From Cyanidioschyzon merolae (taxonomy: Eukaryota): a stretch of 64,000 bases of DNA. Positions 1 to 64,000 of the stretch are shown here, one piece after another. The translations under genes and the position numbers were made by a program. The notes beneath the pieces are model-generated. The model had not been told where the DNA came from. It searched no databases and worked only from the letters and a program-made list of their open reading frames with translations. Within the stretch, counting starts at the first letter, position 1; the number at the start of each line of letters is the position of its first letter. The stretch lies in assembly GCA_000091205.1 (NCBI GenBank), contig AP006487.2; one strand, given 5' to 3'.

Positions 1-886
1 GATTTTGCTCGGCTGCTTAAAAGCAGTGTCAATACTCAGTAATACCGAATCACGGAACACCATTATCGTACCCCAACTGCACATGAAAAGCCTTCCCTGT
101 GTATGTGAAGCGCACGAATCATGCTGGATTGCTGCCGCGTGTCACACTAGTGCCATATCTCTTGGAAACGGATTCTTTCCATCGACATTCTTCAACGTTT
201 CAGCACAACGCATGCACTGAGAACTAAACGATGCCCTCGCATGTTTGCCAGAAACAAAACTGCTAGAGGCTTCTGGTGCACGAGACATTTCCGGATTTCG
301 ACCGAGGCGCTCGACTCTCGGTGCGGGAGTGCTTGTGTGCATTGTTGCGGGTGGAATCACGAAATCGTTGGCCGCTCACCTTTGACTGCGCCGCCATCGT
401 ACGAGCGGTCATCTTAATCTGCACCATCTCGTGCATCCGGCTCTGCTTCATACTCTTCGTCTCTGCCAGTTTCAACGCGCACCAGTGCTCGTGATGCATC
501 TATGTCGTCCTGAACGCATCGATCGGAGTCGAACACGACCGATGCCTGGTCTCGTTGTACGATCTCGTCGAGTGAGCAGGAATGTCGCGATTGCGCGCTG
601 TGGAACGTCTAGCGCCACAGAGCACCAAAGAAACGACACGACTTGCAGTCATTTCATATTCCAGCTCATAAAAATGAATCGGGGAATGCACGTTTCTTGC
701 GTTCGCTGGACGGCAACCGCTGGCGGCCCCAGCGCGAGTCATTCGAAGACTCACGTGCTCGCCAAGCGCACAAAGCATTCCGCTTTGCTCACTATGGTGA
801 CCAGAGCAACGATACTGGTTTTGACGCGGTCATCCCAGTTGTTCGTATGCTTCCTGAGGTGCATCATGCCTGGCGCCGGGTCCAAC

Positions 887-1267
887 CTAGCTTTCGAAAA
901 GTTGAACGGATGCGTTCGCTTTCCGTTCGCGTTCTTCGACTGCGTCCTCTTGATTTAACGGGACGGCGACGGCCACGAAGCCCTTGAAACCGTGATAAAC
1001 GTTTATGACGACTTTTTTCTCTTTATATACCTTGAACGGCTGAAAATGAGTCTCGTTACCCGACACAGGCTTGGGTTTCAAAACAAAAGCTGGTTGATAT
1101 TCTCCATCGTCCTTCATCAGCTCTATGAGCCTCTGTCCATTCCGTCCCTGTAAACGGGGAATCTTCAGCAATATCCGCCAGTGCTCGTCGCAAACTTTTG
1201 CCCATGCTTTGTACTTGCTCACGAAGGACAACTCTTTCTTCTTCTCCTCTACTTGACCTGTTGGCAT
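887..1267 (-). CDS. Hypothetical small basic protein of 126 aa from the first ATG. It has a weak, unverified resemblance to the SRP9/SRP14 Alu-binding fold
   Basis: The ORF 887..1279 has its first ATG at 1267 (MPTGQVEEKKKELSF...). It is lysine-rich and matches no diagnostic motif. The start was chosen because the track's upstream start is GTG. Confidence 0.25.
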   Translation of the reverse strand: MPTGQVEEKKKELSFVSKYKAWAKVCDEHWRILLKIPRLQGRNGQRLIELMKDDGEYQPAFVLKPKPVSGNETHFQPFKVYKEKKVVINVYHGFKGFVAVAVPLNQEDAVEERERKANASVQLFES

Positions 1268-4200
1268 GCATGTGGTCACTATGCTCTATACCAGTCTTTT
1301 CTTCCAAGGGATCTAGACGCGCGAGGTGGATACCATGACAGGAACTCGCCCAACTTATTTATGTAAGAGTCGACTACACTTCAAGTACCTTTGGGCACCG
1401 TCTCCTCCGTGAGCAAGCCCATGTAAAGGAGCCGTCGCTCTGCTCCATCCAGCGGACGAGCAGAGAAGCAACAGTCATCCGGGGCTGGTTTGAGTTCGAG
1501 AACGACTGGTTGGAGAACAGATTCACATATACGAGACAAGCAACTAGTGATTCTTATGTGTGGAAGTGACTTATGGAAACGGAGACGACGCCTTCGACAG
1601 ACTGAACCATTCGAACGGGTTGGTAAGCAGAGCAACTCAACGCCGATTTCAACCGCGTGTTCCTCGACTGCTTCTGAGTGACGGATAGCGGCTCTGTCCA
1701 AGAGCAGGAGAAGGGAATTGCCGAACGAGATGCTCCAAGCATTGCGTCTCACGAAGCATGGGGTTTCAATGACCCTGTCCGTTTTACGAGCCGTTGGCGA
1801 CTCTACAAATGAATACCTATACGCGTTACGAATCTCGGAATGCTCGATTGTCTCTTCTCTATGACCAGTGATTTGCCCTTCTTGGAGATGCCATATACAC
1901 GTCCACTATTCTTCCTGAATAGGGTCTCACCGAATGAGACGAATACCCGCCTCTCGTGTAGTGAGCGTTCGTATTCCAGTGCGAGATCGATCGGGTGTGT
2001 GTTGTGAGGCACGCGACGGTCTCGCCTAGAAGTGTGCGTTCCTCTTTGTTCGTCCGTGTTTCTTCGTCACCGTTCGTATCAGCAGTATGGAAAGTTCATG
2101 TTGCGTGGGTTGTTTGATAGCCTTTCATGGACGACATAGAGGGTGGAAAAGATTGACGGGGCTAGGTTCGAGCTGATAGCGTTTGATCGACTTTGGTCTG
2201 GACGCACAACGTTCCGAATATTGTCTACGAGACGGGTGATTCGTCCACTTGCTGACCGTTGAATGACTGACTCAAAGTATGGTCGTTCTTCGCAGACTAA
2301 AATTCACAGCATCAAATCTTTCCGTGATGTTTCTCCAACCCACAAAACGCAATATGTTTGAGTACCTATGGAGCAAACAACCAAAAGGCAAAACAGTGCG
2401 TGCTGGTGCATGTGTGCCGAAAAATTCACTGCTCAGCCTGATACTGCGCTCTCGGCCAGGCACACGGACTGCAGCGCTCGATGACTCCGGCCTTTGGAAG
2501 ACGATGCGTATCACATGCAGACGACGCTGAGCATTTCGCGAACTGCTGCCCGCATGGGTCCTTTTCTAGTGGAACAGTTCATTTTCGAGCATGGCGAATA
2601 TAGCAGTTTTCTCTCTGAAAAAGTATCATGGCTTTTATGTCTATGATACAGCGGAACTGACCGACATCTGCGTCGCGGCTTAAATAAAACTGATTCAACG
2701 CTACTGTTGTTCCTGAAAAAGGCAACGCTACACCTACCTGCATTTTTTGTTTTCTTAGCGCCCGTGCGCGCCTGTATCCTCCATCTGAGCAACTGAGGCG
2801 GCGACCCTGTCCCGCGCGCGCAGGACTCGCCCGGTCTTACTCTAGAGCAGTTGCGCTTTCCAGTGCTACCACAAAAGCAGCACAACGGAGCGAAGGACAG
2901 CTGGCCGCTCTTCATTCTCTTATGCTACAACTCCTTCGTCCTCTCGATCGATTCGGATGCCGTGAGTCGGAAAATCAATTTGCAAATTCGTTGCCCGAGG
3001 GCGCCGCAAACTCTGCCCCTCGAGTGAGTCGAACACCGATGCTGTGAAACGTTACGTCCTCAACCGTTCTCCATGGGCACGCGCGCGGTTCGAACCAGCG
3101 TCTGGCGCGTTTGCTCGCGATGCCCGTTCTCCAGTAGGGCCAGCATTAGAAGACGCCACGACTAGACGGGCTCCAGACTCAAGCTTCTTGAGCGCTTACA
3201 TAAAGCCAGCGTGCACAGAGGCTCCGAGAAGCGTTGGCATCTCTCCATGGCGTTTGCGACGACGCATCCGGCCGTGCAGTAAGCGCCTGCGATCGTTCGG
3301 CGCATGGAGCATCTCCGGATTCATCATGCCAAGTTTCGAAGTCGAATGCTGCGCTGGATATCCCGAAGCGTCGAAGCATCCGTGGACTGACTGAGGCCTC
3401 TTCTCTTCCTCTTGAGATCGTCCACGAATACTGAACAGTATAGTTGTATCCGTCATTCCAACTAAGTCATGAGATGGATATTGCGCACCAGGAAAATAAG
3501 GGAAAAGTGCTCGTGGTCTACGCAACCAGCATACTGGAGTTGGGGTGCAGACGAAGCCCGCGGGCAGTATCTTTACAAACAGCACGGCGAACCAGCGACA
3601 TCCTTCCGAACGAATGAGCGCGGGTGCTTGTACACCACGGCGATGTTGAACGCTCTGCGCCCTGTTACAGACCCGCACCTGTTTCATGGAAGAGTACCTG
3701 GATCATACTCCTACTCACGCATGATTTTACGTATGTAGGATGTAACCTTATTTACACGAACAACGGGATACCGACTAAGCGATGATTATCTACATTTAGG
3801 AAAACCTTCCGCAGTTCGCACGAGATCTCCGAGGTCCACCTGCAACCAACATCCGCACCCCCATTCGAAGATCATAGCAGAATCAAGCTACCCTCCGGGT
3901 GTCGAGCTTGCCATAACCATCCTATAGGCTTTAAGCTCAATTGTATTCCATCTCCAGGTGAATGGAATCCGACGCTTTTTCGCGGTTTCTAGCAGAAGTG
4001 TTCGACGTGCGTCTATGATCAAAGAAAAAACTCCACGAGAGAGGCAAGGACATGGAAGCCGGGCATCATGGGAGGCCTTGATCGCCAGCTGCCGGACAAG
4101 GAAAGAGACATGCCCTTCTTGCCGACTATCGAGCGAAGAAGAGCAAGTAACGAAGAAGCACAGGGCAGGCAGGAATGCGTCTGCTGTTCATCGCGAAACA

Positions 4201-4612
4201 GCGTTCGATTACGCGCTCCCTGGGGTGGAACACAATTGGGGTGAAAGGTGGGAAAGCGCGACGTGTCGGTACGTTTCCGATAGCGGCGGCGGTGCGGTAA
4301 CGACGTGCCGCTGTGCGATGTACACGTGTACACGTCGCGAAACGGCTATCGTTTCCGTTCCGGGCGCGCGAAACAATACTTGTGTAGCTTCAGTTCGAAA
4401 GCTTGGAATGTTTGTATGCGCTTTTGAACATGATTGTTCCATCATGAAGTTATTAGCTCTAGCGGGTAAAATGTCTCTGTAGAGCTTTCGCTTGCCCGTG
4501 AAAAGCAACCCATTTGAAGCGGTTTGGTGCGAAGGCAGTAACGTTGAACTGACAGCCTTGGCGTGTCGTGTTCGTAAATCCTAGGAACACTGTTTCTGGA
4601 GAGGGAGACACC

Positions 4613-5605
4613 ATGAGACCTCCAGTGACGTCACTTGTGATTCAAACGTGGAAGGATCAAGGTAGGCCGAAGCCGTGGAAGCAGACCAGTAGGCGTTCAA
4701 GCTCGCCGGACTCGACAGACTCAGACGGTGCTGCCTCGGATGAACGCGAACGGGACCATGTTGCTCTTCCGTCTAGGGCGGAACAAAACGTGTTTCAAAA
4801 CTCAGTCGATGCTTCTGACCCAGGGTTGAAGAGCAGTAGTACGACGCTGCTTGGTAGGGAGCCTTCGCGCTCTGGGGTCCTGGTCCGTGGCGACCTCAGA
4901 GCGCTCCGTTATGGAGCGCACCAGGTAATGGCTCCGAGCCTGGTGCGTTCCTATTCCGTGGATAGTGGTCTGAGTCTGTCCGTTCAGGCCAAACATGCCA
5001 ATATCCAATTTTTGCGGCACCACATGAGGAACTCTTTACATCGAGATGGATGCCTTCACGAGAGAATCCCGCATTTCTATTCCTCGAGTAATATTCACAA
5101 ATCGCGTTTGAATGGATTTTCGCATCCGCCCGTGTATCCAAAACAGCCTCCAAACCATCGCGTACAGCTGCATGGCGGCTGTGGACTTGATCCAAGAGCG
5201 CCGGAGCGGCTATCTCGTTCGATGTCGCATATGGAGGGACTCGTGATCACGGATTTGGTTTCCTCCTCAATGCCGCGCTCGCGCTCCATGGATTCCGAGT
5301 TAACGGTGAACGGAATGAGCTCATCTGTGAGGCACGTGGAACTTACGAGTTCGGCAGACCAGCACGTTGCCGCTGCGGATCGCGCAGCCTCTCCGGGCAT
5401 TGTCTGTCGAACTCTTACAGTGCGTCGGTCTCTAAGCATGGACGAGGGACTCGTAGCTGCGCTCAAAGACTTTGACCGCCGCGTGTGCCTGAATCGGCAG
5501 GTCATGAAGAAAAAGAGAATGAATTGTCTAGATTCCATTGCGGAGAGCCCAGTGTCTCCAGGCACCGAAGAACAGAAAAAAGTAGCTGTCGTAGATGCAT
5601 CATAG
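4613..5605 (+). CDS. Hypothetical Ser/Arg-rich low-complexity protein with an internal repeat (RSxSxxEGLV occurs twice)
   Basis: This is a 331 aa ORF from the first ATG at 4613; the track start at 4568 is GTG. It contains the repeated motifs RSMSHMEGLVITDL and RSLSMDEGLVAALKDF. No known domain was recognised, and the ORF 5095..5919 overlaps it on the opposite strand. Confidence 0.3.
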   Translation: MRPPVTSLVIQTWKDQGRPKPWKQTSRRSSSPDSTDSDGAASDERERDHVALPSRAEQNVFQNSVDASDPGLKSSSTTLLGREPSRSGVLVRGDLRALRYGAHQVMAPSLVRSYSVDSGLSLSVQAKHANIQFLRHHMRNSLHRDGCLHERIPHFYSSSNIHKSRLNGFSHPPVYPKQPPNHRVQLHGGCGLDPRAPERLSRSMSHMEGLVITDLVSSSMPRSRSMDSELTVNGMSSSVRHVELTSSADQHVAAADRAASPGIVCRTLTVRRSLSMDEGLVAALKDFDRRVCLNRQVMKKKRMNCLDSIAESPVSPGTEEQKKVAVVDAS

Positions 5606-6908
5606 AGCATCATGGGCCGTCTTCGGATTTCTGGAGGCATCGGGGAAACAGGTTCGTCTCGGAATGAAAAATCACATAGCGTAAATTTATATCGTACTAT
5701 GGCAAAGCTTACCCCTTTCAGAAGAACCGCAGTCAGCGCAAAAGGCGCGCTACTTGCGAACGCCCAGCAGACTTTCAAGTTACCCTGGGCACACGCGTAC
5801 TGCGCTGGAGCTATTTTGCACAGTTTTCGTAAAGGATGTTTTACTGGAGTGTAAGACCGTTTACAAGGGCCAGCGATTCCCGATTGCGAGAATGATATCG
5901 GCACCGGGGAGAGCGTCACAAAAGGTTGCGCAGATCTAACGGCGTACTTCTCGGCTGCTGTGTGATCACAGCTTGGTCCAGGTAAGCTTGTTCTTCAGGT
6001 AGTGTCCTCGAAAGAGAGCTCTCGTTCCGAACTCGGAAAAGAAACAGTTTCTGTCAAGCACTGATTACCGTGATCGACGAATGCACCTGCCCCTGTCGCT
6101 TCACGCACCTCCAGGTTGTCTGTTCGCTGCCAGATGTGCGCCTTCATGGCAGTCTCAGAAACAGACAGACCTCCTTGGGGCAGGCTTCCGAGCAGCGCTC
6201 GCCAACGCCTGTCCTGTTGCCTGTCTCCGAATCGAGCCGAAACGCCGAAAGCCAAACGAGGCTCGCCTTCGAAACGCACAGGATTACGCCCGTACATCAT
6301 GCTTGTCAAGATCTGCCGCAACCTACACACAGACACCAGAAAGTTTTCCGCTTCGTGACGCCGCGAGTTGCGCGTTTGTCAACACCCCGACCCGAACGAA
6401 CCCGTTCCACACTGCGCACCTGAACAAGTCACCCGAAATCTGTTAAGCGTTGAACGAGCGTGCAGCAACCGGCACATACAACTCTCCTGCTGGTCTTGCA
6501 AACCGAAATGCAACGACCATAAAGCCGTCCAAACCAAGGAGCTGCGCGCACCACAGTTAAACTCCTCTACCGAACCTTCTAGGCTGTCCTGCTGCCAGTC
6601 GTGTTTTCCAGTTATTCCTCAGAACTCAAGTTACGTAGCTCTTACTCTACAAGATGCACATGCAAACGCACATGCTTTTATCGATTGGGGCCCTGATCGG
6701 CGACAACTGCGAGCAGGGTCACCACAAAGTGCTTGGCCCGACAATCTGGTCCAGTACCCGAACAACTGCAGGAGCGGAGGTGCGCAGGCGCGGCCGCCGC
6801 GATGGGGAGCTCATACTGCACTGGTAGCTGAAAGCTGTCCGCTTCCGCTTCCCTTGCTTTTTGTCGCTCCGGGGTGGCGTTAGCCAAGAGACTAGTTTAC
6901 GCTACACT

Positions 6909-8582
6909 ATGCACACAAACCTAGTTTTGTGGAGCGTTTGGCAGGATAGACCTCGGTTTGGCTTTAGAAGCGCCGCGAATTTTACTGGGAAAGTCGAGTT
7001 CGTACCGAAACGGAGAGTCTGCAAACAGGTTACAATGCAGCGACGCGGTTCCAGCTCCAGATCCCATGGGCGCCTCCGATGTGCCGAGAATGATCTTGCG
7101 TGGTATGCACGGGCACGGACAGTCTTTTACAACACACTGAGTAGGCGCAAGGAGCCTTTCGAGACGAGCTCGGCGGACGGCGTCGTTCGCTTCTACTCGT
7201 GCGGACCGACAGTTTACGACTATGCGCACATTGGCAACTTTCGTGCCTTTCTCACATATGATCTCGTCAAGCGCTGGCTAATGTTTTGTGGGTACAAGGT
7301 ACGTCATGTCATGAATATAACAGATGTCGACGACAAAATCATCCAGAGGTCTCAGCGGGAACAGCGTCGCGCGGAGGATATCACTCGACAATTCGCTGCG
7401 GAATTTTTCCAGGATCTCAAGGCCCTCAACATCATTCCAGCAGATGCGTATCCCTGTGCAACAGCGCACATTGATGATATGGCTGATCTGGTGAGGGAGC
7501 TCCTTTCGCGAGGCTTCGCATACAAACTAGGCGACTCTGTGTACTATTCGGTTGAGAGATTTGCCCGATACGGCACGCTGGCGCGAATAAATTTTGAGAG
7601 CTTGTTGTCTTCAAACGGTGAAGAAGAGGATGCAGGCCCACACACTGCTTTGAAACGAGATCCACGAGATTTTGTTCTCTGGAAAGGTCACAAGCCGGAT
7701 GACGGTGATGTCAAATGGGATACGCCTATTGGGTGCGGTCGGCCCGGCTGGCACACGGAATGTGCAGCAATGGCAATGAAGTATCTAGGCTCGAGCGTCG
7801 ATATCCATGCCGGAGGCTCAGATCTGGTGTTTCCGCATCATGAAAACGAAATCGCACAATGCGAAGCGGTAACCGGAACGATGTTCGCTCGATTCTGGAT
7901 CCATAACGGATTCGTGAATATCAATGGGGAGAAAATGAGCAAGAGCCTGGGGAACTATATCACTTTGCGTGATCTGGTCCGCGATCCGCTGGATGCTCGT
8001 GCGTTCCGCTACGCCGTTATCACATCCTTGTACCGAATGCCGCTGAATTTCACTGACGATACTCTGGGAGCAGCGGCAACGACACTTCGCCGACTGGATC
8101 TGTTCCGAAAGAGCATCATTGACTTGGAACGATCAGAAGCAAGCACACCGGGTCAAAAGGCTGATCAAGGACTGCGAGCGAGCTGTGAAGCATACCTGCG
8201 TGATTTTTGCGACCACATGGCGGATGATCTGAACACAGCTCGTGCTGCAGCGGTGATCTTCGAAGCGCTGCGGCATTTCGAAGCGCTCCGCCGCGATGCG
8301 CGATTACGCCCCGCAGACGCGAGTCTGATTCTCGGAATGCTTCGTGAAATGGACCGCGTTTTTGGTGTATTCTACGAACCGGAGCTCGCGCATTTGTCTG
8401 AAACCAGTGAACCAAGTTCGACCGGAATCCCACCCGAAGTCCTCGAACTTGCGCGACTTCGAGCAGATGCCCGTGCCCGAAGGGATTTTGCTATGGCAGA
8501 CAAGTTGAGGGAACAGTTGAGATTGTATGGCTTTGCGGTGCGAGATACCGCTCAAGGCCCCGAAATCACAAGACTCTCTTAA
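6909..8582 (+). CDS. CARS: Cysteinyl-tRNA synthetase, class I. An N-terminal extension may be a targeting presequence
   Basis: The HIGH-type motif is present ([17 protein letters not shown]), as is KMSKSLGN. Conserved CysRS blocks are [24 protein letters not shown] and [20 protein letters not shown]. The track ORF starts at TTG 6861. ATG candidates are 6909 and 7035; the 7035 start would give a canonical length. Confidence 0.9.
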
Positions 8583-9122
8583 AAGCTGTCCGGTCGAGAT
8601 ACGCTCTATTGAAAGAATCGGATCGCTGGAGTTTCTGAAGGAGCCGCGCACCCGCGCCCATCAATGGAGCTCAACCAGCTACCGCGACGTACTGGAGGTG
8701 CCGCGAGCCTTCGCTTCGGCGAGAATACACGCTTCATCATGAAACTGAGACGAGATCATCGTTATCCGGGCTCATTCAAGGCGCGAAATTTCGCAAGTCC
8801 GCTGCTTGGGATTTTCCGCAACGAGAGCGCATTGTCGCTCGTGGAGGCACTCGCATGGCCGCAGCGGAACCTAGCGCGAACCCGTTGCAACCGGACATCT
8901 AAATTGTCCAGCTAGGGGAAACTTTGTTTCAAGGTTGATGAAGCTTGAAGAACCGAAGAAGACACGATGCTGAGACCCCGAATATCCTGCTGTTTTCGAC
9001 CATGCAGCGGAGCCCGGATAGGGTCATCGGCGCTTCTTGCTAATCTTTTGGCAACCACTGATGCCATGCACTGAAAGCGAATGCCAATTGTGGTTCAACG
9101 CTACGCCAATGTGTCAGATTAA

Positions 9123-10262
9123 CATGGAACACTGAACTGCATGATCTGTGGCTGCATTTCGATTTTTTACGAAGCTTTTTAAGATGTCTAGCCTCGATAT
9201 CCGGAGTGCAGTGATGCGGGCTCACGGTTCCATGCATAGATTCAGGATTCTCGGTAGTGTTTTCGGAGTGACTCCCTCCGCTCTTTGAAGCTGGAATTCG
9301 GTACTTTATCGGAATTAAGATGATTCGTGACGCCATCGATCAGCGGTTCATAGAATAACAGATGCCAATATCGAGTCTATACGTACGAGCGTCCACGCTT
9401 CCCCTTTCGTTACGTGTAGCGTGCCCAGGTCACGCATGCTTCAAGTCTTCGATCGCTCGGTTTCACGGCAACTCATGGGCGCAGCGATCCGTGCCGTTCA
9501 ACAGACGATGTGGAAGATTCGCCTTAGTCAGTTGACGACCTGTTCAGAAGCTCATGCCGGGAGTTCCCTGGACTTTTCGCACCAAATGATGAAAGGACTG
9601 TTCGGAAAACGAATCCTATGCTCTCTGTGGATATCCACGCAGAGGCATCCCATTGCAGCACGATACCTCCCGCATGATACGCTCCATGCGGCTCCACAGT
9701 CTTCCGTCTACATCGGAAGGGGTCTTGGAGTCGGGCTCGAGCCATTGCTGCGATCGTTTCGAATAGTGCATATGTCACCGGAGTGCACTAGCGGAGCGTT
9801 GAAGGATAGAAACTTCTCGTCCTCTTCTCTGTCCTGGATTCTCCTAGTGGTACTTGTTTCATCATGGTCGACATCGCGTTCCACAAAGACTCGATCGAAC
9901 GTGACGCAGAGCGCTTTCGAGTGCAGCGTCCAGACTGCTCGCTGAGGGCATCGACCCAAAGAAACCCGTGATCATCGGATACGACACGAGGCGCAGAAAC
10001 AAAGCATGGCATCAAGGCGAGCCACCTGTACCCGGACTGGGCATGTACCGAGCGTTACAGCAAGTGCTCAAGCGCCGCAGTAAAGTCCCCATAGGAGGAG
10101 TCTGGGTATTATTTCGTAACACTTGACCGCAGCCAAGTGTTACCGGCGCGAAGGGCTCGCCGCAGCTGTGGAGAAGTAAGATGAGCATGGCAAGCGAACC
10201 GTTGATCGCCCTTGCATCTTTGCACGGAATACGTCGATGACAGCCTGAGGCAGTGAAATCGG
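9123..10262 (-). mobile_element. Copy A of a 1.14 kb dispersed repeat, forming an inverted-repeat pair with 19126..20265
   Basis: ORFs 9421..9945(+), 9524..9778(-), 9788..10015(-) and 9040..9336(-) are essentially identical at the protein level to ORFs in 19372..20389 on the opposite strand. Boundaries were mapped to the points where nucleotide similarity ends: ...cagtgaaatcg at 10251-10261 and ...ttccatttta. Confidence 0.75.
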
Positions 10263-10488
10263 GACTCAGACGCCGCCACCAACAGTGCTCAACTCCAAAC
10301 CATGGAGCTGGCTGGAGAGAAGCGAACTAGGTATTAAAAGCCATCGATAAGACAAAGGAGAAGCAAGCATTTGTAGAAAAATTCCGCAGAGCTGGTTTTG
10401 ATGACTATGGTAAGAGACGCAAACTTAAGTTTATACTCTCGACTGATGCAAAAACCTGCGTTTTATTCTGAAAGGGGCATGCTCCTCG

Positions 10489-11781
10489 ATGGCTAGCGAT
10501 ATCCGCAGAGGTTGCACGGAGTGCAAGCGCTATCCCGCGCGCCAAAATCCAAGAACGTTTTCGTGCGCGCCCCGGCTGTTGCCAGCTTCAACAGTGAGCT
10601 CAATGGACGCAGGAAAACAGCCGCTCTTTGCTAAAGTTCGGCTTTGGGCAGAGAAGGGCACCCCCGGCGAGGTGCTCCTGCTATGGAAGAAGCACGGTGG
10701 CAAAGTCGTGGAAAAGCCGGAGCAAGCTATGGTTTTGATCTCGGACAACGAACAGGCGCCAACAACTTTGGAAATCCTCACAAAGCGATACACAAAGTTT
10801 CCCAACGGAGCACATAAGCCCGTATGGTCAAGCGACATTGTGCAATATTGGATCGAAGAGGGCGCCCTTGTCACGAATCCAGCGGTGACAAAAGTGTACC
10901 TTCGGAAACCACCGCCGGAGCTCTCTTTCGACCTACTCGAGCTCTCGGACGCAGAGAACAGTCTCGATGGCTTCTTTCAAACAGAGGACGCCCAATCCAA
11001 GGGCAGCTCCTCCGACGAGGATCACTCTGGATCTCCTGCACCAGAGCTCGGCAGCGAAAAGAGCCGCGGTGCAGTCCCAAGAATACGTATCCGAGGCGGG
11101 CGTGGCGCTGACGGACATGAGCGACAAATAGAAACCGCTCCTCGCGCCGGTAGACGTTCACGCCGTCTGGCCAGTGGTCCGTTGTGGATGTCACCCAAGC
11201 CAGAGCACAGAACTGACGCCTCTACTGCACCTCGAAAACCACCGAAGCACATGACACGGCCACTTAGTATGCCAGAGCTCAAACATGTCCATCGCCGCAA
11301 CGTCCTCTGCAGGGTATGCAACCCAAATGGTGTCAAAATACGGAAGCCCCGTTCACCAGATGCCCACTATCATCGGCGTGGCGTAGCCTGCCCCGCATGT
11401 GTCGTCCAGAGGCAAAGTAGGTCGGCTCGCGACAAGAGCAAAAATGGATCGAAATTCTTGCCCAAGCAGGGAGCACCCATGGAAGCGGTTTCAATGCACA
11501 GCAATTCGAAACCTGGAACCAACAAAGTTGAAGTCGCTTCAAGAAACCTGACAAATGCCCCTATCGCCACGAAAAACGGCAGAGAGAACCCGAAACGCAT
11601 GGCCTATACCAGCGGTTCAAAACCTCGAAAGGCCGACTCTGACAGTGGCGGCGCACTTTCCGCAATAGAAACTCTTCAGGAGCTCCGCAGTAGGTACGCC
11701 AAGTACATCGAGTTCGGAGCGGGTATCTCACGGATTGTAATAGGCCGCGATGGATTCGCGCTTCGCATCCAAGATGCATGA
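10489..11781 (+). CDS. Hypothetical protein of 430 aa with an N-terminal BRCT-like domain and a Cys/His cluster (CRVCNPNG...HYHRRGVACPAC)
   Basis: It starts with an ATG. The segment PLFAKVRLWAEKG...VLISDNEQ...VWSSDIVQYWIEEGALV follows the BRCT consensus (hydrophobic core, GG motif, terminal W). It also has an acidic Ser-rich linker and a basic C-terminal half. No family was assigned. Confidence 0.4.
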   Translation: MASDIRRGCTECKRYPARQNPRTFSCAPRLLPASTVSSMDAGKQPLFAKVRLWAEKGTPGEVLLLWKKHGGKVVEKPEQAMVLISDNEQAPTTLEILTKRYTKFPNGAHKPVWSSDIVQYWIEEGALVTNPAVTKVYLRKPPPELSFDLLELSDAENSLDGFFQTEDAQSKGSSSDEDHSGSPAPELGSEKSRGAVPRIRIRGGRGADGHERQIETAPRAGRRSRRLASGPLWMSPKPEHRTDASTAPRKPPKHMTRPLSMPELKHVHRRNVLCRVCNPNGVKIRKPRSPDAHYHRRGVACPACVVQRQSRSARDKSKNGSKFLPKQGAPMEAVSMHSNSKPGTNKVEVASRNLTNAPIATKNGRENPKRMAYTSGSKPRKADSDSGGALSAIETLQELRSRYAKYIEFGAGISRIVIGRDGFALRIQDA

Positions 11782-12842
11782 TGAGTGCGGAAGTTGCTTC
11801 ACCGGAGCAACATTGTAATGGACTGGTCTGTTCACCGGTTCGGGCAACTAGGCAGGCACATGTCTGAAACTTGCCTTCACACTTTCGAAAAAGTCACAGA
11901 TTCTGCGGAAATATGCAGCGCATTTTTTCGGCAGGAACTCCTGGTTACTTTGCATCTACTCGCATTGTATGAGTATTTCTGAAAAATTCCCTATGTAGCT
12001 ATCTTTGATGGCGAAAAGCCTCGTATCGTTACCCCGCTCTGTTGGAATTACACACGAGGAGACTGCCTGTACGGCACCGCAGAAGAATGCTGTCAGCTGC
12101 GTTAAGCTTGGCAGCATGTGCTGATTCCGGACTCTGCAAAGACAACTGTACACCCTATCGGAGCTCTTACGCACTTTTTTTGCGAAATCTGGTAAATCTT
12201 GGAGGATGCATCGTCTTCTACACGCGAAGACGGTCCAGCTCTCTCCAGTGTCAAGCACTTTCCCCTCAAAAAACGCTGGACTCGACAGAGGCTCTAAAAA
12301 TGAACTCTGCACCTATCAATACTGAGTGTAGTGAGCGGCGGATGTCTTCCCTGGTGCACCCAAGGTGTGAGCGACGTAATACGTGGGCGTCTCATACAGA
12401 AACGAAGCCTGCTCTGGTCACGTTGGGCGCACAGGCTCTAGCTCGGGTAGTCACGCTTGTAAATAAACTCTTGGCTCAATGATGGGTCAAGTTTGCGAGA
12501 CTCATAGCCCTGTGCTCCGCGGCTCTGCCAAACGATGTTTCCAGGCGCTCAACACAGCTGCAAGCGTCGTCCCGAGCTGCGGGAAAGCACACTGTTTAAG
12601 AACTCTGTCCGAGGCGACCTCGTGCTCGCTATAAAGCCGTTCTGCAGTTCCCAATGCATCCAGCAGATCCCGTGCATAGAAAGACTAGCACTCATGCCTC
12701 AATCCGTAGCCAAGTGCAGCCCTGCGGCATTTTGAAGGACATATGAGCACTGTAGAATACGTGCAAGTTTCCGGTTCCGTAGGTTGTCTTTGCGGGCCAT
12801 GCCTATGATTTTTCCAGTTCAGTGGAAAAGAATATCCCAAGA

Positions 12843-15148
12843 TCATATACGGTAAATTAGTCCGCACCCGCATACTCTTACCCGCCTTTCTCGACCTGAC
12901 CCTTCAATCGGTTTCAGGTGCTCGCTGTATACTTCGATTTTGAGAGGTTGCCAAACGATGATGGCTCGTGTCAGCTGCTCGGGTCTCTTCTCCGGCACTG
13001 CGCATCTCCTGATATACATAGCGGCATTAAAGTCTCGGTTCGCACACTCCACACCTTTCTCGCCTCTGTTTCTACTTACGAATGCGACTAGTCCTCGAAC
13101 TTTCGCCCTCCTTTCCATTCGCTCTTCCGTCAGCGGTCCGTACTTTTCCATATCCTCAGAGCGTCAATGGCACTTTTCCATCTCGTCCCTCTGGAGCGGA
13201 CACCCCAACTCGTATTGTATGCATGAAGTTCGGAACTTATCTACATGTATCGTAACAAAACGCCGTGCGTACTCCTTGTACGCTCGTGGCGACGGAGCGG
13301 GCGTACACTCCTTTTGTTTTGGCGCCCAGCGCTCTGCTTCACACGCTGTTACGAGCCTTTGACTATCGTCTTCCTTGAGGGCGCCCAACTGGTTGGAAAA
13401 GCTCGCGAATAGACACTGCTCCCCACAGTACAAGTTCGTGTGGTGACGAGCCCACCAAGCCGGTACTTTGGAAACCCCTTGCACAGATCCTCGTAATGAG
13501 CAACGCGAATTTTCACGAGCTCCCGAAAATCTCGAAAGTCCGCTCCGCGGATACGCACCTGGCTGATCGCTTCCAGCTCTTCCTTGACTCCTGCATTCCA
13601 TGTCTCAATTTTCTTCCTGGCATTCATTATACCGGATTCTCGGTCATAGCTCGCTCTCGCGAACTCCAAAAGTCGCGTGTCTTTCTCGCATAAGTTGCCG
13701 TCAATACCATCTTCCCCAGGCTTGGGTACTGCGATGATTATGGTATTCGTATTTCCGCGGTCCGTGCCAACGACACGGTCGTTCTCCTGCACCGCCGGCG
13801 TCGCAGGATCCGCCTTCTTCTTTCCTTCATGCTCCGTCACGGGTGACAACGAAGATGGAACCGGGCGATCCGTCCTCAGGCGCCGTCAGTGAACACCTAT
13901 GGATACCCTATCGGTTTCGACGATCCCCGCGGATACCCCTCGCATGCTCGTTTTGAGACGCTTCAGATCGAGGATATTCTTCCAATACGTTTCCCGGCTC
14001 TCGCCGATGAATTCCTTGTTGCTTACACAGAACTCTAGACTGATCTTCCTCATGATCCAGTAGAGGACGCTGGAGTTGATGGTCACGAAATCCGACTTGA
14101 TCCCGCAAATCCAAACAACGTTGAAGCGCTTCTCTCGTAGGAAAGCCTTCCGTTTGTCCGACTCTCGATTTTTTAGGGCCGGCGCCATATCGGCCTTGCG
14201 TTCGCGCTCTCGGTTCAGGAACACGAAATAACGCAGGATGAGGGAATCGCACCTTTTCCATCCTTTTTCATATCTGATATCTTTTCCGCTGGGTTGACAA
14301 GCCCTAAGACCGCACGGTGCTCTTGCATAGCCGCACGGGCCACGGAAGCTTCATTCATACTCCGGTTTGAAGTCTCCTCGTGGACGAATTCGATCTCCCG
14401 TTCACTCCTGCTGTCGTTCGTGATGCCATCGATGCTGGCCCGTCTGCCTCTGCGAGAGATACCCGGGTAGAGTGCAAAGACGGCGCGTATCATGAAGCGT
14501 TTGAGGCTCATTATGAAATGGTTCTTCAGGTTCGTGAGGTACTTTTCACCCCGTATGTGTAGATATCCGCGCCGTCCCTGTGCCGAGTACCGTTGAAGCG
14601 GTATTCCTTGTGATTTTCGTGGAGGACATGCACTCGCTCATTTCTCCTCGGCGTTTCCCCTGTGCCAACCATCAGGAGGCGAATAAAGGTCCTGTTGATA
14701 AACTCTGCCGGAACCTCGACTCTTCGAATTTCCGTCACGTTGTCGTACATCTTCGACAATGCATCAGTCCTGAAGAAGCCTTTATAATACTCATAGCGTA
14801 AGACGCGACACGTTTTTTTTTGATGACCTCATGCGTTATTTGCTTTAGGGATCCTTGCTGCGGCGTAGAAGAAGGGCTTTGGCTCCTATCTCGTCGTACT
14901 GTCGACTTGCTCGCAGCTTTTGACGTCTGGCATCCTTCTTTCGCTTCTTCGTCCTGTCGTGTTCCTCTTTGCTTGGCACTGCGTTCCGTTTTTCGTCGGA
15001 AACCGCGACACCAGGCCCTCAGCATCATCGACTTGCAGCCCCATATCTTTCCTTTAGATTTTTCTTTCTTCACAATCAACGCACTTCGAACGTGCCTGCT
15101 GTAAACCACGATAAAGAATTTGATTACAACCATCTGCGCGTAGAACAC
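12843..15148 (-). mobile_element. TnpB/Fanzor-like RNA-guided-nuclease gene, about 2.3 kb. It is frame-disrupted, by frameshifts or introns, so it is either a pseudogene or an intron-containing gene
   Basis: Collinear minus-strand ORF fragments span the region: 14735..15148, 14526..14759, 14215..14511, 13886..14224, 13349..13849, 13164..13601 and 12843..13151. Diagnostic motifs appear in the canonical order. RuvC-I is VVGTDRGNTNTIIIAV. The RuvC-II glutamate lies in RVAHYEDLCKGF. The pre-Zn block is YKEYARRFVTIHVDKFRTSCIQYELGCP, which fits the L.YKAE..G..V..VD..YTS..C pattern. RuvC-III is ECANRDFNAAMYIRRCAV, which fits ..DRDVNAAINI.. At least three frame changes occur between the fragments. 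Confidence 0.6.
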
Positions 15149-15247
15149 GGTTGACTTGGAAAACTATCAGGTTCCGGGTAGTCGCTTCGCGCACGGCAGT
15201 GGCAAACGCTCGTCTGCGATTTGCGAGCTCTGCAGACTCGTTTTGAC

Positions 15248-16027
15248 ATGACTCGGGGTGTATCGATTACTGTTCGGAACCCAAATACTCTGGATAACAC
15301 ACGCTGGATTGTTCGGCATCGCGGAAAGAAGAGCGTGAAGCGTTCGCGCGCTGCACGTTTTCTCTCAAAGTCAGGACCCTACCTGCACTCGAACGACAGC
15401 AAGAAAGCTGAGCAAAAGCTTGTCTTTAGCTGTTCTCACAGTCAATCGCCCGAAAAAGATTTATCGCTGCCATTTCCAGCTCGGTCGGAGGAAGCCTCAG
15501 CACCGCTTTGCAGCGCTAGAGGTTCCCCTGGGACTACGTACCCTGAACGTCGCTTTCCTGGGCTGCTACCCACAGAGAATAGCCAGAGCTTGGGTACGGT
15601 TACCGCAGTGAAGCAGCTGCTTCGGAAGCTTATAAAGTTCCAAGCACGCCTCGCTCGAGACCAAAGCCGGAAGCTGCGAGCACATAAACGATACGTATGC
15701 GGCATTCGCGAATGCACTCGTTTGTTGCGCGCGAAACAGTGTTTGCTACTTATTGTGCCCTCGAATGGAATACTGCCATGTGCGGCAGCCAATCTTCAAG
15801 AAACGCTCGCTCTAGCAGAAGAGCACTCTGTGCCCATAATCAGAGATATTTCGGCAACTGAGTTATGCCGACTTCTGCGTCGAGTTCAAGCTAGTCGCTT
15901 GAACGCTCGCCCCGCGTGCTGTGTTGGCGTGAAGAGTTGCGAAGGTGCATCGCTCGAAATGCAGAGAGTGTTTGATGCCCTAGCTTTACAGGCTGGAAAC
16001 ATTTACCCAACGGCCGCATCTGAATAG
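15248..16027 (+). CDS. L7Ae/L30e-family RNA-binding domain protein, SBP2/NHP2-like
   Basis: The C-terminal half, [27 protein letters not shown]...LQETLALAEEHSVPIIRDISATELCRLL...ACCVGV, fits the L7Ae fold consensus (K.R.V.G.RE..K.L.....IISPN......L.....A.E..VP......LG......V). The first ATG is at 15248; the track start at 15221 is TTG. Confidence 0.5.
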   Translation: MTRGVSITVRNPNTLDNTRWIVRHRGKKSVKRSRAARFLSKSGPYLHSNDSKKAEQKLVFSCSHSQSPEKDLSLPFPARSEEASAPLCSARGSPGTTYPERRFPGLLPTENSQSLGTVTAVKQLLRKLIKFQARLARDQSRKLRAHKRYVCGIRECTRLLRAKQCLLLIVPSNGILPCAAANLQETLALAEEHSVPIIRDISATELCRLLRRVQASRLNARPACCVGVKSCEGASLEMQRVFDALALQAGNIYPTAASE

Positions 16028-16071
16028 ATCCCTGAATGAAGCCTCGGACCTTTTCTTTGTGGTTAGCACGG

Positions 16072-17055
16072 CTACCCGGTCGTTTCTTTGTTTTGCCCTG
16101 AAACGGCTTGCTCTCTTTTCCGTAGCTCTTCCTCCGCCTCTTGAGCTTTTCGTGCTAGCTCGTCGGCAATGCGCGCGCGCTCCCGTGCCTCCAGTTCTTT
16201 GAACATAACCTCTGCTTGGGTGAGCTTCTCCATACTCATTTGATATGTTCCAATATCCTGATCGAGCCGTGCGTACGAGATTTTGAGCATATTGGCCCAT
16301 TTTTTCACAGATTCGAGATTGATTTCCACTCCACATGAACTCATGATTTTCATCAAACCTATACCAAATAACCGTGTGTAGTAATATTCACCATCTGCCC
16401 GACGACATGCGCGGAGCGCTGCGATGACTGGTTGCGCTTCGGCACTGTCTTCCCCGGTATCTCGCTCGATCTCCTCTATGAGCTCTGCCTCTGTCTTGCC
16501 CTGCACATATGCCAAAGCGTCGTCAGCTTCCTTGGTGACTTGGCCCACGTCAAGATCCAGCGCATCGCAAATGCACCGGAAGAGGCTCTCTCGCTCGTCC
16601 GGTCGCGGATACGAGCGGAAAAAATCGCGATATACGGATACAAAACCGAGCGCGAAGATGACGTCGTATCGAAACATGGCACAAACGAGCGCGAGATGAG
16701 CAGTTGTCAGAATCTCGTCCACAGCCTGCTGGTAATAGAATACCACAGGACGTTTTAGATTCCGATAGAAACGGGTCACGGTCTCGCTGACGGTGCGCAC
16801 AGGTTTTCCTCGAAAAGGTGCGAACTTTCTAGCAAAGTCTGTGTCAGCTGGCTCTGTGATGAGACCGAGAGCTTCTATGTCTTTTCTGAACTCATCTAAA
16901 CCCGCGAAGCGCGGTTCATCGCCAGTGCCCGCACAGAGCACTTGCCGACTTGTCCGAGAACCCTTCGCGTGAATACCAGCACCCCGCAAACCCGACTTGG
17001 AGAGCTTCCCATAAGCACTCCTGGGTAAACTAAAGCTAAAGGCTGCAGTGAACAT
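16072..17055 (-). CDS. THF1: Thylakoid formation 1 / Psb29 plastid protein (THF1) with an N-terminal transit-peptide-like extension
   Basis: The block PVVFYYQQAVDEILTTAHLALVCAMFRYDVIFALGFVSVYRDFFRSYP matches the THF1 signature (Arabidopsis ...YRYDPVFALGFVTVYDQLMEGYP). There is a coiled-coil acidic C-terminus. The first ATG at 17055 gives MFTAAFSFSLPRSAYGKLSKSG..., which is Ser/Thr/basic and has Phe near the N-terminus. The track start at 17166 is GTG. Confidence 0.85.
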   Translation of the reverse strand: MFTAAFSFSLPRSAYGKLSKSGLRGAGIHAKGSRTSRQVLCAGTGDEPRFAGLDEFRKDIEALGLITEPADTDFARKFAPFRGKPVRTVSETVTRFYRNLKRPVVFYYQQAVDEILTTAHLALVCAMFRYDVIFALGFVSVYRDFFRSYPRPDERESLFRCICDALDLDVGQVTKEADDALAYVQGKTEAELIEEIERDTGEDSAEAQPVIAALRACRRADGEYYYTRLFGIGLMKIMSSCGVEINLESVKKWANMLKISYARLDQDIGTYQMSMEKLTQAEVMFKELEARERARIADELARKAQEAEEELRKREQAVSGQNKETTG

Positions 17056-17210
17056 GGGGTAAAAGTGTACGCAGAGTGAACCACACTGTGTCACCCTGTT
17101 TGCAGCCCTCTGACAAGAAGCTGCTTCTCGCTCTAGGCCTCTATGATTCGCAAACCCGCGTACCACATCAGTTCACATCGATTGAGGCGCTGCAGGGCAT
17201 CGAATGGATG

Positions 17211-17211
17211 C

Positions 17212-17242
<31 letters not shown>

Positions 17243-17247
17243 GGGGT
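17211..17247. repeat. (GGC)n trinucleotide microsatellite followed by a G7 run
   Basis: This is cgcggcggcggcggcggcggcggcggcggggggg, read directly from the sequence. It lies about 160-190 bp upstream of the THF1 ATG on the gene's 5' side. Confidence 0.9.
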
Positions 17248-18680
17248 CGCGTGCGACGTTTCATGGTGTGGGCGCGCTGTGGAGCGCGATGTCTTTGCGA
17301 TGAATGCCTCGTTTATGCAGGTTGCCAAGAAATCGTACAACGATTATCTCCGGAGGCTTCCATGCTCTGCAAGTCCCATTACCATGTTCTCATAGGACAT
17401 TGAAATTTTAGTGGACCATTTACCTTTAGGGAAACAGAATACACGGCAATCATCGCAAAGAGATTTTACGGAGCATGCCGGTGCGTGCCTCAGCCGACGC
17501 GCACAAGTCTATGTCAAAGCAGTACTGTTTGTGTTCCGCATACGCGTAGGCGTTGTAGGCTTCGTGGTGGACGCTCACGACAGGCACTCGGCACCGAGAG
17601 AATCGAACGATCTGACCAAGATATCGGGGGAGAAGCAGAATTGATTTCTGGTGCAATGAATGGTATAGTGCGGCATGTTTGATGCTCTCGCAGTTGTCGA
17701 AAATGATCGAGCTATCGGGAATCCTATGGTTAGCGCAAATCATCCTGGAACCCCGAAAAACAATGTTCTGCTGTAGACCACAGTGGGCTTGAGATGGGGG
17801 TCGAGTTTGCCGCAGCCTGCGGGCGGTTTACCGGCGCCGCGCATCCCCGAACACCAGTGCGACGCAGACGACATGCACCGATCCGGAGACACGGCCCAGG
17901 AGGCCAGATTGTAGCGGGAGCCGGTCTGAAGCACGAGAGATCGGTAATGACTATGCAAGCAAAGCGTCTACTCACGGTAGGGAGCGCGAAACCGTTTATG
18001 TTTGCATGGACCGATAGTCTGCATTTGAAACCAATGAATCTGAGGAGACTTTTCTGCGGAGCGTTCAGCGTTGCGCAACGCCAGCAGCATATTGAGGCAT
18101 CTTGGCGAATTTTCGGGCTGTCCAAGCTGCGGAAATGTATGGGGACCAGTTGTAACTTCTGCGTGCTTTTTTCGACTCCGAATATAGACAGGAGCCTGAG
18201 AAGCAGGTCCGCCAGGTCGCACGGCGAATATCAAATGAGCTTGTCGCCACGGTAACTGTCTTTATCCGAGACTTTCGAGGATGCAGCGGTGCAACGTTTC
18301 CCTAGGGCAGTCTCCAGAACGAAGATGGTCACGCACAGGCCTGCATTGTCTGGAAGCAAGCGGCTGCGTTGTATGCGGGTGAGTCTTGGCGGTGCGCAAC
18401 TCTGTTGCTTCGAGTCGCGCGCCGTTGATGCCCGTTGAGCATCCGGATAGCTTCGGGTGACTGTTCGGAGTGCAGCAATGACTGGACTCGGTACTTGTGC
18501 CACCGTTTCGAAAGTACATACAAAAAAGAAAAGCCCTGCCCCAAGCCGCAGCGAATGTAACGCGGTATTCGAGGTCTGGTGCAGTTTGCCAGTGAACATG
18601 TAGGGCGTGCAAACCATGCAGTCACAGACGCACTGCCTCAGTCGTACTTGTGCAACTTGCGTTTTAGGAGTCAAAAGCGA

Positions 18681-18751
18681 TGCGCTAGCCGGGAATCGAA
18701 CCCGGGGCAACTGCTTGGAAGGCAATTATGTTACCATTACACCACTAGCGC
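18681..18751 (-). tRNA. tRNA-Gly with anticodon UCC
   Basis: The reverse complement reads GCGCTAG TG GTGT AATGGTA ACAT A ATTGC CTTCCAA GCAGT TGCCC CGGGTTCGATTCCCGG CTAGCGC A. It has a 7 bp acceptor stem, D-arm, a TCC anticodon in a 7-nt loop, a T-arm GGTTCGATTCC and an A discriminator. No CCA is encoded, which is the eukaryotic type. Confidence 0.85.
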
Positions 18752-19125
18752 GATCAAATGTCCAGCGGCCACTGGCATCCTGTACGCCAAGATCAACCCG
18801 AACTCCGCCCGCGCAATTCATGCTATAAAGTGTTCGCACGCCGCGTCATGATCGATATGTACAATATCTGGCATAATGGTGCAGGGGCATCTCGCCTCCG
18901 TGTCCTTTTACACTGTTGTCCAACCAACATGGAAACAGCACCTAAGACGGCATACATACCAAATTTTGCGTCTCTTTCCACAGTCATCAACACCAGCCTT
19001 TGCGGGCCTGTACGAGAGGCCGTTTCCTATTCCGATCTCTTTTATCCGCTTTAAATACGCCGTCTCTGTTTTGGTATTGCTGCATTGCCAGCAGTGAAAG
19101 TGGGTTCGCGGCGTCGCGAAAGCCT

Positions 19126-20265
19126 CGATTTCACTGCCTCAGGCTGTCATCGACGTATTCCGTGCAAAGATGCAAGGGCGATCAACGGTTCGCTTGCCAT
19201 GCTCATCTTACTTCTCCACAGTTGCGGCGAGCCCTTCGCGCCGGTAACACTTGGCTGCGGTCAAGTGTTACGAAATAATACCCAGACTCCTCCTATGGGG
19301 ACTTTACTGCGGCGCTTGAGCACTTGCTGTAACGCTCGGTACATGCCCAGTCCGGGTACAGGTGGCTCGCCTTGATGCCATGCTTTGTTTCTGCGCCTCG
19401 TGTCGTATCCGATGATCACGGGTTTCTTTGGGTCGATGCCCTCAGCGAGCAGTCTGGACGCTGCACACGAAAGCGCTCTGCGTCACGTTCGATCGAGTCT
19501 TTGTGGAACGCGATGTCGACCATGATGAAACAAGTACCACTAGGAGAATCCAGGACAGAGAAGAGGACGAGAAGTTTCTATCCTTCAACGCTCCGCTAGT
19601 GCACTCCGGTGACATATGCACTATTCGAAACGATCGCAGCAATGGCTCGAGCCCGACTCCAAGACCCCTTCCGATGTAGACGGAAGACTGTGGAGCCGCA
19701 TGGAGCGTATCATGCGGGAGGTATCGTGCTGCAATGGGATGCCTCTGCGTGGATATCCACAGAGAGCATAGGATTCGTTTTCCGAACAGTCCTTTCATTA
19801 TTTGGTGCGAAAAGTCCAGGGAACTCCCGGCATGAGCTTCTGAACAGGTCGTCAACTGACTAAGGCGAATCTTCCACATCGTCTGTTGAACGGCACGGAT
19901 CGCTGCGCCCATGAGTTGCCGTGAAACCGAGCGATCGAAGACTTGAAGCATGCGTGACCTGGGCACGCTACACGTAACGAAAGGGGAAGCGTGGACGCTC
20001 GTACGTATAGACTCGATATTGGCATCTGTTATTCTATGAACCGCTGATCGATGGCGTCACGAATCATCTTAATTCCGATAAAGTACCGAATTCCAGCTTC
20101 AAAGAGCGGAGGGAGTCACTCCGAAAACACTACCGAGAATCCTGAATCTATGCATGGAACCGTGAGCCCGCATCACTGCACTCCGGATATCGAGGCTAGA
20201 CATCTTAAAAAGCTTCGTAAAAAATCGAAATGCAGCCACAGATCATGCAGTTCAGTGTTCCATTT
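19126..20265 (+). mobile_element. Copy B of the 1.14 kb dispersed repeat, the inverted partner of 9123..10262
   Basis: ORFs 19372..19599, 19428..19679, 19442..19966, 19609..19863 and 20051..20389 duplicate those of copy A on the opposite strand with only 1-3 aa differences. The right end is ...gcagttcagtgttccatttta at about 20265. Confidence 0.75.
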
Positions 20266-21091
20266 TAATCTAGCGTGGGTGGACGCAACCTTAGCTTGCA
20301 CTGTTGCAGCGCGAAGACAGGTCACTATGCGCTCGCTTGTCCGTTCATTCCAGCAGCAATCATGCAGTTCGGGCGTTGCATACTTTTGAGAGATAACAGT
20401 ATTTTTACTATTCGGCGAGGATCGGGCAGCGATCAAAGGATAAATCGACCCGCAACGCATGGTATTACATAATCAAAGAATGCAGTAAGAAACTGTTCAG
20501 CGGCAAGCGTCCACATGCTCCCGACTGCAAGATCCAGCATCGTGCGTTCCCGGTTATCCGCAAAAGCAGCTGCCGCATGATTCCCAGCGCGCCTCATGTT
20601 GGTGACGATGCAAACGTAGCGTACGCGCTCAAAACGCTCGAGACGCTCATGGACGCGGCCGAGCTGCGACCCTTGTCCCGTTGGACAGTATAAGTTTAAG
20701 CAACTCACAGGAACAAGATTATTTCGCGGATTACGGAAGGTGCCAAGGCGATACAGCTGCACACCAGGTATCACTATCTCGAACAGATTCACGTATTCTG
20801 TTCGATGAGTATTCAAACGGCCTGCATGCCTTCGAGCTGCGTCGTGCGTGGCCGCATCTAGCCATGTTTTGGGCTACAGATGTTCTGGATCGCCACAAAA
20901 CAATAGATGACAGGCGGAAGATTGCCACGAGAAAATGATACTGTTCAAATTCTGGGGCAATTCCATTCGGCGCGTCCCGTAGACACTTTCTGATAATCCA
21001 ATCCCACAGATGTCCACAGAGCACGGTTTGCTGTGATAGATTCGAACGGTTTGGACGACTGCCGAAGAAATCCTTCCTGGGCAACTTTGCA

Positions 21092-22783
21092 CTACCCTAA
21101 GGGGTCTTGTTTCACGAAACGACCGCGAATTCTAGGGCGGCTATCGGCTAAAATTTTTCGGCAAGAGTACCTCACGATTTTGATGAAGCGCCGCTCTCTC
21201 TTCTTCTGACGATAGCGAATAATGGCAGCCTGTCTGGTCTTTTGCTTGAATTCCCTCACGGAGAAGAGTTTCTCGATCTCTTTCCGAGTTCCTTCGGGCA
21301 TATCCGGCCGTACCGCAGGAATATGATGGTGCGCGTAGATTGTAGGTGACGGAACGTACGCAATATCCTCGCATTCGGAGGTTCTTTCCGAGTTTTCGGC
21401 AGCAAGAGCGCTCTCCGAGCGCCAGCTGCCAATCGAAGCGCCCACCCGGCTGGAGTAGCAGTGCCCAACGGTCTGCGATCCCGACAGTCCGCTTTCCCGA
21501 ACACAGGCTTGAACCATTTTGGCGCCTTCTTCCTCCGAAACCAGAGCTGACTCAAGAGTCGACGGATTCTGGACAAGAGGGACGAGCACGGGAATGTACA
21601 CAATTTTCATCTGGCTGCCGTCTGGATTGTATCGGTCCTCGACGACAGGACGTATTTGATCCCAGGGTTGCAGCCAGAGAGGCTGCGCTCTTCGATATCT
21701 TTCAACAAGCTCATTGAACAATTCTTGCAGTGAATCTGGTGGGAATGCATGTTTCCCGTGCATGAGTTCGAGATAGCTATCAATGCATGAAGAGCTCTCC
21801 GGGATAGCGTCTTGCTCGTCATCTTTGTCCTGTGGATTTGCTTTCCGACTGTGAGAATCGAGATGCGTGCGTTTTCTTTTCTGCGGCAAGGTCGACGCGA
21901 GCTGTTCCGATGTCGGCTGCAGGATATCGAGCTGCACAGCATAATTTTGATCTGCCTCGTCGGGGCTGCTCTTGAACATAGGCAAACTTGCCGCATTTCG
22001 TTTTCCGTCATGGGGAACCGCAGTATCAGCCCCTGTAATCTCCCCAGAAGCCCGCGATTCTCCGTGCAAGCGAAAACGGCTATTGGGTTCGTCATCGAGC
22101 CCAGCGGGCGTCGATGCGCTCTCTCCTACAAGCGCGTCGAGCATTGCTGCAGTCGAGCTGTGTGCATAGCGGGCACCTGGAAGAGGTGTATTCTCCGCGT
22201 TAAAATTCCTCGTTCCGTGGAAAGGCCCGCTTTCAGTTAGGTCGCGAATGCAGGGGGATAGGCTGCCCAGGCGGGTCGACTGCAACAAGTGGAAGCTTCC
22301 TGAAAGAGGCGCACCGGTCGGACGTCTTGCGTCTCCGTCTCGACTATTTGGCGCGAAATACTGTTGCTGAAGAGCACCTGAGAAAGTCTGCCATCGGGGC
22401 GAAGTTCCGCCCAACGCATCAAGGCCGGAAACGCTCTGGTCGTTCAGTGCTTGCGGTGTCAGAGCGGCAGAGTTGATACTGCCCCCGAGAATCCCAGAAA
22501 ACATGGGCGTGGCAGTCCCGTTACGCGGATAAAACTCAAAATAAGGTGAGCTCCTCAGGGCCAAACCGGGAAACAACGGTTTACCGTTGGCGCCCTGTAC
22601 CGAGGACGGCGCACCTATTGCGGGCGAGGCTGAGAGTCGGAAAAGTGCCTCAGCCGCTTGTGCGTCACCAGAATGCGCTTCGGTGCCAGCTGATTGGCCT
22701 TGGTCGACCACTCTCGTAAACATTCCAGGTTCTAGTGTGGTAGCCCCTTCCCTTTTTTGCGCAGAACTAGTTCTACGCGGCAT
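21092..22783 (-). CDS. CCT-motif protein of the CONSTANS/TOC1-type CCT domain family, with no B-box
   Basis: The C-terminus REFKQKTRQAAIIRYRQKKRERRFIKIVRYSCRKILADSRPRIRGRFVKQ matches the CCT consensus (R..ALLRY.EKK..R.FEK.IRY..RK..A..RPR.KGRF.K). The first ATG is at 22783; the track start at 22798 is GTG. The rest of the protein is Ser/Pro/Gly-rich and low-complexity. Confidence 0.75.
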   Translation of the reverse strand: MPRRTSSAQKREGATTLEPGMFTRVVDQGQSAGTEAHSGDAQAAEALFRLSASPAIGAPSSVQGANGKPLFPGLALRSSPYFEFYPRNGTATPMFSGILGGSINSAALTPQALNDQSVSGLDALGGTSPRWQTFSGALQQQYFAPNSRDGDARRPTGAPLSGSFHLLQSTRLGSLSPCIRDLTESGPFHGTRNFNAENTPLPGARYAHSSTAAMLDALVGESASTPAGLDDEPNSRFRLHGESRASGEITGADTAVPHDGKRNAASLPMFKSSPDEADQNYAVQLDILQPTSEQLASTLPQKRKRTHLDSHSRKANPQDKDDEQDAIPESSSCIDSYLELMHGKHAFPPDSLQELFNELVERYRRAQPLWLQPWDQIRPVVEDRYNPDGSQMKIVYIPVLVPLVQNPSTLESALVSEEEGAKMVQACVRESGLSGSQTVGHCYSSRVGASIGSWRSESALAAENSERTSECEDIAYVPSPTIYAHHHIPAVRPDMPEGTRKEIEKLFSVREFKQKTRQAAIIRYRQKKRERRFIKIVRYSCRKILADSRPRIRGRFVKQDPLG

Positions 22784-23159
22784 CTTTTCGAAAGGCACAA
22801 ATTATCTTCCTCCCCGAGGTGCAGCCGCACCGTCCATCACCAGGACGTACACACTCTCACCAGTGAACTCGGATTGAATGGTCCAGAGGATTGGCGGCGG
22901 ATGGCGGCCGCCGCACGGCTACTTCGCCGCGGCAGTCCGCCGCCGCACATGCTTGGAGTCGCTCGCGCGCCATGGCCGAATCGCATTCAGCTGAACTCTG
23001 TTCCTCTCCTTTTTAGAGAAGGAAATTGAAATCGATATGCAATGCATCCTATGGATCGGAGACGAATTGCCCCTAGGATGTATGTTTCACCGAATAGTGC
23101 AGGGATGATTGTATTTCTCTTTCAGGGCAATCATAATATAATTATCAGGTAGTTAAGGA

Positions 23160-24500
23160 ACACTGGAAGAAAGAAAAAGATGCGCTGCCCGCCAAAAACC
23201 GATATTCTCAAACCGTGTTTGTGGGCAATGGTAGAAAAGGACCCGTTGAGCACTTTACGGAAAGCAAAGAGCGACGATAGTTGCCACCACGGGCGTCTCT
23301 GTTTCCCAACAGCTTGTTCGCTTGGTCCTGAAACCCCTAGGATACAGTCGCGAAAAAAGAGTCCTGGTTCACGCACGGCCATCTTCCATCTAAATCGCAA
23401 TAACAGCGTTCCTGAAACTCGGGGATCGGTATGCAGTACAGAGACGTTGATTTGTATTTTCAGTCGATGAGACTTGCCTCGGACCAAACGTTGGTACATA
23501 TTTGAGTATTCGCGGAGAGGGAGCCCGTTGTATGTACGATCGCTCTCGACGAGAACGAGGGCATCATCTATTCTAGCTGCGGTGGATTCATTTGGCGGCC
23601 GCCGTTTTGCTGGCACAGAGGGCTCGCACAACAGGACCAACCACTTTGTCCAACCATTGAAGACTCTTCCCTGCCGTCTGGCGACGTTCCCCTATCGGAA
23701 ATCGTGGGGTATAACCATTCCCCTGGGGTTCGAGTTTTCGAAGAATCTTTCGGGGTAGAGCTGTTTTTCATTCCTCCACACGCTCCAGGGTTGAAGCCCA
23801 TCTATGGAGTGTTTTCTATCGTGAAACGTTATGATCGCCTCACCGAGCGCATCGCTGCAGCTTTCTGTACACGGTGATACAGCGGCACATTCCGTCCTTC
23901 TTCTGCAAGTGCCTCTCACTCCGGAAAGATCCTCATCTAAGCGAATAAAGGAGAACGTTCATTTGATGAAATAAAAAATCCGAGGGAAAGGTACGGTCAT
24001 ATAAGTCAAGGATCCTGGAGGTACATGTCGTCGGCTGACAAAAGAAAATGAAAAATCCTCTTCTCGCCGACCATCGAGCGAAGAAGAAGAGGGGAGATAG
24101 ACCAGGAAAGGTGTTTGCCCTGCGGGACAAAAACTAGACTGTAGGGTCACTGACGGCACGAGTTCTAGGACTCCCTGAACAGCTAAATCCCATCAAAAGC
24201 AACAAATGCATATCGTTCTTGAACGGAGACTTCAACGACGCCATCAATATCAGACGATGTGCAGTGCTGAATACGAGGCCTGCGGAGCTGACTCGACCGA
24301 ATGTTCTGGGGCAACCTCTCAGGCTCGAAGTCTACAGAGAGAAGCTGAAGCCGATGGCAGGGCGCCTTTCGGGAAAGGCTGTGAGGCGTCTGCGAGTGGG
24401 TTACATAAATAGAAATATATGCTCTATAGTAGCGAACGGTTTTCCGTTTTGCTCTATATATAGGTTCGATTTGAAACACATTCTCAGCAGGGCGTAGCCT
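23160..24500 (+). mobile_element. Internally deleted, non-autonomous derivative of the Fanzor/TnpB-like element. It retains the C-terminal region including the RuvC-III motif
   Basis: The plus-strand frames show three blocks: KKKMRCPPKTDILKPCLWAMVEKDPLSTL (23180..23470), YSRRGSPLYVRSLS...AAVDSFGG (23474..23758) and GDFNDAINIRRCAV...LKPMAGRLS (24219..24497, TTG start). Together these are homologous to 51904..53010(-) and to the RuvC-III/C-terminus of 12843..15148(-). The RuvC-I and RuvC-II segments are absent. Confidence 0.5.
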
Positions 24501-24819
24501 TCGTCTAGAGACAGTCGAGACCAAACGCTCAGAAAGTTAATGTTACCACAAAATCTCGTCATTCGATTCAAGAAGCGGTACGTGCATGTCTTTGGTTGAC
24601 GCGCACCCTAGCAACGCGTACCGAGAACCATCCAGGCACGAAAATACGTGCCGGGCGACGGCGTTGCAGAATCCGGATTTTGGTGATAACACGTAGGGTA
24701 TTCTTAGCACCCGTCTTACTGTTCTCGCGTTCGCAAGAATCACGCCGCGGGACGCTGTAGGGACCGACTTGTTGTGACGGAAGTGATCCGCACTCTTCAT
24801 CGTACCTCGAGTGCCGAAG

Positions 24820-27800
24820 ATGGTTCGTCTATACCCCACGTTCAAGGCAGAAAAAGTCCTCGGGGTGGTTGCTAGCCCGTACGGGACTGTCATAGGCGCA
24901 CATGGAGGGGGTGGTAGTTACTTCGTTGGAAACCAGACGATAGGTTTCTTCCGATTGCCATGCGCACCATCCAGTACGCGGAAAAGCGTTTCAGACCTGG
25001 ACTCGCAACCGCGAAAGGATCGGAGTCTGAAGCGTGGCCCACTTCTGTACGTTGCAGTGGCCGCTGTGGAGGCCGTTCACGTTTGGGAGACACGACGTGC
25101 CCGCCTTGTCGCGAGACTGACCAATGTGTCAGTGCTATCTCCGGTAACGTGCATCAGCTGCACCCTGGATCTCGGGTCACTGACTAAGCACACAGACCAG
25201 GATCAACGACGCTCTTCGGGTCCACAAATGGTGTCGTCTGTATGGTATATGATTGCTGCCGGCCATGCTGACGGTACGATATCGCTCTACGTGCTCCAAG
25301 CGAGCGAAGGACAAGCCAGGAGTACTTGGTACGACAAAGCAGCGTACCCGTTTGGGCAAACCCAAGGAGACGCTACCCAGTCGGAGCCATCAGCCGCATC
25401 AGGTGGCGTGGATCACGCTGTGTTCAGACTCTGCGATACGAAGCGGCTTCAGGGGCATCGAAGTGGCGTGACTTGTCTCGCCTTCTCTGGAGACAGCGCC
25501 CATCTCGCCTGCGGATGCCGAAACGGAGATGTCAGCCTCTGGGACATTTGGTCGGAACAGTGCATTCTCCAGCTTCGCGGTCTTCATTCGGATCTGGTGA
25601 CCTCGCTGTGCTTCATTGGGAATTCCGAAGACAACATTACGTTCGATGCAATGCAAAGCACCAGACGAGGTAACGCGCTGTACCGAGGAAAAGTGCTTCT
25701 GAGCAGCGGCAAGGATGCCGTGATTAAACTGGTGGATCTGGAAACGCAAGACTGCCTTCAGGCGCTGTTTTGTGAACAGAGCGCCATATGGAGCACCGTA
25801 TACCTAGCGAAGCGGAAACTGTTTCTCGCTGGAAATAACGACGGGGACATTCACCTTTGGCGGCAGAATGCAGCGGCCTCTGGTGACGCGCACGCATGGC
25901 GCCCGCCGTCGCATGGCACGCATTTCACGAAGATCGGCGTCGTGCATCGAGCCCGCGCACGATCGCGACTTTTGGGCCTCTGCGCGGCGCCTGATGATTC
26001 TTTTGTGATCGGCTTCGATGCGGATCGAAACTTGGAGTTTTACGAGGTACGTGATGAGAGTGGTGTCAAGCGACATATCAAGAGAAGGCGCAAACGGGCA
26101 GCGAAAAAACATGCGATGGAGCATGTTTCAAGTGCGAATTCATGCCTCGAGGGCGAATCCGGTGACGGAGACGATGCGATGCGCAATGAGCTGGAAGCGT
26201 CGGATTTTCTCTGTCTGCGCTTGCAAACCAAGTTTGAGTGTAAGATCTTATCACTTGCATGTATTACAAACGGTGATAGATTCGGAAAAGATCGCATGGA
26301 AAACTTAATGTTTATCGTTCATCGCGCAAATAACGCTGTGAGCGTTGAAAACGCATGCATGATTCTCGGAGACACACAAAACGAGGTTTCGGGCGAGATA
26401 AGCCTAGCAAATGTGACGAATGCTACTCGCGAGACCAGGCTCGAAACGTCCCCCGTTCGAGTGTCTGGAGTGGAGTGCGCATTGTATATTGGCGGCGACG
26501 GGCATCCGCAACCTGTCACCGCCCTTGCCCTATCTGATGACTTCGATCAGTTTCTGAGCGCCAGTATGAAATCCGTTCCATTACCTCGAGTCGGCCATCC
26601 GCTGATCCTATCAGCGGCGCAGGACATTCGAATTTGGAATAGTGGCACAGGGCAGTGCCTGTGCTCTATAGAGCTTCCGGATGCAGGTGAAAGGAAGAGA
26701 CCAACCGTGACTGCTGTCATGTTTCTGCGCCCGCCGTCCGACGCGGGAGCTTCCTTTGTCGAGGGGAAGTATGCAGCTGTAGCAACGAACAAAGGTGCCG
26801 TCATGATTCTCGACTGCGAATCGGGAGTGATTCTGGAAAAGCAATCGATAGCGCCAGCGAATGGGGCACCTACAGGACCAGTCATTCGGGCGATGGCACA
26901 ATCAGCTTCGGGTAATTTCATAGCAGTGGGCGGCAACGCCGGCTTTGTTAGTTTCCACCGCTTGAGCTTCTCTGGAACAACCTGGAGCGTTCACGATGCT
27001 CCTCGACTCGAGGTTGCAAATGAAATTACAGCGCTATGCTTCACGCCTAACGAGGAACTCATCCTTGTTGCGCTCACGGATATGACGGTTCGTGCGTTCC
27101 GAATGGATTCACTCTCTTTTGCACTTTCTTTCTATGGACACAAGTTGCCGGTAACCACCATGGACATTAGTGGTGACTCGAAGATGCTTGTTACGGGCTC
27201 CATGGACAAATCGATCAGACTTTGGGGGCTGCAATTCGGCGACTGCATTAGATGCATCTCGCGCGCCCACGAAGATGGTGTCACATGCGTGCGCTTCGAC
27301 TATAGTAATCCTCGCTGCTTTTGGTCTGGCGGACGGGACGGCAGTCTGCGCTACTGGGACGCTGATCTTGCTGCTGATCGAAGTTTTATTTGCACACTTG
27401 ACGGCAAGAATGTGCTCGCTGAAAATGGCTGGGGCCACCGCAGCGGTACGGTCACAAGCATCGCGCCAAGCGGTCGAGGGGAAATCGTCGTCAGCGCTGG
27501 AACGGACCATAGCATCCGTGTTTGGCATCGTCTGGATGATCAGATTGTTGCTGGAGAAGAAGGCGAACGAGCTCTTCGAGAGCACTTCGAAACGGACGCT
27601 CTGAAGGATCAAGAATCGGACTACATAGGAATCATTGAGGCAGAGGAGAATGAAAGTGAAGCAGCCTACGAGCCAGCGACCAGCGTCGGGAGCATTCACA
27701 ACACACCAAACTCTCTGAAAACCCTGGACAGTATTGCTGCTACAGATCGAATCATTGAGCAGATGGCGAGATTCGAGGATGAAACTCGTTTGGATGGGTC

Positions 27801-28167
27801 CTCCGCGAAAAAACAGCGCATCAGCGAATTGCTTCCACTTCTGCGGAGTATCCGCACAACGCATTACAATGCGGCGCTCACCGCGTTACCGATGGGCTCA
27901 GCATTGATGCTCGCTCGAATTTGCCTCGAAACGGCGGAACACCCGGAAGATTTCATCCAGTGCTCTCTAAGTGATCGAGAGTTACTCATTCGCACGGTTT
28001 TGAAATTGATCAAGGATCGATTTCGAGAATTCTGTGTTCATATTGCAGGTCCCGAAGGAAACCAGACCAGAAAATTCGTTTCGACTTTCCGGCAGCGAGC
28101 ACAAGCTTTTGTACGCGATTCGCGCAGCATTGTCGGGATGAATATCGCCGCTTTGCGGATGATTTAG
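24820..28167 (+). CDS. WDR3: WD40-repeat U3 snoRNP / SSU processome protein, WDR3 / UTP12 / DIP2 homolog
   Basis: There are multiple WD repeats (e.g. GHRSGVTCLAFSGDSAHLACGCRNGDVSLWD). An extended block LSFALSFYGHKLPVTTMDISGDSKMLVTGSMDKSIRLWGLQFGDCIRCISRAHEDGVTCVRFDYSNPRCFWSGGRDGSLRYWDAD aligns almost residue-for-residue with human WDR3 ([48 protein letters not shown]...QWDADKFE). The N-terminus KMVRLYPTFKAEKVLGVV matches WDR3 KQYLRYVASAVFGVIG. The C-terminus is Utp12-like. The first ATG is at 24820. Confidence 0.9.
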   Translation: MVRLYPTFKAEKVLGVVASPYGTVIGAHGGGGSYFVGNQTIGFFRLPCAPSSTRKSVSDLDSQPRKDRSLKRGPLLYVAVAAVEAVHVWETRRARLVARLTNVSVLSPVTCISCTLDLGSLTKHTDQDQRRSSGPQMVSSVWYMIAAGHADGTISLYVLQASEGQARSTWYDKAAYPFGQTQGDATQSEPSAASGGVDHAVFRLCDTKRLQGHRSGVTCLAFSGDSAHLACGCRNGDVSLWDIWSEQCILQLRGLHSDLVTSLCFIGNSEDNITFDAMQSTRRGNALYRGKVLLSSGKDAVIKLVDLETQDCLQALFCEQSAIWSTVYLAKRKLFLAGNNDGDIHLWRQNAAASGDAHAWRPPSHGTHFTKIGVVHRARARSRLLGLCAAPDDSFVIGFDADRNLEFYEVRDESGVKRHIKRRRKRAAKKHAMEHVSSANSCLEGESGDGDDAMRNELEASDFLCLRLQTKFECKILSLACITNGDRFGKDRMENLMFIVHRANNAVSVENACMILGDTQNEVSGEISLANVTNATRETRLETSPVRVSGVECALYIGGDGHPQPVTALALSDDFDQFLSASMKSVPLPRVGHPLILSAAQDIRIWNSGTGQCLCSIELPDAGERKRPTVTAVMFLRPPSDAGASFVEGKYAAVATNKGAVMILDCESGVILEKQSIAPANGAPTGPVIRAMAQSASGNFIAVGGNAGFVSFHRLSFSGTTWSVHDAPRLEVANEITALCFTPNEELILVALTDMTVRAFRMDSLSFALSFYGHKLPVTTMDISGDSKMLVTGSMDKSIRLWGLQFGDCIRCISRAHEDGVTCVRFDYSNPRCFWSGGRDGSLRYWDADLAADRSFICTLDGKNVLAENGWGHRSGTVTSIAPSGRGEIVVSAGTDHSIRVWHRLDDQIVAGEEGERALREHFETDALKDQESDYIGIIEAEENESEAAYEPATSVGSIHNTPNSLKTLDSIAATDRIIEQMARFEDETRLDGSSAKKQRISELLPLLRSIRTTHYNAALTALPMGSALMLARICLETAEHPEDFIQCSLSDRELLIRTVLKLIKDRFREFCVHIAGPEGNQTRKFVSTFRQRAQAFVRDSRSIVGMNIAALRMI

Positions 28168-30390
28168 CTCTGAGTACCTGGCTTCGTGAAGGCGAGCTAG
28201 ATCTCACTAAAAATGATTCAGATGCAAATATTCTGGCCAGGCGCGGAGGTTCGAGTTTCGACTCTGGAACCATCGACAGCCGCCAACGAATCCTGCTTCT
28301 AAAGTGCTACGTTCACACCCAGTTCGCAGTCAGCGTGTAACAGCCCGCCTCCGATAATTCGGTCGTAAAAACTAATGTTTGGGAATGCTCCCGCTGTCGA
28401 AAAAATCAGCCTTTGCGGTCCTTTTCTCCAAGGGCTGCCTTTTCCTCTCTCGTAGCCGCAGCTTTAAATATTTCGGTCTCCCGTGACCCTCCAGCTCCCG
28501 TTTCAGAACTCTAGAAATGTTGATGGCGGCGTTAAAATCCCGTGTTCGCAGCTTCTGGTAGTTGTCGTCGCGTTTGGTGCACAGGCGGATGTTGCGATCT
28601 ACGCCTCGCTTGCCTTTTTTTCATCTTTGTGTACGGCCAAGGAGCGTCCTCTGCAGCGGTGGCACCTGGCTTTTGTACGGTGTTCCTATATGTGCAACGC
28701 GCCTTCCCCAATGAGGTTCACACTGTAGCCTGTGAACGCTCGCTTCAGCGCTCGATCCATGCCCTAGACGGTCGCAGAGCGATCCTGTCGATACATCCAT
28801 CGATTTTAGAGCCCGCTGTCGTATCCCGCTATCATGGAAGTCTTGTACGTGAGCCACTTAGCGAGTACTCTCCGTTCTGCAGACGCAACCGCATGGCGTT
28901 CCATTCGGTAGAGCATTTGCGGAGCGCGATATTGCTGATGATGAAACAAAAATCGGAAAGAAAATCATGGATAGAGAACAAGTCAGGAAGTGTTTATCCG
29001 TCAATGCTCCATTCGCGCAAAGCGGTGACGTACACTCGACTACAAGCGATCGCAATGATGAATCAAGTCCGAGTCCAAGAAAATTCTCCATGTAAGAAGA
29101 GGAGTCGGGAGCCTTTGAGAGCATATCCCGCCAGAGATATCTCGCTGCTGCCGAACGCGGTTTCTTCGATGTCTGCAAAGATTGGAGAATTTGCTTTTCA
29201 AACTGAAGGGATTAACTGTGTTGAGAAATTCAGCGTAGTTTCAGCATGAGTTCGTGAAAAAGTTGCCAAAGGGCGACGTCGATATTTATTTATCGCCGAT
29301 CCACTGGCGCGAATTTGTACGGCCACAAGTAGACTTACAACAGGGAGATCGAGTACTTGAAGAATGCATGGTTTCAGCATTCTAAACAGGAAAAAAGGGG
29401 AAGAACGGAGGCTTCTGCGTATGAACTGGTAAATGATATAGGTAATTTGACGTAATCATGTTCATCGGCGTCGTTATTCAACTTAAAGACAGTGACGTAA
29501 CAAATTCCGGCTCCAAAATGTCGAAAAGGTCACTCCCTAAAGACGACCGAGAATCCTAAAACGAAGCGTGAATCTGTAAGCTTTTGCTGCCGCACTTCAA
29601 ATGCCGACGCTGCACGCCTAACAAAGTTCCATTAAAATCCAAAGATGGTAACAGAGCTAGCGGTTCAGTGCCCCATATTAATCTTTTGCGGATGCAGAGG
29701 CTGCGGTGCGGAGTCGGCCATAGGTAGCTCGCAGCCGCTTTCGCGACATATCCGTATATGGGCCTCGTCGCTGCAATTTCCGGCGCCATGCAGGAGGATA
29801 TCTGCGTTTGCGTGCGGTTCGACGACACTTTGTCTTCGACTGAGGGTCTGGGCCTGTGTCTCGAGCAGGTAAGCAGTGTGGACTCCAGCAAATGGAGTCA
29901 GGGACATCATGGATGTTCCGAGGTCCATGCATCTCATTCGGAAATTCATGTCCGGAGCCGGCTGCCGTAATAGGCATATGCCGCAATGATGATTTCCTCT
30001 GACTTGGCTATCGAAAGATGTCTCGGGGCATCGAAATTCTACAGAGTCCGTCTAGAGTATCTATTTCTGTGCGTGGAGACACAACAGCACGAATAGGCAA
30101 TGCTATGATATTGTGGCTCTTATCACACGAGCGAGCAAGATGATGCGAATCATGTGCGATCATTGCGAGTCCACTTTCCAGTGGCGAAGAAAGAGCCAGA
30201 GCGAAGGCAACTTATGCCGTTTGTTGAACCGCGAGAGGTAAGACGGTTCCCGGGCACGGAGGCGAGCTGATCGTGTTGTAACCGCCCCAGCTAAACTTCC
30301 ATCAAGAAACCTTTCCCGCAAACTTCACGACAAGTAAACTCGTAGCTCGTCCATGTACCTAGAAAGGAGACTTCTCTGGTTAGGAGCGCT

Positions 30391-30708
30391 TCACGGTGCG
30401 CGCGAAGTTTGAACTGATTGCGTCAACGAGCCCTCGCGATCATGCCTCAATTCTGTTGTTGACTGTGCCGCTGCATCTTGCAAATGCCTAATTTTCCTAT
30501 CATTCTTCGAGCTTTCGGAAGAGAAGGACTTTTTCAAGTCATACCTATACTCTACAGCCTCGCAGAACAAGAAAATCGCGGCAGCTGGAAGTAGTGCGTA
30601 GAGAAAGTTGCGCAAGTGCCAGTCCCACTTTAAGCGTCTCCTATACGGAGACCAAGCGACATCGTGGCGTGTTCGCTCGTTGTACGGTGTAAAGAGGGCC
30701 TTAAACAT
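30391..30708 (-). CDS. Small single-pass membrane protein, possibly the NADH dehydrogenase 1 beta subcomplex subunit 3 (NDUFB3/B12)-like
   Basis: From the ATG at 30708 the sequence is MFKALFTPYNERTRHDVAWSPYRRRLKWDWHLRNFLYALLPAAAIFLFCEAVEYRYDLKK. Its pattern resembles NDUFB3 (...RNEAWRY...[20 protein letters not shown]). It has one predicted TM helix. The track ORF extends upstream to 30915 without support. Confidence 0.35.
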   Translation of the reverse strand: MFKALFTPYNERTRHDVAWSPYRRRLKWDWHLRNFLYALLPAAAIFLFCEAVEYRYDLKKSFSSESSKNDRKIRHLQDAAAQSTTELRHDREGSLTQSVQTSRAP

Positions 30709-31577
30709 GTTTTCATCCTCAACCATTCGAGAAGGTTGTCGCCAGCTGGCAAGCGGCTTCCTTTGTAGGCAACATGCAATTCGGATCGTTTCGTTCACAG
30801 ATCGCGTGCGATCGCGGTTCCTGCCCGCGGCCCTCAGGAGCATCCAGTCGATGAACCGTGTTCTATACGGGTCTGCCAACGGTGAGACAAAAGCTGAGAC
30901 GATTGTCATTTTCACACGCTGCGACTGTTTTTGCTGTCAACAGTCGATCATGTGGGCGTGGCGTATCGTTTCAAGGGACGGGTTGGCAGACCAAATCATT
31001 TGAAACGGGCGGTCTTGTACGGTATCGAGCGGATATTGCATTTAACTCCACGCATCATGCATGGAGCTCTTCAGTCGTACCAAAAGTTGGCAACGTCGGT
31101 GACCGGTGGAAGGGGGCAGCTCAGTGATGTCCGCGGAGACGCCTCATCCACAGAGTCTCCGTAAACCGTCACGGCGCAGCGTTTCGCATACCACCGTGCT
31201 GGCTTTGACCAAATGGAGGCCGCCGCAGTCACGTGGAGAGTAAACGATGCTTTTCCAAGTGATATGCCGATCATACCCGTCTGGCGTCCATACAGAAACC
31301 CGATAGATCCAGCCTTCTGCCCGTCTATTTTCGCAGCCGAAGTCATTGGCGCGATGACAGCACTCCGAAGATCGCGCCACGCTAACCGGAAGGGAATTCC
31401 CTTCCGCGGCGGAAAGGTTTCCGTCTGAACCACAATGTCCATCTCGCTGGTTTAGAGGAATACCTCGCCATTAGGGAATTTGTTTCGGCGCCACCGTCGT
31501 CCTGAACGATCCTGCGATAGAGGCCTTTTTCCTACGTTGCATTGTTAGAGCGTTGGAAAGCTAGGACTTGATTTTCA

Positions 31578-31796
31578 ATGGCAAAGTCAAAGAACCACAC
31601 AAACCATAATCAGTCACGGAAAGCGCATCGCAACGGAATAAAGCGGCCCCGTAGTCACCGGTACGCGTCAACGAAAGGAATGTACCAAAAGTTTCTGCGG
31701 AACCAGCGGTTTGCCCGGAAGGGTTCGGTGCTGGCTCTGAAACTTGCACGAAGACAAGCGCGCAGAGCCGCGGAGCAGAAAATGGAGACGGTGTAG
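31578..31796 (+). CDS. RPL29: 60S ribosomal protein eL29 (L29e)
   Basis: [35 protein letters not shown]... is an almost exact match to the eL29 N-terminal signature ([24 protein letters not shown]). It has an ATG start and is 72 aa. Confidence 0.9.
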
Positions 31797-32111
31797 GTTT
31801 CGCGTGTTACCTCAAATATGAAGACGAGTTCCGATGATCGAGAGGTCGCAACCGGCTCGAAGCGGGTTTCGGCTTCTGGACCATAGTCCCGTTCAGCAGC
31901 TTGGCACGCTGGGTTCACCGGCAAGCATCTCTTGCCTCAACTTCAGGTGACAGGAAACCAGGGTGACCGATACTTTGCGAGCGAAGTTGCGTAACGACGG
32001 CTTTCATTTGGCCGAAGGCCGAGTGTTTTGGGCTTCGTGCGGTTCGCGCGAAACCGCAGCGAGCTGAAGCTTCAGCCAACAAACAGCGCTCCGCGCTTTA
32101 CCGACCTTGAC

Positions 32112-35100
32112 CTAAACCCGCTCGACGCCCAGGTGCTTGAGGGAACGCACGCAGCGCTCACATACTTGTGAATGCTCATGAAGTGCACCCACAGTTTCGG
32201 AGAAATTCCAACAGCGAGCACATTTCGAACCGTACGCTTTTTGTACCTCGACGTGGGTCTCGCTAGCAGCGCCTGGAGACTCCCCATTCCCAGAGCAACG
32301 GACGACGTCAACTTGGGACGTGATAAAGAAGTATCGCAAATCATCAACCCCATTTGAGGGATCAAAGCTTGTAAGCGCCTCCTCTACGTGCCGTGCATGC
32401 GGATATATGATGACACGTGCCTCCAACGACGATCCTATTAGCCCGTTTGTGCGAGCTGTTTCAAGTGCCTTATTCACAAGTTCGCGAACTTCTCGAACGA
32501 TGGTCCATTTTTTGTCCTCATACTCGTCTGAGAGAATCTGTGGCACATAAGAATACCAACCATTTTGGAAAATACTAATCGGCGCTCCAGAGGGCAACTT
32601 GCCATCTTTGCGTAGGCATTGCCACAGGTCCTCGACGGTGTGCGGTAGAATGGGTGCCAACGCTCGTGCCATATCCATTAAGATCGCCCACATTGTTGCT
32701 TGGCAAGTTTGGCGACGTGGTTCATCCGGAGCGGCAACGTAGCAGCGATCTTTGGCAATATCTAGATAGAAATTGCTCAAGTCAGCGACACAGAAACGCA
32801 GGACGCTCTGAAATATTCTGTTGAACGTGAAGTTCTTGTACGCGTCCTCAATATCCTTCAACACTGCTGCAGCGCGACGCAGTATATAGCGGTCCAGTGA
32901 AGGTAGATTTGCATCGTTCAAAGCATTCACGCTCACAGGGCACGTTTCATCCCATCGTGGAACGTTGCCGGCCAGGAAGCGCAGTGTATTTCGGATCTTC
33001 CTGTAAGCGTCAGCAGTTTGCTTCAAAATCGTTGGACCAATCAGCACATCACTCATGTAATCAACACTGGCGACCCAGAGGCGGAGCACGTCCGCGCCGA
33101 GGGCAGGTTGCTTTTTCTGGTTTTGCCCGCCGTTGATGATCTCCGAGGGATCGACCACATTACCAAGCGACTTGGACATCTTCAGCCCCTTCTCATCTAA
33201 AACGAATCCGTGCGTGAGAACCGCGCGAAACGGAGCATAGCCGCGAACTGCAACGGATGTCAAGAGCGAGGACTGGAACCATCCCCGATGCTGATCGCTG
33301 CCCTCGAGGTAAAGATCTGCGACCACAGACGGAAGCCAGCTCGAGCTGGAGCCTTCGCCATGAGATTTGGAGAGTGAGGCCCAGGAGCTCCCCGAATCAA
33401 ACCAGACATCCATGGTGTCTAAGCCACGACGCAGTCTCCGCCCCGTCTGAATGATACTCGCTGGAAGGAGCTGCTCAATTGGAAGCGTCCACCAAGCATC
33501 AGATCCGTGTTTTGCAAAAATTTCGCTCACGTACTGGATGATTTCCATACTGATGACGGCTTCGCCGGTGTCTTCATCATAAAAGACGGGTATTGGCACT
33601 CCCCACGGGCGCTGTCTCGATATACACCAATCATCACGAGACTCGATCATTCCCCGGATGCGATTCTCTCCGGCAGGTGGCACCCACTGGACGCTCTGGA
33701 GCGCTTCCAGTGCTTTGTCACGAAACTGACGCACGGAGGCGAACCATTGCTCTGTGGCACGAACGATAGTCGGCTCTCTCGTTCTCCAATCATACGGGTA
33801 CTTGTGCTCGTATTTTTCTTCGAGCAGCAGAGCATTACTCGATCGCAGCAATTCTAAAACCCGAGCATTACCTTCTTGAAGTACAGGGAGCCCCGCGAGC
33901 TCGGGACCAGCATCTGATGTGAATCTTCCGACATCATCGACAGGCGCAAAGACTTCGAGTGATTCGCGTAATCCAACGTTATAGTCCTCTAGGCCGTGCC
34001 CAGGTGCGGTGTGCACCAGGCCGGTCCCGCTCTCGGTCGTGATGTAGTCGCCACCGGCAACCACGCGGTATACCTCCATTGGATACAAAGGGTGCCTGTA
34101 GGTCATACCGACTAACTCAGAGCCAGGTACAATCTTCTTGTTAGAGAGAGGCCTATGCAACTTTTGTTCAAGAGTTTCCACAAGGTCTTGGGCTACTACA
34201 AGCAACGTGCAGGGCTTCCCTTGCTCATCCTCGAGAGCCACGATACTGTACGGCAGGTTTGGATTCACCGCTACAGCCCGATTCGCGGGAATCGTCCAGG
34301 GCGTGGTCGTCCAGATTGCAACTCTGAACGAATCGAATTCGAGCTCACTGATAATCCCACGCAGTTTCCCAGCGTCTACAACCTCGAAAGCAACGTACGC
34401 CGATCGCGAAACGTGCACGTCCGGATATTCAAGCTCCGCCTCTGCCAACGCTGTGCGAGAGCTTGGACTCCAGTACACAGGTTTTCTGCCACGATAAATG
34501 TAGCCTTTCAGAAACATCTCACCAAAAATACGGACCTGAGCGGCTTCGTACTGGTGGTCCAATGTTAAGTATGGCGCATTCCAGGTTCCCCAGACACCGT
34601 AGCGCTTGAAACCCTTCCGTTGTTCCTCGATGGCCTCCAGGGCAAACTTTCGCGCAAGCAGTCGAATCTGCAATGGATCAAGTGCTTCCCGATGATTAGA
34701 CCTAGCCGACTGCACGGCTTTTAGCTCGATGGGGAGGCCATGGCAATCCCAGCCGGGAACAAAGCGGACACGCTTCCCGCAGAGTATGAAATAGCGGTTG
34801 ATAATGTCCTTAAGTATCTTATTTAGAGCGTGCCCCATATGGAGGGACCCGTTCGCGTACGGTGGGCCGTCATGCAACAAAAATTCGGCGTTCCTGGAGT
34901 TATCTTCGTACAATCCTTCGTAAATGCGGTTTTCCTCCCAGAAGCGTTGGATCTGCGGCTCCCTCTCAGTTGAGTTTGCTCTCTGAGAGAAGCTGGTCTC
35001 AGGTAGGCTAACTGTATGCTTATACGGCGAGTCGTTTGCCTCCTTCACGCTCTTGTCTTTCGCAGTCCAAGGGGACTGCTCGCCCTGAGTAGTAACAGAT

Positions 35101-35351
35101 GCGTGCGAGACACGGAGCATGTACCTCGCCACTCGCTGATGCGCCTGAAAGGCTTTGTTCCGCACCAATCGACACGCACTCCTAACGCGGGCGTTCAGTC
35201 GCCACTGTGGCAACACACAAAAGCCCAACATATGCCTTGAAGTGCGCTGCAAAGTCAACCTTTGGTGCGCACCGTGTCCGAGGCTCACGGCCGTACAACA
35301 GCCTCCTGCTTGGTTCACAGGGACAAGGCATTGACCGAACCTGGTGTACAT
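32112..35351 (-). CDS. IARS2: Isoleucyl-tRNA synthetase of bacterial/organellar type, with an N-terminal extension and a C-terminal Zn-binding cluster
   Basis: Motifs include [26 protein letters not shown] (HIGH region, bacterial IleS-like), KMSKSLGN, and the C-terminal CARCWNF...[11 protein letters not shown] zinc motif. An approximately 100 aa N-terminal extension precedes the conserved LPETSF...[11 protein letters not shown] start and may be an organellar presequence. The ATG is at 35351; internal ATGs at 35231 and 35117 are alternatives. Confidence 0.92.
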   Translation of the reverse strand: [1079 protein letters not shown]

Positions 35352-35763
35352 TCTGCCCGCTTACTGGGAAGTTGCGAGTACCTTGTCGTCTGTCGAGCGC
35401 AGCGCTGGTCCAATCACAGAGCCACTACGCGCTGAGCGTGCGGCGCGGTGCGCTCTTGCCACACCGGGCGTTTCGACGGCTAGTGTGGCGGTGCCGGCGC
35501 AACTGCCGTTCATCTGGTCGCACTAGAGGACGGGAGCACTACAGCTCGCGGTCTCATGGGGCGCTCGTCGCCAAATGCACAGACACAGCAACCGAACATT
35601 TGCTGACTCGTCCGAAGCTCGATTCCTGACCAACTGGATCGCCATGAGTTTCTGGAACGGAGAGGTGTACCTCGTGTAGCGGCGGTATCCTTGTAGGATA
35701 ACCACAGAAGCGCTAGTCCCGTTTGTCGACTCTGTTTCGATGTACCGTTTTCATATATCACAG

Positions 35764-37036
35764 TTAGAATAAAATGGAATGGGCCCACTTACCTTATTCT
35801 GGCGTGTAATCAAACTCTCTTGGTCTCTTCCAGTTGTGATCAACAACGGACTTTTCGGAGCCTCCTCAGCAACTGCTTCCTTTTCGTACCTCTTATCTCT
35901 TCCATTGAAAACACCAGCATCTCGTTTCCTCAAGCTCCGCTATTCACTGGCAAAGGGTGACGACGGCAGCGTGAGCGTCCTCATTTCGCAGCCTCCAGTT
36001 GTTTTCCCGTGCATTTCATGCGCAGGCGGTAGTTGCCATCTCCGCACCCCTAGCCATGAGCATCTTCTTCTCATACTGCCACGATGTGCCCTGTGCAGCG
36101 ATGGCGCTCGGCAGGGGTCGCATGACCCTGTGCGCTCACCCCACCCCTCTTTCGAGGATCGTCCTGTAGCGCGTGAAGGCTTCTTCCATCGTTCGTCACG
36201 TGTCCTTGACATGTAAACAGGGTTCCATGCGATGTCTTTCTCCGTTACAACGCGCCCGGCGCCGTTCCCGAATATCACGAGCTTCTTCTGGACGATCCTC
36301 ACCGCAAACACACCGTACGCACACACGTAGGAGTACGCTGTTCCGTTCGGTGGAGGATTTGTGGAGCGCTTCGTAGTTCACGGTGAAACAAGCACCAGAA
36401 GTCAAAAGCAGTCTGCAGAGCAAGTGGAGATATTTCGAGCCGTCTGCGCTCCCTTCGAGCAATGGAGTGACGCACTCTTTATCAGAGGCGATCGCTGCGA
36501 TGACTCGAGTCCGAGTCCAGGGCCATATCCCATCCTGGCAGAAGAGACGGGATCTTCCAGGGGCACGTCCCGTAAAGCATACCATGCCGCTGTAGAATGC
36601 CGTCTCGTCGGTGGCCGCAAAGAGACGGGGATCTGTCTCGCGGGTGGAATCGAAGATTAACTGGTATGAGAAATTCTGTGTTCTCGCAGAAGAAGCTTGT
36701 GATGGAGTCGCTATGCGGTGACGTCGAGGTTGTTTCTCGTAATCGATCCAGTGGCGCAGCGCGCTGCGTTCTCGAGTTGCACTGGGACAGATAAATCGAA
36801 CGTCTGCTGGCTGCTTGCATTCAGCCTGATACACGTAGGAGAGAGAGAAGAGCAGGGCATCGACGTGTGAATGGACAATAATATAGGTTGCTTTACGAAC
36901 GGTATTCGCGGGCGTTGCGTTCCATCTTGATACCGGTGAACTAGGGAAGAAAGCGGAAAGGCGTCGAAGGTGACACTCCGAATAAACTACCGAGAACTCC
37001 AGAATTAGATGTATATCTGTAAGCACTTTCTGTAGT
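35764..37036 (-). mobile_element. Copy 1 of a ~1.36 kb repeat family, called R1 here. It is slightly truncated at one end relative to copy 3
   Basis: The 353 aa ORF 36196..37257 is identical to ORFs 40595..41512 and 46783..47700 from residue ~73 onward (EVLQKVLTDIHLILEFSVVYSECHL...). Antisense ORFs 35779..36216, 35940..36326, 36361..36660 and 36383..36595 are also duplicated. The end is TTAGAATAAAATGGAATGGG at 35764. Confidence 0.75.
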
Positions 37037-39201
37037 ACTTCGAGTTTAGAGTCTTTGCATCCTAAACAAATTCTAAAAGAATCGAAAAGCTGGAACACAG
37101 CAGACAGTTCACTGTTTGATATCCTTATCTGACATGGGTATGAAATCAGAGGGAGGGCGACTGCCAGTGATGACGTTCTTGTTGTTTGCCAGCAACGCAT
37201 ATCCGTGCGGGGTACGGTGTAACGCAAGTCCAAGTTCTTGTGAAATTTATGATGCAAAACGCCAGCCGATCTGAGTTTTCAGGGTTTCAGTGTGTCCGCC
37301 ATGGTTTGTAAAGCTGTATCGATGGATGCATACCAAATGAGCCGTAAATCACGTGCGTGAAGAACTGGAGCATGCCGACAGTCTGGGCCGGGCGCTCCAG
37401 GCATTCTTGCACGGACGTTTTGGACGAATTCCAACCGCTGCTTTGTTGATGTTGACTATTCGTTGTTTTAAGGAGTCTCGTAATCGTCTTTTGGTATCGC
37501 GGCTGAACGCTCAGAGGTGCACTCTAGTATAGTGATCGGTCTTGCGAATGAAAGCCGCTGCGCGTTACGCGCAAAAACCATTAACTGGCGAGCAAATGCG
37601 CTCTAACAGCGGTCTCAAGTGCGATGCCTCGTATTCAATGGTAGCGACTAGGCACCCGAAGCAAATCTACAGTCTCGAAAGGGACATACGACAACCAGAC
37701 TTTGAGTCGTAGAACACGCGAGATATTCGATCGGCTTCTGAACGTTTCTGGGCAGGGGGCTCGCCAGTTCCTTAAGAGAACTGCTAGCATGCGGCGTATT
37801 CCGTGGAAATAACGGCCCTCGTTATCGGGGCGCCATTGATGCTTCAACTTGCAATCGAATAGAAGATATCTGTCCTGCTGTACACACACAGGCCAGCGAC
37901 CATTTATTTGAAATATGAATCCCTGCACTTCACGCTCCTTCGTCACTCGCGCGATTTTGTCTGCACCCTATCACAGGGTTTTCACATTCGAAATGTAGGC
38001 TAGCCCCATCTGGGTGCCACTCGGGCGCTTATTCATCTCTGAATCAACCCCTGACTTTCTTCGACTTCTTGCACTGTGGAGAGCTCATGCACGGACATCG
38101 GTGGGGCACTGGTGCAGAACCACTATATGAATTCCGGCTTCTCAGCATACAGACTCTGGCCAGCATCTCGTATGCGCTGCCTGACCATATTTTCAACGAA
38201 GGCAACGCGATCGCTGTGCATTGACGTTCAGAATCCAGGACCTCACTGGCGACGCTTATGCTCGCAACTACCGCGCTGCTGCTAAGCCTCCTGCGCAAGC
38301 ATAGTATCGACCTCAATGCCGCAGTCGCTACGTCACCAGTCCGTGCCGGTAGCGGCCTGACGCGCGTTGCTCGCCACCGCCAAACCTCTCCGTCAAGCAA
38401 TTTGGCCCTTTTCTGATACGGAGCTTGTTTAGCGCTTCCACGGGGACAGGGCGCGATCGTACAGCCAGAGCGTGTACTCTTCCAGGGACAACTGCGCCCC
38501 CTCTTTCCAAACTGCAGTGTGCTTTTCTGACCATCTCATGCGTCTCCTATCGAATCTGCTCTTTCATCTCATCATCAAGAAAATTCGCGGTCAAAGTCAC
38601 CGGAAAAAGAGAAAACTCGCACTGGAGCTACCGCTCCATATCCTAGTTCGGTTGCAATACAAGAGTAGAGGAACCTCGAGATATTTTCCTAAGCGGCGCG
38701 CGTTCCCTGCCACCACTGGCTGCAAGGCGGAGATTCTGGGGGCCTCGAGTTGCGTGGCGCGCGGGTGTGGCAACTGGTGGTTTACGTCTCCGTTAAGCGC
38801 TTATCTGACATAGCACTGCGTCGTGCTTCCCTTGTGTGTTCCTGGCGCGTGGAACAACGAACAGGGGACCAGCATAATGATTCAGGGAAAGAATTAGACG
38901 GAATTAGGACGACACTCAGGGAGGCACCCGCTGGTGCTTCGTTCAAGAGGCTTTGACACCTTTGAACGTTCAGAAGGCAGCTAGAACACTCCAGGCGCAA
39001 CCAGCATTGCTACCGCCTCGGGCGGCTGCGCCCCTTGTGTTGTGTGCTCTTAGTGAAGGTGCCTTTTTAGCTGGGCATCTGCTTTCCAAGATTGGCTTTC
39101 CTGACGGAAAACGCTGGCAGTGAAGGCTGAGGGAGCGTTTTCCTACGTGATTTGACACACAAACAGGTATACTATTGTTCACGCACAGTCTATACTCAAA
39201 T

Positions 39202-40497
39202 ATGTGCTCCAAGGGACAGAAAACTGAGAAGAAACTCCTTGCGAGCTCTACGGAACGACTCGCACAGCAAGGCGCACGAGCGGCTCGAGGTACACGAGCA
39301 GTGAACGCAGGAAAATATGCATCGGGTGGCAACCAACACAGCCAGAGCTGGAGTTTTATGTCACGCATGCGCTCATTTCTTCGTTTGGGAGCCCCTTCCG
39401 TAAGAAACCGAGATTCGAATTCTAAGAGCGCATGCGCTGGAACCTGCTTTGAATACGACAGAAACAATCGAGGCATGGAAACCAAAGGCGCCGAGAATCT
39501 CCGAAAAACAGTCCCACAAACCTCAACAGAGAGTTTGGGAAACCCGCAAATTTCCCTGAAACAGAAAATAACGGATCCAGGGAATGTTCGCGGAAGTGAC
39601 AGTGAGCAGCAGGCGCGCTCGGGCACTATTAAGAATCTCGACGCTCCCGTGGCCGAGACTGCTCCAACTTCTGAGGTGCAATGTGGCAGCCGGGAAGACG
39701 ATTTGTGCCGAAGTCGTCATTGCCCCGGATCAGACTCATATCCAGCAGAATTTTTCCCCGCAAGTAGTCTATGGCCTGATAGAGACGATGATCAATCCAA
39801 GCAAGCGACCTCCCTGCGCTCCACACAATTGCTCGAGGAACCACATAAGAGAGACTCTAATCCCAGCACGGGAACTCCGCTTTTACCTCCTCAGAAAGAT
39901 ATCCACAGGGGCTTGAAGACTCTGGTTTTAGATCTCGACGAGACCCTTGTTCACTCTGGCTTCGACAAAATTGACAGGCCTGACTATGTACTTCAAATTG
40001 AGGTTAACGGCATTCTTCGAACACTCTACGTGAAGAAACGTCCCGGCTGTGATCGGTTTCTGCGAGAAATGGCAGACTATTTCGAAATCGTGGTGTTTAC
40101 TGCGTCCCTAGCGAAGTATGCGGATGCGGTTTGTGATCTGCTGAATCAGTCTGTAGGCCGGGACGTAATATCGTACCGCTTGTTTCGAGACTCCTGCGAA
40201 TTCGACGTTGACGCCCTCTGTTTTGTGAAAAATTTGCACTATCTTGGTCGAGATATTCGAAAAATAGTGATTGTTGATAATTCGCCGAGTGCCTACTTGA
40301 AAAACGCTGAGAATGCGATTCCTGTTGTCTCGTGGTTTAACGATGAATCCGATAACACACTCGAAGCGCTCATACCGCTCCTCCAAGAAATTGCTGCTGC
40401 AGACGACGTGCGAGATGCTATCCAGAAATCCCCAATCGTTCAGAAACTTCGTGAGAACTTCGGCAGTATCGCAGGCGAGACGAGTTACGCGCAGTAA
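39202..40497 (+). CDS. CTDSP: CTD small phosphatase-like protein (FCP1-homology / NIF domain, HAD superfamily)
   Basis: LVLDLDETLVHSGF carries the DxDxT catalytic motif, followed by ...YVKKRPGCDRFLREMADYFEIVVFTASLAKYADAVCDLLN...VDNSPSAYLKNAENAIPVVSWFNDESDNTLEALIPLL, which is typical of SCP1/Dullard-type phosphatases. The N-terminal half is low-complexity. The first ATG is at 39202; the track start at 39175 is TTG. Confidence 0.85.
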   Translation: MCSKGQKTEKKLLASSTERLAQQGARAARGTRAVNAGKYASGGNQHSQSWSFMSRMRSFLRLGAPSVRNRDSNSKSACAGTCFEYDRNNRGMETKGAENLRKTVPQTSTESLGNPQISLKQKITDPGNVRGSDSEQQARSGTIKNLDAPVAETAPTSEVQCGSREDDLCRSRHCPGSDSYPAEFFPASSLWPDRDDDQSKQATSLRSTQLLEEPHKRDSNPSTGTPLLPPQKDIHRGLKTLVLDLDETLVHSGFDKIDRPDYVLQIEVNGILRTLYVKKRPGCDRFLREMADYFEIVVFTASLAKYADAVCDLLNQSVGRDVISYRLFRDSCEFDVDALCFVKNLHYLGRDIRKIVIVDNSPSAYLKNAENAIPVVSWFNDESDNTLEALIPLLQEIAAADDVRDAIQKSPIVQKLRENFGSIAGETSYAQ

Positions 40498-40586
40498 CAT
40501 TGATGTATTCTCTGACCATTGCGAATATAACCATGCTAGCCTCCTGATCAAGCAACAGTCATTCTGTACACTCAAGTCAAATTAAA

Positions 40587-41885
40587 ATGGAACAGTGAAC
40601 TGCTCGCTTTCATCTTGCCATTCGATCCTTTTTCTGGAACTTTTGACATTGACCAACTCGGCGTTCGAAGTGCTACAGAAAGTGCTTACAGATATACATC
40701 TAATTCTGGAGTTCTCGGTAGTATATTCGGAGTGTCACCTTCGACGCCTTTCCGCTTTCTTCCCTAGTTCACCGGTATCAAGATGGAACGCAACGCCCGC
40801 GAATACCGTTCGTAAAGCAACCTATATTATTGTCCATTCACACGTCGATGCCCTGCTCTTCTCTCTCTCCTACGTGTATCAGGCTGAATGCAAGCAGCCA
40901 GCAGACGTTCGATTTATCTGTCCCAGTGCAACTCGAGAACGCAGCGCGCTGCGCCACTGGATCGATTACGAGAAACAACCTCGACGTCACCGCATAGCGA
41001 CTCCATCACACGCTTCTTCTGCGAGAACACAGAATTTCTCATACCAGTTAATCTTCGATTCCACCCGCGAGACAGATCCCCGTCTCTTTGCGGCCACCGA
41101 CGAGACGGCATTCTACAGCGGCATGGTATGCTTTACGGGACGTGCCCCTGGAAGATCCCGTCTCTTCTGCCAGGATGGGATATGGCCCTGGACTCGGACT
41201 CGAGTCATCGCAGCGATCGCCTCTGATAAAGAGTGCGTCACTCCATTGCTCGAAGGGAGCGCAGACGGCTCGAAATATCTCCACTTGCTCTGCAGACTGC
41301 TTTTGACTTCTGGTGCTTGTTTCACCGTGAACTACGAAGCGCTCCACAAATCCTCCACCGAACGGAACAGCGTACTCCTACGTGTGTGCGTACGGTGTGT
41401 TTGCGGTGAGGATCGTCCAGAAGAAGCTCGTGATATTCGGGAACGGCGCCGGGCGCGTTGTAACGGAGAAAGACATCGCATGGAACCCTGTTTACATGTC
41501 AAGGACACGTGACGAACGATGGAAGAAGCCTTCACGCGCTACAGGACGATCCTCGAAAGAGGGGTTGGGTGAGCGCACAGGGTCATGCGACCCCTGCCGA
41601 GCGCCATCGCTGCACAGGGCACATCGTGGCAGTATGAGAAGAAGATGCTCATGGCTAGGGGTGCGGAGATGGCAACTACCGCCTGCGCATGAAATGCACG
41701 GGAAAACAACTGGAGGCTGCGAAATGAGGACGCTCACGCTGCCGTCGTCACCCTTTGCCAGTGAATAGCGGAGCTTGAGGAAACGAGATGCTGGTGTTTT
41801 CAATGGAAGAGATAAGAGGTACGAAAAGGAAGCAGTTGCTGAGGAGGCTCCGAAAAGTCCGTTGTTGATCACAACTGGAAGAGAC
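40587..41885 (+). mobile_element. Copy 2 of the ~1.36 kb R1 repeat. It carries an intact 305 aa ORF and lacks the terminal ~58 bp at its right end
   Basis: It starts ...AAATGGAACAGTGAACTGCTCGC at 40587, an end shared exactly with copy 3 at 47707. ORF 40595..41512 is 305 aa with only 1-2 aa differences from copies 1 and 3. Similarity to the other copies stops after ...ggaagagac at about 41885. Confidence 0.75.
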
Positions 41886-41967
41886 AAAAACAGAAAAAAG
41901 TAGGCCAAGTAAGGTCTATTGAGCTGCTCGATTTTATTTCGACGTGGGCGTGGTGCGTGCGCACGAG

Positions 41968-42816
41968 TTAGCTGTCTTGATCCTTTCCATTGTGTTCCAA
42001 CATATGTAGAGAGACTTCCCTGCGTTGTGCACCGCAAGTTGGCTGAGGCCCGCGCAGGCTACCCACTACAATTGGTTCGTTGCCGGTATTCACCCTAAGT
42101 GCTGGCCCAGTTTCAATAATAATGCCGCACGGTGGCATTGGTGCACATCGAGAAATCCATGGCATTATTGGCATACTATTCGAGACGAGAACAATTGCAT
42201 TGTAGATGCAAGCCAGGGAGCGCAGCCGTAGCCCAGTCTCAATCAGCGGGTCGGGATCAGTGCCTGTTGCGGCGGCAACGAAACCACTGACAGCGTCAAA
42301 GATCAGCAGCAGGGGTTGCAAACTAGTGCCGCTGTGCTCATGCATTGTAAAGTGACAAAGTCGACGCTCCTCTTCAGCCTCCGTCTGGCGCAGTACGTCT
42401 AGCACGTCCTCTATACAAAAAACGGGGAAAAGCTGATAATACGAACTTGATGAGATTTGTGGCAACCTCGTTTGAACCAGATCCACGCACTGATGATTAT
42501 TTTCACTATCCAAGTATACGATTCGGAAAGTGTGAATATTTCGCGAGAGAACAGAGTTGCAGAGCAGGCTCTTGCCAGTCCCGCTTCGGCCCCGCAGCTC
42601 TATGTACTGGCCAGGACGCAGGCCACCGCCGAGGGCCACATCCAGCTCCTTCACCCCGCTTTTGGCGAAGTACTGGCCGTAAAGTGCTGATCGCTCGTGC
42701 ACGCTTGCGAGTTCCTCAAAAAGCGGTCGTCTCCAGGCACCTTGTCGGCCTGCTGCTCCAATCTCCACGGTGTGCACGAGCTCAGCGCCTGCTGAGACTC
42801 GGCTCGTTTCCTCCAT
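41968..42816 (-). CDS. RecA-fold ATPase, a RAD51-paralog-like protein of the XRCC2/RAD51D class
   Basis: LDVALGGGLRPGQYIELRGRSGTGKSLL combines the RAD51-family LDxxLGGG element with a Walker A motif. A Walker B-like LLLIFDAVSGF is present. The protein is 282 aa, the size of small RAD51 paralogs, and starts with an ATG at 42816. Confidence 0.55.
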   Translation of the reverse strand: MEETSRVSAGAELVHTVEIGAAGRQGAWRRPLFEELASVHERSALYGQYFAKSGVKELDVALGGGLRPGQYIELRGRSGTGKSLLCNSVLSRNIHTFRIVYLDSENNHQCVDLVQTRLPQISSSSYYQLFPVFCIEDVLDVLRQTEAEEERRLCHFTMHEHSGTSLQPLLLIFDAVSGFVAAATGTDPDPLIETGLRLRSLACIYNAIVLVSNSMPIMPWISRCAPMPPCGIIIETGPALRVNTGNEPIVVGSLRGPQPTCGAQRREVSLHMLEHNGKDQDS

Positions 42817-45800
42817 TTCTCAATAGCAAGCGCTCGGACTGCCGTCTATACCATTATTCTAATAGACGATTTCCAAAAACAAGTGGCAGCCACTTTGGAG
42901 CAGCCGCTCTCTATTTAGTACTATCGAGTAGACGATTAACAGTATTCTCCCCTGGTCGGCAATAACATTGTTCCTCGTGCACATTTGTCGCGCTTCTGCC
43001 TCGCTGGGTTGCCGACTATACCGTGGCAGTGCCTCGTTCTTTGAGGGCACCAGATCCAGTATCTTTCGGCCAGTGACTTCCTTTCGTCAGAAGTATTACG
43101 CTATTCTGCACGATTCCATCGCTGAATAAGAAACGATCCGCTCGAAATTTAGCTTAAAATAGAGCCGCTGAACTCTTCGGAAGCATGAGACATTTCTGTA
43201 TGTTAATTAAGGCATTTATGTCTGGATGATGAAAATGCTTGAGCGCATAGTTGCCGGTGGAATCACACCATAGCGAGCCTCCTAAATTCGAGTGCCCTGT
43301 TATCTGAAGATCGGCCAGCCTTCTGTACTGCATAGAGTGCATGCGGCTCTGTTGCAGTATCTGCTCTACTTGTTCTATGTGCATTTGTATTATTAATACG
43401 CACATATCGCACTGAATGCATCGATAAGGATGCTACAGCATCGATTCTTGCACTGGTTGCACGCTCTCGTCGAAAGGACGGGAGCTCGGCGTTTGCACGC
43501 TGAAGCACGTCCAGCGCCAAGGGCTACCACCGAACGACACGATCCGTAGCTTGTTCTCTTTTACGACTTTTTTTCAACAAGTTGCAAACGCATGCTTCTT
43601 CCCTCCGTCTATCCGAGACTCTCGTAAATTCAACGATATATCATGAACGCCTGCTAAGGATCGTCCGCATGATCCATTTTGACGGTCATGCACATCGTGC
43701 ATGAAACTGTACAAAGCATGTTCCTCGCTTCCATACGGCGCCTAGATATTTGAGAATGAGGTCATGACACAGTCGATCCACTTCTTCGGATTTATTTCCG
43801 CATTCAACACGCCCTGCTGTCGATCATACCAAGCTCTGTAAAAGCTGGGCAGCTTCACCTTCTTTCCGTTCTGATCTTTGGCTCCGTCCTGTTTGTTATG
43901 AGGTTCGTGCACGTGACGTTGTTTATTGAACAAGGATCCACACTCACAGAAAAATCTTCCTCTTCGTCCACCTTGAAAGCTTGAGTACCTGTCTCGCTGC
44001 ATGATTCAGGCCTAAGTTTCAAAAGGCACGTGCCGATTGATATCCCGCCGGTCTCCGCCTCCTGTGTGCGACATTCCATTGCCTCATTGTAAAAGAGAAC
44101 GCCTTAAATAACTCCGCAAATGCTGTTTGAGCATTCTTACGATTGCTTCATCCTCGCTGGCAGAGATTAGCCGAGGCTCACCGGGCGGGCCATAGGCTAC
44201 AGAGGACAAGCGTCTACCGTGACATAAAGGCCCTTGGTCTAAGAAAATCGGGAGCAAATCGAATAGAAGTTTGAGAGGGATAGGGCGCTCGCCGACAGGG
44301 CGCAAGTCTGCTGTCTTGCGCGCTGGAGGGCTGTGATTAGGAAAGCGTTCCAGCCCAAGATGCAAGACAAGCTGCTATCAGGTCTCAACTAGCCTTTGGA
44401 TACGAGACAATCGGTCCGAGGCCCAGAGCAGCTTAATATGCTTGGACTCTCCAAAGCGACTCATCCTCTCTGTTCGAGATCTCTGCCGAAGCCGCCGCCA
44501 GCTCGTCATTTGCCCCTTGCCAATGCCACAAGAATCCTTTCTGTGAGTCATTATCTCTCTGGTAAAGTAAGTTCAGCGTTCGTCGCTCAGAAGGTGCGTC
44601 TCCTGGTGCGCTCCGCTTTGATCCGTTTATGCATTGGAGATTGGATTGACAATTATTGGCAACCGTGCTGTAGATTCTCTTGATCCCAGACACCGTGACG
44701 TAGCAATGTATTCCGGGAACGGAATGTGCGTATTTCTGATCGTAACAGCGGGGCGTGTTGCACATCGTGTCCAGAGCACCAGTTCTGTTGTCGCTCGAAA
44801 GTTTAATCGATAATTTCTGAAGCACACTGGAGAGCTGGCATCCCAGCGTCCGGGAATCCTACGAAAAGTTGTTGCACGATGTGCGTCAAGGTAAGAGAGG
44901 CTGTGCAAGCCTTCACAGAGTAGAAGCAATGCGATGCTTAATGGAGTCTTGCATCTCACATTTCGTAAGATTCTTTGGTTTATATGGTTTTCTAGGGAGA
45001 TCCCGGCAAATGAATCAGAACCTTTTTTACAGCTCGTAGATTTTTGCGTTTGCGTCCCTCTCCATCCTCTTTTCGAAAGAATCATGCTCTTCTCGGTCGA
45101 GTTCTTTCTTCCCCTTTCTTTTCTTGGGCATTCAAACGCATTGATCGGAAGGAGACACTGAAGCTTAAGTTTTCTATGTGTGCGATTGCTGTGCCTTGAA
45201 TACATTTTATTCACCTTCTCCGTCGCGAGAATGCCCATGGACCGAAGAGCGACTTTCTGCTCTCTACTGCATACGAGCGGATAGGCAACGAAACTGGTAA
45301 GGACTGGAAACAGCAGAAAATACTTGTCATGAGCGGCGTCACCTGTACGAACTATACTTCTATTGGTCCGGAGGCGTAAAATTGACGCTGAACAACGGGA
45401 AAGTCGCATTCGATTCGACTTTACCCAGGAGGACACGGTGGCATGATGATCAGCTCAACGCCACTCTCAGCTGAGCAGTCCTTGACAGATTTGTGTGATG
45501 GAAAGCGATGTCGTCTAATACCAGGAAAGGAGAATGTGGCAAGGAGAAGCCACAAGGAGAACTTCGATGAAGGATGAGATGTCGATCGATCCCATCCGTT
45601 TGACACTTTATAGGGGACCGCGCGAGTAAATCGTAGCAAGGGCTGGCGTTATCGACATTCTCGCTTTCCTCCTCTACACAAACAGTGTTCCGTCCGTGTT
45701 TGAAGGTCCATTTGAACGTCTACTATTTCCACTGAATAATTTCTCATCCAAAGAGGTGAGCACCCGTGCGTCCTGTGGCAAGCGTTCAAGTTCCAGGATG

Positions 45801-46350
45801 GAACCAATAAAGCGTTGTTCAACGCGCAACGGTCTCCCATGGGAGCTCGTCAGTTTCTTTGTCCTACCAGTTCCACTCTTCACTATTTTTGTTATACGTA
45901 CGAACTTTTTAAATTCTGTTGCTTGTTTGGTGGTATTTATCAACGAAAGTATGGAGCGCAATGAATAGACAACGAGGAATTCGTGTAAATAGAGTTTAAT
46001 TAGTACTGGTTTGAGTATATTATGCACAAAATAGAGAAAACGAGCAGGGCAGTCCAGCCACCTGCTGACGGTTGCGTAACGGAATTCTACAAATAAGACA
46101 GTCACATTCAGTACAGAGAAGTGACTGCGCACTGTCCTTCTGCAACCGTTCTTAAATCTTAAGGCATCATTCTAATATTAAATACCCACGAGAAATTCAT
46201 ACAAATGCAAAAAGGCCTGCTGGTAATCGCAATTCAGAATTCGCTTTCCTGAGAATAATTGCCACTAAGGTTGACAGCAGTGCGCTTCCTGGACAGAAGT
46301 TCGTCAGGCAGGCATATTGGTCACCAGCAAGCGTTTCGACCAAACCATTA

Positions 46351-47707
46351 TTAGAATAAAATGGAATGGGTCCACTTACCTTATTCTGGCATGTAATCAA
46401 ACTCTCTTGGTCTCTTCCAGTTGTGATCAACAACGGACTTTTCGGAGCCTCCTCAGCAACTGCTTCCTTTTCGTACCTCTTATCTCTTCCATTGAAAACA
46501 CCAGCATCTCGTTTCCTCAAGCTCCGCTATTCACTGGCAAAGGGTGACGACGGCAGCGTGAGCGTCCTCATTTCGCAGCCTCCAGTTGTTTTCCCGTGCA
46601 TTTCATGCGCAGGCGGTAGTTGCCATCTCCGCACCCCTAGCCATGAGCATCTTCTTCTCATACTGCCACGATGTGCCCTGTGCAGCGATGGCGCTCGGCA
46701 GGGGTCGCATGACCCTGTGCGCTCACCCCACCCCTCTTTCGAGGATCGTCCTGTAGCGCGTGAAGGCTTCTTCCATCGTTCGTCACGTGTCCTTGACATG
46801 TAAACAGGGTTCCATGCGATGTCTTTCTCCGTTACAACGCGCCCGGCGCCGTTCCCGAATATCACGAGCTTCTTCTGGACGATCCTCACCGCAAACACAC
46901 CGTACGCACACACGTAGGAGTACGCTGTTCCGTTCGGTGGAGGATTTGTGGAGCGCTTCGTAGTTCACGGTGAAACAAGCACCAGAAGTCAAAAGCAGTC
47001 TGCAGAGCAAGTGGAGATATTTCGAGCCGTCTGCGCTCCCTTCGAGCAATGGAGTGACGCACTCTTTATCAGAGGCGATCGCTGCGATGACTCGAGTCCG
47101 AGTCCAGGGCCATATCCCATCCTGGCAGAAGAGACGGGATCTTCCAGGGGCACGTCCCGTAAAGCATACCATGCCGCTGTAGAATGCCGTCTCGTCGGTG
47201 GCCGCAAAGAGACGGGGATCTGTCTCGCGGGTGGAATCGAAGATTAACTGGTATGAGAAATTCTGTGTTCTCGCAGAAGAAGCTTGTGATGGAGTCGCTA
47301 TGCGGTGACGTCGAGGTTGTTTCTCGTAATCGATCCAGTGGCGCAGCGCGCTGCGTTCTCGAGTTGCACTGGGACAGAAAAATCGAACGTCTGCTGGCTG
47401 CTTGCATTCAGCCTGATACACGTAGGAGAGAGAGAAGAGCAGGGCATCGACGTGTGAATGGACAATAATATAGGTTGCTTTACGAACGGTATTCGCGGGC
47501 GTTGCGTTCCATCTTGATACCGGTGAACTAGGGAAGAAAGCGGAAAGGCGTCGAAGGTGACACTCCGAATAAACTACCGAGAACTCCAGAATTAGATGTA
47601 TATCTGTAAGCACTTTCTGTAGCACTTCGAACGCCGAGTTGGTCAATGTCAAAAGTTCCAGAAAAAGGATCGAATGGCAAGATGAAAGCGAGCAGTTCAC
47701 TGTTCCA
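46351..47707 (-). mobile_element. Copy 3 of the ~1.36 kb R1 repeat, taken as the apparently full-length reference copy
   Basis: The plus strand begins TTAGAATAAAATGGAATGGG (46351) and ends ...GAGCAGTTCACTGTTCCATTT (47707). These termini form an imperfect inverted repeat, TAAAATGGAA / TTCCATTTTA. ORF 46783..47700 (305 aa) and the antisense ORFs are identical to those in copies 1 and 2. Confidence 0.75.
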
Positions 47708-50574
47708 TTTCATTCTGACAAGGATTTGGGGCTGTTGGAGAAATATTCGCGAGTGCCACATCAACGGATAGGCATCGGGGTTCACCGCGTGGGAAACGTT
47801 TTCCTGGGACTCCCGAGCGTATACGTGCGGACAGAGCTAGTTTAAGCGTTCTGCTCGGCTGCTCAGTTAGTATGGTTTAACATGAACAAGCACGAGCCTG
47901 CATTATTGTGAGGTTCGACCGTGCAGGGTTACGCTGCCGCACTTGGCCCAAACCCCTCCATATTAAAGTGGCACTCAAACAGCACATGAAGTTACTGTGA
48001 GAGTCCTCAATCTTACGATTCAGAATCCAAAATGACTTGGCAGTAACCAGTAGAACGCTGGCGAGGGATTTAGCAGCTTCAAAGAAACTTAGTCGTCGAG
48101 ACGAGGTGCAGCATCACGGAGCCTGCGAACGGAGCTTTGAAGGATCACACAATATCTATGTTCGCGGGATCCTTAATTTTGCAGCGTAGGTTCTTGACGT
48201 GCTAGACGGAGCATCTGAGGGATATGCCCTCAGATACGAAACAGAGTGCGTTTACCGAGCGACGGCTCTGCCGCTTGAGCAGTGCGACCGGTCCACGAAG
48301 CACCCGGGCTTTATGATTGTAACAGGTATAATACGTTTACCAGAAGCGCATCTTTTTGTCTGCACTATTCAGAGACTTTACTTGTGCTGCCAACACTATT
48401 CTTGCAGTGCCGGGCACGAAAGGTTAGTACAATGAAGCGTGCTGTGGAACGCAGCACAGTAGTGCGCAGTAAAAGAGCATATCTTACCGCAACGCACATG
48501 TGCGTGTGTAGCGCCGTCAGGTCCATCATTAACAAAAACTACTCACTAACTACCAACTAGATACCGAATTCGTTCCCCATCTACTGTAAGCGTTGAGAGG
48601 GGGAAAGCTTTCCGTATTTTCGAAAGTTTACCTTCCAGGCGGAGGATCACGCGAGAAGGACGAGTCTTCTGGGCTTGTGTTTCAAGCTCCTCCCAATGCT
48701 AGGTGATGTGGCGCGACTTGAGTGGCTCGTCCACAACGCAGTTTATTCTAGGACTAGGAGCGGGTATCCTGTGTCTGGACTTCGCCCTAGTCGCGGCGGT
48801 CTCCATGTGTATCACTTTGCACTGCCGCAGGCAGTAGGTCTCTCTGTACAGCTTGCGGGCTTCCAGAATGGTAATGAATCCCGATTCCGTTTCGAGTGGA
48901 CCACGCCTCGAGCCGATGCCCTTAACGGTATGGCAAAGCAGTTCTGTTTCTATGTTGCATCCGCACCTGCGCTATAGCCGCTAAGGCGGGTGCTCACGGC
49001 ATGCTCGGCGCACGATAGAACAACGAAACGACCAGTACATGCGAGAGGAATTATGGGTAATGGAACTTGAAGGTAAGGCGCATCATGGTGGACGCTTTCC
49101 CGAAAGCCAACATGGATCCCACAATAAGCGATCCATGATCAATGTAAACCTTTTGTAAAACAAAAACTGAATGGAGCGTGAAAGAGAGCGCTTCGAACGT
49201 TTGGCCTTTACGAGCGGTTCATTGTCGGGTAGACTCTGCTGATGCCGCATGCGGGCGAACTTTGGTTGATAATCCGAACTAGTTATTTCGCCTGAAAGAA
49301 GTCTATTGCGAGAGTGCATATTCACGAGATCCTCTCGCTCAGAGTCTGTGAACACACAAGCAATCAGTTCCGAGGGAATAGTAACTTCACGTGAAACTCG
49401 ATCCCAGCCGATGGCCTTTTCGATTTGCGCGCAAGAGAGTGGAATCCCATACACTGATGCTAGCGACAAGCTTTTGACCGATACCACTGCCTTGTTTACG
49501 AGTAAGCGGCTGTGAACAATGCATAGCATCGATATTTGAATCCTATTGCAAGCTGATTTCGAAGACGCTTGGCGGCAACGCGGTTCCTGTGGATCCCGCA
49601 ACGCGCTATGCCCTGCGGTCGGTAATCAATCATGCGCTACGCTTAGGCAGGTGGGAGAATTTGCAGATTCTAGTGGGGGTTTTCGCTTTCATTATTCCTT
49701 TTCAAACGACTAATTGGGAAATCGCATGCTTCAGCACCTGAATTTGCACCAACTCTGCCCTTGGGCCTCGTTCCACAAGGACGTCCCGCATCGTAACTGG
49801 TGATTTGTTGACCTGTCATCGCGGAGCAAGCGCGAGCTTCCGTTGATCCTCTCGGACGCAATACTCCAAAGGAATCGATTTTCCCACATAAATCCATACA
49901 GGCTACAAATGGAAGAGGCAGCAGCGGCTAGCGTCGCGAAACGCCTGGCCGCAAATGGGATCCTCTCTGTGCGACCCGGAGCAACTGCAGTGCCTGGCCT
50001 ACATATCGCTATGTATCTGACCGACTTGGACGATTGCGTGTCTTCATCGTCGACCCCGAACATAATCCTCAACAAAAAGGATCCACGGCACCGCTTCAAG
50101 AACGCTTCTCATGCCTTTAAGTTTGCACGCTTTCTGGATCCGACACGAGGCAGCATCTCGTTTCGAGCGCAGTGTGTGCATGCAACTACGGGAACTTGTC
50201 CATATTGCACGAAGTGTACAGTGGACAGATGCAACACGCTCTGGCACTAGAGCTGCCGCATCTAAAACGGCGCTGCGCCATTTATGCAGAATTTACGAAA
50301 GCGTAGCATCTCTGTTCGAGATGCATTCTCGAGCCCTTTCGTCCTTCTGATTTTTAACAGGGTATTGGTGTGTAAACATGTGAGGGTTGCATATTCTTGA
50401 CCATGCCATCAAATGAGTCTTCTCGGGTCTCCGTGTTGTTAAAGCAACAGAGGAAGCGACGCTGCTGCAGCGCTCCCATCCTCACGGGTGGCTGCAGTGG
50501 GGCCCAGACATGAAATGATCTGTAGCAATATCCATGATTCTTGATGGCTTCCAAGATATAACCACGCTGGATAC

Positions 50575-51642
50575 CTATTCTTTGATTATGCGCTCCATGC
50601 CGGTACAGAAGCTCTGCTTTGCTTCTGCACTCACAGGCTTACTGCCGAGGAAAATATCATCAATCGCATAACATAGCGCTGGACACGATTCAACATAACC
50701 AACGAGTACGGAGTTCATTTCGATCATTAACGTATTACCTTCATCCAGGATCGCGAAGCGAATCTGCGAGTTTTCCGGAATCTGCCTGATGCCAAGCAAG
50801 TAGTTTTTCAGCTGAGCAAGCTTGGCGCGATCATCAGGCATCTGCAGCTTATTTTTGGCGTACCGCAGCCTTTTGGTCAATCCGCGCTCAAGACCTTGGA
50901 CAACGTGCTTCGCATCAACGCTTCGTATGACATGCATGACGACCGAGTGTCGGAAAGAACGGAATGCATCCCAGAATGCAGTATCAGCGCATATCATCTG
51001 GGCATCCTTGCCGTAGTAGTCCGAAAGCAGAACATTCCTTGCGCCAACTGGATCGACATAGAGGCCCACATAGTAGACCCGGACTAGTCCGAGCATCAGG
51101 CGCACTCCAGAGCCAACGAAAACCTCTTGCGAGGGTATCAGCGTACGCTTAAACAAATCCATCCCATGCGATGTCGACGGCGCCTCGCTTTGTTCATTAG
51201 TTTTAATTCCCCCCAGCTGCGTTTCGAGGGAGATACCCAGCACAGGGGAAGCAGCCGTTGCATCGGGAGCATCCTGGCGCTCGCAGTGCGCACTCGCAGT
51301 CAACAATGTGGCGAGTGTGGCTGAAACCCCCATAAGAGCCAACCAGGGTGCGCCTTGACGCCAAGTCCATACAGCGAATCCATAGGCCGTTGTACTCGTA
51401 GCATCGGCGAAACGGCTCCAGCTGGGTTGAGGCGCTCTTGCTCGCAAAGCTGTAGCTAGGTCTGAAGCCCCCTCCCTCAGTGCGTGCCAGAACCTGTGAT
51501 CATTTTCTTTTTCGCAACCTCGTTGAACAGAGTTTGATCTTACTGTCCAAGGTGCTCCGACAGTTCCCGACAAGCCTGCATTTCTCCGGCGAACGTAGTC
51601 ACGGAGGGGAGTCCATAAAGCCTTAGAGTTTTTGTTTAGCAT
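50575..51642 (-). CDS. Chalcone-isomerase-fold protein, of the CHI-like / fatty-acid-binding FAP type, with an N-terminal hydrophobic/targeting region
   Basis: VFVGSGVRLMLGLVRVYYVGLYVD fits the CHI-fold core (xFxGxGxR....KvYavGlYl). The C-terminal region ...IRFAILDEGNTLMIEMNSVLVGYVESCPALCYAIDDIFLGSKPVS follows the CHI-like pattern ending in ...a.fd.ylG. It has an ATG start and an N-terminal hydrophobic segment GFAVWTWRQGAPWLALMGVSATLATLL. Confidence 0.55.
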   Translation of the reverse strand: MLNKNSKALWTPLRDYVRRRNAGLSGTVGAPWTVRSNSVQRGCEKENDHRFWHALREGASDLATALRARAPQPSWSRFADATSTTAYGFAVWTWRQGAPWLALMGVSATLATLLTASAHCERQDAPDATAASPVLGISLETQLGGIKTNEQSEAPSTSHGMDLFKRTLIPSQEVFVGSGVRLMLGLVRVYYVGLYVDPVGARNVLLSDYYGKDAQMICADTAFWDAFRSFRHSVVMHVIRSVDAKHVVQGLERGLTKRLRYAKNKLQMPDDRAKLAQLKNYLLGIRQIPENSQIRFAILDEGNTLMIEMNSVLVGYVESCPALCYAIDDIFLGSKPVSAEAKQSFCTGMERIIKE

Positions 51643-51903
51643 AGCGCGGAGCGATCAAGCTTCCACGAAAGAGAGGCTCACAGCACAAAGACTGCCGCTA
51701 CCAAGGAATCAATCCTTTGTGCCTCCTCCGGCGATAATACGCGATCCAGTGCAGGCCAGACAGCTCTGGGACCAAAACGAATACGACACAAAACTAAACG
51801 AGGGGAACGCTTCCTCTGCAGTGTCCAGCAAAGTTCACTGAAACGAAAATGTCTCACGACTGTAGAGTAATTTAGTACCGACGCGCAGGCGGCCCCTAGC
51901 CAT

Positions 51904-53010
51904 CTAGAACAGGCCTCCTGCTAATGGTTCCATTTTCTCCTTGCACACTTCGAGCCTGAGATGCTGCCCCACTAATTTCGATTGCGTCAGCTTCTCGGGC
52001 CTCGTCTTCAGCGCCGTACGTGTCCTTATATCGATAGCAGCGCTGAGGTCTCGATTCACGAACTCTACACAGGCTCTGCTGCAGGTAGCACTTACTTGGG
52101 CAAGGCGTCCTGGAACTCTTGCCGTCTGAGTGGTTTGCTGGCCTGTCAGCTCACCGTGCCTTTCTATCACCGACGCGTTCCGCTGGCGCCTCTCCATCTC
52201 GAGGTTCTGAAGTGTGTACCCCAGGTAAGCTCTTGGGCTTTTTATTTCTTCAAAGTGAACGCACTTGTATATGACCTAAGACAAGTTCTTACCGGAGCGA
52301 CAAGAACTTCTGGAAGAAAGTGGAAGTGTGCGCTTGTGTCACCGTGTGCTGCAAGCTTCAGCGATTTGCTCAATGGAGCGATCTTTACGTTTTACGATAC
52401 TAAACCCTCGTTAGATACTGTTGAACCTCGAAAAGTGTGGAGGAATGAAAATCAGCTCTATCCCGATAGATTTCGCTAAAGCTCAAACGCAAAGGGAATG
52501 TTGAAGTACCACCATGTCCAATACAAGGACGACGCCGACATCAAGGAAAATCCTTCAATGATTAGACAAAGTGGGTGCTGTTGTTTGAGCCTTCCCTACG
52601 AGCGAAACTGATGCTGCCAAACGAATCCAGCGCAGATGGAGCATGCGATGATATCTTCATTCTGTACGAGTTCAATCGTTCATACAGAGGGCTCGCTCTC
52701 CGCGAATACCCATAAACGTTCCGACCGTTTCGTCTGAAGAAAGTCTCATCGACTGCGAAAAACAAACCGACGTCCGTGGATGTCATGCGGATGGCTGAGT
52801 TCCAGCAACGCGGTCGTTGCGATTTCGTTGGAAGATAACCGTACGTGAACTACGATTTTTTGCAATCGTATCCCAGTGTTTTCAGGACCACACGAACTAG
52901 CTGTTGAGAAAGAGAGATGTCAATTGTTGCTACGATTGTTGCTGTTGCCTTCTGTAAAACGTGATCAACGACTCGTTTCCCACCGTTGACCACAAACACG
53001 CTTTGAAAAG
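51904..53010 (-). mobile_element. Second internally deleted derivative of the Fanzor/TnpB-like element, the inverted partner family of 23160..24500
   Basis: Minus-strand frames carry the RuvC-III-like motif VNRDLSAAIDIRTRTA...LRLEVCKEKMEPLAGG (51904..52197), YSRRASPLYERLNS...ALDSFGS (52562..52786) and KKQEHVPPPRSDLFKACLWSTV (the C-terminus of ORF 52930..53388). These are collinear with the blocks in 23160..24500. Confidence 0.5.
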
Positions 53011-53439
53011 ATCGGATCTTGGCGGGGGCACATGTTCTTGTTTCTTTCCGTAATACCCGACCATCTGCTTTCTGTGGTACGACTGACCTGTAAGAGGAAT
53101 GCAGTCCCCCTTGCTCTGTTCAGCAAAGAATCTGTCCTTTAAGCAACTCGTCCGCGATCTACAAGGTACATTGCATAGTGATTTCGAACTTCTTCTCTTT
53201 ACTGCGAAATCGCATTCCGTCACACTCAGCGGGAGTGGAAAAAATGAGTTGAAAGACCAATGTGCGGATGCGGATACGATTCGTCGTACATCTTGTGTCA
53301 GCCAGTAGAGCTTTCTTGAGGCTACGTTTTGAAACTGGGACTCCCCCAACGTCTGAGCAACCAGGCTAACTGAGCATAAGTCTGGCAAGAGCCGCTTTGC
53401 AGCTTTTAGGGGCGGCTAACCTATGAAGCTCTGTTCAGG

Positions 53440-55113
53440 ATGAAGGCTACATGCGCTCGGAAAGCGCGAGCTTCCAGGGCGGAGCGAAACCCGGGCGCGG
53501 TGCCCAGCGCGGGGATGGCACGAAACTGCTCGGGAAAGAAGGGAAGTCTGCAATACTGCCTGTCTAGGCTGGCCATGGTGTTGTTGATTGCAACTATTGT
53601 CTTCGCACTGCTGTCACTGCGCCGCCGTACTGATTCGCGTCAAAAAGCGCTCGTGCCAGAAGAAGAGTTTCTAGACTTGCGGCATAAGATTGATCAGATC
53701 ATGAATAAGCGCTTCGACAAGAGTGCAGCGATCAATAGGCTTGGAAGAATATTGAGCTTCAAGACAGTATCAAGTAGAGAGAATCCCGATCACCTGGAGA
53801 ACCGTTCCAGTGTCGATAGTCTGCTTCAGTTTCTTCGTTCAGAGGATGGCTTCCCGCTGGGCTCGCGGAGGCTAAAATGGGAGCTTTTCAGCAGTAACCT
53901 CTCACTATTGCTCACTTGGGAGGGAAGTAATCAGAAATTGGATCCAATTTTACTCATATCGCACTTGGACGTCGTACCCGTCGCCACAAAAGAAAGATCC
54001 TCATGGGATTACGATCCGTTTGGCGGAATTTACGACAACGCTTCCGGATATCTTTATGGAAGAGGGGCTCTCGACACGAAATCGACTGCCGCTGGCCCGT
54101 TAGAAGCCATTGAATTGCTTTTGCGTGTTTTCGGGACAAATTATCGACCAATGCGCACGATCATTCTGGCGTTTGGGCACGACGAGGAAGTCGGGGGCAG
54201 CCTCGGCGCCGCAAAACTTGCGCAAACCCTGAAGGCGCGAAACATCAACCCCAAATTCTGCTTGGACGAAGGCGGCTCCGTGACGCGGGGTATCCTGCCA
54301 GGGCTGAAACAGCCAGTTGCACTCATCGGAGTGTCGGAAAAAGGATGGTGCGCCCTGAACATTACAGTATCGAGCCATGGAGGCCATTCCTCCGTTCCAT
54401 CCAAGTACGGGACGGTTGTGGATCACGCTTCGCGACTCATTTTGGCTATAAGAAAGGCTAAGCTTCCGCAAAACATTGACCCTCCGGTCTCCGATCTACT
54501 AGAATACCTAGCTCCACACCTTCCACAGCCAGTGCGTTTCCTGCTCTCGAACAAGAAAATATTTTCGGGTTTATTGCAACTTCTTGCTCGACAAAGGGAT
54601 GAACTCGCAGCCCAGATAGGGCCAACTTTTGCGACTACAATGATCCATGGTGGCGTCGCACTGAATGTGATTCCCGATTCTGTAGCTTTCATCCAGAGCT
54701 GGAGGACGAATAAGAACCTTATGAACGCGACCCATTTTGTGGAAAGAGTGATTCAGCAGACACCAAGCCTGCTGAATAAACTTTTTCGGATCGACGTGCG
54801 AGATATGGGCGAGGGATGCACGCCGCCATCGCCCATTTCTAAGCTTGATGCTTATTTTCGCAAAGTTCAGCGTTATATCAGCGTGGCATACGGCACAGAA
54901 ACGTTGAGTGCGCCATTCGAATGGCTTGGGGGCACGGACTCGAAGTGGTATATACATTACGGCGTCGGGGAACGGCACTATCGCTTCGGACCAATATTTC
55001 TCGATGGCAATGCGGACTTTCAACGCATCCATTCAACAAATGAGCGCCTTCATATCGATACGTATGAGAAGATGGTGCGTTTCTATCTGGCACTGATGGT
55101 GGATAGCGAATAG
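53440..55113 (+). CDS. M20-family metallopeptidase (carboxypeptidase S / PM20D1-like) with an N-terminal membrane anchor
   Basis: M20 signatures are ISHLDVVPV, GRGALDTKS, FGHDEEVGG, DEGG and the dimerisation-domain block. The N-terminal TM segment is LAMVLLIATIVFALLSL, giving the type-II topology seen in yeast Cps1. It starts with an ATG at 53440. Confidence 0.85.
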   Translation: MKATCARKARASRAERNPGAVPSAGMARNCSGKKGSLQYCLSRLAMVLLIATIVFALLSLRRRTDSRQKALVPEEEFLDLRHKIDQIMNKRFDKSAAINRLGRILSFKTVSSRENPDHLENRSSVDSLLQFLRSEDGFPLGSRRLKWELFSSNLSLLLTWEGSNQKLDPILLISHLDVVPVATKERSSWDYDPFGGIYDNASGYLYGRGALDTKSTAAGPLEAIELLLRVFGTNYRPMRTIILAFGHDEEVGGSLGAAKLAQTLKARNINPKFCLDEGGSVTRGILPGLKQPVALIGVSEKGWCALNITVSSHGGHSSVPSKYGTVVDHASRLILAIRKAKLPQNIDPPVSDLLEYLAPHLPQPVRFLLSNKKIFSGLLQLLARQRDELAAQIGPTFATTMIHGGVALNVIPDSVAFIQSWRTNKNLMNATHFVERVIQQTPSLLNKLFRIDVRDMGEGCTPPSPISKLDAYFRKVQRYISVAYGTETLSAPFEWLGGTDSKWYIHYGVGERHYRFGPIFLDGNADFQRIHSTNERLHIDTYEKMVRFYLALMVDSE

Positions 55114-57191
55114 AAAGGCCTGACGAAGCTACAGCCTGCTGCTTCTCGAATCTCAAGACGTTTGCTTCTGCGGAGTTTGGCTATTTTTACAAGGTAAGCT
55201 TCATCTTCTGGTTGTGACCAGTGCAATTGATGAGATCCTTGCTGTGGATGCTAAGTGCTGAATGTGCATGCCCGGTGATACCGGTTGAGAAGCTCTGCCT
55301 GAAGTTCGGTGAAATGCGGATATGCTTACGGGATCTCGCCACGTTGGAGTAGCGGATGATGAACTTTGTGTGCTGGATAAAGAGCTTCTAAATATGAATT
55401 GTTACATGCTTTGATTTTCGGAGCTCTTTAAATTCGTCCCCCAACGCTTCTTCGTTGTTTGCGACCGCTCCGTACCTTTAAGCAACCTTGATGAAGCGCT
55501 CCGGAGCCTGGGAACGATTCTGCGCTTTTACTCGCCTCGCAAACCGCTGCGACCGATCAGTACACCCGCGTAGATCAAAATGGAGCGTTGAAATGATCAC
55601 TGTGCTCTTGTCCATCAATTCCTCTTCCGAACTTATTTTCAGATGTACAGCTTCGAAATTCGATGTGTCGCATTATGGGCTTATGGATTCATGCGATGAT
55701 TTAAGGTTCTCGGTCAGTATTGCTGAGAGTCGCACTCGACGCTTTTCATATTGAATTCGTTACGTCACCGTCATCATGAACCAGCAGCGCGTACGTCGCT
55801 TAAGTGCAGAAACTGCGCAAGGAAAAATGGGCGGTACAAGCTACCGTCCCAAGAACAGGACGCAGCCGATTCTCAAATTGTCAGAGGCCTGGGCAGAACA
55901 AGTTTCCGACTCCAACTACGTCACTACGGCTACCAGGTTCATGCACGGTCTGCCGAGGGCGCTCACGCATATAATCGTCACCGACATTCCAGCTTAGATC
56001 CAGCATATTGCCAGCGAGTGCTCTGCGTCGCTTCCCGCTAAAGCTCAGCGGTTTGAAGCGGTGACAATATCCACAGCCCCAAAGCTTTTGTGTCTGCGTA
56101 CGGACGTATGACTGGGTGTCACTGTAGTGGCCACATTACCTTCAGTCTTGCTGACTCTCATGTCAGCGTGCGAACTCGGTGATCGCGTTTTACACGTAGG
56201 GCGCACTGCACTGTTCCTTTCGACACTCAAAATGTCGTAGCCGGTGTTCATCTGCCGACCACAGACGTGGGTGTTGTTTTCGATCAGGAGTTTATAGAGG
56301 GAAGCGACCTGCTGGGAAGATATCTAGATTGTACGGGTAAGACACTTGATGCAGCGACTACGCGCCTGAACCTCTCGTGCATAAGAAGCGAATATCGCTC
56401 AAGTCGACCTGCAAAGAGCGCACATAAAGTGCTCTCAGCCAGTCAGCTTGACGCCCCATTGCAAATAATGACGCGAGCGCCACACTGGTGGCGCAGACAT
56501 TCAATGAAGAGTCACGAATGCGTCAAAGTTCTTGTCCGAGCTTTGGAGTGCGCTGCCGAATTGTTACCTGGGACGTCGCGTGCTGCGGTGATCAGCACCA
56601 ACGACAGCCACTGAAAATGTCGATGAGTAGCACGAAGGATACAACGAGCCGTCATGCTGGTCGGTTCGAGGTCGTCGGCAGCAGCGAGCACCACGAACTG
56701 CGAATGCCGCCCCAGGGCGACGGTCGGCGAGCCACTGACGCTGGACGCTTCCGAGCTCAACCGCAAGGACCTCCTGGCAGGCAGGACGCGCATCGCGCAG
56801 CACCTTTGGGGCATACGCACTGGCTAGGTTTTCCTGAGAGCAACACAACGCATTCGACAGCGACGCCAATTAGCCACCAACTGCATGTTCGCGTTCTCAG
56901 TTAGACCGCTCCGTCGCCACATTGTACGGAAGTAGTCCCGGAGATGTCCTTGTGTCTGCCGCAGCTCTTGCGGGACGAAGCACAGGTCATGCCACCGCCG
57001 CCCCCCACGTATAGACATGACTGATATCGTGTCAACTCCTGCGTCTTCCGGTTGTCGTTACTACGTGCTGGCCGAGAATGTCGCAACTCTCCAAATGACA
57101 AGAGGTCCGGTATGAACTTCACCAAGATTTTGCGCATCTTCTTATCCGCGGACAAACTTAATCGCCACTCATGGTCGGTTGTCGTCCACGA

Positions 57192-57647
57192 TCAGCTCAC
57201 CAACTGAGCTGCCGTTGCGCTCTCATACTTCCATGTCGGTGGCAGAGCCCCCGTTCGGCGATAATACCGCGCTAGACGATGAATCCTCGACTCCACCAAA
57301 ATCAACCGAAACTTGGCGTCCTTGTCCTGGCGGTTGCGCTCGAGATGCTTCCGAATATTCACGGCCTTCTTCACGAGAAAGTACATATCCTCGGGGATTT
57401 CAGGCGCAAGGCCGTGTGCACGTAGGACACGTACAATCGTGTTCCCCGTAATAGGTTTACTCAGCGGTACGCCGTGCTGGTCACGCAATTGCACACCAAT
57501 CTGGGAGGGCGTCATACCCTTTCGTGCAAGTCGCACGATCAAGTCCACGCATTCCTTCCGCGAGGTTTTGCACCAGGACGGTGCCGCTCGTCGATACGGG
57601 ATCGCAGAGCTTGAGATTCCTTTACCCTTTGAGTGCAAGCGACCCAT
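57192..57647 (-). CDS. RPS13: 40S ribosomal protein S13 (uS15)
   Basis: [27 protein letters not shown]...[18 protein letters not shown]...[52 protein letters not shown] is collinear with eukaryotic RPS13 along its full 151 aa. The true ATG is at 57647; the track start at 57662 is GTG. It is a single exon. Confidence 0.92.
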
Positions 57648-60149
57648 GACTAGGGAGAGCACGGACCGTGAAGTTTCCCGGGAACCTCTAACGCAGCCAG
57701 CGCTGAAACAACGTTCGACGTCGACCTATACGTCACAAGCAACGTTCATGTGTTCTATTGCGCACCGCGGCGGAGGCGACGACTACGCCCGCTCCCATTG
57801 TACCAAAGTGTCCCTTAGATCTAATATAGTACATAAATATTAAGGCTCAGATTCGGATGCATGCGTCGATCGCTGCGGAGCGATCAAACCGGTCGATATT
57901 TCTTATCGATCGGACAAGTTTACATTGGCAGGGGATCCCGCCTGCTGCATTGAGGTCGGCAACTAAGATAGCGTCCATTTTTCCACGCCGTGCCTACAAG
58001 TTGCCTCAGCCAATGTACATATATCACCTGTGTGATACTGGTCATTTGCGCGCATCACCGTGCGACATGCCAGCCGTAAATGCCCCTCAAACCGCCTGTT
58101 GCGCGGGCAGAGATACCGCACGGCTACAGTACGGATTTGCTCTACGTTTGAGGGCGCCATCATGAGGCGCGGTTCATCTGACGCGGGCACAGGTTTGCTG
58201 TGGTGCCGGGATCCATGAGGCCGCTCGGGAAGGCCTACAGAAGGCGTTAGCGTGAATCGACACACTGGTTGACCACGGCTTCCATAGCGGCACCGAGACA
58301 TAGGCCGCACACTTCGACTTCCGGATAAAGTATGTTGCGGAACAGCCGGTCAGGCCTCGCCAAAGCACCTACCACTGGGCCAGAGGAGGCGCACGGTTTA
58401 CGAGCTCCCTGTGGACTCGTCCTGTTCTTGGGAACTTCCGTTGACAACATAAAGTTGCGATCATACGGAAAACGTTCTCATCTTTGAACTCTTGACGTGG
58501 ACGAGGAAGCCGTTATCATGTTGCTCGTTAGAGATCATTTAAAGTTCTTTGGGAAATTTTCAACTAGTTAATGGTATGTTTGCGCACCGATGACGATGCA
58601 TACTGCCACGCCATCGGGCTCGAGACAATGCAATGTGAATCCTGGCTGCGTTGGGACCCTCCCGTTCCTGCCGTTTTCCCTCTCGCACCTTTCTTTTGAC
58701 TCCTTTGCATACCGTTCATGCAGCTTTTTACGAGTGCTTTCGAATCTTCAGGCGGAAATTGCGTAGTTCGCTAAATGAGCTCCAATTCAGCGATCAAGAC
58801 CACTTCTTCGAGGCTCATGTCCTGTAGGCGCTTCTGTCCCGCCTTCGTACTGGTGCACCCTCCAAAACAGAAAAAAGCACGAACGGAAGCGCCGGTACAT
58901 GAGAGCGAGATACGCGATCGCAGAAGACGAAAGATTCTTCCCTCTAGAGAATCTCTGGAGCCGCGCTCTGTATGCAAGGCTACCGTCGCTTTCGTGGGCG
59001 AGTTACTCGCTGATGGTAGGTCCACCTTTTCCTCGGCGTCTTCATCTTTGAGGAATATTCAGTGAATGTTCATCCCGCTTTGTCTCCTCCGAGCCCACAA
59101 GCTTCAAAAAGCGCGCAGTATGAAGCGCTCCTTCATGCCGCGCATGCTGGTATCCTAGTCGTCGCTGTTTCATCATCACGTCATCGAATCCAAAACGCGC
59201 TGGTGGGGCTAAACGCTGACATGGTTCATGGCCGCCGCGGGTAGTTTTCCGCCCACGTACTTCTTTATACTATCCAGACCACTTTTACCCACCATGCGAG
59301 TGATGCCCTCGTCTTCCGAGAATTCGTTCACTGGGGAACTGATGAGCGCACTGCCTCGATCAAAGCAAGGACCAGATGAGGATTGTTCGATTTGTATTCG
59401 AGAAGAGTGAGGATATGGTGGGCCGTCCCTGCCAACAACGCCTCTAACAATTTCCTCCCTTGTGTAAGGTCACCAACGCATTGGATTTACGGTGTCTTGA
59501 GCATAAGGTACGCGCATCGCTGAAGCTTTCTACAAAGAAGTGCGTATTTCCAGACGTGGACTACAATTTCTGGTAAGCGCATATGTGTTTCGAGGCATCT
59601 CCTAAGACAGTAGAGTAGAGTGGCGATAAGTGCAGATGCGTATCCAGAAGGGTTCCCGGGAAATGAGCTTTCTGGTGGAAGGCGCTACGTCCATTAGTGG
59701 CGAATTTCTTGGGTCGCAATACACACCTCTTTTCCAAACACTTCGAGATATCCTTTTTGCCCTTTCAGCGTTGTTTCGCTGTCATACATGGAGTGTTGTG
59801 GCTGTGCACCTCCTCTGAAAACAAAATATATGTATTTTTTATAATTTTCGTATTCTCTTTTCTTGATGCCCCTTTGAGAAGGCGCGATCAGCAAACTTCT
59901 ATAGACTCGGCAAAATAATCTCCAGCGAGCTGGGCGGCTGTAATCACTGCGGGAAGAGCAAGGAGCGCCAGTTCGTTTAGTAGAAGATCCGAGGCACAGA
60001 AACGTCCATTTGCTTCCCTGAAGATGTTCTTCAGCGCCTGAGGATATTCTTAATCCCGTTGATCCATGGAGAATAAATCGAAGTGTGTAAGATGAACAAT
60101 GCTCTCTTCTGGGGGTTTTCCGACCAGGAGAGGATTTATCTAACGCGTG

Positions 60150-60950
60150 GCTGTGTATGATGGAACAAGTTCCTACAGAAACATCTCGGCTGGAGAGCAG
60201 CTCGAGAAAATTCGGTCCGTCTTCGCTGCCCTCCTGCGTAGCGGCGACGCACTCTCCGTGGGAATCGATAGCTGCAATGCCTGAAGTCGGAGTCCAAGAT
60301 CATTATCCATGGATACAGAGACGACGCGAGCCTCTGCATCCATGTTCTGTTCGAGGGATCATGCTGCCATCGATTACCTCTTCGTCAATGGCCGCAAGGA
60401 GAGGAAATTTTGCCTCCCGAGAGAAAAAGAGATCATCTGAAGTGACGTTTTCAGTGAACTTCCGACATAGGATTGTGAAGAAGGCCTTTGGGGCTATTGT
60501 CGAGCATGATTCCTCTTCAATCCAGCGGCGCACGCTGCGGCGCCCGGGAGTCGCCTTGGAACAGAAAGATCGAAAACTTGAAGACCGCATGATTCGCGCA
60601 TGCCACAAGTGAGGAAAACAGAATCGTGGATGCTTGAAAGTACAAATCGGGTAACTGTATCGGAAGCTTTACGAGCCATTAGTCGAAGGTGCTACGAATC
60701 ACCTTGATTCCTGTGACATACCGAAATCCAGAGGCAGAGCGCCGATGGAGCGCCTCCGAGCCTACGACCAAGAATCCTACGAATACGTATGAATCCGTGC
60801 CCCCTCATTGCTGGCCGTCGAATGTCGGGGCTATTCACTTACCAAAATTTTGGGAAAACGATCAAAAGGCAGGTGCAGTGCGATTAGTATTGTGTTCCAC
60901 AGTGATATGAAACAGGTGTGGTGGAATTACGAACCATTGTTCCTGGTTCC
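60150..60950 (+). mobile_element. Older, diverged and truncated copy of the 1.14 kb inverted-repeat family
   Basis: ORF 60157..60612 (...THSPWESIAAMPEVGVQDHYPWIQRRREPLHP...) is homologous to 19609..19863 (TYALFETIAAMARARLQDPF...). ORF 60689..60910 (MLRITLIPVTYRNPEAERRWSASEPTTKNPTNTYESVPPH...) is homologous to 20051..20389 (MASRIILIPIKYRIPASKSGGSHSENTTENPESMHGTVSPH...). The order and orientation are the same. Nucleotide identity is roughly 70%. Confidence 0.5.
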
Positions 60951-61116
60951 GATGCGCACAGCTGCTGAATCAATCCGTTCGATCTCTGAGGGCGTGTTGT
61001 GAAAGTCCGGACACCGCTTTGTTCTGTTGCGCTGGTCTGCCATTCATCGTACACTGCTGAGAAGCGGCGTACTTGCGCCCACAAGCTGATACAGCGGACT
61101 GACCAATGATTACCTC

Positions 61117-63879
61117 ATGAAAGGTTACGCGCCTTCGAGCTACCGATTTCTTCATTACATCGTAGGTCGTGTCGGAGGATCGACTGGGAGGCGATTCTGT
61201 AACTGGGAATGGAAAGCGTTGTTGACGCCTGGTTCCGCGGTTCAGACCCCAGTGCTGGGCCGGAAATCTTTGCCTTCCTGCGTGGCGTTGCTCAGTACTT
61301 ACCGTGGACTGATCAGAAGTGTAGCATGCAGCGAGCACTTGCAACAAAATGCTGGAATTCTGTCTGGAATGCTCGGGTATCGGGGCTTCGGTCGCTTTGA
61401 GCGAGGGGCTACTCCGAGTCGCAACGCACCAGAGGAAGATATTCATCCCGGCAAGCAGTCCACAAAGAGCTCGTCCTCTAGTTCAGGAAGCACCTCAGAT
61501 TCAAAATCCCAAACTAATGCTCAAGGTGAAAACTGGAAGGGTAGAAAGCCAGAGTCAAACGGCGGCGAGCCACAGCAACCTTTCGATATCGGTTGGCTGT
61601 TCCAGTTGCTGCTGGCGGGTGGAATCTTTTACGCACTCAACTCGGGCGAGGGAAACGATTCGTCAGGCAGCGGCACAGGTATGCGACGTGAGATTAACTT
61701 TCAGCAGTTTGTGCGAGATTTGTTAGAGCCTGGTCTTGTCGATCACTTGGAAATCGTGAATCGCCAGACAGCATACGTTTACGTGAAACAAACTTATCAA
61801 GGCGAACCGTCGAAGCGTAGTGCCGGAAGTCGACAAACAGCTGAAGATGTTGTGCTTGATACCGGGGTGGATCAACCCCAGCGAGACGCCCTATGGGAGA
61901 CAAGCGCGCAACCACAGCTCACTGGCGAGGATTACTCTGGCTCAGAATCACCACCAGCTGCCATCCGCCGGCCACGAGGAGATGGAGTTAGCGACTCCAA
62001 GAGACTCAACAGGCCAACTGTCATGTATTACTTCACGTTAGGTTCTGTGGAATCGTTTGAAAGAAAGTTGGAACAGGCGGAGAAATCCCTAGGAATCGAT
62101 CCAATACCAGTCGTGTATCGGTCCGAAAATGCGGGCATGTTCGGAGAGCTACTGAGATTACTACCAACGCTGATCATTCTGGGACTTGGATATGCGCTGT
62201 TTCGCAACTCTTTCTCAGCGTTATCGGGACCCGGAGGTGCTGCAAGAAACATCTTCCAAGTAGGGAAAGCGAATCCCACGGTGATCAAAAAAGGTGCCAA
62301 AGGCAGCGAGCGTGTAACCTTTGCAGAAGTTGCTGGCCTTGATGAGGCTAAGATGGAGGTCATGGAGCTTGTCGATTTTCTGCGGGATCCCAAGAAGTAC
62401 AAGGATCTGGGAGCAAAGATTCCGAAAGGTGCGCTTCTGGTGGGCCCACCTGGAACAGGTAAGACGCTTTTAGCAAAGGCGGTTGCCGGTGAGGCAGATG
62501 TACCGTTCTTCTCTATGTCCGGTTCAGATTTCATTGAGATGTTTGTCGGCATAGGGCCGTCGCGTGTGCGTGATTTGTTTGCGCAGGCTCGACAGAACGC
62601 ACCCTGCATCGTCTTTATAGACGAGATAGACGCAGTGGGAAGAGCGCGCGGTCGCGGTGGTTTCGGTGGTGGCAATGATGAACGGGAGAACACGTTAAAT
62701 GCGCTTCTAGTCGAGATGGACGGCTTTTCTTCGCAGGAGGGCATCGTCGTTCTCGCGGGGACAAATCGGGTCGATATCCTCGACAAAGCACTGCTGCGCC
62801 CGGGGCGCTTCGATCGTCGTATCAATATAGACAAACCCGACATCAAAGGTCGCTTCGAAATTTACAAGGTACACCTGCGGAAGATCCGCATCGCATCCAG
62901 TGCTGGCGGTGTCGAAAACGTTGCTAAGAGACTCGCAGCCTTGACACCTGGCTTCTCCGGTGCAGATATTGCGAATTCGTGCAATGAGGCTGCATTAATC
63001 GCCGCTAGAGCGAACAAAGACAGTGTGGAACTTGCTGACTTTGAGTCCGCTATCGACCGAGTCATTGGCGGTCTCGAGAAGAAAAATTTAGTAGTTCTTC
63101 CTGAGGAGCGAGAGATAGTTGCTCACCACGAGGCGGGACACGCAGTCGCATCTTGGTTCACGAAGCACGCTGATCCATTGTTGAAGGTGTCGATTGTGCC
63201 CAGAGGATCCGCAGCGCTGGGTTTTGCGCAATATCTTCCAAGGGATCGGTTTCTGCAAACCCGTGAAGAGCTTGAAGATTTTCTGGTTGTCGCCCTCGGC
63301 GGGAGAGCGGCGGAAAAATTGGTCTTTGGCCGAATTACGACTGGCGCTCAAGATGATCTTGAAAGGGTCACGCGGCTGGTCTACGCTGCCATTACTCGCT
63401 TCGGTATGTCCAAAAGAGTGGGCACGATATCGTTCAACACAGAGATGGATAGCGATGCACAGTTTCAGAAACCCTTCTCTGAAGAAACGGCAGAAATCAT
63501 CGATACAGAAGCCCGAACGATGGTGGACAAGGCCTATTCGCGCTGTGAAGAACTTCTTCAAGCACATTTGAATGAGTTGAAGGCGTTGGCAAGGCTGCTT
63601 CTTGAGAAAGAAGTTGTCCGTGAGGATGATCTGATCCAAATCTTGGGGTCAAAGCCGTTTAGAAAGGCAGTGGATTACGATTCTATCGTTTCTGCGTTTG
63701 AGAAAGCTCGAGCACAGCGAGCTCCGACAGGAACAGATCATAACAGGAGTCCGTCGGTCAGTAATGACAGCAGAGACGGATCTGGCCCTACCTCCCATGG
63801 TTCAACGAACCCTGACAGGGAAGATCACCCAGACAATTCTGATGGGATTCCGCCCGGACTTATGCCAGAGCTTGCATGA
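61117..63879 (+). CDS. AFG3L2: Mitochondrial m-AAA protease subunit, an AFG3L2/Yta10-12-like FtsH-family AAA+ metalloprotease
   Basis: There are two TM helices ([17 protein letters not shown]; [18 protein letters not shown]). The AAA+ module has [63 protein letters not shown] and the second region of homology. The HEAGHAV zinc-binding motif is present. Long blocks are near-identical to AFG3L2 (EMFVGVGPARVRDLFA...[12 protein letters not shown]...). It starts with an ATG at 61117. Confidence 0.92.
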
Positions 63880-64000
63880 GAGTCACAAATCTTGTGCGAG
63901 ATTGCCTTGCCGAGACCAATAAAATGACTCTGATAAGACTGTCGACTGAACGCCAGAGCGTCAGATCCTGGTGAAATCCTGGTTATGAACAGGTCAATGC

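Follow-up and report, generated by a model that had tools for sequence, protein, structure and literature searches.

A truncated, decayed copy of the Fanzor1-encoding transposon CMe-1A in Cyanidioschyzon merolae

Does a minus-strand series of short reading frames on an algal chromosome encode a usable RNA-guided nuclease, or is it what remains of one? The DNA analyzed here (hereafter the window, 64,000 nucleotides in length) comes from chromosome 5 of Cyanidioschyzon merolae 10D, as identified by exact matches of four window ORFs to BAM79277, BAM79281, BAM79282, and BAM79284. The initial annotation had described seven ORF fragments at 12843-15148 as a Fanzor/TnpB-like gene with a broken reading frame, and had offered either pseudogene decay or spliceosomal introns as the explanation. 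Many eukaryotic Fanzor genes carry introns. The peptides it quoted (VVGTDRGNTNT, RVAHYEDLCKGF, YKEYARRFVTIHVDKFRTSCIQYELGCP, and ANRDFNAAMYI) were all found on the minus strand.

Identity of the locus

Local alignment (2279 aligned columns) paired the locus with positions 787-3084 of the 3169-bp consensus of CMe-1A at 80.2% identity, with all indels between 1 and 5 nt in length. CMe-1A is present in ~150 genomic copies, each ~80% identical to the consensus (Bao and Jurka, 2013, Mobile DNA 4:12, Repbase; PMC3627910), which is also the level of identity observed here; the consensus DNA and protein were taken from Additional files 2 and 3 of that paper. The element encodes a 734-aa protein, listed as “734 (1)” (one exon), was reported to have no TIRs, TSDs, or transposase, and is still intact in some of its copies, and the authors who established the Fanzor1 family placed CMe-1 in it (PMC3627910).

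The frame-corrected translation of the locus and the 734-aa CMe-1 protein shared 63% identity over the whole length of the latter, and the fragments were collinear with a protein of ~734 aa. In a tblastn search, residues 1-747 of the homologue P0014 were spread over window positions 14979-12966 in seven pieces, and the family HMM matched four frame pieces of the locus with E-values of 1e-46, 5e-32, 3e-11, and 6e-9, far beyond chance. The consensus alignment and the family HMM therefore both bear out the description of a Fanzor/TnpB-like gene whose frame is broken. The extent of the gene is redrawn: coding sequence runs from the homologous ATG to about 12870, and the adjoining upstream part of the element is non-coding (Table 1).

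We conclude that an old copy of the Fanzor1-encoding C. merolae transposon CMe-1A lies here, decaying neutrally and truncated at both its 5′ and 3′ ends (probability roughly 0.96). It shares with CMe-1A the host, the single-exon coding layout, and nucleotide and protein similarity along the locus, and differs in the absence of both termini, the broken frame, and the loss of the catalytic Glu. Because CMe-1A was described in 2013, the locus is a molecular fossil of a catalogued and already known family, not a usable RNA-guided nuclease gene, and as one of ~150 decayed copies it matters little in itself.

Table 1. Features of the CMe-1A copy in the window (all on the minus strand).
Feature	Position	Strand	Basis
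Truncated decayed CMe-1A copy	12870..15167	-	local alignment to consensus 787-3084
Fanzor1 (CMe-1) coding remnant, pseudogene; homologous ATG 15044-15042	12870..15044	-	codon-wise alignment, tblastn with P0014 and P0088, family HMM
Non-coding part of element upstream of ORF (consensus 787-905)	15045..15167	-	consensus alignment
5-nt insertion, frame 0 to frame 2, inside RuvC domain	13457..13461	-	consensus alignment
Other frameshifting indels	near 15005, 14845, 14758, 14545, 14259	-	consensus alignment
In-frame stop, consensus Tyr389 to TGA	13886..13888	-	codon-wise alignment
In-frame stop, consensus Arg627 to TGA	13164..13166	-	codon-wise alignment
xETDGV motif, here GIVETDRVS (near-invariant Gly to Arg), upstream of RuvC-I	13901..13927	-	aligns to GSITTDGASVSV of SpuFz1
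RuvC-I, VVGTDRGNTNT (consensus VVGADPGNTNI), catalytic Asp kept	13742..13774	-	codon-wise alignment; D421 invariant
Quoted peptide RVAHYEDLCKGF	13472-13507	-	
Strand at canonical RuvC-II position, LVTACEAERW (consensus LVVAYGAGRW), invariant Gly to Glu	13326..13355	-	codon-wise alignment
Quoted peptide YKEYARRFVTIHVDKFRTSCIQYELGCP	13197-13280	-	
HVDKFRTSC, site of family-invariant alternative catalytic Glu (VDEFRTS), here Lys	13221..13247	-	E592 invariant; aligns to DEYKTS of SpuFz1
RuvC-III, ANRDFNAAMYI (consensus VNRDFNAAINI), catalytic Asp kept	13011..13043	-	codon-wise alignment, family profile

Coding decay and the active site

No intact ORF survives at the locus. At least six frameshifting indels (consensus positions 945, 1106, 1191-94, 1408, 1695, and 2497), four of them 1-nt deletions, and two clear TGA stops interrupt the coding sequence, more than the minimum of three frame switches first counted. 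Alignment artefacts may account for a third in-frame stop near 12929 and for the small, paired C-terminal indels. Mismatch rates against the consensus were 0.183, 0.181, and 0.218 at codon positions 1, 2, and 3, respectively (chi-square p = 0.20), and codons with a single change comprised 83 synonymous and 175 non-synonymous cases. Because substitutions (~20%) are even over the three codon positions, we attribute the state of the locus to neutral decay; together with the lesions, this supports the pseudogene option of the two originally offered. Decay is usual in the family: of 80 related metagenome copies, only 4 kept an ORF of at least 650 aa.

Five of the eight family-invariant residues are changed: the catalytic Glu has become Lys, and four others differ as well. 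The Asp residues of RuvC-I and RuvC-III are kept, as had been proposed for the full D-E-D triad, but the triad as a whole is not retained, since Lys (VDKFRTS) replaces the alternative RuvC-II Glu. The Glu had originally been sought in RVAHYEDL, a segment that is helical and not invariant, whereas the family-invariant Glu lies in VDEFRTS. Fanzors use an alternative (rearranged) RuvC-II Glu, which explains the Gly or Pro found at the canonical position (PMC10530073). The rearranged residue is expected ~30-45 residues after the canonical position, and it is there, in DE[FY]xTS, that the RuvC-II Glu of a Fanzor must be sought. Every one of the 94 relatives carries it (E592 in P0088); judged from these aligned sequences, the Glu-to-Lys change is a lesion of this copy, not a family trait. 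With the multiple frameshifts, the two clear stops, and the altered invariant residues, the proposal of a candidate programmable nuclease locus is untenable.

The short repeats reported at the frame junctions also have other explanations. IVETDRV and QENDRVV are not duplicates of one another and belong to two different conserved motifs, the xETDGV hairpin and the RuvC-I lead-in, respectively; the two TGGGCGCC sites are present (13321 and 13380) but lie at no frame junction.

Judging by homology, the ancestral element encoded a 734-aa Fanzor1 in a single exon. This protein would have been an RNA-guided RuvC endonuclease belonging to the TnpB/Cas12 lineage, and its “rearranged” active site would have combined the Asp of GxDPG with the alternative Glu of VDEFRTS and the Asp of NRDFNAA. 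The copy in the window has since gained ~20% substitutions, two clear nonsense codons, and at least six frameshifting indels (1-5 nt each). It has lost the catalytic Glu and four other invariant residues, and it lacks both termini, including the right-end hairpins that a guide would adjoin.

Element ends and competing explanations

The locus lacks consensus positions 1-786, which include a TE-N2_CMe-like segment of 635 bp, and positions 3085-3169. Similarity to the consensus stops at 12870, nothing downstream belongs to the element, and the 85-bp right end of the consensus, which holds two hairpins, had no match anywhere in the 64-kb window. The omega-RNA region expected at ~12500..12843 thus falls outside the element, and this downstream flank showed no conservation in related loci. 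On the other side, positions 15168-16100 matched none of 86 related loci, and a search of 11800-15400 against Rfam returned no match. A T-rich 5′ flank and a 3′ flank of TTTGTT might reflect a target or TAM preference.

The right end is where a guide RNA would finish. In the family it carries two hairpins, with 10 GC-to-CG swaps in one pair, and is no more than suggestive of a guide RNA. When RNAalifold was applied to 24 related copies, their right ends yielded a single 5-bp hairpin; the terminal hairpin takes a different register in each of two subfamilies, and a simple count of covarying pairs is therefore not decisive. Past consensus position 3084, copies 1-3 in the window have a short stretch of similarity in common that has no counterpart in the published consensus, and for this reason the locus may represent a sister subfamily that ends differently on its 3′ side and may not be strictly 3′-truncated. 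Its last ~40 nt are closer to the two DDE-linked remnants in the window than to the published consensus.

A transcript from this region, if there is one, could conceivably have some RNA-level role, and the alternative that survives best, albeit as a very improbable one, is a domesticated remnant encoding either a shorter protein (e.g., the 166-aa ORF at 13349-13849) or a regulatory or guide-like RNA for intact CMe-1 Fanzor1 copies elsewhere. The intact CMe-1A copies (PMC3627910) mean that the cell may contain a trans-acting protein, and stand-alone extra Fanzor RNA copies exist in Chlamydomonas (PMC10530073). Against this, the substitution pattern is neutral, the right end with the hairpins expected to adjoin the guide is missing from the locus and from the whole window, and there is neither an Rfam match nor a related locus in which the flanks are conserved.

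Sequencing or assembly errors in a functional Fanzor1 gene have a lower probability still. Assembly often introduces spurious single-base indels, and 1-nt deletions make up four of the frameshifts; however, the neighboring host ORFs (557, 920, 1079, and 355 aa) are unbroken and match database proteins exactly, and the evenly distributed substitutions, the two nonsense substitutions, the 4- and 5-nt indels, and the change of five of eight invariant residues, including the catalytic Glu, all argue against errors of this kind. So does the state of the C. merolae 10D genome, which, as described by Nozaki et al. in 2007, is reportedly a finished Sanger assembly. Spliceosomal introns that restore a single frame in an intact gene have a negligible chance, despite the 5-10 exons of CRe-1 to CRe-3 (Additional file 1, PMC3627910), because no insertion relative to the single-exon consensus exceeds 5 nt and the whole C. 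merolae genome contains only 27 introns (PMC4829280, PMC5435867); moreover, coding homology is continuous across every frame change, both clear stops are substitutions inside conserved codons, and CMe-1A is listed with one exon (PMC3627910).

From its substitutions, frameshifts, nonsense codons, lost catalytic Glu, and missing termini, we conclude that this decayed CMe-1A copy makes no nuclease and no guide RNA, and only occupies space between host genes.

Relation to characterized Fanzor1 nucleases

The frame-corrected query retrieved 96 homologues, with E-values down to 2e-143. When a profile built from 94 diverse sequences was compared with the PDB at E<0.1, the only matches were the structurally and biochemically characterized Fanzor1 proteins PpFz1 (9CF0, 2.7e-22), SpuFz1 (8GKH, 1.7e-16), and GtFz1 (9CER, 1.8e-9). 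Significance was reached only with 94 sequences: a 31-sequence profile found SpuFz1 alone, at a sub-threshold E-value of 0.35, and a single-sequence phmmer search of the PDB found nothing. Pfam and NCBIfam returned nothing relevant for the seven ORF fragments, the 459-aa concatenated query, or intact homologues, with no match of any of these to PF07282 (OrfB_Zn_ribbon) or OrfB_IS605. The profile check suggested by the initial annotation thus gave no Pfam match, while homology emerged from the family profile and from fold comparison. An AlphaFold model of the intact relative P0088 (pLDDT 88.7, pTM 0.86) had Fanzor1 structures (SpuFz, PpFz, GtFz) as its top seven Foldseek matches (E = 3e-18 to 4e-16, TM 0.54-0.73; TM 0.61-0.73 against SpuFz1), and Cas12f, Cas12, and Fanzor2 as weaker ones. 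The predicted Fanzor1 fold (WED/REC/RuvC architecture) is that of the P0088 model and not of the pseudogene at the locus.

The C4 zinc finger (OrfB_Zn_ribbon / TNB) was part of the 2013 motif definition of Fanzor1. None was found between [TS][TS] and RD in the locus, in the CMe-1 consensus, or in 93 of 94 relatives, so that the block presented as preceding a zinc finger precedes none. On these alignments the loss is common to the whole clade, for which the best description is a Fanzor1 branch lacking the zinc ribbon, and its membership in Fanzor1 therefore rests on homology and fold. Because the zinc ribbon has been lost, Pfam TnpB profiles miss this clade, and taking the lack of a Pfam match as refutation would wrongly reject the locus, as it would other true Fanzors, whose homology is seen only by family profile or fold.

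The characterized Fanzor1 proteins and the CMe-1 clade have in common the TDG motif, the DPG of RuvC-I, Gly at the canonical RuvC-II position, the alternative Glu in DE[FY]xTS, and the RD of RuvC-III, but are only 12-15% identical in sequence. SpuFz1 keeps its C4 zinc ribbon (CPRC...CTNPNC), whereas the CMe-1 clade has lost it while keeping the invariant Asp / alternative-Glu / Asp triad. In contrast to the characterized proteins, the window copy is dead and the nuclease role of CMe-1 is presumptive; by extension from the solved Fanzor1 structures, intact CMe-1 members would act as RNA-guided nucleases. Prokaryotic TnpB (IS200/IS605, IS607) has a homologous RuvC core and presumably the same RNA-guided mechanism. 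CMe-1 Fanzor1 differs from it in being approximately twice the size, in its rearranged active site and eukaryotic nuclear host, in the absence of TnpA, and, at the level of the clade, in the absence of a Pfam OrfB_IS605 or OrfB_Zn_ribbon match.

The clade is very large (2040 clusters at 50% identity) and is filed in Pfam only as DUF8286. Intact members occur in hot-spring metagenomes, both as CMe-1A-like copies in sequence closely resembling Cyanidioschyzon and, in the case of P0088, in a DDE_3 element. A tentative possibility, which we regard as somewhat doubtful, is that such members are active zinc-ribbon-less RNA-guided nucleases, some of them from thermo-acidophilic algae, with a guide scaffold that might end in the two right-end hairpins. 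For nucleases of thermo-acidophilic red algae, the sources to consider would be the few CMe-1A copies that are still intact or the 699-aa relatives linked to DDE_3, not the locus described here.

Among other ORFs in the window, four of equal length had suggested a 174-aa ORF family; this idea was rejected, since only two of them are related to each other, forming a 99.65% inverted duplicate, and the remaining two show no relationship. As in the PUl-1-like, Mariner/Tc1-borne Fanzor1 elements (Bao and Jurka, 2013), P0088 (699 aa) directly follows a DDE_3 transposase, in a unit of ~3.6 kb between imperfect inverted repeats of ~30 nt. The locus differs from PUl-1-like elements in having no adjoining DDE_3 remnant. 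Elsewhere in the window there are four DDE_3 pseudogenes, each followed by a C-terminal remnant of Fanzor1.

Identity and decay of the Fanzor1 locus

The peptides quoted in the initial annotation were seen on the minus strand at 12843-15148 (ORF list and three-frame translation), and their assignment to a Fanzor proved correct, with sequence and fold of the family in agreement. Bao and Jurka (2013, PMC3627910) listed one Fanzor1 family for C. merolae, CMe-1A, a 3169-bp element with ~150 copies, each ~80% identical to the consensus and some still intact, lacking TIRs, with TSDs that could not be determined, and encoding a 734-aa protein in one exon. Aligned to the published nucleotide and protein consensus (PMC3627910, Additional files 2 and 3), window 15167-12870 (-) matched consensus positions 787-3084 at 80.2% identity, and its frame-corrected, codon-by-codon translation was 63% identical to the entire CMe-1 protein. 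The locus thus represents a CMe-1A copy that has been truncated and has decayed neutrally, from a family published in 2013.

The frame switches, for which spliceosomal introns had been offered as one explanation, occur in a locus without introns: all 18 indels relative to the one-exon consensus are of 1-5 nt. The C. merolae genome holds only 27 introns (PMC4829280, PMC5435867). By tblastn, seven frame-hopping pieces of the window copy line up in order with residues 1-747 of a relative, P0014, and no coding residues are lost where the pieces join. Frameshifting indels fall at consensus positions 945 (-1), 1106 (-1), 1191-1194 (-4), 1408 (-1), 1695 (-1), and 2497 (+5), alongside two in-frame stops (Table); a third stop near 12929 is possible, and noise in the alignment may account for some of the small paired indels toward the C-terminus. 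Codon positions 1, 2, and 3 had mismatch rates of 0.183, 0.181, and 0.218 (chi-square p=0.20), which is the pattern expected under neutral decay after insertion; single-change codons comprised 83 synonymous vs. 175 non-synonymous cases. Compared with 94 diverse family members, substitutions affect five of the eight invariant residues and 10 of the 34 that are near-invariant. The earlier proposal of a candidate nuclease locus does not hold for this decayed copy, whose active site is not intact and which is without a guide-RNA module. Decay also prevails among the related copies elsewhere: an ORF of at least 650 aa survives in only 4 of 80.

Fanzor1 membership and the active site

Pfam and NCBIfam gave no match for the seven ORF fragments or the 459-aa frame-corrected concatenation, and a single-sequence search against PDB sequences gave none either. 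The initial annotation took the lack of a significant profile hit as refutation, and by these tests alone the finding would have been rejected; the Fanzor assignment is nevertheless correct. The frame-corrected query has 96 homologous proteins, nearly all from JGI metagenomes (E down to 2e-143, identity up to 65% and 59% for the best match, query coverage up to 98%); full-length relatives span 699-752 aa, and the sole Pfam label on some homologues is PF26935 (DUF8286). When 1.84 billion representatives were searched with a profile, 2040 clusters matched at E<=1e-3.

In an alignment of 94 full-length members (A2; numbering follows P0088, an intact 699-aa relative), D383 (TDG), D421 and G423 (DPG), G559 (AYG), and E592 (DEF) are invariant, and R658 and D659 (RD) near-invariant. 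Run against all PDB sequences with a cut-off of E=0.1, the A2 profile matched three proteins only, the Fanzor1 of Parasitella (9cf0, E=2.7e-22), Spizellomyces (8gkh, E=1.7e-16), and Guillardia (9cer, E=1.8e-9), in which 'IDPNKRD', 'DEYKTS', and 'NRDM' align with the family's DPG, DEF, and RD. The seven best Foldseek matches to an AlphaFold2 model of P0088 (pLDDT 88.7, pTM 0.86) were the same Fanzor1 structures (E=3e-18 to 4e-16, TM 0.54-0.73), whereas Cas12o, Cas12b, Cas12f, and Fanzor2 matched far more weakly. Because profile and predicted-fold matches both point to Fanzor1, membership of the family in this group is well supported.

In Fanzors, the canonical RuvC-II position is occupied by an inert Gly or Pro, and an alternative Glu ~45 residues downstream is used instead (Jiang et al., PMC10530073); the counterparts in this family are AYG (G559) and VDEFRTS (E592). 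The 'RVAHYEDL' Glu previously assigned to RuvC-II instead lies in a long upstream helix and is non-invariant. Of the D/E/D residues thought to be retained, the RuvC-I Asp (GTDRG) and RuvC-III Asp (NRDF) are present, but the alternative Glu has become Lys (VDKFRTS). The canonical Gly is replaced by Glu (ACEAE). On paper the two changes form a 'reversion' of the Fanzor rearrangement, almost certainly by chance; we treat the Gly-to-Glu change as coincidence in a sequence that evolves neutrally.

The block described as 'pre-zinc-finger' corresponds to the DEFRTS motif; the finger itself is absent. The C4 zinc finger is missing from the CMe-1 consensus and from 93 of 94 diverse A2 relatives, in which the stretch from the alternative Glu to RuvC-III does not carry two pairs of Cys; OrfB_Zn_ribbon of Pfam therefore has no matches. 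The 2013 Fanzor motif definition has the C4 zinc ribbon strictly conserved, whereas the CMe-1-type Fanzor1 clade lacks it, and its loss is a feature of that whole clade rather than a lesion of the window copy. This clade (Pfam: DUF8286 only; 2040 clusters at E<=1e-3) keeps the Asp/Glu/Asp triad, with the RuvC-III Asp near-invariant in A2, and its predicted fold still matches SpuFz1.

Element ends and internal repeat

The element end is identical to the consensus end in 24-28 distinct metagenome copies. Two hairpins directly precede the right end (metagenome copies L007-L086; consensus ~3085-3169), one 5-bp stem showing 10 GC-to-CG double changes and the terminal stem having two alternative registers (CGTTTTT..AAAGGCG or a perfect CGTTCGA-CTT-TCGAACG). 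In characterised Fanzors the RNA abuts the right end (PMC10530073); by analogy, the CMe-1A right end would be where the guide scaffold finishes, which makes it a candidate for the guide RNA's 3' module. The 3' flanks of metagenome copies usually begin TTTGTT or TTCGCT and the 5' flanks are T-rich, ending in a T-run, which suggests a target preference or an element slightly longer than published.

In the window copy, similarity to the consensus ends at position 3084 (window 12870). The remaining 85 bp of the consensus have no match within the 64 kb, Rfam has none in 11800-15400, and neither flank has a match among the 86 related loci. The segment 12500-12843, earlier proposed as the omega-RNA region, is therefore plain flanking DNA.

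Within the Fanzor1 ORF, an in-frame, variable-number tandem unit of 75 nt (25 aa; e.g., 'ATQEVQDNDLVVDA.KHEE.KEA') adjoins the RuvC-I motif on its upstream side (consensus 2117-2196), with 1-6 repeats across copies L007-L086 and only one in the window copy.

Further remnants and neighbouring sequence

A family HMM scan of the window yielded five further Fanzor1 remnants (Table), four of them directly downstream of same-orientation DDE_3 (Tc1/mariner/IS630-type) transposase pseudogenes. An intact metagenomic unit has the same layout, a 401-aa DDE_3 ORF plus a 699-aa Fanzor1 in ~3.6 kb, bounded by ~30-nt imperfect inverted repeats (TATACTC...GGAACACC). This arrangement suggests that CMe-1A, reported as unclassified, descends from a Tc1/mariner-type Fanzor carrier. 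The pairs at 23015-24401 and 53198-51877 share ~70% nucleotide identity and, with the window copy, a common end point (consensus ~3084-3092); all three have a short 3' stretch that the published consensus lacks, which points to an older subfamily whose 3' end differs.

Features located in the window
Feature	Position	Strand	Basis or detail
Homologous ATG of coding remnant	15044	-	codon-wise alignment
In-frame stop, Tyr389 to TGA	13888	-	codon-wise alignment
In-frame stop, Arg627 to TGA	13166	-	codon-wise alignment
Single 75-nt unit	near 13780-13860	-	
Canonical RuvC-II Gly to Glu	13326-13355	-	
Zinc-ribbon-less segment	13011-13247	-	A2, CMe-1 consensus, P0088
Fanzor1 remnant	341-930	-	family HMM
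Fanzor1 remnant	24204-24311	+	family HMM
Fanzor1 remnant	28414-28647	-	family HMM
Fanzor1 remnant	43175-43873	-	family HMM
Fanzor1 remnant	51967-52092	-	family HMM
Decayed DDE_3 + Fanzor1 C-terminal remnant	2298-279	-	
Decayed DDE_3 + Fanzor1 C-terminal remnant	23030-24400	+	
Decayed DDE_3 + Fanzor1 C-terminal remnant	46111-43145	-	
Decayed DDE_3 + Fanzor1 C-terminal remnant	53183-51877	-	
TE-N2_CMe-like copy (CMe-1A 5' ~630 bp)	49156-48531	-	82% identity
TE-N2_CMe-like copy (CMe-1A 5' ~630 bp)	58119-58531	+	66% identity
1.2-1.3-kb repeat	35764-37043		
1.2-1.3-kb repeat	40576-41888	reverse	
1.2-1.3-kb repeat	46351-47630		
Inverted duplication, 1146 bp	9116-10261 and 20271-19126		99.65% identity, ~9 kb apart

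Neighbouring ORFs exactly match C. merolae 10D isoleucine-tRNA ligase (BAM79277), CME052C (BAM79281), M20 peptidase (BAM79282), and FtsH2 (BAM79284), the CME prefix indicating chromosome 5. Two copies correspond to TE-N2_CMe, a non-autonomous element described by Bao and Jurka (PMC3627910); the one at 49156-48531 represents the 635 bp at the 5' end of CMe-1A. The 1.2-1.3-kb repeat, with three copies in 12 kb that are 99.4-99.7% identical, holds an ORF of ~305 aa whose 'ATDETAF' motif resembles that of DDE transposases. It represents a young repeat or, alternatively, recent segmental duplication within a region rich in transposons. The inverted duplication brackets the Fanzor1 pseudogene and a Thf1-like gene.

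Follow-up and report, generated by a model that had tools for sequence, protein, structure and literature searches.

The two elements and the Fanzor1 pseudogene

Two related elements and a frameshifted Fanzor1 pseudogene lie in the window, the 64,000-nucleotide stretch of Cyanidioschyzon merolae DNA that was analysed here. The first element (e1; ~22981/23014-24456, +) is flanked by two divergent genes, one with a CCT motif (-) and one with WD repeats (+). The neighbours of the second (e2; ~53258-51833, -) are likewise divergent: a chalcone-isomerase-like gene (-) and an M20-type ORF (+), for which an exact-protein look-up returned no match. Alignment of e1 to e2 with blastn yielded 71.4% identity over 971 bp (E 1.6e-131) and a second segment with 68.5% identity over 251 bp, a repeat far beyond chance that confirms the homology expected of the pair. 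The original prediction, which had assigned the elements to 23160..24500 and 51904..53010, was correct in their location and in their divergent-ORF setting, but not in their extent. Segmental duplication was rejected as the source of the pair, as the flanks are unrelated and ~20 dispersed copies exist.

The Fanzor1 pseudogene (12818..15167, -) is a transposase-less copy of CMe-1A, as judged from identity to the CMe-1A consensus, translations and a shared right end. CMe-1A is a Fanzor1 family of C. merolae with a consensus given in Additional file 2 of Bao and Jurka (2013, Mob DNA 4:12; PMC3627910). As published, it is ~3.2 kb long, carries Fanzor only, is without TIRs, has an undetermined target duplication and is of unknown class, with about 150 copies that are ~80% identical to the consensus and with intact ORFs reported in some copies (PMC3627910). 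In line with this published value, positions 12928-15167 of the window are 79.5% identical to CMe-1A 787-3025 over 2256 bp. The pseudogene contains RuvC-I 'GTDRGNTN', RuvC-II 'VDKFRTS' (E to K) and RuvC-III 'NRDFNAA', giving a catalytic triad of D, K and D in addition to the frameshifts, where intact homologues read DPGNTN, VDEFRTS and NRDFNAAIN. Both its left and right ends are common to the family of e1 and e2. An isolated fragment of the CMe-1A family (3923..4099, +) comprises the left end and the Fanzor start, with 69% identity to CMe-1A 786-959 and 71% identity to e1 23964-24087.

Homology to Fanzor1 was tested on the profile of the parent family and not on e1 and e2 alone. A 51-sequence profile, built from an all-against-library HMMER search, matched the solved Fanzor1 structures 9cf0 (Parasitella, E 1.6e-21), 8gkh (Spizellomyces, E 4.3e-13) and 9cer (Guillardia, E 1.4e-7). 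Neither the stitched pseudogene nor a shallow profile of 23 sequences found a match in the PDB, Pfam searches with the Fanzor homologues yielded nothing except one weak Cas12f1-like TNB match, and AlphaFold2 gave no confident fold from the shallow alignment (mean pLDDT 34.5).

Transposase and Fanzor remnants within the elements

Approximately 850 bp of each element, about two thirds of its length, is a frameshifted DD34E Tc1/mariner-type (Pfam DDE_3) transposase pseudogene and not Fanzor. In e1, this pseudogene occupies 23042..23877 (+), as determined by three-frame translation, Pfam and alignment to P0092, an intact 335-aa DDE_3 transposase (E 2.5e-24 against Pfam DDE_3) to which the translations from both elements align. 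Three-frame translation of e1 revealed at least three frameshifts and at least three in-frame stops, and feature mapping placed the first catalytic D at 23463, the second D at 23692, the E at 23794 and the stop at 23875. In e2, the pseudogene (52339..53171, -) was identified by translation, Pfam and mapping and reads 'VDETFF...YGYSRRASPLY...LVLDM...FIPPHFSRFNSI*'. With translations stitched across the frameshifts, which the Pfam scores required, e2 reached 29.4 bits for DDE_3 (E 8.1e-7), exceeding the gathering cut-off of 28.6, and e1 reached 26.9 bits (E 4.9e-6) against the same cut-off; single ORF fragments gave sub-threshold Pfam matches only.

The consensus of 16 copies brings back VDET, LLLDNVAFHHS and PPYSPWFNPIE, with 34 residues from the second D to the E. 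Judged by this DD34E spacing and by the DDE_3 domain identity, the predicted transposase belongs to Tc1/mariner (IS630-Tc1-mariner). The catalytic D, D and E are putative assignments from alignment, and they are partly mutated in e1 and e2 themselves. Weak helix-turn-helix matches were obtained for an e2 fragment (HTH_33, E 0.17) and for intact P0092 (HTH_Tnp_Tc3_2, E 0.0037), and PF01498 is present in many close homologues of P0092.

These assignments change the reading of the peptide blocks that had drawn attention to the elements. Three blocks had been taken as collinear with the C-terminal third of Fanzor, and tblastx of e1 against the window links only e1 1151-1413 (24151-24413) to the Fanzor-like gene. 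The 'ILKPCLW' block of e1 lies in the putative helix-turn-helix region of the transposase pseudogene, and 'YSRRGSPLY...DSFG' lies directly past its first catalytic D; both blocks, the latter in its YSRR(G/A)SPLY form, sit in the DDE_3 transposase pseudogene. An annotation trap is thereby corrected, in which the conserved peptide blocks of a repeat were read as Fanzor and are mostly mariner transposase. The view of e1 and e2 as old transposon relics with internal deletions survives this correction; that of Fanzor derivation throughout does not, as two thirds of each element is something else.

Only the last 250-390 bp of the elements is Fanzor-derived, a portion that aligns with the 3' end of the window pseudogene (~12850-13230, -). 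The Fanzor1 C-terminal remnant of e1 (24152..24402, +) corresponds to CMe-1A 2840-3093, was located by tblastx to window 12849-13110 and by consensus translation, and reads '...RVLGLP', RuvC-III 'NGDFNDAINIRR' at ~24222 and then 'LKPMAG...RRLRVG'. That of e2 (51904..52228, -) matches CMe-1A 2742-3092 at 69% by blastn and is covered in part by an ORF at 51904-52197; it begins right past RuvC-II ('...LQNLEMERRQR'), contains RuvC-III 'NRDLSAAIDIR' and ends with 'MEPLAGGLF*', the e2 tail corresponding to CMe-1A 2728-3153. The expectation that RuvC-III is kept and RuvC-I and RuvC-II are missing was borne out, with the R of NRD lost in e1. As neither element has a complete split RuvC (D...E...D), both are best classified, on their sequence, as Fanzor-derived remnants and not Fanzor genes. 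With a frameshifted transposase and a Fanzor stub that retains only one of the three RuvC catalytic motifs, e1 and e2 at present code for nothing functional.

The consensus tail of the e-type copies (e1, e2 and their sister copies) is 80.4% identical to CMe-1A 2737-3088 over 352 bp, and individual tails are 69-72% identical to CMe-1A. At this ~80% level of nucleotide similarity, both the window pseudogene and the consensus tail can be assigned to CMe-1A. The left end and the spacer are also common to CMe-1A and the two elements. The differences are that e1 and e2 have the transposase pseudogene where most of Fanzor would be, are without the first 786 bp of the published consensus, which are TE-N2_CMe-like, and are unlike that consensus in their 3'-most ~60 bp.

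The subfamily/junction alignment shows two types of junction. In type A, represented by e1, the ~48 first and ~85 last Fanzor codons are kept, the 5' side (23940..24143, +) being the transposase-Fanzor spacer followed by the ~48 first codons with a mutated start codon. This segment was identified by alignment to CMe-1A 861-1054, in which the Fanzor ATG of the consensus is position 906, and is 79% identical to L001 7249-7320. In type B, represented by e2, the deletion begins just 5' of the Fanzor ATG and ~107 last codons are kept, with the spacer remnant at 52239..52266 (-) identified by alignment to CMe-1A 869-896 and by the junction alignment. The two junctions indicate that e1 and e2 probably derive from two independent internal deletions. 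A candidate RuvC-II in e1, 'SFDEIKNP', was rejected, as it is part of the spacer and Fanzor start aligned to CMe-1A 861-1054.

Element ends, sister copies and decay

The left end of e1 (22981..23041, +), defined by sister-copy alignments, consists of an inner part (23014-23041, 'TAGAGAAGGAAATTG...') common to all sister copies and a degenerate outer part (22981-23013), and most sister-copy alignments to e1 begin at 23014-23020. The left end is common to e-type copies and CMe-1A (z 5-13). In e2, the left end 'GGTCTTTCAACTCATT...TATGCAATG' (53172..53258, -), identified by left-end alignment and CMe-1A similarity, matches CMe-1A 785-862 significantly (z 4.9), unlike the outer left end of e1, for which no significant similarity to this segment was found (z 1.7). 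The 3' terminal regions, or right ends, were located at 24403..24456 (+) in e1 by a right-end alignment of 19 copies and coordinate mapping, and at 51833..51903 (-) in e2 by right-end alignment and mapping. The right end in the family consensus reads '...TTTGTTTCACTGACGA' and is followed by TA. Immediately before the left tip, 8 of 16 copies have TA and the remaining copies a one-base variant of it, a candidate target-site duplication. The tips of the consensus share only T[A/C]GTC...GACGA (~5 bp); its best inverted match fell below the shuffle mean, and no inverted repeat longer than ~5 bp was found. A 20-nt inverted repeat in e1 (23016-23035 / 24466-24485) was dropped as a candidate TIR, being absent from the sister copies. 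The elements had been described as non-autonomous derivatives with one end, which is contradicted by the retained transposase gene and by the presence of both ends in e2 and most sister copies.

Public metagenomes contain about 16-21 more loci in which the transposase is followed by the tail in the same way, and these are all ~70% alike. In most of 52 metagenome loci, a transposase pseudogene is followed within ~100-300 bp by a same-strand Fanzor tail that covers residues ~485-547 to ~585 and no other part of Fanzor; at ~9 of the 52, tblastn shows no Fanzor tail, and contigs mostly end there. Pairwise identities among e-type copies are star-like at 65-73%. Measured against the family consensus, pN/pS is 0.77 for the tail compared with 0.79-0.92 for the transposase, and both pS and pN are greater in the tail, which is if anything more diverged. 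Majority identity ranges from 0.69 to 0.83 in the tail and from 0.71 to 0.84 in the transposase, with no conserved sub-block. The e-type copies decay neutrally, and the protein-level blocks that they share, once attributed to constraint, reflect common descent. In total, e1 and e2 go back to a Tc1/mariner-like transposon that formerly carried a Fanzor gene, since mostly lost; the two copies are old and decayed, and represent an ordinary type of genomic fossil.

Intact relatives show an arrangement from which such fossils could arise. An intact transposase and a full-length Fanzor1 stand in tandem in L003, L058/L060 and L061; in L058/L060, a transposase of 298 aa and a Fanzor of 643 aa are separated by a 48-bp spacer. 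Imperfect inverted repeats of ~29 bp that start TATA(G/C)TCCGCC, with TA on either flank, bound these intact relatives. In L058, 21 of 29 positions are paired over 29 bp, which was equalled in 1 of 300 shuffles, and TA is present at both flanks; the repeat of L061 is similar, with the same TATACTCCGCC start. An intact transposase and Fanzor composite of the CMe-1A lineage itself was not found, the intact composites being relatives at 31-35% transposase identity.

Origin of the elements

We consider it very probable that e1 and e2 are dead Tc1/mariner-like copies that descend, via internal deletions, from a transposase-Fanzor1 composite. The ancestor in the CMe-1A/e-type lineage would have comprised a left end, a DD34E transposase gene, a short spacer, the Fanzor1 gene of CMe-1A and a right end. 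Two independent internal deletions of ~1.8 kb would have taken out most of the Fanzor gene, and the shortened elements, which could still transpose because the transposase gene and ends were retained, may then have spread to at least 16-21 loci before all copies decayed neutrally to ~70% pairwise identity. The CMe-1A-type pseudogene at 12818-15167 would be the reciprocal derivative, a Fanzor without its transposase.

This layout resembles known systems. Fanzor1 travels in autonomous Mariner/Tc1 elements (PMC3627910, PMC10530073), and PUl-1 of Pythium ultimum and PGv-1 (Bao & Jurka 2013), like Fanzor1c-Mariner/Tc1 (Jiang et al. 2023, PMC10530073), have a transposase followed by a same-strand Fanzor1. 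The likeness extends to the TA-flanked inverted repeats of the intact relatives L058 and L061, and PUl-4 parallels the transposase-less, Fanzor-only derivatives with the same ends. Unlike these elements, the e-type derivative kept the transposase and lost Fanzor, its consensus inverted repeats are down to ~5 bp, and all of its copies are pseudogenes. As in MITE-like internally deleted DNA transposons, both ends were kept and a shortened form was amplified; the difference is that the e-type deletion took the passenger nuclease gene and spared the transposase, so the derivative was presumably autonomous when young.

Alternatively, a short deleted CMe-1A element could have inserted in or beside the 3' end of an unrelated mariner-like element, with the resulting chimera then spreading. 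Fanzor elements are often chimeric (Bao & Jurka, PMC3627910), CMe-1A is itself composite, its 5' end being formed by TE-N2_CMe, and the missing intact composite of this lineage would fit. We nevertheless regard this origin as unlikely: the same ~100-bp left end stands 5' of the transposase in e-type copies and 5' of Fanzor in CMe-1A, the spacer before the CMe-1A Fanzor ATG is found in e1 and e2 after the stop of the transposase, two independent nestings at one place would be needed to account for both junctions, A and B, and the relatives contain intact tandem units. The tail might instead have been kept under selection, with the elements acting as satellites that supplied an omega-RNA and right end to a Fanzor protein in trans. 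Both deletions left 300 bp or more at the 3' end intact, where Fanzor omega-RNAs map along with the transposon end (PMC10530073), and intact ORFs are reported for some CMe-1A copies (PMC3627910). Moreover, folding better than that of shuffles (z -3.7 and -3.5) is confined, within the element, to the final 220 nt of the e-type consensus. An omega-RNA may indeed once have been encoded in the retained 3' end of the ancestral element. However, the tail is no better conserved than the transposase, the e1 tail itself folds no better than shuffles (z -1.0), Rfam returned no match, and the 3' regions of intact relatives reach only z -1.8 and -1.1. RNAalifold on 16 tails gave -1.2 kcal/mol against -0.65 +/- 1.0 for shuffled columns (z -0.5), revealing no shared structure where a conserved omega-RNA segment had been proposed. 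Such selected satellites are accordingly quite improbable.

Regulatory co-option, in which the elements are kept as promoters or enhancers of flanking genes or target open promoter chromatin, appears highly improbable. At least one gene 5' end adjoins the element in 15 of 16 loci, often within 30-350 bp, and the element is co-oriented with tandem flanking genes in 8 of 9. The latter count replaces an apparent bias towards co-orientation with 14 of 16 downstream genes, as divergent and convergent contexts fix the answer by construction. The supposed preference for divergent promoters dissolves when independent loci are counted, only 6 of 16 having divergent genes where 25% would be expected by count. 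The flanking genes of the loci are unrelated to each other, and sequence decay is neutral, no sub-block being conserved. Moreover, almost any site at which a compact genome tolerates an insertion will lie close to a promoter. The promoter-adjacent position of e1 and e2 reflects where a compact, intron-poor genome tolerates insertions, and for the host genome these intergenic kilobases are neutral fossils, not regulator candidates.

Under descent from a transposase-Fanzor1 composite, CMe-1A is tied through common ends to a DD34E Tc1/mariner-like transposase, in agreement with the general picture of Fanzor1 in autonomous mariner-type elements. The elements e1 and e2 suggest this transposase, which would have mobilised the composite, as the mover of CMe-1A, a known but unclassified red-algal Fanzor family. 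A mutually dependent pair, in which CMe-1A gave Fanzor1 in trans and the Fanzor-less derivatives gave the DD34E transposase together with a working omega-RNA and right end, is a speculative and improbable extension; if true, the so far unclassified CMe-1A would be a mariner-mobilised family. The two kinds of copy, transposase with a Fanzor 3' stub and Fanzor only, are natural reciprocal decay products that could be used to ask which 3' part of Fanzor the transposon requires in cis.

Transposase and Fanzor parts of the elements

The two elements, e1 (~22981/23014-24456, + strand) and e2 (~53258-51833, - strand), align by blastn over 23015-23977 and 53198-52239 (71.4% identity, E 1.6e-131) and over 24152-24401 and 52126-51877 (68.5% identity). 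The Fanzor-like locus, a pseudogene at 12818-15167 (-), matches both solely in their 3′ ~250-350 bp, through 12850-13230 (-). The homology of the two elements and their link to this locus, as originally predicted, are therefore real. The same window comparison yielded a 128-bp fragment matching the family at 4016-4142.

Of the three blocks said to be common to the Fanzor-like locus, only the RuvC-III ‘NRD...’ block with its C-terminus proved to be so. Three-frame translation of the first ~950 bp of each element gave a single reading frame interrupted by frameshifts and stops. With frames stitched across the breaks before scoring, the e2 translation matched Pfam DDE_3 at 29.4 bits (E 8.1e-7), exceeding the curated cut-off of 28.6 bits, and the e1 translation scored 26.9 bits. 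A two-sequence profile of these translations retrieved several pseudogene fragments and an intact 335-aa DDE_3 transposase, P0092 (DDE_3 E 2.5e-24), with a weak Tc3-type helix-turn-helix match. In the alignment with P0092, ‘YSRRGSPLY’ pairs with ‘YSMRGTPLY’ directly past the first catalytic ‘DET’, ‘FIPPHAPGLKPI’ pairs with ‘YVPPYSPWYNPIE’. ‘ILKPCLW’ falls within the N-terminal, DNA-binding part of the transposase. On the strength of the DDE_3 scores, this alignment and the position of ‘ILKPCLW’, the first two blocks belong to a mariner-type transposase instead of a Fanzor protein, a caution for motif-based reading.

These copies form a family and not a single pair. A single scan across public metagenome contigs gave 52 loci, representing about 16-21 distinct sites; the e1 and e2 loci themselves were recovered as contigs L005/L006 and L032/L039/L040/L042 (99.0-99.8% identity), and the remainder are paralogous copies with 65-73% mutual identity in a star-like pattern. 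In most copies a transposase pseudogene leads, within ~100-300 bp and in the same orientation, to a Fanzor remnant of just the final ~40-110 residues; the tail was undetected in about nine loci, mostly through the contig ending there. A 16-copy majority consensus restores ‘VDET’, ‘LLLDNVAFHHS’ and ‘PPYSPWFNPIE’, the DD34E arrangement, together with an open tail, ‘TLQKVEMEK...FVNRDFNAAINIRRCAV...LKPIAGGRSKKAGRRLRVG...’.

Relationship to CMe-1A and Fanzor1

The repeat CMe-1A of Cyanidioschyzon merolae was described with about 150 copies at ~80% identity to a 3,169-bp consensus that encodes a 734-aa Fanzor1, with no terminal inverted repeats, an undetermined target duplication and an unknown class; TE-N2_CMe corresponds to its first 635 bp (Bao and Jurka 2013, PMC3627910). 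The window’s Fanzor pseudogene is 79.5% identical to CMe-1A consensus positions 787-3025, and the consensus tail of the family is 80.4% identical to positions 2737-3088. TE-N2_CMe copies occur in the window at 48531-49156 (-, 82% identity) and 58119-58531 (+, 66% identity), both standing alone and apart from any Fanzor sequence, and because of this separation the published CMe-1A consensus seems to join two distinct repeats. An isolated ~180-bp fragment at 3923-4099 (+), 69% identical to the consensus, comprises the CMe-1A left end and Fanzor start, and is enclosed by a spurious 174-aa ORF.

Homology to CMe-1A 785-862 (z 4.9-13 versus shuffles) extends over the leading ~80-100 bp (‘TA TAGTCTTTCAACTCAG...TATAGCAGGAG’) of e2 and most sister copies; for the outer left end of e1 the same shuffle test gave no recognisable similarity. 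The spacer 5′ of the Fanzor ATG in CMe-1A is the sequence found past the transposase stop in both e1 and e2, and the right end is common to the family and the window’s Fanzor pseudogene. Junction alignment separated two subfamilies. Type A (e1, L007, L014, L030 and L025) keeps CMe-1A 861-1054, the spacer plus ~48 Fanzor codons, with the match taken up again at ~2840. In type B (e2 and ten others) the break is at ~896, 5′ of the ATG, and the match restarts at ~2728-2737, immediately past the RuvC-II motif. Neither type can have arisen from the other, so two independent deletions of ~1.8 kb each took place in a putative parent carrying transposase and Fanzor in tandem.

Intact tandems of this kind are present in relatives: L003 (335-aa transposase, 112-bp spacer, at least 535 aa of Fanzor), L058/L060 (298 aa, 48-bp spacer, 643 aa) and L061 (298 aa and 781 aa). 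The L058 and L061 units are flanked by ~29-bp imperfect inverted repeats starting TATA(G/C)TCCGCC, with TA on both sides (L058 4937-4965 and 8025-8053; L061 52-80 and 3809-3837; 1 of 300 shuffles equally good). These units come from unrelated metagenomes, and the terminal motif TATA(G/C)TCCGCC...ACAC is conserved, inverted and TA-flanked. Many homologous transposases lie on 3.1-3.3 kb contigs, about one element long, which suggests multicopy elements assembling as isolated repeats. In the e1/e2 family consensus just the tips T[A/C]GTC...GACGA are inverted, again with TA on both sides, and no longer inverted repeat rose above shuffles. An 11-bp direct repeat, TTTTGTTTCAC, lies ~20-31 bp from the left tip and ~15 bp from the right (about 53235 and 51845 in e2), scoring ~3 sd over the shuffle mean.

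The window’s Fanzor pseudogene carries ‘GTDRGNTN’, ‘VDKFRTS’ and ‘NRDFNAA’, and 90 close homologues have intact DPGNTN, VDEFRTS and NRDFNAAIN. Pfam matched the homologues weakly to DUF8286 (PF26935), the sole annotation of P0001-P0090 and of the Fanzor proteins at L001, L002 and L058, all of which the usual TnpB/OrfB models miss. PDB searches with a single sequence and with a shallow profile gave no match. HMMER run against the whole library gave 1,422 relatives, and a 51-sequence profile built from among them matched the solved Fanzor1 structures of Parasitella (9cf0, E 1.6e-21), Spizellomyces (8gkh, E 4.3e-13) and Guillardia (9cer, E 1.4e-7). As these alignments span the RuvC-I, RuvC-II and RuvC-III regions, the Fanzor1 label for the parent family of the tails is supported, and DUF8286 likewise appears to be part of Fanzor1.

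Published examples exist of autonomous Mariner/Tc1 elements that carry Fanzor1 and of Fanzor-only derivatives bounded by mariner ends (PMC3627910, PMC10530073), and a transposon specialist would find the present family unsurprising. Unlike the published Fanzor1-Mariner/Tc1 elements, the DD34E element in its commonest surviving form lacks the nuclease but keeps its 3′ ~300-390 bp; this form, reached by two independent deletions, and the sharing of CMe-1A ends with a DD34E-transposase element both appear undescribed within the searchable literature. The family helps classify CMe-1A.

Genomic placement, decay and RNA folding

Host genes in the window include those for a CCT-motif protein, a chalcone-isomerase-like protein, Thf1 and IleRS, a set that would suit a photosynthetic eukaryote with few introns, such as a cyanidiophyte. 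Both e1 and e2 do lie between divergent genes. The suggested preference for divergent promoter regions did not hold across the family: contexts at 16 independent loci were divergent in just 6, tandem in 9 and convergent in 1, roughly the proportions expected from intergenic space alone. Genes flanking different copies are unrelated to each other. Where the flanking genes are in tandem, the element points the same way as they do at 8 of 9 independent loci (L011, L012, L018, L019, L020, L023, L030 and L052, the exception being L021; p about 0.02), a mild bias of the sort that selection on transposon orientation typically leaves in compact genomes. At these loci the element’s 3′ end often falls just 30-350 bp short of the downstream gene’s start codon.

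Both e1 and e2 are dead: their transposase frames hold several stops and frameshifts, and RuvC-I and RuvC-II are missing from the Fanzor stub. Measured against the consensus, the transposase segments have a pN/pS of 0.79-0.92 and the tail one of 0.77; stops are equally dense in the two parts, and pS and pN are both higher in the tail. Column conservation in the tail is not above that of the transposase part, and the 16 tails gave no conserved fold (RNAalifold -1.2 kcal/mol versus -0.65 +/- 1.0 for shuffled columns), which counts against a conserved omega-RNA segment as the cause of the kept blocks. The e1 tail folds at only z -1.0, an Rfam search gave no match, and nothing points to a present-day function of the e1 and e2 tails. 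An omega-RNA in the ancestral element is plausible, since the 3′-terminal 220 nt of the consensus are predicted to fold at z -3.7 and -3.5 in two separate computations, and would fit the literature (PMC10530073); no other sense-strand window of the consensus element fell under z -1.2, and the 3′ regions of intact relatives reached z -1.8 and -1.1, no more.

Two other repeats in the window, unrelated to the Fanzor/mariner family, are very young, with copies 99.6-99.7% identical: one of ~1.3 kb at 35764-37043, 40585-41888 (inverted) and 46351-47710, and an inverted pair of ~1.15 kb at 9116-10261 and 19126-20271. Their ORFs (305-353 aa and 174 aa) had no match in a Pfam search; either a mobile element that was active not long ago or recent gene conversion may account for the repeats.

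Follow-up and report, generated by a model that had tools for sequence, protein, structure and literature searches.

Old, decayed deletion derivatives of a Tc1/mariner-type transposon in Cyanidioschyzon merolae, with three neighbouring copies probably homogenised by gene conversion

Three copies of a 1.38 kb repeat that lie within 12 kb of one another in Cyanidioschyzon merolae (here called D1, D2 and D3) have almost identical interiors. The best explanation overall, and one that we regard as probable, is that they belong to an old and dead family of transposon deletion derivatives, and that the interiors of D1, D2 and D3 have been homogenised by conversion. The window analysed is a 64,000-nucleotide stretch that exact matches to chromosome 5 proteins place on chromosome 5 of strain 10D.

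A multi-locus family with terminal inverted repeats

A sequence-only reading of the window had described three near-identical copies in the orientations minus, plus and minus, bracketing the NIF/CTD-phosphatase ORF and the RAD51-like gene CME051C. Self-BLAST confirmed the copies and their orientations at close to the coordinates originally given (99.69% identity over 1280 bp for D1 35764-37043 versus D3 46351-47630, 99.39% over 1313 bp for D2 40576-41888 versus D3 47719-46407, and 99.59% over 1224 bp for D1 35820-37043 versus D2 41888-40665), and the two genes are bracketed as described. These three are not the only copies. Relaxed BLASTN and nhmmer found six full and two partial copies, which make up 14.5% of the window and include a second near-identical pair (9104-10481 and 18911-20281). 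Three of the full copies are D1 (35758..37140, minus, 1383 bp; copy 1 of the earlier description, delimited by nhmmer at HMM positions 6-1357 and by consensus mapping), D2 (40569..41950, plus, 1382 bp; copy 2) and D3 (46343..47726, minus, 1384 bp; its reference copy). The others are copy A (9104..10481, plus; ~57% identity to the D copies), its inverted partner B (18911..20281, minus), and the solitary copy C (28322..29694, minus), which is 54-59% identical to all others. The partial copies are E (60130..60918, minus), which is truncated at its 3' end (HMM positions 6-797), and F (55563..55789, plus), a 5'-terminal fragment (HMM positions 7-239) with TA just before it.

Further copies were found by the same two methods at five unrelated loci in environmental contigs. 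Full copies in the window and at these loci cover HMM positions ~6-1357 by nhmmer, and one copy (L046/L064) has an internal deletion with both ends still there. Genome-wide, the family numbers at least ~180 copies (a lower bound only); it is multi-locus and not confined to 12 kb. Pairwise identity among 12 independent copies is 54-59%, in a star-like pattern; the same copies are 70-75% identical to their own consensus, and conservation across the family is low and flat along the whole 1.38 kb.

The inverted termini proposed earlier, TAAAATGGAA and TTCCATTTTA, were found and belong to a longer, imperfect terminal inverted repeat (TIR) of ~25-31 nt. The consensus of the 12 copies restores a TIR of 28-31 nt whose two ends agree at 28 of 31 positions; stacking 29 termini yields CTACACCCrTGTCAGAwTAAAATGGAAC, with conservation over ~28 nt. 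In 7 of 11 copies the score of the 3' TIR reaches or exceeds the 95th percentile for a shuffled null (24.0). Consensus mapping places the 5' and 3' TIRs at 37114-37140 and 35758-35780 in D1 (minus), at 40569-40593 and 41926-41950 in D2 (plus), and at 47702-47726 and 46343-46367 in D3 (minus). A TA target-site duplication, the hallmark of Tc1/mariner insertion, shows only weakly here: TA is the consensus dinucleotide directly outside CACCC... but is found at just 11 of the 29 termini, with CA or TG at nine more, in copies that are heavily decayed, termini and flanking dinucleotides included. D1 is flanked by TA (35756-35757) and CA, and TA (40567-40568) precedes the 5' TIR of D2. A permutation test found no target-site duplication longer than a dinucleotide. 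The 1.38 kb family is a DNA transposon family with TIRs, present at many loci genome-wide, and not a segmental triplication.

Transposase and Fanzor remnants

The sequence-only reading saw no recognisable domain in the 305 aa ORF of the D copies. This holds for the ORF itself, which gave no match in a profile search, but not for the family consensus, on which the classification of the family rests. The consensus frame scored 40.1 bits against Pfam DDE_3 (E=4.2e-10; cutoff 28.6), with weaker matches to HTH_33 and HTH_Tnp_Tc3_2 upstream of the DDE_3 core, and matched NCBIfam IS630 at E=2.3e-18, which is under the curated 100-bit cutoff. Moreover, DDE_3 was matched individually by 6 of 25 decayed ORFs. 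The 3' part of the consensus matched PF07282, the TnpB/Fanzor nuclease, at 33.1 bits (cutoff 26.3; E=6e-8), as well as positions 329-388 of the 389 in NCBIfam TnpB, with a score under NCBI's curated cutoff. In the D copies the transposase remnant and the Fanzor/TnpB C-terminal stub map by consensus to 36275-37060 and 35906-36287 (D1, minus), 40648-41433 and 41421-41802 (D2, plus), and 46862-47647 and 46493-46874 (D3, minus).

Metagenomes hold intact DDE_3 transposases of 306-317 aa that are followed by an ORF of 636-657 aa with PF07282, in elements of ~3.1 kb. The consensus transposase aligns end to end with these proteins (against L087, E=2e-28, from MYSLD... to ...YSP..NP), and the consensus stub aligns with residues 527-635 of the second ORF of L087 (E=3e-10). 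Note that the consensus transposase stops at YSP..(N)P, just short of the third catalytic residue, with the C-terminal ~45 residues gone, and that the Fanzor part comprises the last ~110-125 residues only, the N-terminal ~525 being absent. Set against a complete Fanzor/TnpB ORF, which has a split RuvC domain and a C4 zinc ribbon ending in an RD motif, this part is a remnant rather than a gene. Because such intact relatives occur, the 1.38 kb element is, judged from these alignments, an internal-deletion derivative of a ~3.1 kb transposase-plus-Fanzor element. No copy examined, whether in the window or at the other loci, is free of stops or frameshifts, all of them are coding-dead, the D copies included, and the searches found no transposase-capable copy in any Cyanidioschyzon sequence. 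Even in its consensus the family is not autonomous, for its transposase ORF is incomplete and lacks one of the three catalytic residues.

The 305-codon frame occupies 46783..47700 (minus) in D3, where it is the ancestral transposase frame, and 40595-41512 (plus) in D2, whereas in D1 it is extended upstream (36196-37257, minus); thus, the statement that all three copies carry an uninterrupted 305 aa ORF is accurate for copies 2 and 3 and needs this amendment for copy 1. The D-copy frames differ by 1-2 residues. The initial 'M' assigned to the protein (MNCSL...) is a GTG codon, and the first in-frame ATG, in a eukaryote, is codon 177. The frame keeps the first catalytic Asp (TDETAF), has lost the second (CFIMDN has become CFTVNY) and lacks the third residue. 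Other family copies have 6-13 stops in the matching frame, where openness is not conserved. Differences at the three codon positions are 0.41/0.42/0.44, and dN/dS is 0.87 compared to 0.51-1.17 in controls; there is no selection on this ORF. It is a chance-open, decayed transposase pseudogene rather than a gene of unknown function.

We entertained the idea that the repeat is instead a functional host element under selection (for example the 305 aa ORF as a multi-copy gene, a module for regulation or termination, or a gene for a non-coding RNA). So long an open frame is unusual, D2 lies exactly between two convergent genes, the TIRs carry ATTAAA/AATAAA, and transcription of C. merolae repeats was reported by Nozaki et al. 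However, the frame has no coding signature and no annotated homologue among 5.8 billion proteins, neither an Rfam match nor a stable fold was found for the repeat, family conservation is flat and low, and selection would not leave ends 45% diverged behind knife-edge borders. A host function is accordingly most improbable.

Mosaic structure of the D copies

The interiors of the D copies are 99.7-99.8% identical over ~1220 bp, with five variable sites in 1222 columns, a tract that leaves out 8-105 bp at the ends of each copy. Inside the tracts identity is 98-100%; the remaining ends are 41-71% identical yet still homologous (z=4-15), and the flanks are unrelated (flank controls overall z<2.5). 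At the 5' end of D1 the border region (37044..37140, minus) is 50-71% identical to D2 and D3 and nearer to copy A, with clear homology (z=11.2 against D3 and 15.5 against A; flank controls z<1), and the alignment passes from 43 mismatches in columns 143-241 to two across the next 1250. The other border is at the 3' end of D2 (41889..41950, plus), which has ~45% mismatch to D1 and D3 and weaker homology to the family (z=4.2). Copies 1 and 2, which had been described as truncated, are therefore both full-length (1382-1383 bp): the 'missing' ends are present, homologous and ~45% diverged, and the copies are mosaics. A and B present a similar picture, in that their interiors are 99.65% identical over 1146 bp (9116-10261) and near-identity stops ~200 bp before the 3' end of B, the rest being homologous (z=15.2) and 48-69% identical. 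Since ends that are ~45% diverged are nevertheless homologous, the abrupt stop of near-identity inside the element is, on this pattern, most likely a signature of gene conversion rather than of fresh insertion.

It is very unlikely that D1, D2 and D3 arose by recent insertion of an element that is still mobile, with two of them truncated as they inserted. Such insertions would account for copies that are clustered and 99.4-99.7% identical, local hopping being frequent in cut-and-paste elements, and they fit the presence of TIRs and the TA before D2, but truncation cannot yield ends that are present and ~45% diverged. Moreover, the searches found no transposase-capable copy in Cyanidioschyzon, and the ORF has neither a start codon nor the second catalytic Asp. 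The three known sites account for every metagenome match above 98%, so that no D-type copy was seen elsewhere among these matches, and the junctions are invariant across environmental samples: the 5' junction of D3, both junctions of D2 and the 5' junction of D1 are present in every environmental contig that reaches them, with no presence/absence polymorphism. A 'recently active transposon family' is thus not what the data describe, given independent copies that are 54-59% identical and all coding-dead, near-identity that is internal only, and invariant junctions. Of the two processes offered by the sequence-only reading, 'recent local transposition or ectopic recombination', the mosaic tracts support the second and argue against the first.

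The near-identity might also be an assembly artefact, a repeat collapsed or copied in the reference. Metagenome assemblers clearly have difficulty in this region: contigs end 136 bp inside D3, and the environmental D interiors share one haplotype, all carrying G-A-T-C-G, a mix of the D2 and D3 states of 10D that collapse in short-read assembly could also give. On the other hand, the 10D reference genome has been finished from telomere to telomere (PMC1955436), copy-specific differences distinguish the three copies in it, and all unique junctions are reproduced by independent contigs. We regard an artefact as extremely improbable.

A single recent event offers a further reading of the mosaics, namely that the interiors of ~57%-identical copies were overwritten once, by homeologous recombination, template switching or break-induced replication, both in the D group and in A/B. 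This gives the same mosaic pattern, and the paralogues differ as little from each other (0.2-0.3%) as strains do (0.2-0.9%). Near-identity is kept in just two of about six neighbouring groups, the other neighbouring pairs (L042, L050, L080 and L085) being only 57-59% identical, which suggests that homogenisation is rare and not a steady state. Homologous recombination, however, requires stretches of near-perfect identity, and mismatch repair blocks it at such divergence. Hardly any such stretches exist between copies with 57% identity, and the same donor would have to overwrite three copies. We consider a one-off overwriting unlikely.

Under the favoured reading, an old dead family with converted D interiors, the parent was a ~3.1 kb Tc1/mariner-IS630-type element with a DDE transposase gene, then a Fanzor1/TnpB gene, between inverted repeats of ~28-49 nt. 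Internal loss of ~1.7 kb produced the family ancestor, a derivative retaining the transposase up to the third catalytic residue, fused to the last ~110-125 Fanzor codons, and both ends. We infer that this ancestor, presumably with a transposase supplied in trans, reached at least several hundred sites in a single ancient burst, and that its copies then decayed neutrally to their present ~72% identity to it and ~57% to each other. D1, D2 and D3 are three old insertions within 12 kb whose interiors were most likely kept alike by non-reciprocal homologous recombination (gene conversion) among them, a mechanism that the mosaic pattern suggests, while their ends, outside the converted tract, diverged like those of any other family members. 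As conversion cannot start between DNAs that are 57% identical, conversion within the D group has most likely gone on without a break ever since the copies inserted (concerted evolution), and likewise in A/B; most other neighbouring pairs would have escaped conversion and drifted apart. The open 305-codon frame is a by-product, the old transposase frame happening to be free of stops.

Relation to known systems and consequences for the locus

Concerted evolution by gene conversion is established for the arms of sex-chromosome palindromes, yeast Ty/delta elements and plastid inverted repeats. These systems likewise have a tract of near-identity with sharp borders in older homologous sequence, in copies that are close together on one chromosome, and where the pairs are inverted the intervening segment could invert too. 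In contrast, conversion here concerns dead copies of a transposon in a genome that is haploid and very compact, only a minority of neighbouring copies is homogenised, and conversion is deduced from the sequence pattern.

With bacterial IS630 and eukaryotic Tc1/mariner (ITm) elements the consensus shares the DDE_3 core, the upstream HTH domains, TIRs of ~28 nt and, as the consensus dinucleotide beside the ends, TA. Its size is near the ~1.3 kb of ITm elements, but results from deletion and not from a compact autonomous design. Among the closest parallels are PUl-1, PUl-2 and PGv-1, Tc1/mariner-type elements that carry Fanzor1 (Bao & Jurka 2013, PMC3627910). Elements of this type have TIRs of 24-33 nt and the same order as the reconstructed parent, namely TIR, IS630/mariner-type DDE transposase, Fanzor1 and TIR (PMC3627910). 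For the reconstructed transposase and Fanzor stub, alignment with the proteins of PUl-1 gives E=2e-5 and 1e-5, respectively, and both align better to L087. Unlike the PUl-1 type, the C. merolae family consists of a 1.38 kb derivative with a truncated transposase in hundreds of decayed copies, with no intact master copy seen in C. merolae and a TA duplication that is not clearly preserved.

The same genome contains another old, abundant, interspersed and Fanzor-related repeat, CMe-1A/TE-N2_CMe, known in C. merolae as the 'WSV repeat' or 'novel interspersed repetitive element' (Nozaki 2007, PMC1955436; Bao & Jurka 2013, PMC3627910). Identity of the two families was ruled out: CMe-1A maps elsewhere in the window (12870-15167 and 48531-49156), it has no BLASTN match to the 1.38 kb consensus below E=0.7, and TBLASTN of the CMe-1 protein against that consensus returns a 17-residue motif only (NRD.NAAINI; E=0.015). 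CMe-1A is 3169 bp long and has neither TIRs nor a transposase, and its copies are ~80% identical to the consensus, some with an intact Fanzor, whereas the 1.38 kb family has TIRs and a transposase remnant and is older (~72% to consensus). The element was also considered as a MITE, a class of short (under ~800 bp), non-coding, high-copy elements with TIRs and a target-site duplication. At 1.38 kb, and being almost all transposase and Fanzor remnants, it is more aptly described as a non-autonomous deletion derivative, and no MITE was found by P-MITE in the C. merolae genome.

D2 fills the convergent intergenic space between its two neighbours, beginning 69 bp past the CTD-phosphatase stop codon and ending 15 bp before that of the RAD51-like gene. 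(The distance to the latter had been put at about 80 bp, short of the true 3' end of the copy.) On its minus strand, the 3' end of D2 has an AATAAA (41938-41933), which lies 30 nt past the stop codon of the RAD51-like gene. With this signal and a spacer of 15 bp, the earlier proposal that copy 2 supplies the 3' UTR of the RAD51-like gene is very probably right, and D2 very probably provides 3' UTRs or poly(A) signals for both convergent neighbours.

Between the inverted copies D2 and D3 lies a segment, S (41951..46342), that contains CME051C and an unrelated repeat of ~3 kb. Environmental contigs L047 and L001 have S in the 10D arrangement, and contigs L002 and L034 have the two junctions of the flipped arrangement. 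S may be invertible through recombination between D2 and D3, with L002 and L034 giving a hint only, one that assembler collapse or assembly error could mimic. Crossing-over between D2 and D3 would flip the intervening 4.4 kb.

Near-identical copies with diverged ends

The sequence-only reading had described three near-identical copies of an element, and the pairwise comparisons bear this out: D1 and D3 (35764-37043 and 46351-47630) are 99.69% identical over 1280 bp, D2 and D3 (40576-41888 and 47719-46407) 99.39% identical over 1313 bp, and D1 and D2 (35820-37043 and 41888-40665) 99.59% identical over 1224 bp. Relaxed BLASTN and an nhmmer profile extended these to the full-length copies D1 (35758-37140, minus strand), D2 (40569-41950, plus strand) and D3 (46343-47726, minus strand), and placed beside them three more full-length members, A (9104-10481, plus strand), B (18911-20281, minus strand) and C (28322-29694, minus strand), as well as two fragments, E (60130-60918, minus strand) and F (55563-55789, plus strand). 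Together the six full-length members and two fragments make up 14.5% of the window, which exact protein look-ups assigned to chromosome 5 of C. merolae 10D and in which they identified the genes for isoleucine-tRNA ligase, CME051C, CME052C, an M20 peptidase and FtsH2. Copies A and B share 99.65% identity over 1146 bp; between-group identity is only ~57%. (Note that copy A ends, on its 3' side, 6 bp before the first ATG of an ORF at 10489-11781 (window positions 10482-10489); because the exact 430 aa product of this ORF is absent from the protein collection, its annotated start probably lies further downstream than the first ATG.)

In each case the near-identity stops inside the element, by 8-105 nt for the D copies and by ~200 nt for A and B, and the flanks past the element ends are unrelated between copies. 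In particular, D1 is 98-100% identical to D2 and D3 from alignment column ~247, and its first ~100 nt are 50-71% identical to theirs, homologous (z = 11) and nearer to copy A (z = 15.5). Similarly, D2 is 98-100% identical to D1 and D3 up to column ~1468 and has ~45% mismatches in its last ~60 nt, and A and B are 99-100% identical over columns ~151-1300 and 48-69% identical in the last ~200 nt (z = 15). Only five sites differ among D1, D2 and D3 in their shared tract of 1222 columns. D1 and D2 had been taken to be truncated at one end; the supposedly missing ends are present, homologous and strongly diverged. Fresh insertion or truncation cannot yield ends that are homologous and anciently diverged, and gene conversion between pre-existing copies does, which argues that the near-identical interiors would have arisen by gene conversion between old copies. 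The main rival account is that a one-off overwriting event made the D copies, and A and B, near-identical. Since recombination should not begin between DNA only 57% identical, we infer that both groups would instead have been converting continuously since insertion. Neighbouring pairs on environmental contigs (L042, L050, L080 and L085), 2-7 kb apart and 57-59% identical, have escaped homogenisation.

Identity of the element and its 305 aa ORF

The majority consensus of 12 independent full-length copies, which share 54-59% identity pairwise and 70-75% with that consensus, has a terminal inverted repeat (TIR) of 31 nt, CCGCTACACCCGTGTCAGATTAAAATGGAAC, whose two ends agree at 28/31 positions. 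Its transposase frame (261 residues, starting MYSLD) matches DDE_3 at 40.1 bits (E = 4e-10, above the Pfam threshold) and NCBIfam IS630 (E = 2e-18), with HTH domains upstream, and its 3' frame matches the Cas12f1-like TNB/OrfB zinc-ribbon domain (33.1 bits, also above threshold) as well as the very C-terminal end of TnpB. The element's own ORFs, that of the D copies included, gave no Pfam matches, and the sole match of the 305 aa ORF in a word-indexed protein search was its own metagenomic twin. Exhaustive phmmer with this ORF added 50 weak matches, all to metagenome-only ORFs of variable length and aligning residues ~110-290; DDE_3 was matched by 6 of 25 ORFs found by phmmer. PDB sequences were matched neither by a profile of the decayed ORFs nor by the consensus Fanzor stub, and Rfam, applied to the whole window at the gathering threshold and to D3 at E ≤ 1, returned nothing beyond a tRNA and a snoRNA match attributed to chance.

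Besides decayed copies with 50-68% identity, a search with the consensus transposase recovered three intact DDE_3 transposases of 306-317 aa at 98-100% coverage. On the ~3.3-3.6 kb contigs of two of these (P0224 and P0225), the transposase is followed by an ORF of 636-657 aa, which on the P0225 contig carries PF07282. L087 (ENA ERZ19565769, 3610 bp) and contigs in ERZ1426603 and ERZ1426850 carry seemingly intact relatives of the parent element, with 28-32% identity to the C. merolae consensus; in these, a DDE_3 transposase of 306-307 aa is directly followed by a Fanzor-like ORF of 636-657 aa. The TIRs of L087 are ~49 nt long and start TACACTC, as compared to TACACCC in the C. merolae family. 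The alignment of the consensus transposase to that of L087 (E = 2e-28) begins at MYSLD and extends as far as YSP..NP, where the third catalytic residue is placed, and the Fanzor stub aligns to residues 527-635 of the second ORF (E = 3e-10). The same transposase-then-Fanzor architecture was published for the mariner-type Fanzor1 elements PUl-1 and PGv-1 (Bao & Jurka 2013); the two parts of the C. merolae consensus each align to PUl-1. These alignments and this shared architecture argue that the 1.38 kb element is derived, by internal deletion of ~1.7 kb, from a ~3.1 kb mariner/IS630-type transposon carrying Fanzor1. The check for target-site duplications at the copy ends was less clear-cut: a permutation search over lengths 2-9 and several offsets revealed no convincing duplication, and TA is present at only 11/29 termini, so that the data permit a TA duplication and cannot demonstrate one.

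The 305-codon frame noticed in the D copies is present, and the D ORF itself indeed has no recognisable domain; the methionine given as its first residue is encoded by GTG, and no ATG precedes codon 177. The frame differs between D copies by 1-2 residues, contains 6-13 stops in the other copies and has substitutions spread evenly over codon positions. Among the long ORFs of the other copies we found no shared frame, these ORFs being open in differing frames and strands. Selection on the D ORF was rejected, as its dN/dS against a leave-one-out ancestor (0.87) lies within the range of the other copies (0.51-1.17). The second catalytic Asp is gone (CFIMDN to CFTVNY). The 305 aa ORF is the ancestral transposase frame, a pseudogene that is open by chance.

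Extent of the family and its relation to other repeats

Environmental Cyanidioschyzon contigs, >99% identical to 10D and reached via flanking genes, a terminal-motif metagenome scan and ORF look-ups, reproduce the window copies and add family copies at five unrelated loci, as expected of the transposon family that had been proposed. One added copy (L046 9741-8944; L064 8896-8100) keeps both ends and lacks HMM positions 669-1228, and is a secondary deletion derivative. None of nine copies found independently of ORFs recurs among 51 ORF clusters (exhaustive HMMER), and the family thus has at least ~180 members; copy density (8 in the 64 kb window and 4 extra copies in ~79 kb of flanking DNA) suggests several hundred to ~2000. 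Viral contigs scanned with the terminal motif gave one match, judged to be chance, and no D-type copy at another locus was found among the metagenome matches. The level of conservation is flat along the element, and the family pattern is as would be expected if a single ancient burst had given way to neutral decay. Presence/absence polymorphism was not seen on the environmental contigs: the D3 5', D2 5', D2 3' and D1 5' junctions were contained in every contig reaching them. The family, which had been read as recently active, is an old, dead and abundant mariner/IS630-Fanzor deletion derivative that shows no recent activity and evolves in concert locally.

The C. merolae genome is almost intron-free, and its repeats are reported to comprise 26 retroelements, 8 class II elements (0.7% of the genome) and a 3.2 kb 'novel interspersed repetitive element' that is present in 253 copies and has a truncated ORF resembling WSV486 (Nozaki 2007, PMC1955436; Mikulski 2017); P-MITE has no MITEs for this species. 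CMe-1A (3169 bp, ~150 copies, without TIRs) encodes Fanzor1 (Bao & Jurka 2013) and, because WSSV also encodes Fanzor1, is by size and Fanzor content the 'WSV repeat'. The idea that the 1.38 kb element is this published repeat was rejected, as direct comparison of our consensus with that of CMe-1A, taken from the supplement of Bao & Jurka 2013, revealed no DNA similarity. CMe-1A also maps elsewhere in the window, as a nearly full-length, frameshifted copy at 12870-15167 (minus strand, 79% identical to positions 787-3084 of the published consensus, with residues 10-722 of the CMe-1 Fanzor protein covered in several frames by TBLASTN), as its 5' 635 bp module (TE-N2_CMe of Bao & Jurka) at 48531-49156 (minus strand, 82% identity), 57918-58551 (plus strand, 63%) and 17488-17739 (minus strand, 64%), and as fragments. 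Given the separate map positions and the lack of DNA similarity, the 1.38 kb family is distinct from CMe-1A; it is also older. No account of this family turned up in the literature that could be searched, Repbase not included.

The window contains two further repeats. An inverted pair of ~1.4 kb (23015-24410 and 51870-53198, 67-71% identical), possibly a further composite repeat family, holds CMe-1A 3'-terminal fragments at its ends (24152-24402 and 51877-52224); another such fragment lies at 12865-13041. A direct repeat of ~3 kb (145-2270 and 43048-46083, 57-59% identical) has weak TBLASTN matches (628-371 and 43542-43414) to residues 562-651 of the CMe-1 Fanzor and may represent a third, more decayed Fanzor-related family.

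Neighbouring genes, inversions and significance

The convergent CTD-phosphatase and RAD51-like genes have 1470 bp between their stop codons (40498-41967), of which D2 fills 1382 bp, leaving spacers of 69 bp and 15 bp, respectively. In the inward direction, one TIR of D2 contains ATTAAA (40581-40586) and the other AATAAA (41938-41933, minus strand), the latter 30 nt past the RAD51-like stop. Both genes would accordingly be predicted to end inside D2, whose termini may serve as polyadenylation signals for genes transcribing into the element. The short spacer and the position of AATAAA lend support to the earlier suggestion that D2 supplies the 3' UTR of the RAD51-like gene.

Long environmental contigs break 136 bp into D3, and four contigs traverse a copy. 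Two of them (L047 and L001) have the 10D order, and the other two, from different projects (L002, ENA; L034, JGI), have the two junctions expected from a flip of the 4.4 kb between the inverted D2 and D3. Such junctions reflect either an inversion or a mis-path of the assembler through the repeat; SNP typing did not separate the two, because a single haplotype, which mixes the 10D states of D2 and D3, is common to every assembled D interior. We regard an inversion polymorphism of the D2-D3 segment (40569-47726) as a lead only. (Note that the repeat at 43048-46083 adjoins D3 within this possibly invertible segment.) The inverted pair A and B encloses several ORFs and tRNA-Gly(TCC) at 18681-18751, and the 8.4 kb segment between them could be invertible too.

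In TnpB/Fanzor systems the guide RNA is encoded where the nuclease gene, at its 3' end, passes into the right end of the transposon. The deletion derivative retained exactly this part of its parent, and intact CMe-1 Fanzor genes persist in C. merolae (Bao & Jurka). We entertained the idea, which we consider very improbable, that the copies served, or still serve, a Fanzor provided in trans as templates for its guide RNA or as its targets, and that repair of the resulting breaks from a neighbouring copy drives both spread and local homogenisation. A conserved or unusually stable RNA (omega-RNA) was sought in the 3' part of the element, where conservation was flat and z was ≥ -1.9 on the sense strand. 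If true, the idea would describe a eukaryotic counterpart of TnpB-assisted transposon retention.

With their sharp borders, the identity tracts provide a clean example from nature of how dispersed repeats undergo gene conversion, in an organism used for genetics based on homologous recombination. The inverted pairs are candidate inversion hotspots and potential off-target homology in gene targeting. The family represents a second, older Fanzor-linked transposon lineage in this red alga. Its transposase partner is clear and intact relatives exist in metagenomes, and the lineage is useful for tracing the joint travels of Fanzor nucleases and mariner-type elements. The widespread view of C. merolae as almost transposon-free is revised by this unannotated mariner/IS630-type family, which probably makes up several percent of the genome and helps account for the surprisingly large intergenic space of a 'minimal' eukaryote.

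Follow-up and report, generated by a model that had tools for sequence, protein, structure and literature searches.

The elements PUl-1, PUl-2 and PUl-4 of Pythium ultimum, and PGv-1, carry a Mariner-like DDE transposase followed by Fanzor1 in the same orientation (PMC3627910), and Fanzor1 elements of the Tc/mariner type have inverted repeats of 24-33 bp and TA duplications (Bao & Jurka 2013, PMC3627910). The Fanzor1 repeats of Cyanidioschyzon merolae are reported to account for ~5% of the genome and to have no inverted repeats, and were unclassified in 2013 (PMC3627910). CMe-1A was reported to have neither inverted repeats nor a transposase (Bao & Jurka 2013, PMC3627910). Nozaki et al. 2007 (PMC1955436) described 253 interspersed repeats related to WSV486 in C. 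merolae and also eight class II elements with a relationship to bacterial transposases; citations credit the alga with hardly any class II transposons (eight) and with no MITEs.

The window analysed here is a 64 kb stretch of chromosome 5 of C. merolae 10D. Seven copies of one repeat family were found in it by BLASTN: three R1 copies (R1a, R1b, R1c), an inverted pair (IRa, IRb), C28, and the partial copy C60. R1, IR and C28 are, with a probability of about 75%, decayed copies of a single non-autonomous class II transposon of ~1.39 kb with a Fanzor1 tail.

Seven copies of one family and local gene conversion

The earlier note had joined R1, the inverted pair and a diverged copy (C60) in one superfamily, and the colinear alignments and BLASTN links bore this out. 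The copies that it listed exist; however, its total of six omitted C28 at 28316-29694, and the count is seven. The similarity that it described was real, both in the core (R1 against IR, 36252-36519 versus 9994-9726, 65% by BLASTN) and at the terminus (36966-37134 versus 9278-9112, 68%), but it was not restricted to ~100 bp plus ~150 bp, as the copies were colinear throughout. Window copies aligned over 1.2-1.39 kb at 55-68% identity, an extended alignment going beyond the short palindromes, and pairwise identity among copies was ~52-60% when counted in gapped alignment columns. Identity in 50-bp windows was 0.53-0.68 across the element versus 0.67-0.68 in the core. The 17-nt end motif occurred seven times in the window against 0.48 expected, and five further independent copies were present in metagenomes, excluding chance similarity.

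R1a extended over 35756..37140 with its sense on the minus strand, as mapped from a 12-copy consensus with tblastn for the transposase and Fanzor parts and the motif of the inverted repeats (TIRs). It consisted of a right TIR (35756-35780), a Fanzor C-terminal remnant (35811-36326), a truncated transposase remnant (36327-37060) and a degenerate left TIR (37114-37140). R1b (40569..41950, plus strand) had its left TIR at 40569-40593, transposase remnant at 40648-41381, Fanzor remnant at 41382-41895 and a diverged right TIR at 41926-41950. In R1c (46343..47726, minus strand) the right TIR was at 46343-46367, followed by the Fanzor remnant (46398-46913), the transposase remnant (46914-47647) and the left TIR (47702-47726). 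In IRa (9106..10479, plus strand) the left TIR occupied 9106-9130, the transposase remnant 9184-9918, the Fanzor remnant 9919-10429 and the right TIR 10455-10479; in its partner IRb (18911..20283, minus strand) the right TIR occupied 18911-18935, the Fanzor remnant 18959-19468, the transposase remnant 19469-20203 and the left TIR 20257-20283. C28 (28316..29694, minus strand) showed the same parts, with the right TIR at 28316-28341, the Fanzor remnant at 28372-28884, the transposase remnant at 28885-29617 and the left TIR at 29670-29694. C60 (60040..60918, minus strand) was partial; it had a left TIR (60894-60918) and, running into the C-terminus, a transposase remnant, and lacked both the Fanzor part and the right end. 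All window copies were intergenic. Rfam and tRNA scans of the window found only a tRNA-Gly, at 18681-18751.

Copies outside the window were located by a DNA pattern scan of metagenome contigs. The 12-copy consensus, 1389 nt long, was built from the seven window copies and five independent metagenome copies, and the latter were 69-76% identical to it over 1.2-1.4 kb. Copies were nearer to the consensus than to each other, a pattern expected of a transposon family, and the copies had defined inverted-repeat ends and sat at unrelated loci. When profiles of the transposase and Fanzor parts were used in a protein search (word index), the matches were decayed family copies only; many more decayed ORFs of this kind were seen in the metagenome assemblies. 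No complete parent of this lineage, with a transposase and an entire Fanzor gene between inverted repeats, turned up either in the window or among the fetched loci.

R1a and R1c were 99.7% identical over 35764..37043 (46351-47630 in R1c), and the remaining ~90 bp of the R1a left end was homologous at ~50-60% identity. R1b and R1c were 99.4% identical over 40576..41888 (47719-46407), and at the right end of R1b identity fell to ~50% in the terminal ~60 bp. The inverted pair was 99.65% identical over 9116..10261 (20271-19126), with 35-79% identity in the remaining ~220 bp of the right ends. The near-identity blocks thus ended inside the elements while homologous termini stayed at 35-79%, showing ectopic gene conversion. 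The R1 (1.3 kb) and IR (1.15 kb) blocks are recent local gene-conversion tracts, and they gave the false look of two families. Conversion between repeats that lie a few kilobases from each other bears on the use of repeat identity as an insertion clock in C. merolae. The stretch between IRa and IRb is possibly subject to an 8.8 kb inversion polymorphism.

Near-identity of this kind would also be expected if the copies were host sequence, either a small gene family or duplicated regulatory or intergenic segments that segmental duplication had dispersed, with the 305-aa R1 ORF a real gene: 99% identity suggests recent duplication, the copies are intergenic, an ORF of 305-353 codons spans R1, and the same ORF was called in metagenome assemblies (P0031). 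However, the 99% blocks stopped inside the elements, the R1 ORF was not kept in other lineages and switched ancestral frames, codon periodicity was absent, and the copies had defined inverted-repeat ends at unrelated loci. A host origin is very improbable.

Transposase and Fanzor1 remnants of the consensus element

The consensus ran from the left TIR through a leader of ~55 nt into a DDE_3 transposase gene with its own ATG. This part kept both helix-turn-helix regions of the N-terminus and, in IDETAF and FIMDNIAFHK, the first two catalytic Asp residues, and its reading ended ~13 codons past the second Asp, with the third catalytic residue missing in the main family. DDE_3 was matched at 30.9 bits by a 4-lineage consensus and at 39 bits (E 9e-10) by the 12-copy consensus, the Pfam gathering cut-off being 28.6 bits; a weak HTH_33 match lay beside DDE_3 in the 12-copy consensus. 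Only consensus sequences gave Pfam matches, and single ORFs (R1, 353 aa; C28, 235 aa) gave none. BLASTP aligned the transposase part with P0148, an intact protein of 324 aa, at 31% identity over 251 aa from residue 3 of P0148 onwards (E 1e-32); the spacing in the P0148 sequence was DD34E. A profile made from window fragments retrieved 298 proteins at E<=1e-3, including intact proteins of 302-342 aa with DDE_3 at 1e-23 to 1e-29, several of them with HTH_33/HTH_Tnp_Tc3_2. Intact transposase relatives were located on contigs of 1.0-1.4 kb. The transposase profile had no match among PDB sequences, and the comparison with the PUl-1 'Mariner' transposase reached E 0.011 only and was left out of the evidence. 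One frameshift was needed inside the transposase part of the 12-copy consensus; it may reflect an error in the consensus or else a defect that the master copy already had.

C60 alone ran into the transposase C-terminus. It read ILHTSIYSPWINGIKNIL at 60040-60093, matching PPYSPWxNPIEN, with a decayed third-residue region SPWINGIKNIL (compare PWYNPIENVF), and its similarity to the other copies stopped where the C-terminus began. The place where C60 continues and the others diverge marks the deletion junction. C60 is a relic of an element whose transposase was complete. The full catalytic triad (D, D, 34-35 residues, E/D) was absent from the main-family copies; these are derivatives of a Tc1/mariner-IS630 transposon and not functional members. 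The earlier description of the elements as non-autonomous was correct.

Downstream of the transposase, on the same strand and in another frame, came the final ~175 codons of a Fanzor1 gene. They read ..VIVGYGTGRG.., ..VVDIWEHLTIAKCHRC..(25)..CMKC.. and NRDFNAAINI, with the zinc ribbon included, and only ~30 nt separated the stop codon from the right inverted repeat. The transposase/Fanzor junction was placed to ~+/-20 nt, both reading frames being plausible there. PF07282 (Cas12f1-like TNB domain) scored 30.6 bits (E 3.8e-7; cut-off 26.3) with the 12-copy consensus, and was below the cut-off in smaller sets (22.8 bits with 4 copies, 24.3 bits with 9). Colinear BLASTP matches were obtained to the C-terminus of the PUl-1 Fanzor1 at E 2e-7 and, at E 8e-7, to residues 539-686 of CMe-1, each of them modest at 24-29% identity, and hhalign to the CMe-1 C-terminus gave E 2.8e-5. 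NRDFNAAINI was identical in the consensus and CMe-1, with 25/29 nt shared there between the two consensuses, and C28 read RDFNAAINI exactly, within ..RTRDFNAAINISR.. at ~28507-28545. The entire Fanzor part lay in a single frame in metagenome copy L004, and in one frame except for the first 3-17 residues in L010a and L011. The RuvC-I or N-terminal Fanzor region was absent, tblastn with CMe-1 finding C-terminal motifs only in the copies; the Fanzor peptide and Fanzor profile had no match among PDB sequences.

The same region would be read otherwise if the element were a plain dead autonomous Tc1/mariner (IS630-like) transposon, its 3' third being a diverged transposase C-terminus plus UTR with a spurious likeness to Fanzor. 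A length of 1.39 kb with inverted repeats fits a simple Tc1-like element, intact relatives occupy contigs of 1.0-1.4 kb, the early Fanzor scores were under the Pfam cut-off, and a weak 'PxYS..(6)..E' pattern was readable in the transposase frame. However, the DDE_3 match covered profile positions 3-97 of 146 only, against 5-132 in the second chimeric family of the window (family B, see below) and 1-143 in the intact relatives, and the genuine C-terminus could be read in C60 (SPWINGIKNIL) at the place where the others diverge. PF07282 exceeded its cut-off with the 12-copy consensus, two Fanzor1 proteins matched the whole 3' part colinearly, and the NRDFNAAINI and RDFNAAINI readings were exact in the consensus and C28. 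A plain Tc1-like element is unlikely.

The ends of the chimeric element were TIRs of 25-28 bp (left consensus CACCCnnG-TCAGATTAAAATGGAAC). The left TIR agreed with the reverse complement of the right at 21/28 positions, and at 15/17 in the core, a score reached by 0/2000 shuffles, and window and metagenome copies together provided 10-11 independent ends on each side with the inverted repeat. The shared end was correctly taken to be a true element terminus; it also bounds independent copies at other loci. As a putative target-site duplication, TA flanked the ends in 11 of 21 cases and CA/TG, one transition away, did so in 8 more, with the reservation that the copies are old, the alignments noisy and the ends set after inspection. 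The ends of CMe-1A were considered as carriers of the same inverted repeat and rejected, their scores being equal to those of shuffles.

Taken as a chimera, the element would have originated from a composite Tc/mariner element with transposase and Fanzor1, as PUl-1 of Pythium, by loss of an internal segment that began in the 3' portion of the transposase gene and reached into the 3' portion of Fanzor. The mobility of such a deletion derivative would have been provided in trans: a DDE transposase related to its own, binding the inverted repeats, would have moved it by cut-and-paste, probably into TA. The copies have since decayed neutrally, and neighbouring ones were recently homogenised by ectopic gene conversion.

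The palindromic core and the decay of the copies

The core reported at 36360..36700 was the remnant of the DDE_3 catalytic core on the minus strand, as shown by frame translations, Pfam and the P0148 alignment. The first catalytic Asp codon of R1 (ATDETAF) was at 36607-36609, and the second-Asp position, 36376-36378, was mutated to Asn (VNYEALHKS). GCGATCGC and ACTCGAGTC encoded ..TRTRVIAAIAS... The peptides quoted earlier exist, namely SLSEAIAAMTRVRVQGHIPSWQKRR (R1, plus), ALFETIAAMARARLQDPFRCRRK (ORF 9524..9778, minus) and SPWESIAAMPEVGVQDHYPWIQRRR (ORF 60157..60612, plus), but as a conserved block they are an antisense reading of the transposase catalytic core.

From the palindromes and the weak conservation of both strands, the earlier note had favoured a palindromic or structured DNA or RNA element over coding sequence, and had raised an IS200/IS605-like or Fanzor system recognised through a structured core or hairpin ends. 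Short palindromes (GCGATCGC, GACTCGAGTC) were indeed present in R1, ORFs were open on both strands and Fanzor repeats lay nearby. However, the palindromes were not conserved family-wide and were lost without compensation in most lineages, GCGATCGC being broken in C60, L001 and L004 and GACTCGAGTC in 4 of 6 lineages. RNAalifold on six independent cores gave -2.8 kcal/mol with an unfavourable covariation term of +1.36, and only 3 of 21 pairs had any double change, so the proposed compensatory covariation was not found. The 3' 285 nt of the consensus did not fold better than shuffles (z = -0.43). With the core being a DDE_3 pseudogene, the ends TIRs instead of subterminal hairpins, and no Y1/HuH or serine recombinase remnant seen, the hairpin model is refuted for the core, and a non-coding hairpin-based element is extremely improbable.

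The companion test for codon-like third-position variation was also negative, as pairwise substitutions showed no third-position excess in any frame. Long open frames occurred on both strands and differed by copy, making the ORF maps uninformative for the coding strand, and every copy contained stops and frameshifts. The lack of codon periodicity together with the lack of a conserved hairpin or RNA structure showed that the copies are decaying pseudogenes, all of them drifting neutrally.

In TnpB/Fanzor systems the omega RNA is encoded at the 3' end of the gene plus the right end. The chimera could accordingly have persisted as a guide-RNA-only element, in which the Fanzor 3' end and the right end are kept and the Fanzor protein is supplied by other copies. 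The retained Fanzor segment does reach the stop, ~30 nt from the right inverted repeat, and intact Fanzor ORFs have been reported for some CMe-1A copies at other places in the genome (PMC3627910). However, conservation of the Fanzor part was not above that of the transposase part, and no thermodynamic structure signal was obtained. This Fanzor lineage is ~25% identical to CMe-1, making cross-use of guides doubtful, and any internal-deletion derivative keeps both ends regardless. Persistence by this route is quite unlikely.

Comparison with known elements

The published 3169-bp CMe-1A consensus (PMC3627910) matched none of the seven copies in BLASTN, and on the BLASTN and tblastn results identity of the family with CMe-1A or TE-N2_CMe was rejected. 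The CMe-1A consensus matched other places in the window, where TE-N2-like copies were also present. The earlier note had drawn a Fanzor connection from a gene near the repeats. The connection itself stands, since the element carries a Fanzor1 tail, but the gene (12928-15167, minus strand), ~2.4-2.5 kb away from IRa (9.1-10.5 kb), is a CMe-1A copy in decay and unrelated to the element; its nucleotide similarity to the family was a 29-nt patch at the RuvC-III motif only. The present family resembles CMe-1A in being Fanzor1-derived, in the same genome and with an identical RuvC-III NRDFNAAINI; it differs in having inverted repeats and a transposase, and the Fanzor parts are ~25% identical. Judged by sequence comparison with CMe-1, the tail of R1/IR probably represents a second Fanzor1 lineage beside it.

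The family shares with IS200/IS605 a remnant of the TnpB family (Fanzor) on the 3' side of the element; unlike IS200/IS605 it has no Y1 transposase and no subterminal hairpins, with inverted repeats and a DDE transposase instead. Classification as a MITE was rejected, as the element is 1.39 kb long (MITE < ~800 bp) and consists nearly all of coding remnants. The two apparent repeat families with a 'palindromic core' come down to an ordinary dead non-autonomous DNA transposon. As to the class II elements counted by Nozaki et al. 2007, DDE_3 remnants would give weak BLASTX matches to bacterial transposases like those described there, and that paper gives no coordinates, family or structure. The seven copies in 64 kb are about as many as the genome-wide class II count of eight, suggesting that this count is too low and that most copies were missed.

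Compared with Tc1/mariner-IS630 (DDE_3) elements, the family shows the paired helix-turn-helix regions, the motifs IDETAF, YAPRGSR, VIAAIAS and FIMDNIAFHKS, and inverted repeats; unlike intact members, its third catalytic residue was deleted and every copy was inactive. A second chimeric family was present at 23015-24401 and 51877-53198, in which a complete DDE_3 transposase was joined to CMe-1 Fanzor. It is conceivable, as a tentative joint reading that we regard as possible but rather unlikely, that the Fanzor1 repeats were once cargo of Tc1/mariner (DDE_3) transposons, that the two families record it, and that dead copies drive genome dynamics. In the boldest version of this reading, the R1/IR derivative may have spread as a guide-RNA-only Fanzor parasite.

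The closest likeness was to the PUl-1 type, with the same gene order and orientation, inverted repeats of 25-28 bp and TA-like flanks. Unlike PUl-1, the C. merolae element is a 1.39 kb deletion derivative without the transposase C-terminus and roughly the first 3/4 of Fanzor, and its host is a red alga. In two families of the window Fanzor1 follows a transposase of the Tc1/mariner type, an arrangement shared with oomycetes, in a genome whose Fanzor1 repeats had been left open in the classification of 2013.

Extent and ends of the R1/IR family

Both high-identity sets of the earlier note were recovered by self-BLAST and repeat finding: the three R1 copies at 35764-37043, 40576-41893 (inverted) and 46351-47719 (99.4-99.7% identity) and the inverted pair at 9116-10261 and 19126-20271 (99.65%). 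When more sensitive BLAST was used, R1 also matched the inverted pair, the 60.1-60.9 kb region and an additional, previously unlisted copy at 28.4-29.7 kb. The window copies were colinear end to end in a multiple alignment (R1a, 35756..37140 (-); R1b, 40569..41950 (+); R1c, 46343..47726 (-); IRa, 9106..10479 (+); IRb, 18911..20283 (-); C28, 28316..29694 (-); and the partial C60, 60040..60918 (-)), confirming that R1 and the inverted pair form one family. Identity per 50-column window was 0.53-0.68 throughout and, at 0.67-0.68, barely higher in the proposed palindromic core (36360-36700). The shared core and shared terminus are therefore real, but they are simply the places where a homology spanning the full length shows most clearly. 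All of the peptides and palindromes quoted earlier were present in the window.

Five further independent full-length copies (L001, L004, L008, L010a and L011; 69-76% identity to the consensus) were obtained from two loci reached via metagenome ORFs and from a DNA-pattern scan of metagenome contigs. Since contigs 99.4-99.5% identical to the window occur in the same samples, these copies probably come from elsewhere in the genome of the same organism or of a very close one.

A 17-nt motif, GTYAGAWTAAAATGGAA, marked R1a and R1c at either end and the remaining copies at a single end (7 matches vs 0.48 expected). Both ends were common to the copies in the 12-sequence alignment, including the independent metagenome copies, showing that they are true termini. 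The left end was (T/C)A-CACCCnnG-TCAGATTAAAATGGAAC and the right end its reverse complement; the consensus left end matched the reverse complement of the consensus right end at 21/28 positions, a score reached by none of 2000 shuffles. The flanks carried TA at 11/21 ends and CA/TG at 8 more, which fits a TA duplication without proving it. A tRNA-Gly(TCC) at 18681-18751 (-), the sole Rfam or ARAGORN match in the window, lies 160 bp off the right end of IRb. Genes of C. merolae are nearly intron-free, and the window also encodes a 1079-aa isoleucyl-tRNA synthetase and a 920-aa FtsH2, each with an exact match among the proteins of strain 10D.

Transposase and Fanzor remnants

The copies have decayed neutrally. 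No third-position substitution excess was observed in any frame among four independent R1/IR lineages, and long open frames occurred on either strand, differing from copy to copy. The four-lineage majority consensus, on the strand opposite to that read in the earlier note, was ..LFAAIDETAF..YAPRGSRLF..SWTRTRVIAAIAS..EGSVDGSKFL..SGTCFIM.N.A.HKS.., which scored 28.5 bits against Pfam DDE_3 and 30.9 bits after trimming (cut-off 28.6). The palindromes GCGATCGC and ACTCGAGTC simply code for ..TRV..AAIA.. and were broken without compensation in most lineages. No conserved RNA structure was detected when six independent cores were folded with RNAalifold (-2.8 kcal/mol), and the covariation term, a check suggested earlier, was unfavourable. 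The structured-element reading of the core, with its palindromic or hairpin modules, was rejected, the core being a DDE_3 coding remnant. The suggested IS200/605 relation was also rejected; the elements have a DDE_3 remnant and inverted-repeat ends. On the sense strand of cons12, the 12-copy consensus of about 1.39 kb, one frame was open for ~355 codons (nt ~260-1330), overlapping the true transposase frame for ~500 nt with a one-base shift, and the antisense strand was likewise stop-poor, so that the peptide of the earlier note and the 305-aa R1 ORF look gene-like. These overlapping frames may reflect base composition.

Further decayed R1/IR ORFs were recovered from metagenome assemblies by protein search, one with a precomputed DDE_3 match. 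When a profile built from these ORFs and the window-encoded transposase fragments was searched against 1.84 billion representatives, 298 proteins were retrieved at E<=1e-3, including intact proteins of 302-342 aa (DDE_3 1e-23 to 1e-29; HTH_33 or HTH_Tnp_Tc3_2 also matched in several) on contigs of 1.0-1.4 kb. The stitched consensus was 31% identical over 251 residues (E 1e-32) to P0148, one of these intact proteins (324 aa, DD34E spacing), in an alignment beginning at the N-terminal helix-turn-helix MY..R.AV.RAY...FR.LG..FGV.PST.CRWN. The transposase part of cons12 matched DDE_3 at profile positions 3-97 only, out of 146, and broke off ~13 codons past the second catalytic Asp. C60 (60.0-60.9 kb) lost similarity to the other copies at this point and continued with ILHTSIYSPWINGIKNIL, a decayed version of the PPYSPWxNPIEN motif that characterises the C-terminus of the transposase. 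A weak tblastn match to the helix-turn-helix part at 55649-55813 (+) (E 6e-4, 35% over 55 aa) could represent an eighth copy reduced to a very short relic.

In the 3' third of cons12, a frame was open from inside the transposase part to its own stop (..EQRALARAADRVLAEGIASKKPVIVGYGTGRGNGGRHRGEPSVPVKGMYRAMKQAF..GGVVDIWEHLTIAKCHRCERRTEAVYKEDENGKRSVDRNYRLCMKCVDNNRKQRNRDFNAAINILRLLTTELEG..), with the TnpB/Fanzor C-terminal architecture, in which a [TS]-x-x-CxxC..CxxC zinc ribbon precedes RD-x-NAA-x-NI. PF07282 (Cas12f1-like TNB) scored 22.8, 24.3 and finally 30.6 bits as the consensus improved (cut-off 26.3). Colinear BLASTP matches were obtained to the Fanzor1 C-terminus of the Pythium ultimum transposon PUl-1 (E 2e-7) and to residues 539-686 of CMe-1, the protein of the C. 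merolae Fanzor1 element CMe-1A (E 8e-7); hhalign against CMe-1 gave E 2.8e-5. The whole Fanzor part lay in a single frame in L004, and all except its first 3-17 residues in L010a and L011. The Fanzor link was thus upheld, unexpectedly within the element itself. Against the published CMe-1A consensus (supplement of PMC3627910), the R1/IR consensus had no similarity beyond a 29-nt patch at the RuvC-III motif (25/29 nt).

The Fanzor-like gene placed 2.5 kb away is indeed a Fanzor1 copy (12928-15167 (-), 2.4 kb from the IRa end, with a long ORF at 10489-11781 in between), but of a different family: a nearly full-length, frameshifted CMe-1A (consensus nt 787-3025, 79% identity) without the TE-N2-like 5' part. 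Copies of the 635-bp TE-N2_CMe / CMe-1A 5' region were located at 48531-49156 (-) and 58119-58531 (+) (82% and 66% identity to consensus), and smaller CMe-1A fragments at 3923-4099, 17488-17618 and 5858-5917. Short Fanzor-like remnants at 371-752 (-) and 43414-43542 (-) (CMe-1 residues 525-651 and 562-604; 34-42% identity) matched neither CMe-1A nor R1/IR at the sensitivity used and could be what is left of additional Fanzor lineages. In P0044, a called 342-aa ORF from ENA/JGI metagenome contigs of up to 100 kb, a CMe-1-type Fanzor C-terminus (..NKDFNAAINIIRCAVLETRPDELTR..) passes directly into an R1/IR-type transposase remnant truncated at its 5' end, as though the two repeat types had been inserted side by side or one within the other at another locus.

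Mosaic identity among neighbouring copies

R1a and R1c had ~3 differences over ~1290 columns, with identity falling to ~50-60% over the final ~90 bp at the left end. R1b and R1c were near-identical apart from the last ~60 bp at the right end, and IRa and IRb over 1.15 kb, the other ~220 bp being 35-79% identical. The kilobase tracts (35764-37043 / 46351-47630 / 40576-41888 and 9116-10261 / 19126-20271) had 0.2-0.4% divergence; their partners lie 4-10 kb apart in direct and inverted orientations, and termini outside them were 35-79% identical. Recent transposition was rejected as the source of near-identity because the blocks end within elements whose termini have diverged. Blocks that stop inside old, already diverged elements point to ectopic gene conversion between neighbouring copies, and 1.36 kb and 1.14 kb would be conversion tract lengths. 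Contig L009 (JGI Ga0078972_1009354; 99.4-99.5% identical to window 6918-10261 and 20271-14835) passed from the IRa left flank through the repeat into sequence internal to IRb, the layout that an inversion of the 8.8 kb separating IRa from IRb would produce. L013, from another sample, had the reference arrangement. L009 reflects either an inversion polymorphism mediated by these homogenised copies or a chimeric assembly.

A second family and a proposed composite element

Very few transposons were reported in C. merolae, 26 class I and 8 class II "related to bacterial transposases", along with a ~3.2 kb repeat, present in 253 copies, that carries a WSV486-like ORF (PMC1955436). This repeat was later identified as CMe-1A, which was left unclassified at publication and described as lacking inverted repeats (PMC3627910). 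A second window family, at 23015-24401 (+) and 51877-53198 (-) (71% identical to each other), gave a stitched transposase with 37.4 bits to DDE_3 (profile positions 5-132) and 28% identity to the R1/IR transposase from Met1 (E 4e-16). Its DDE_3 remnant was complete, from MYPIDRGRIA.. to ..FIPPHFPGFKPI.GVFSIVK, and was followed downstream by CMe-1A nt 888-969 (Fanzor ORF start) and then nt 2890-3084 (ORF end), indicating that this family is an internally deleted Tc/mariner-type element carrying the CMe-1 Fanzor. It supports a composite transposase and Fanzor1 architecture for R1/IR.

On the simplest reading, the 1.39 kb R1/IR family would be an internal-deletion derivative of such a composite element, mobilised in trans by a DDE transposase, presumably at TA sites. 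The proposed non-autonomy was borne out: R1/IR is a class II transposon of an ordinary kind, dead and non-autonomous. The searchable literature makes no mention of a Tc1/mariner-Fanzor link for C. merolae. Pythium and further organisms are known to have Tc/mariner Fanzor1 elements of this composite type, which show inverted repeats of 24-33 bp and TA duplications (PMC3627910), and the R1/IR family belongs among them as a dead, probably internally deleted member.
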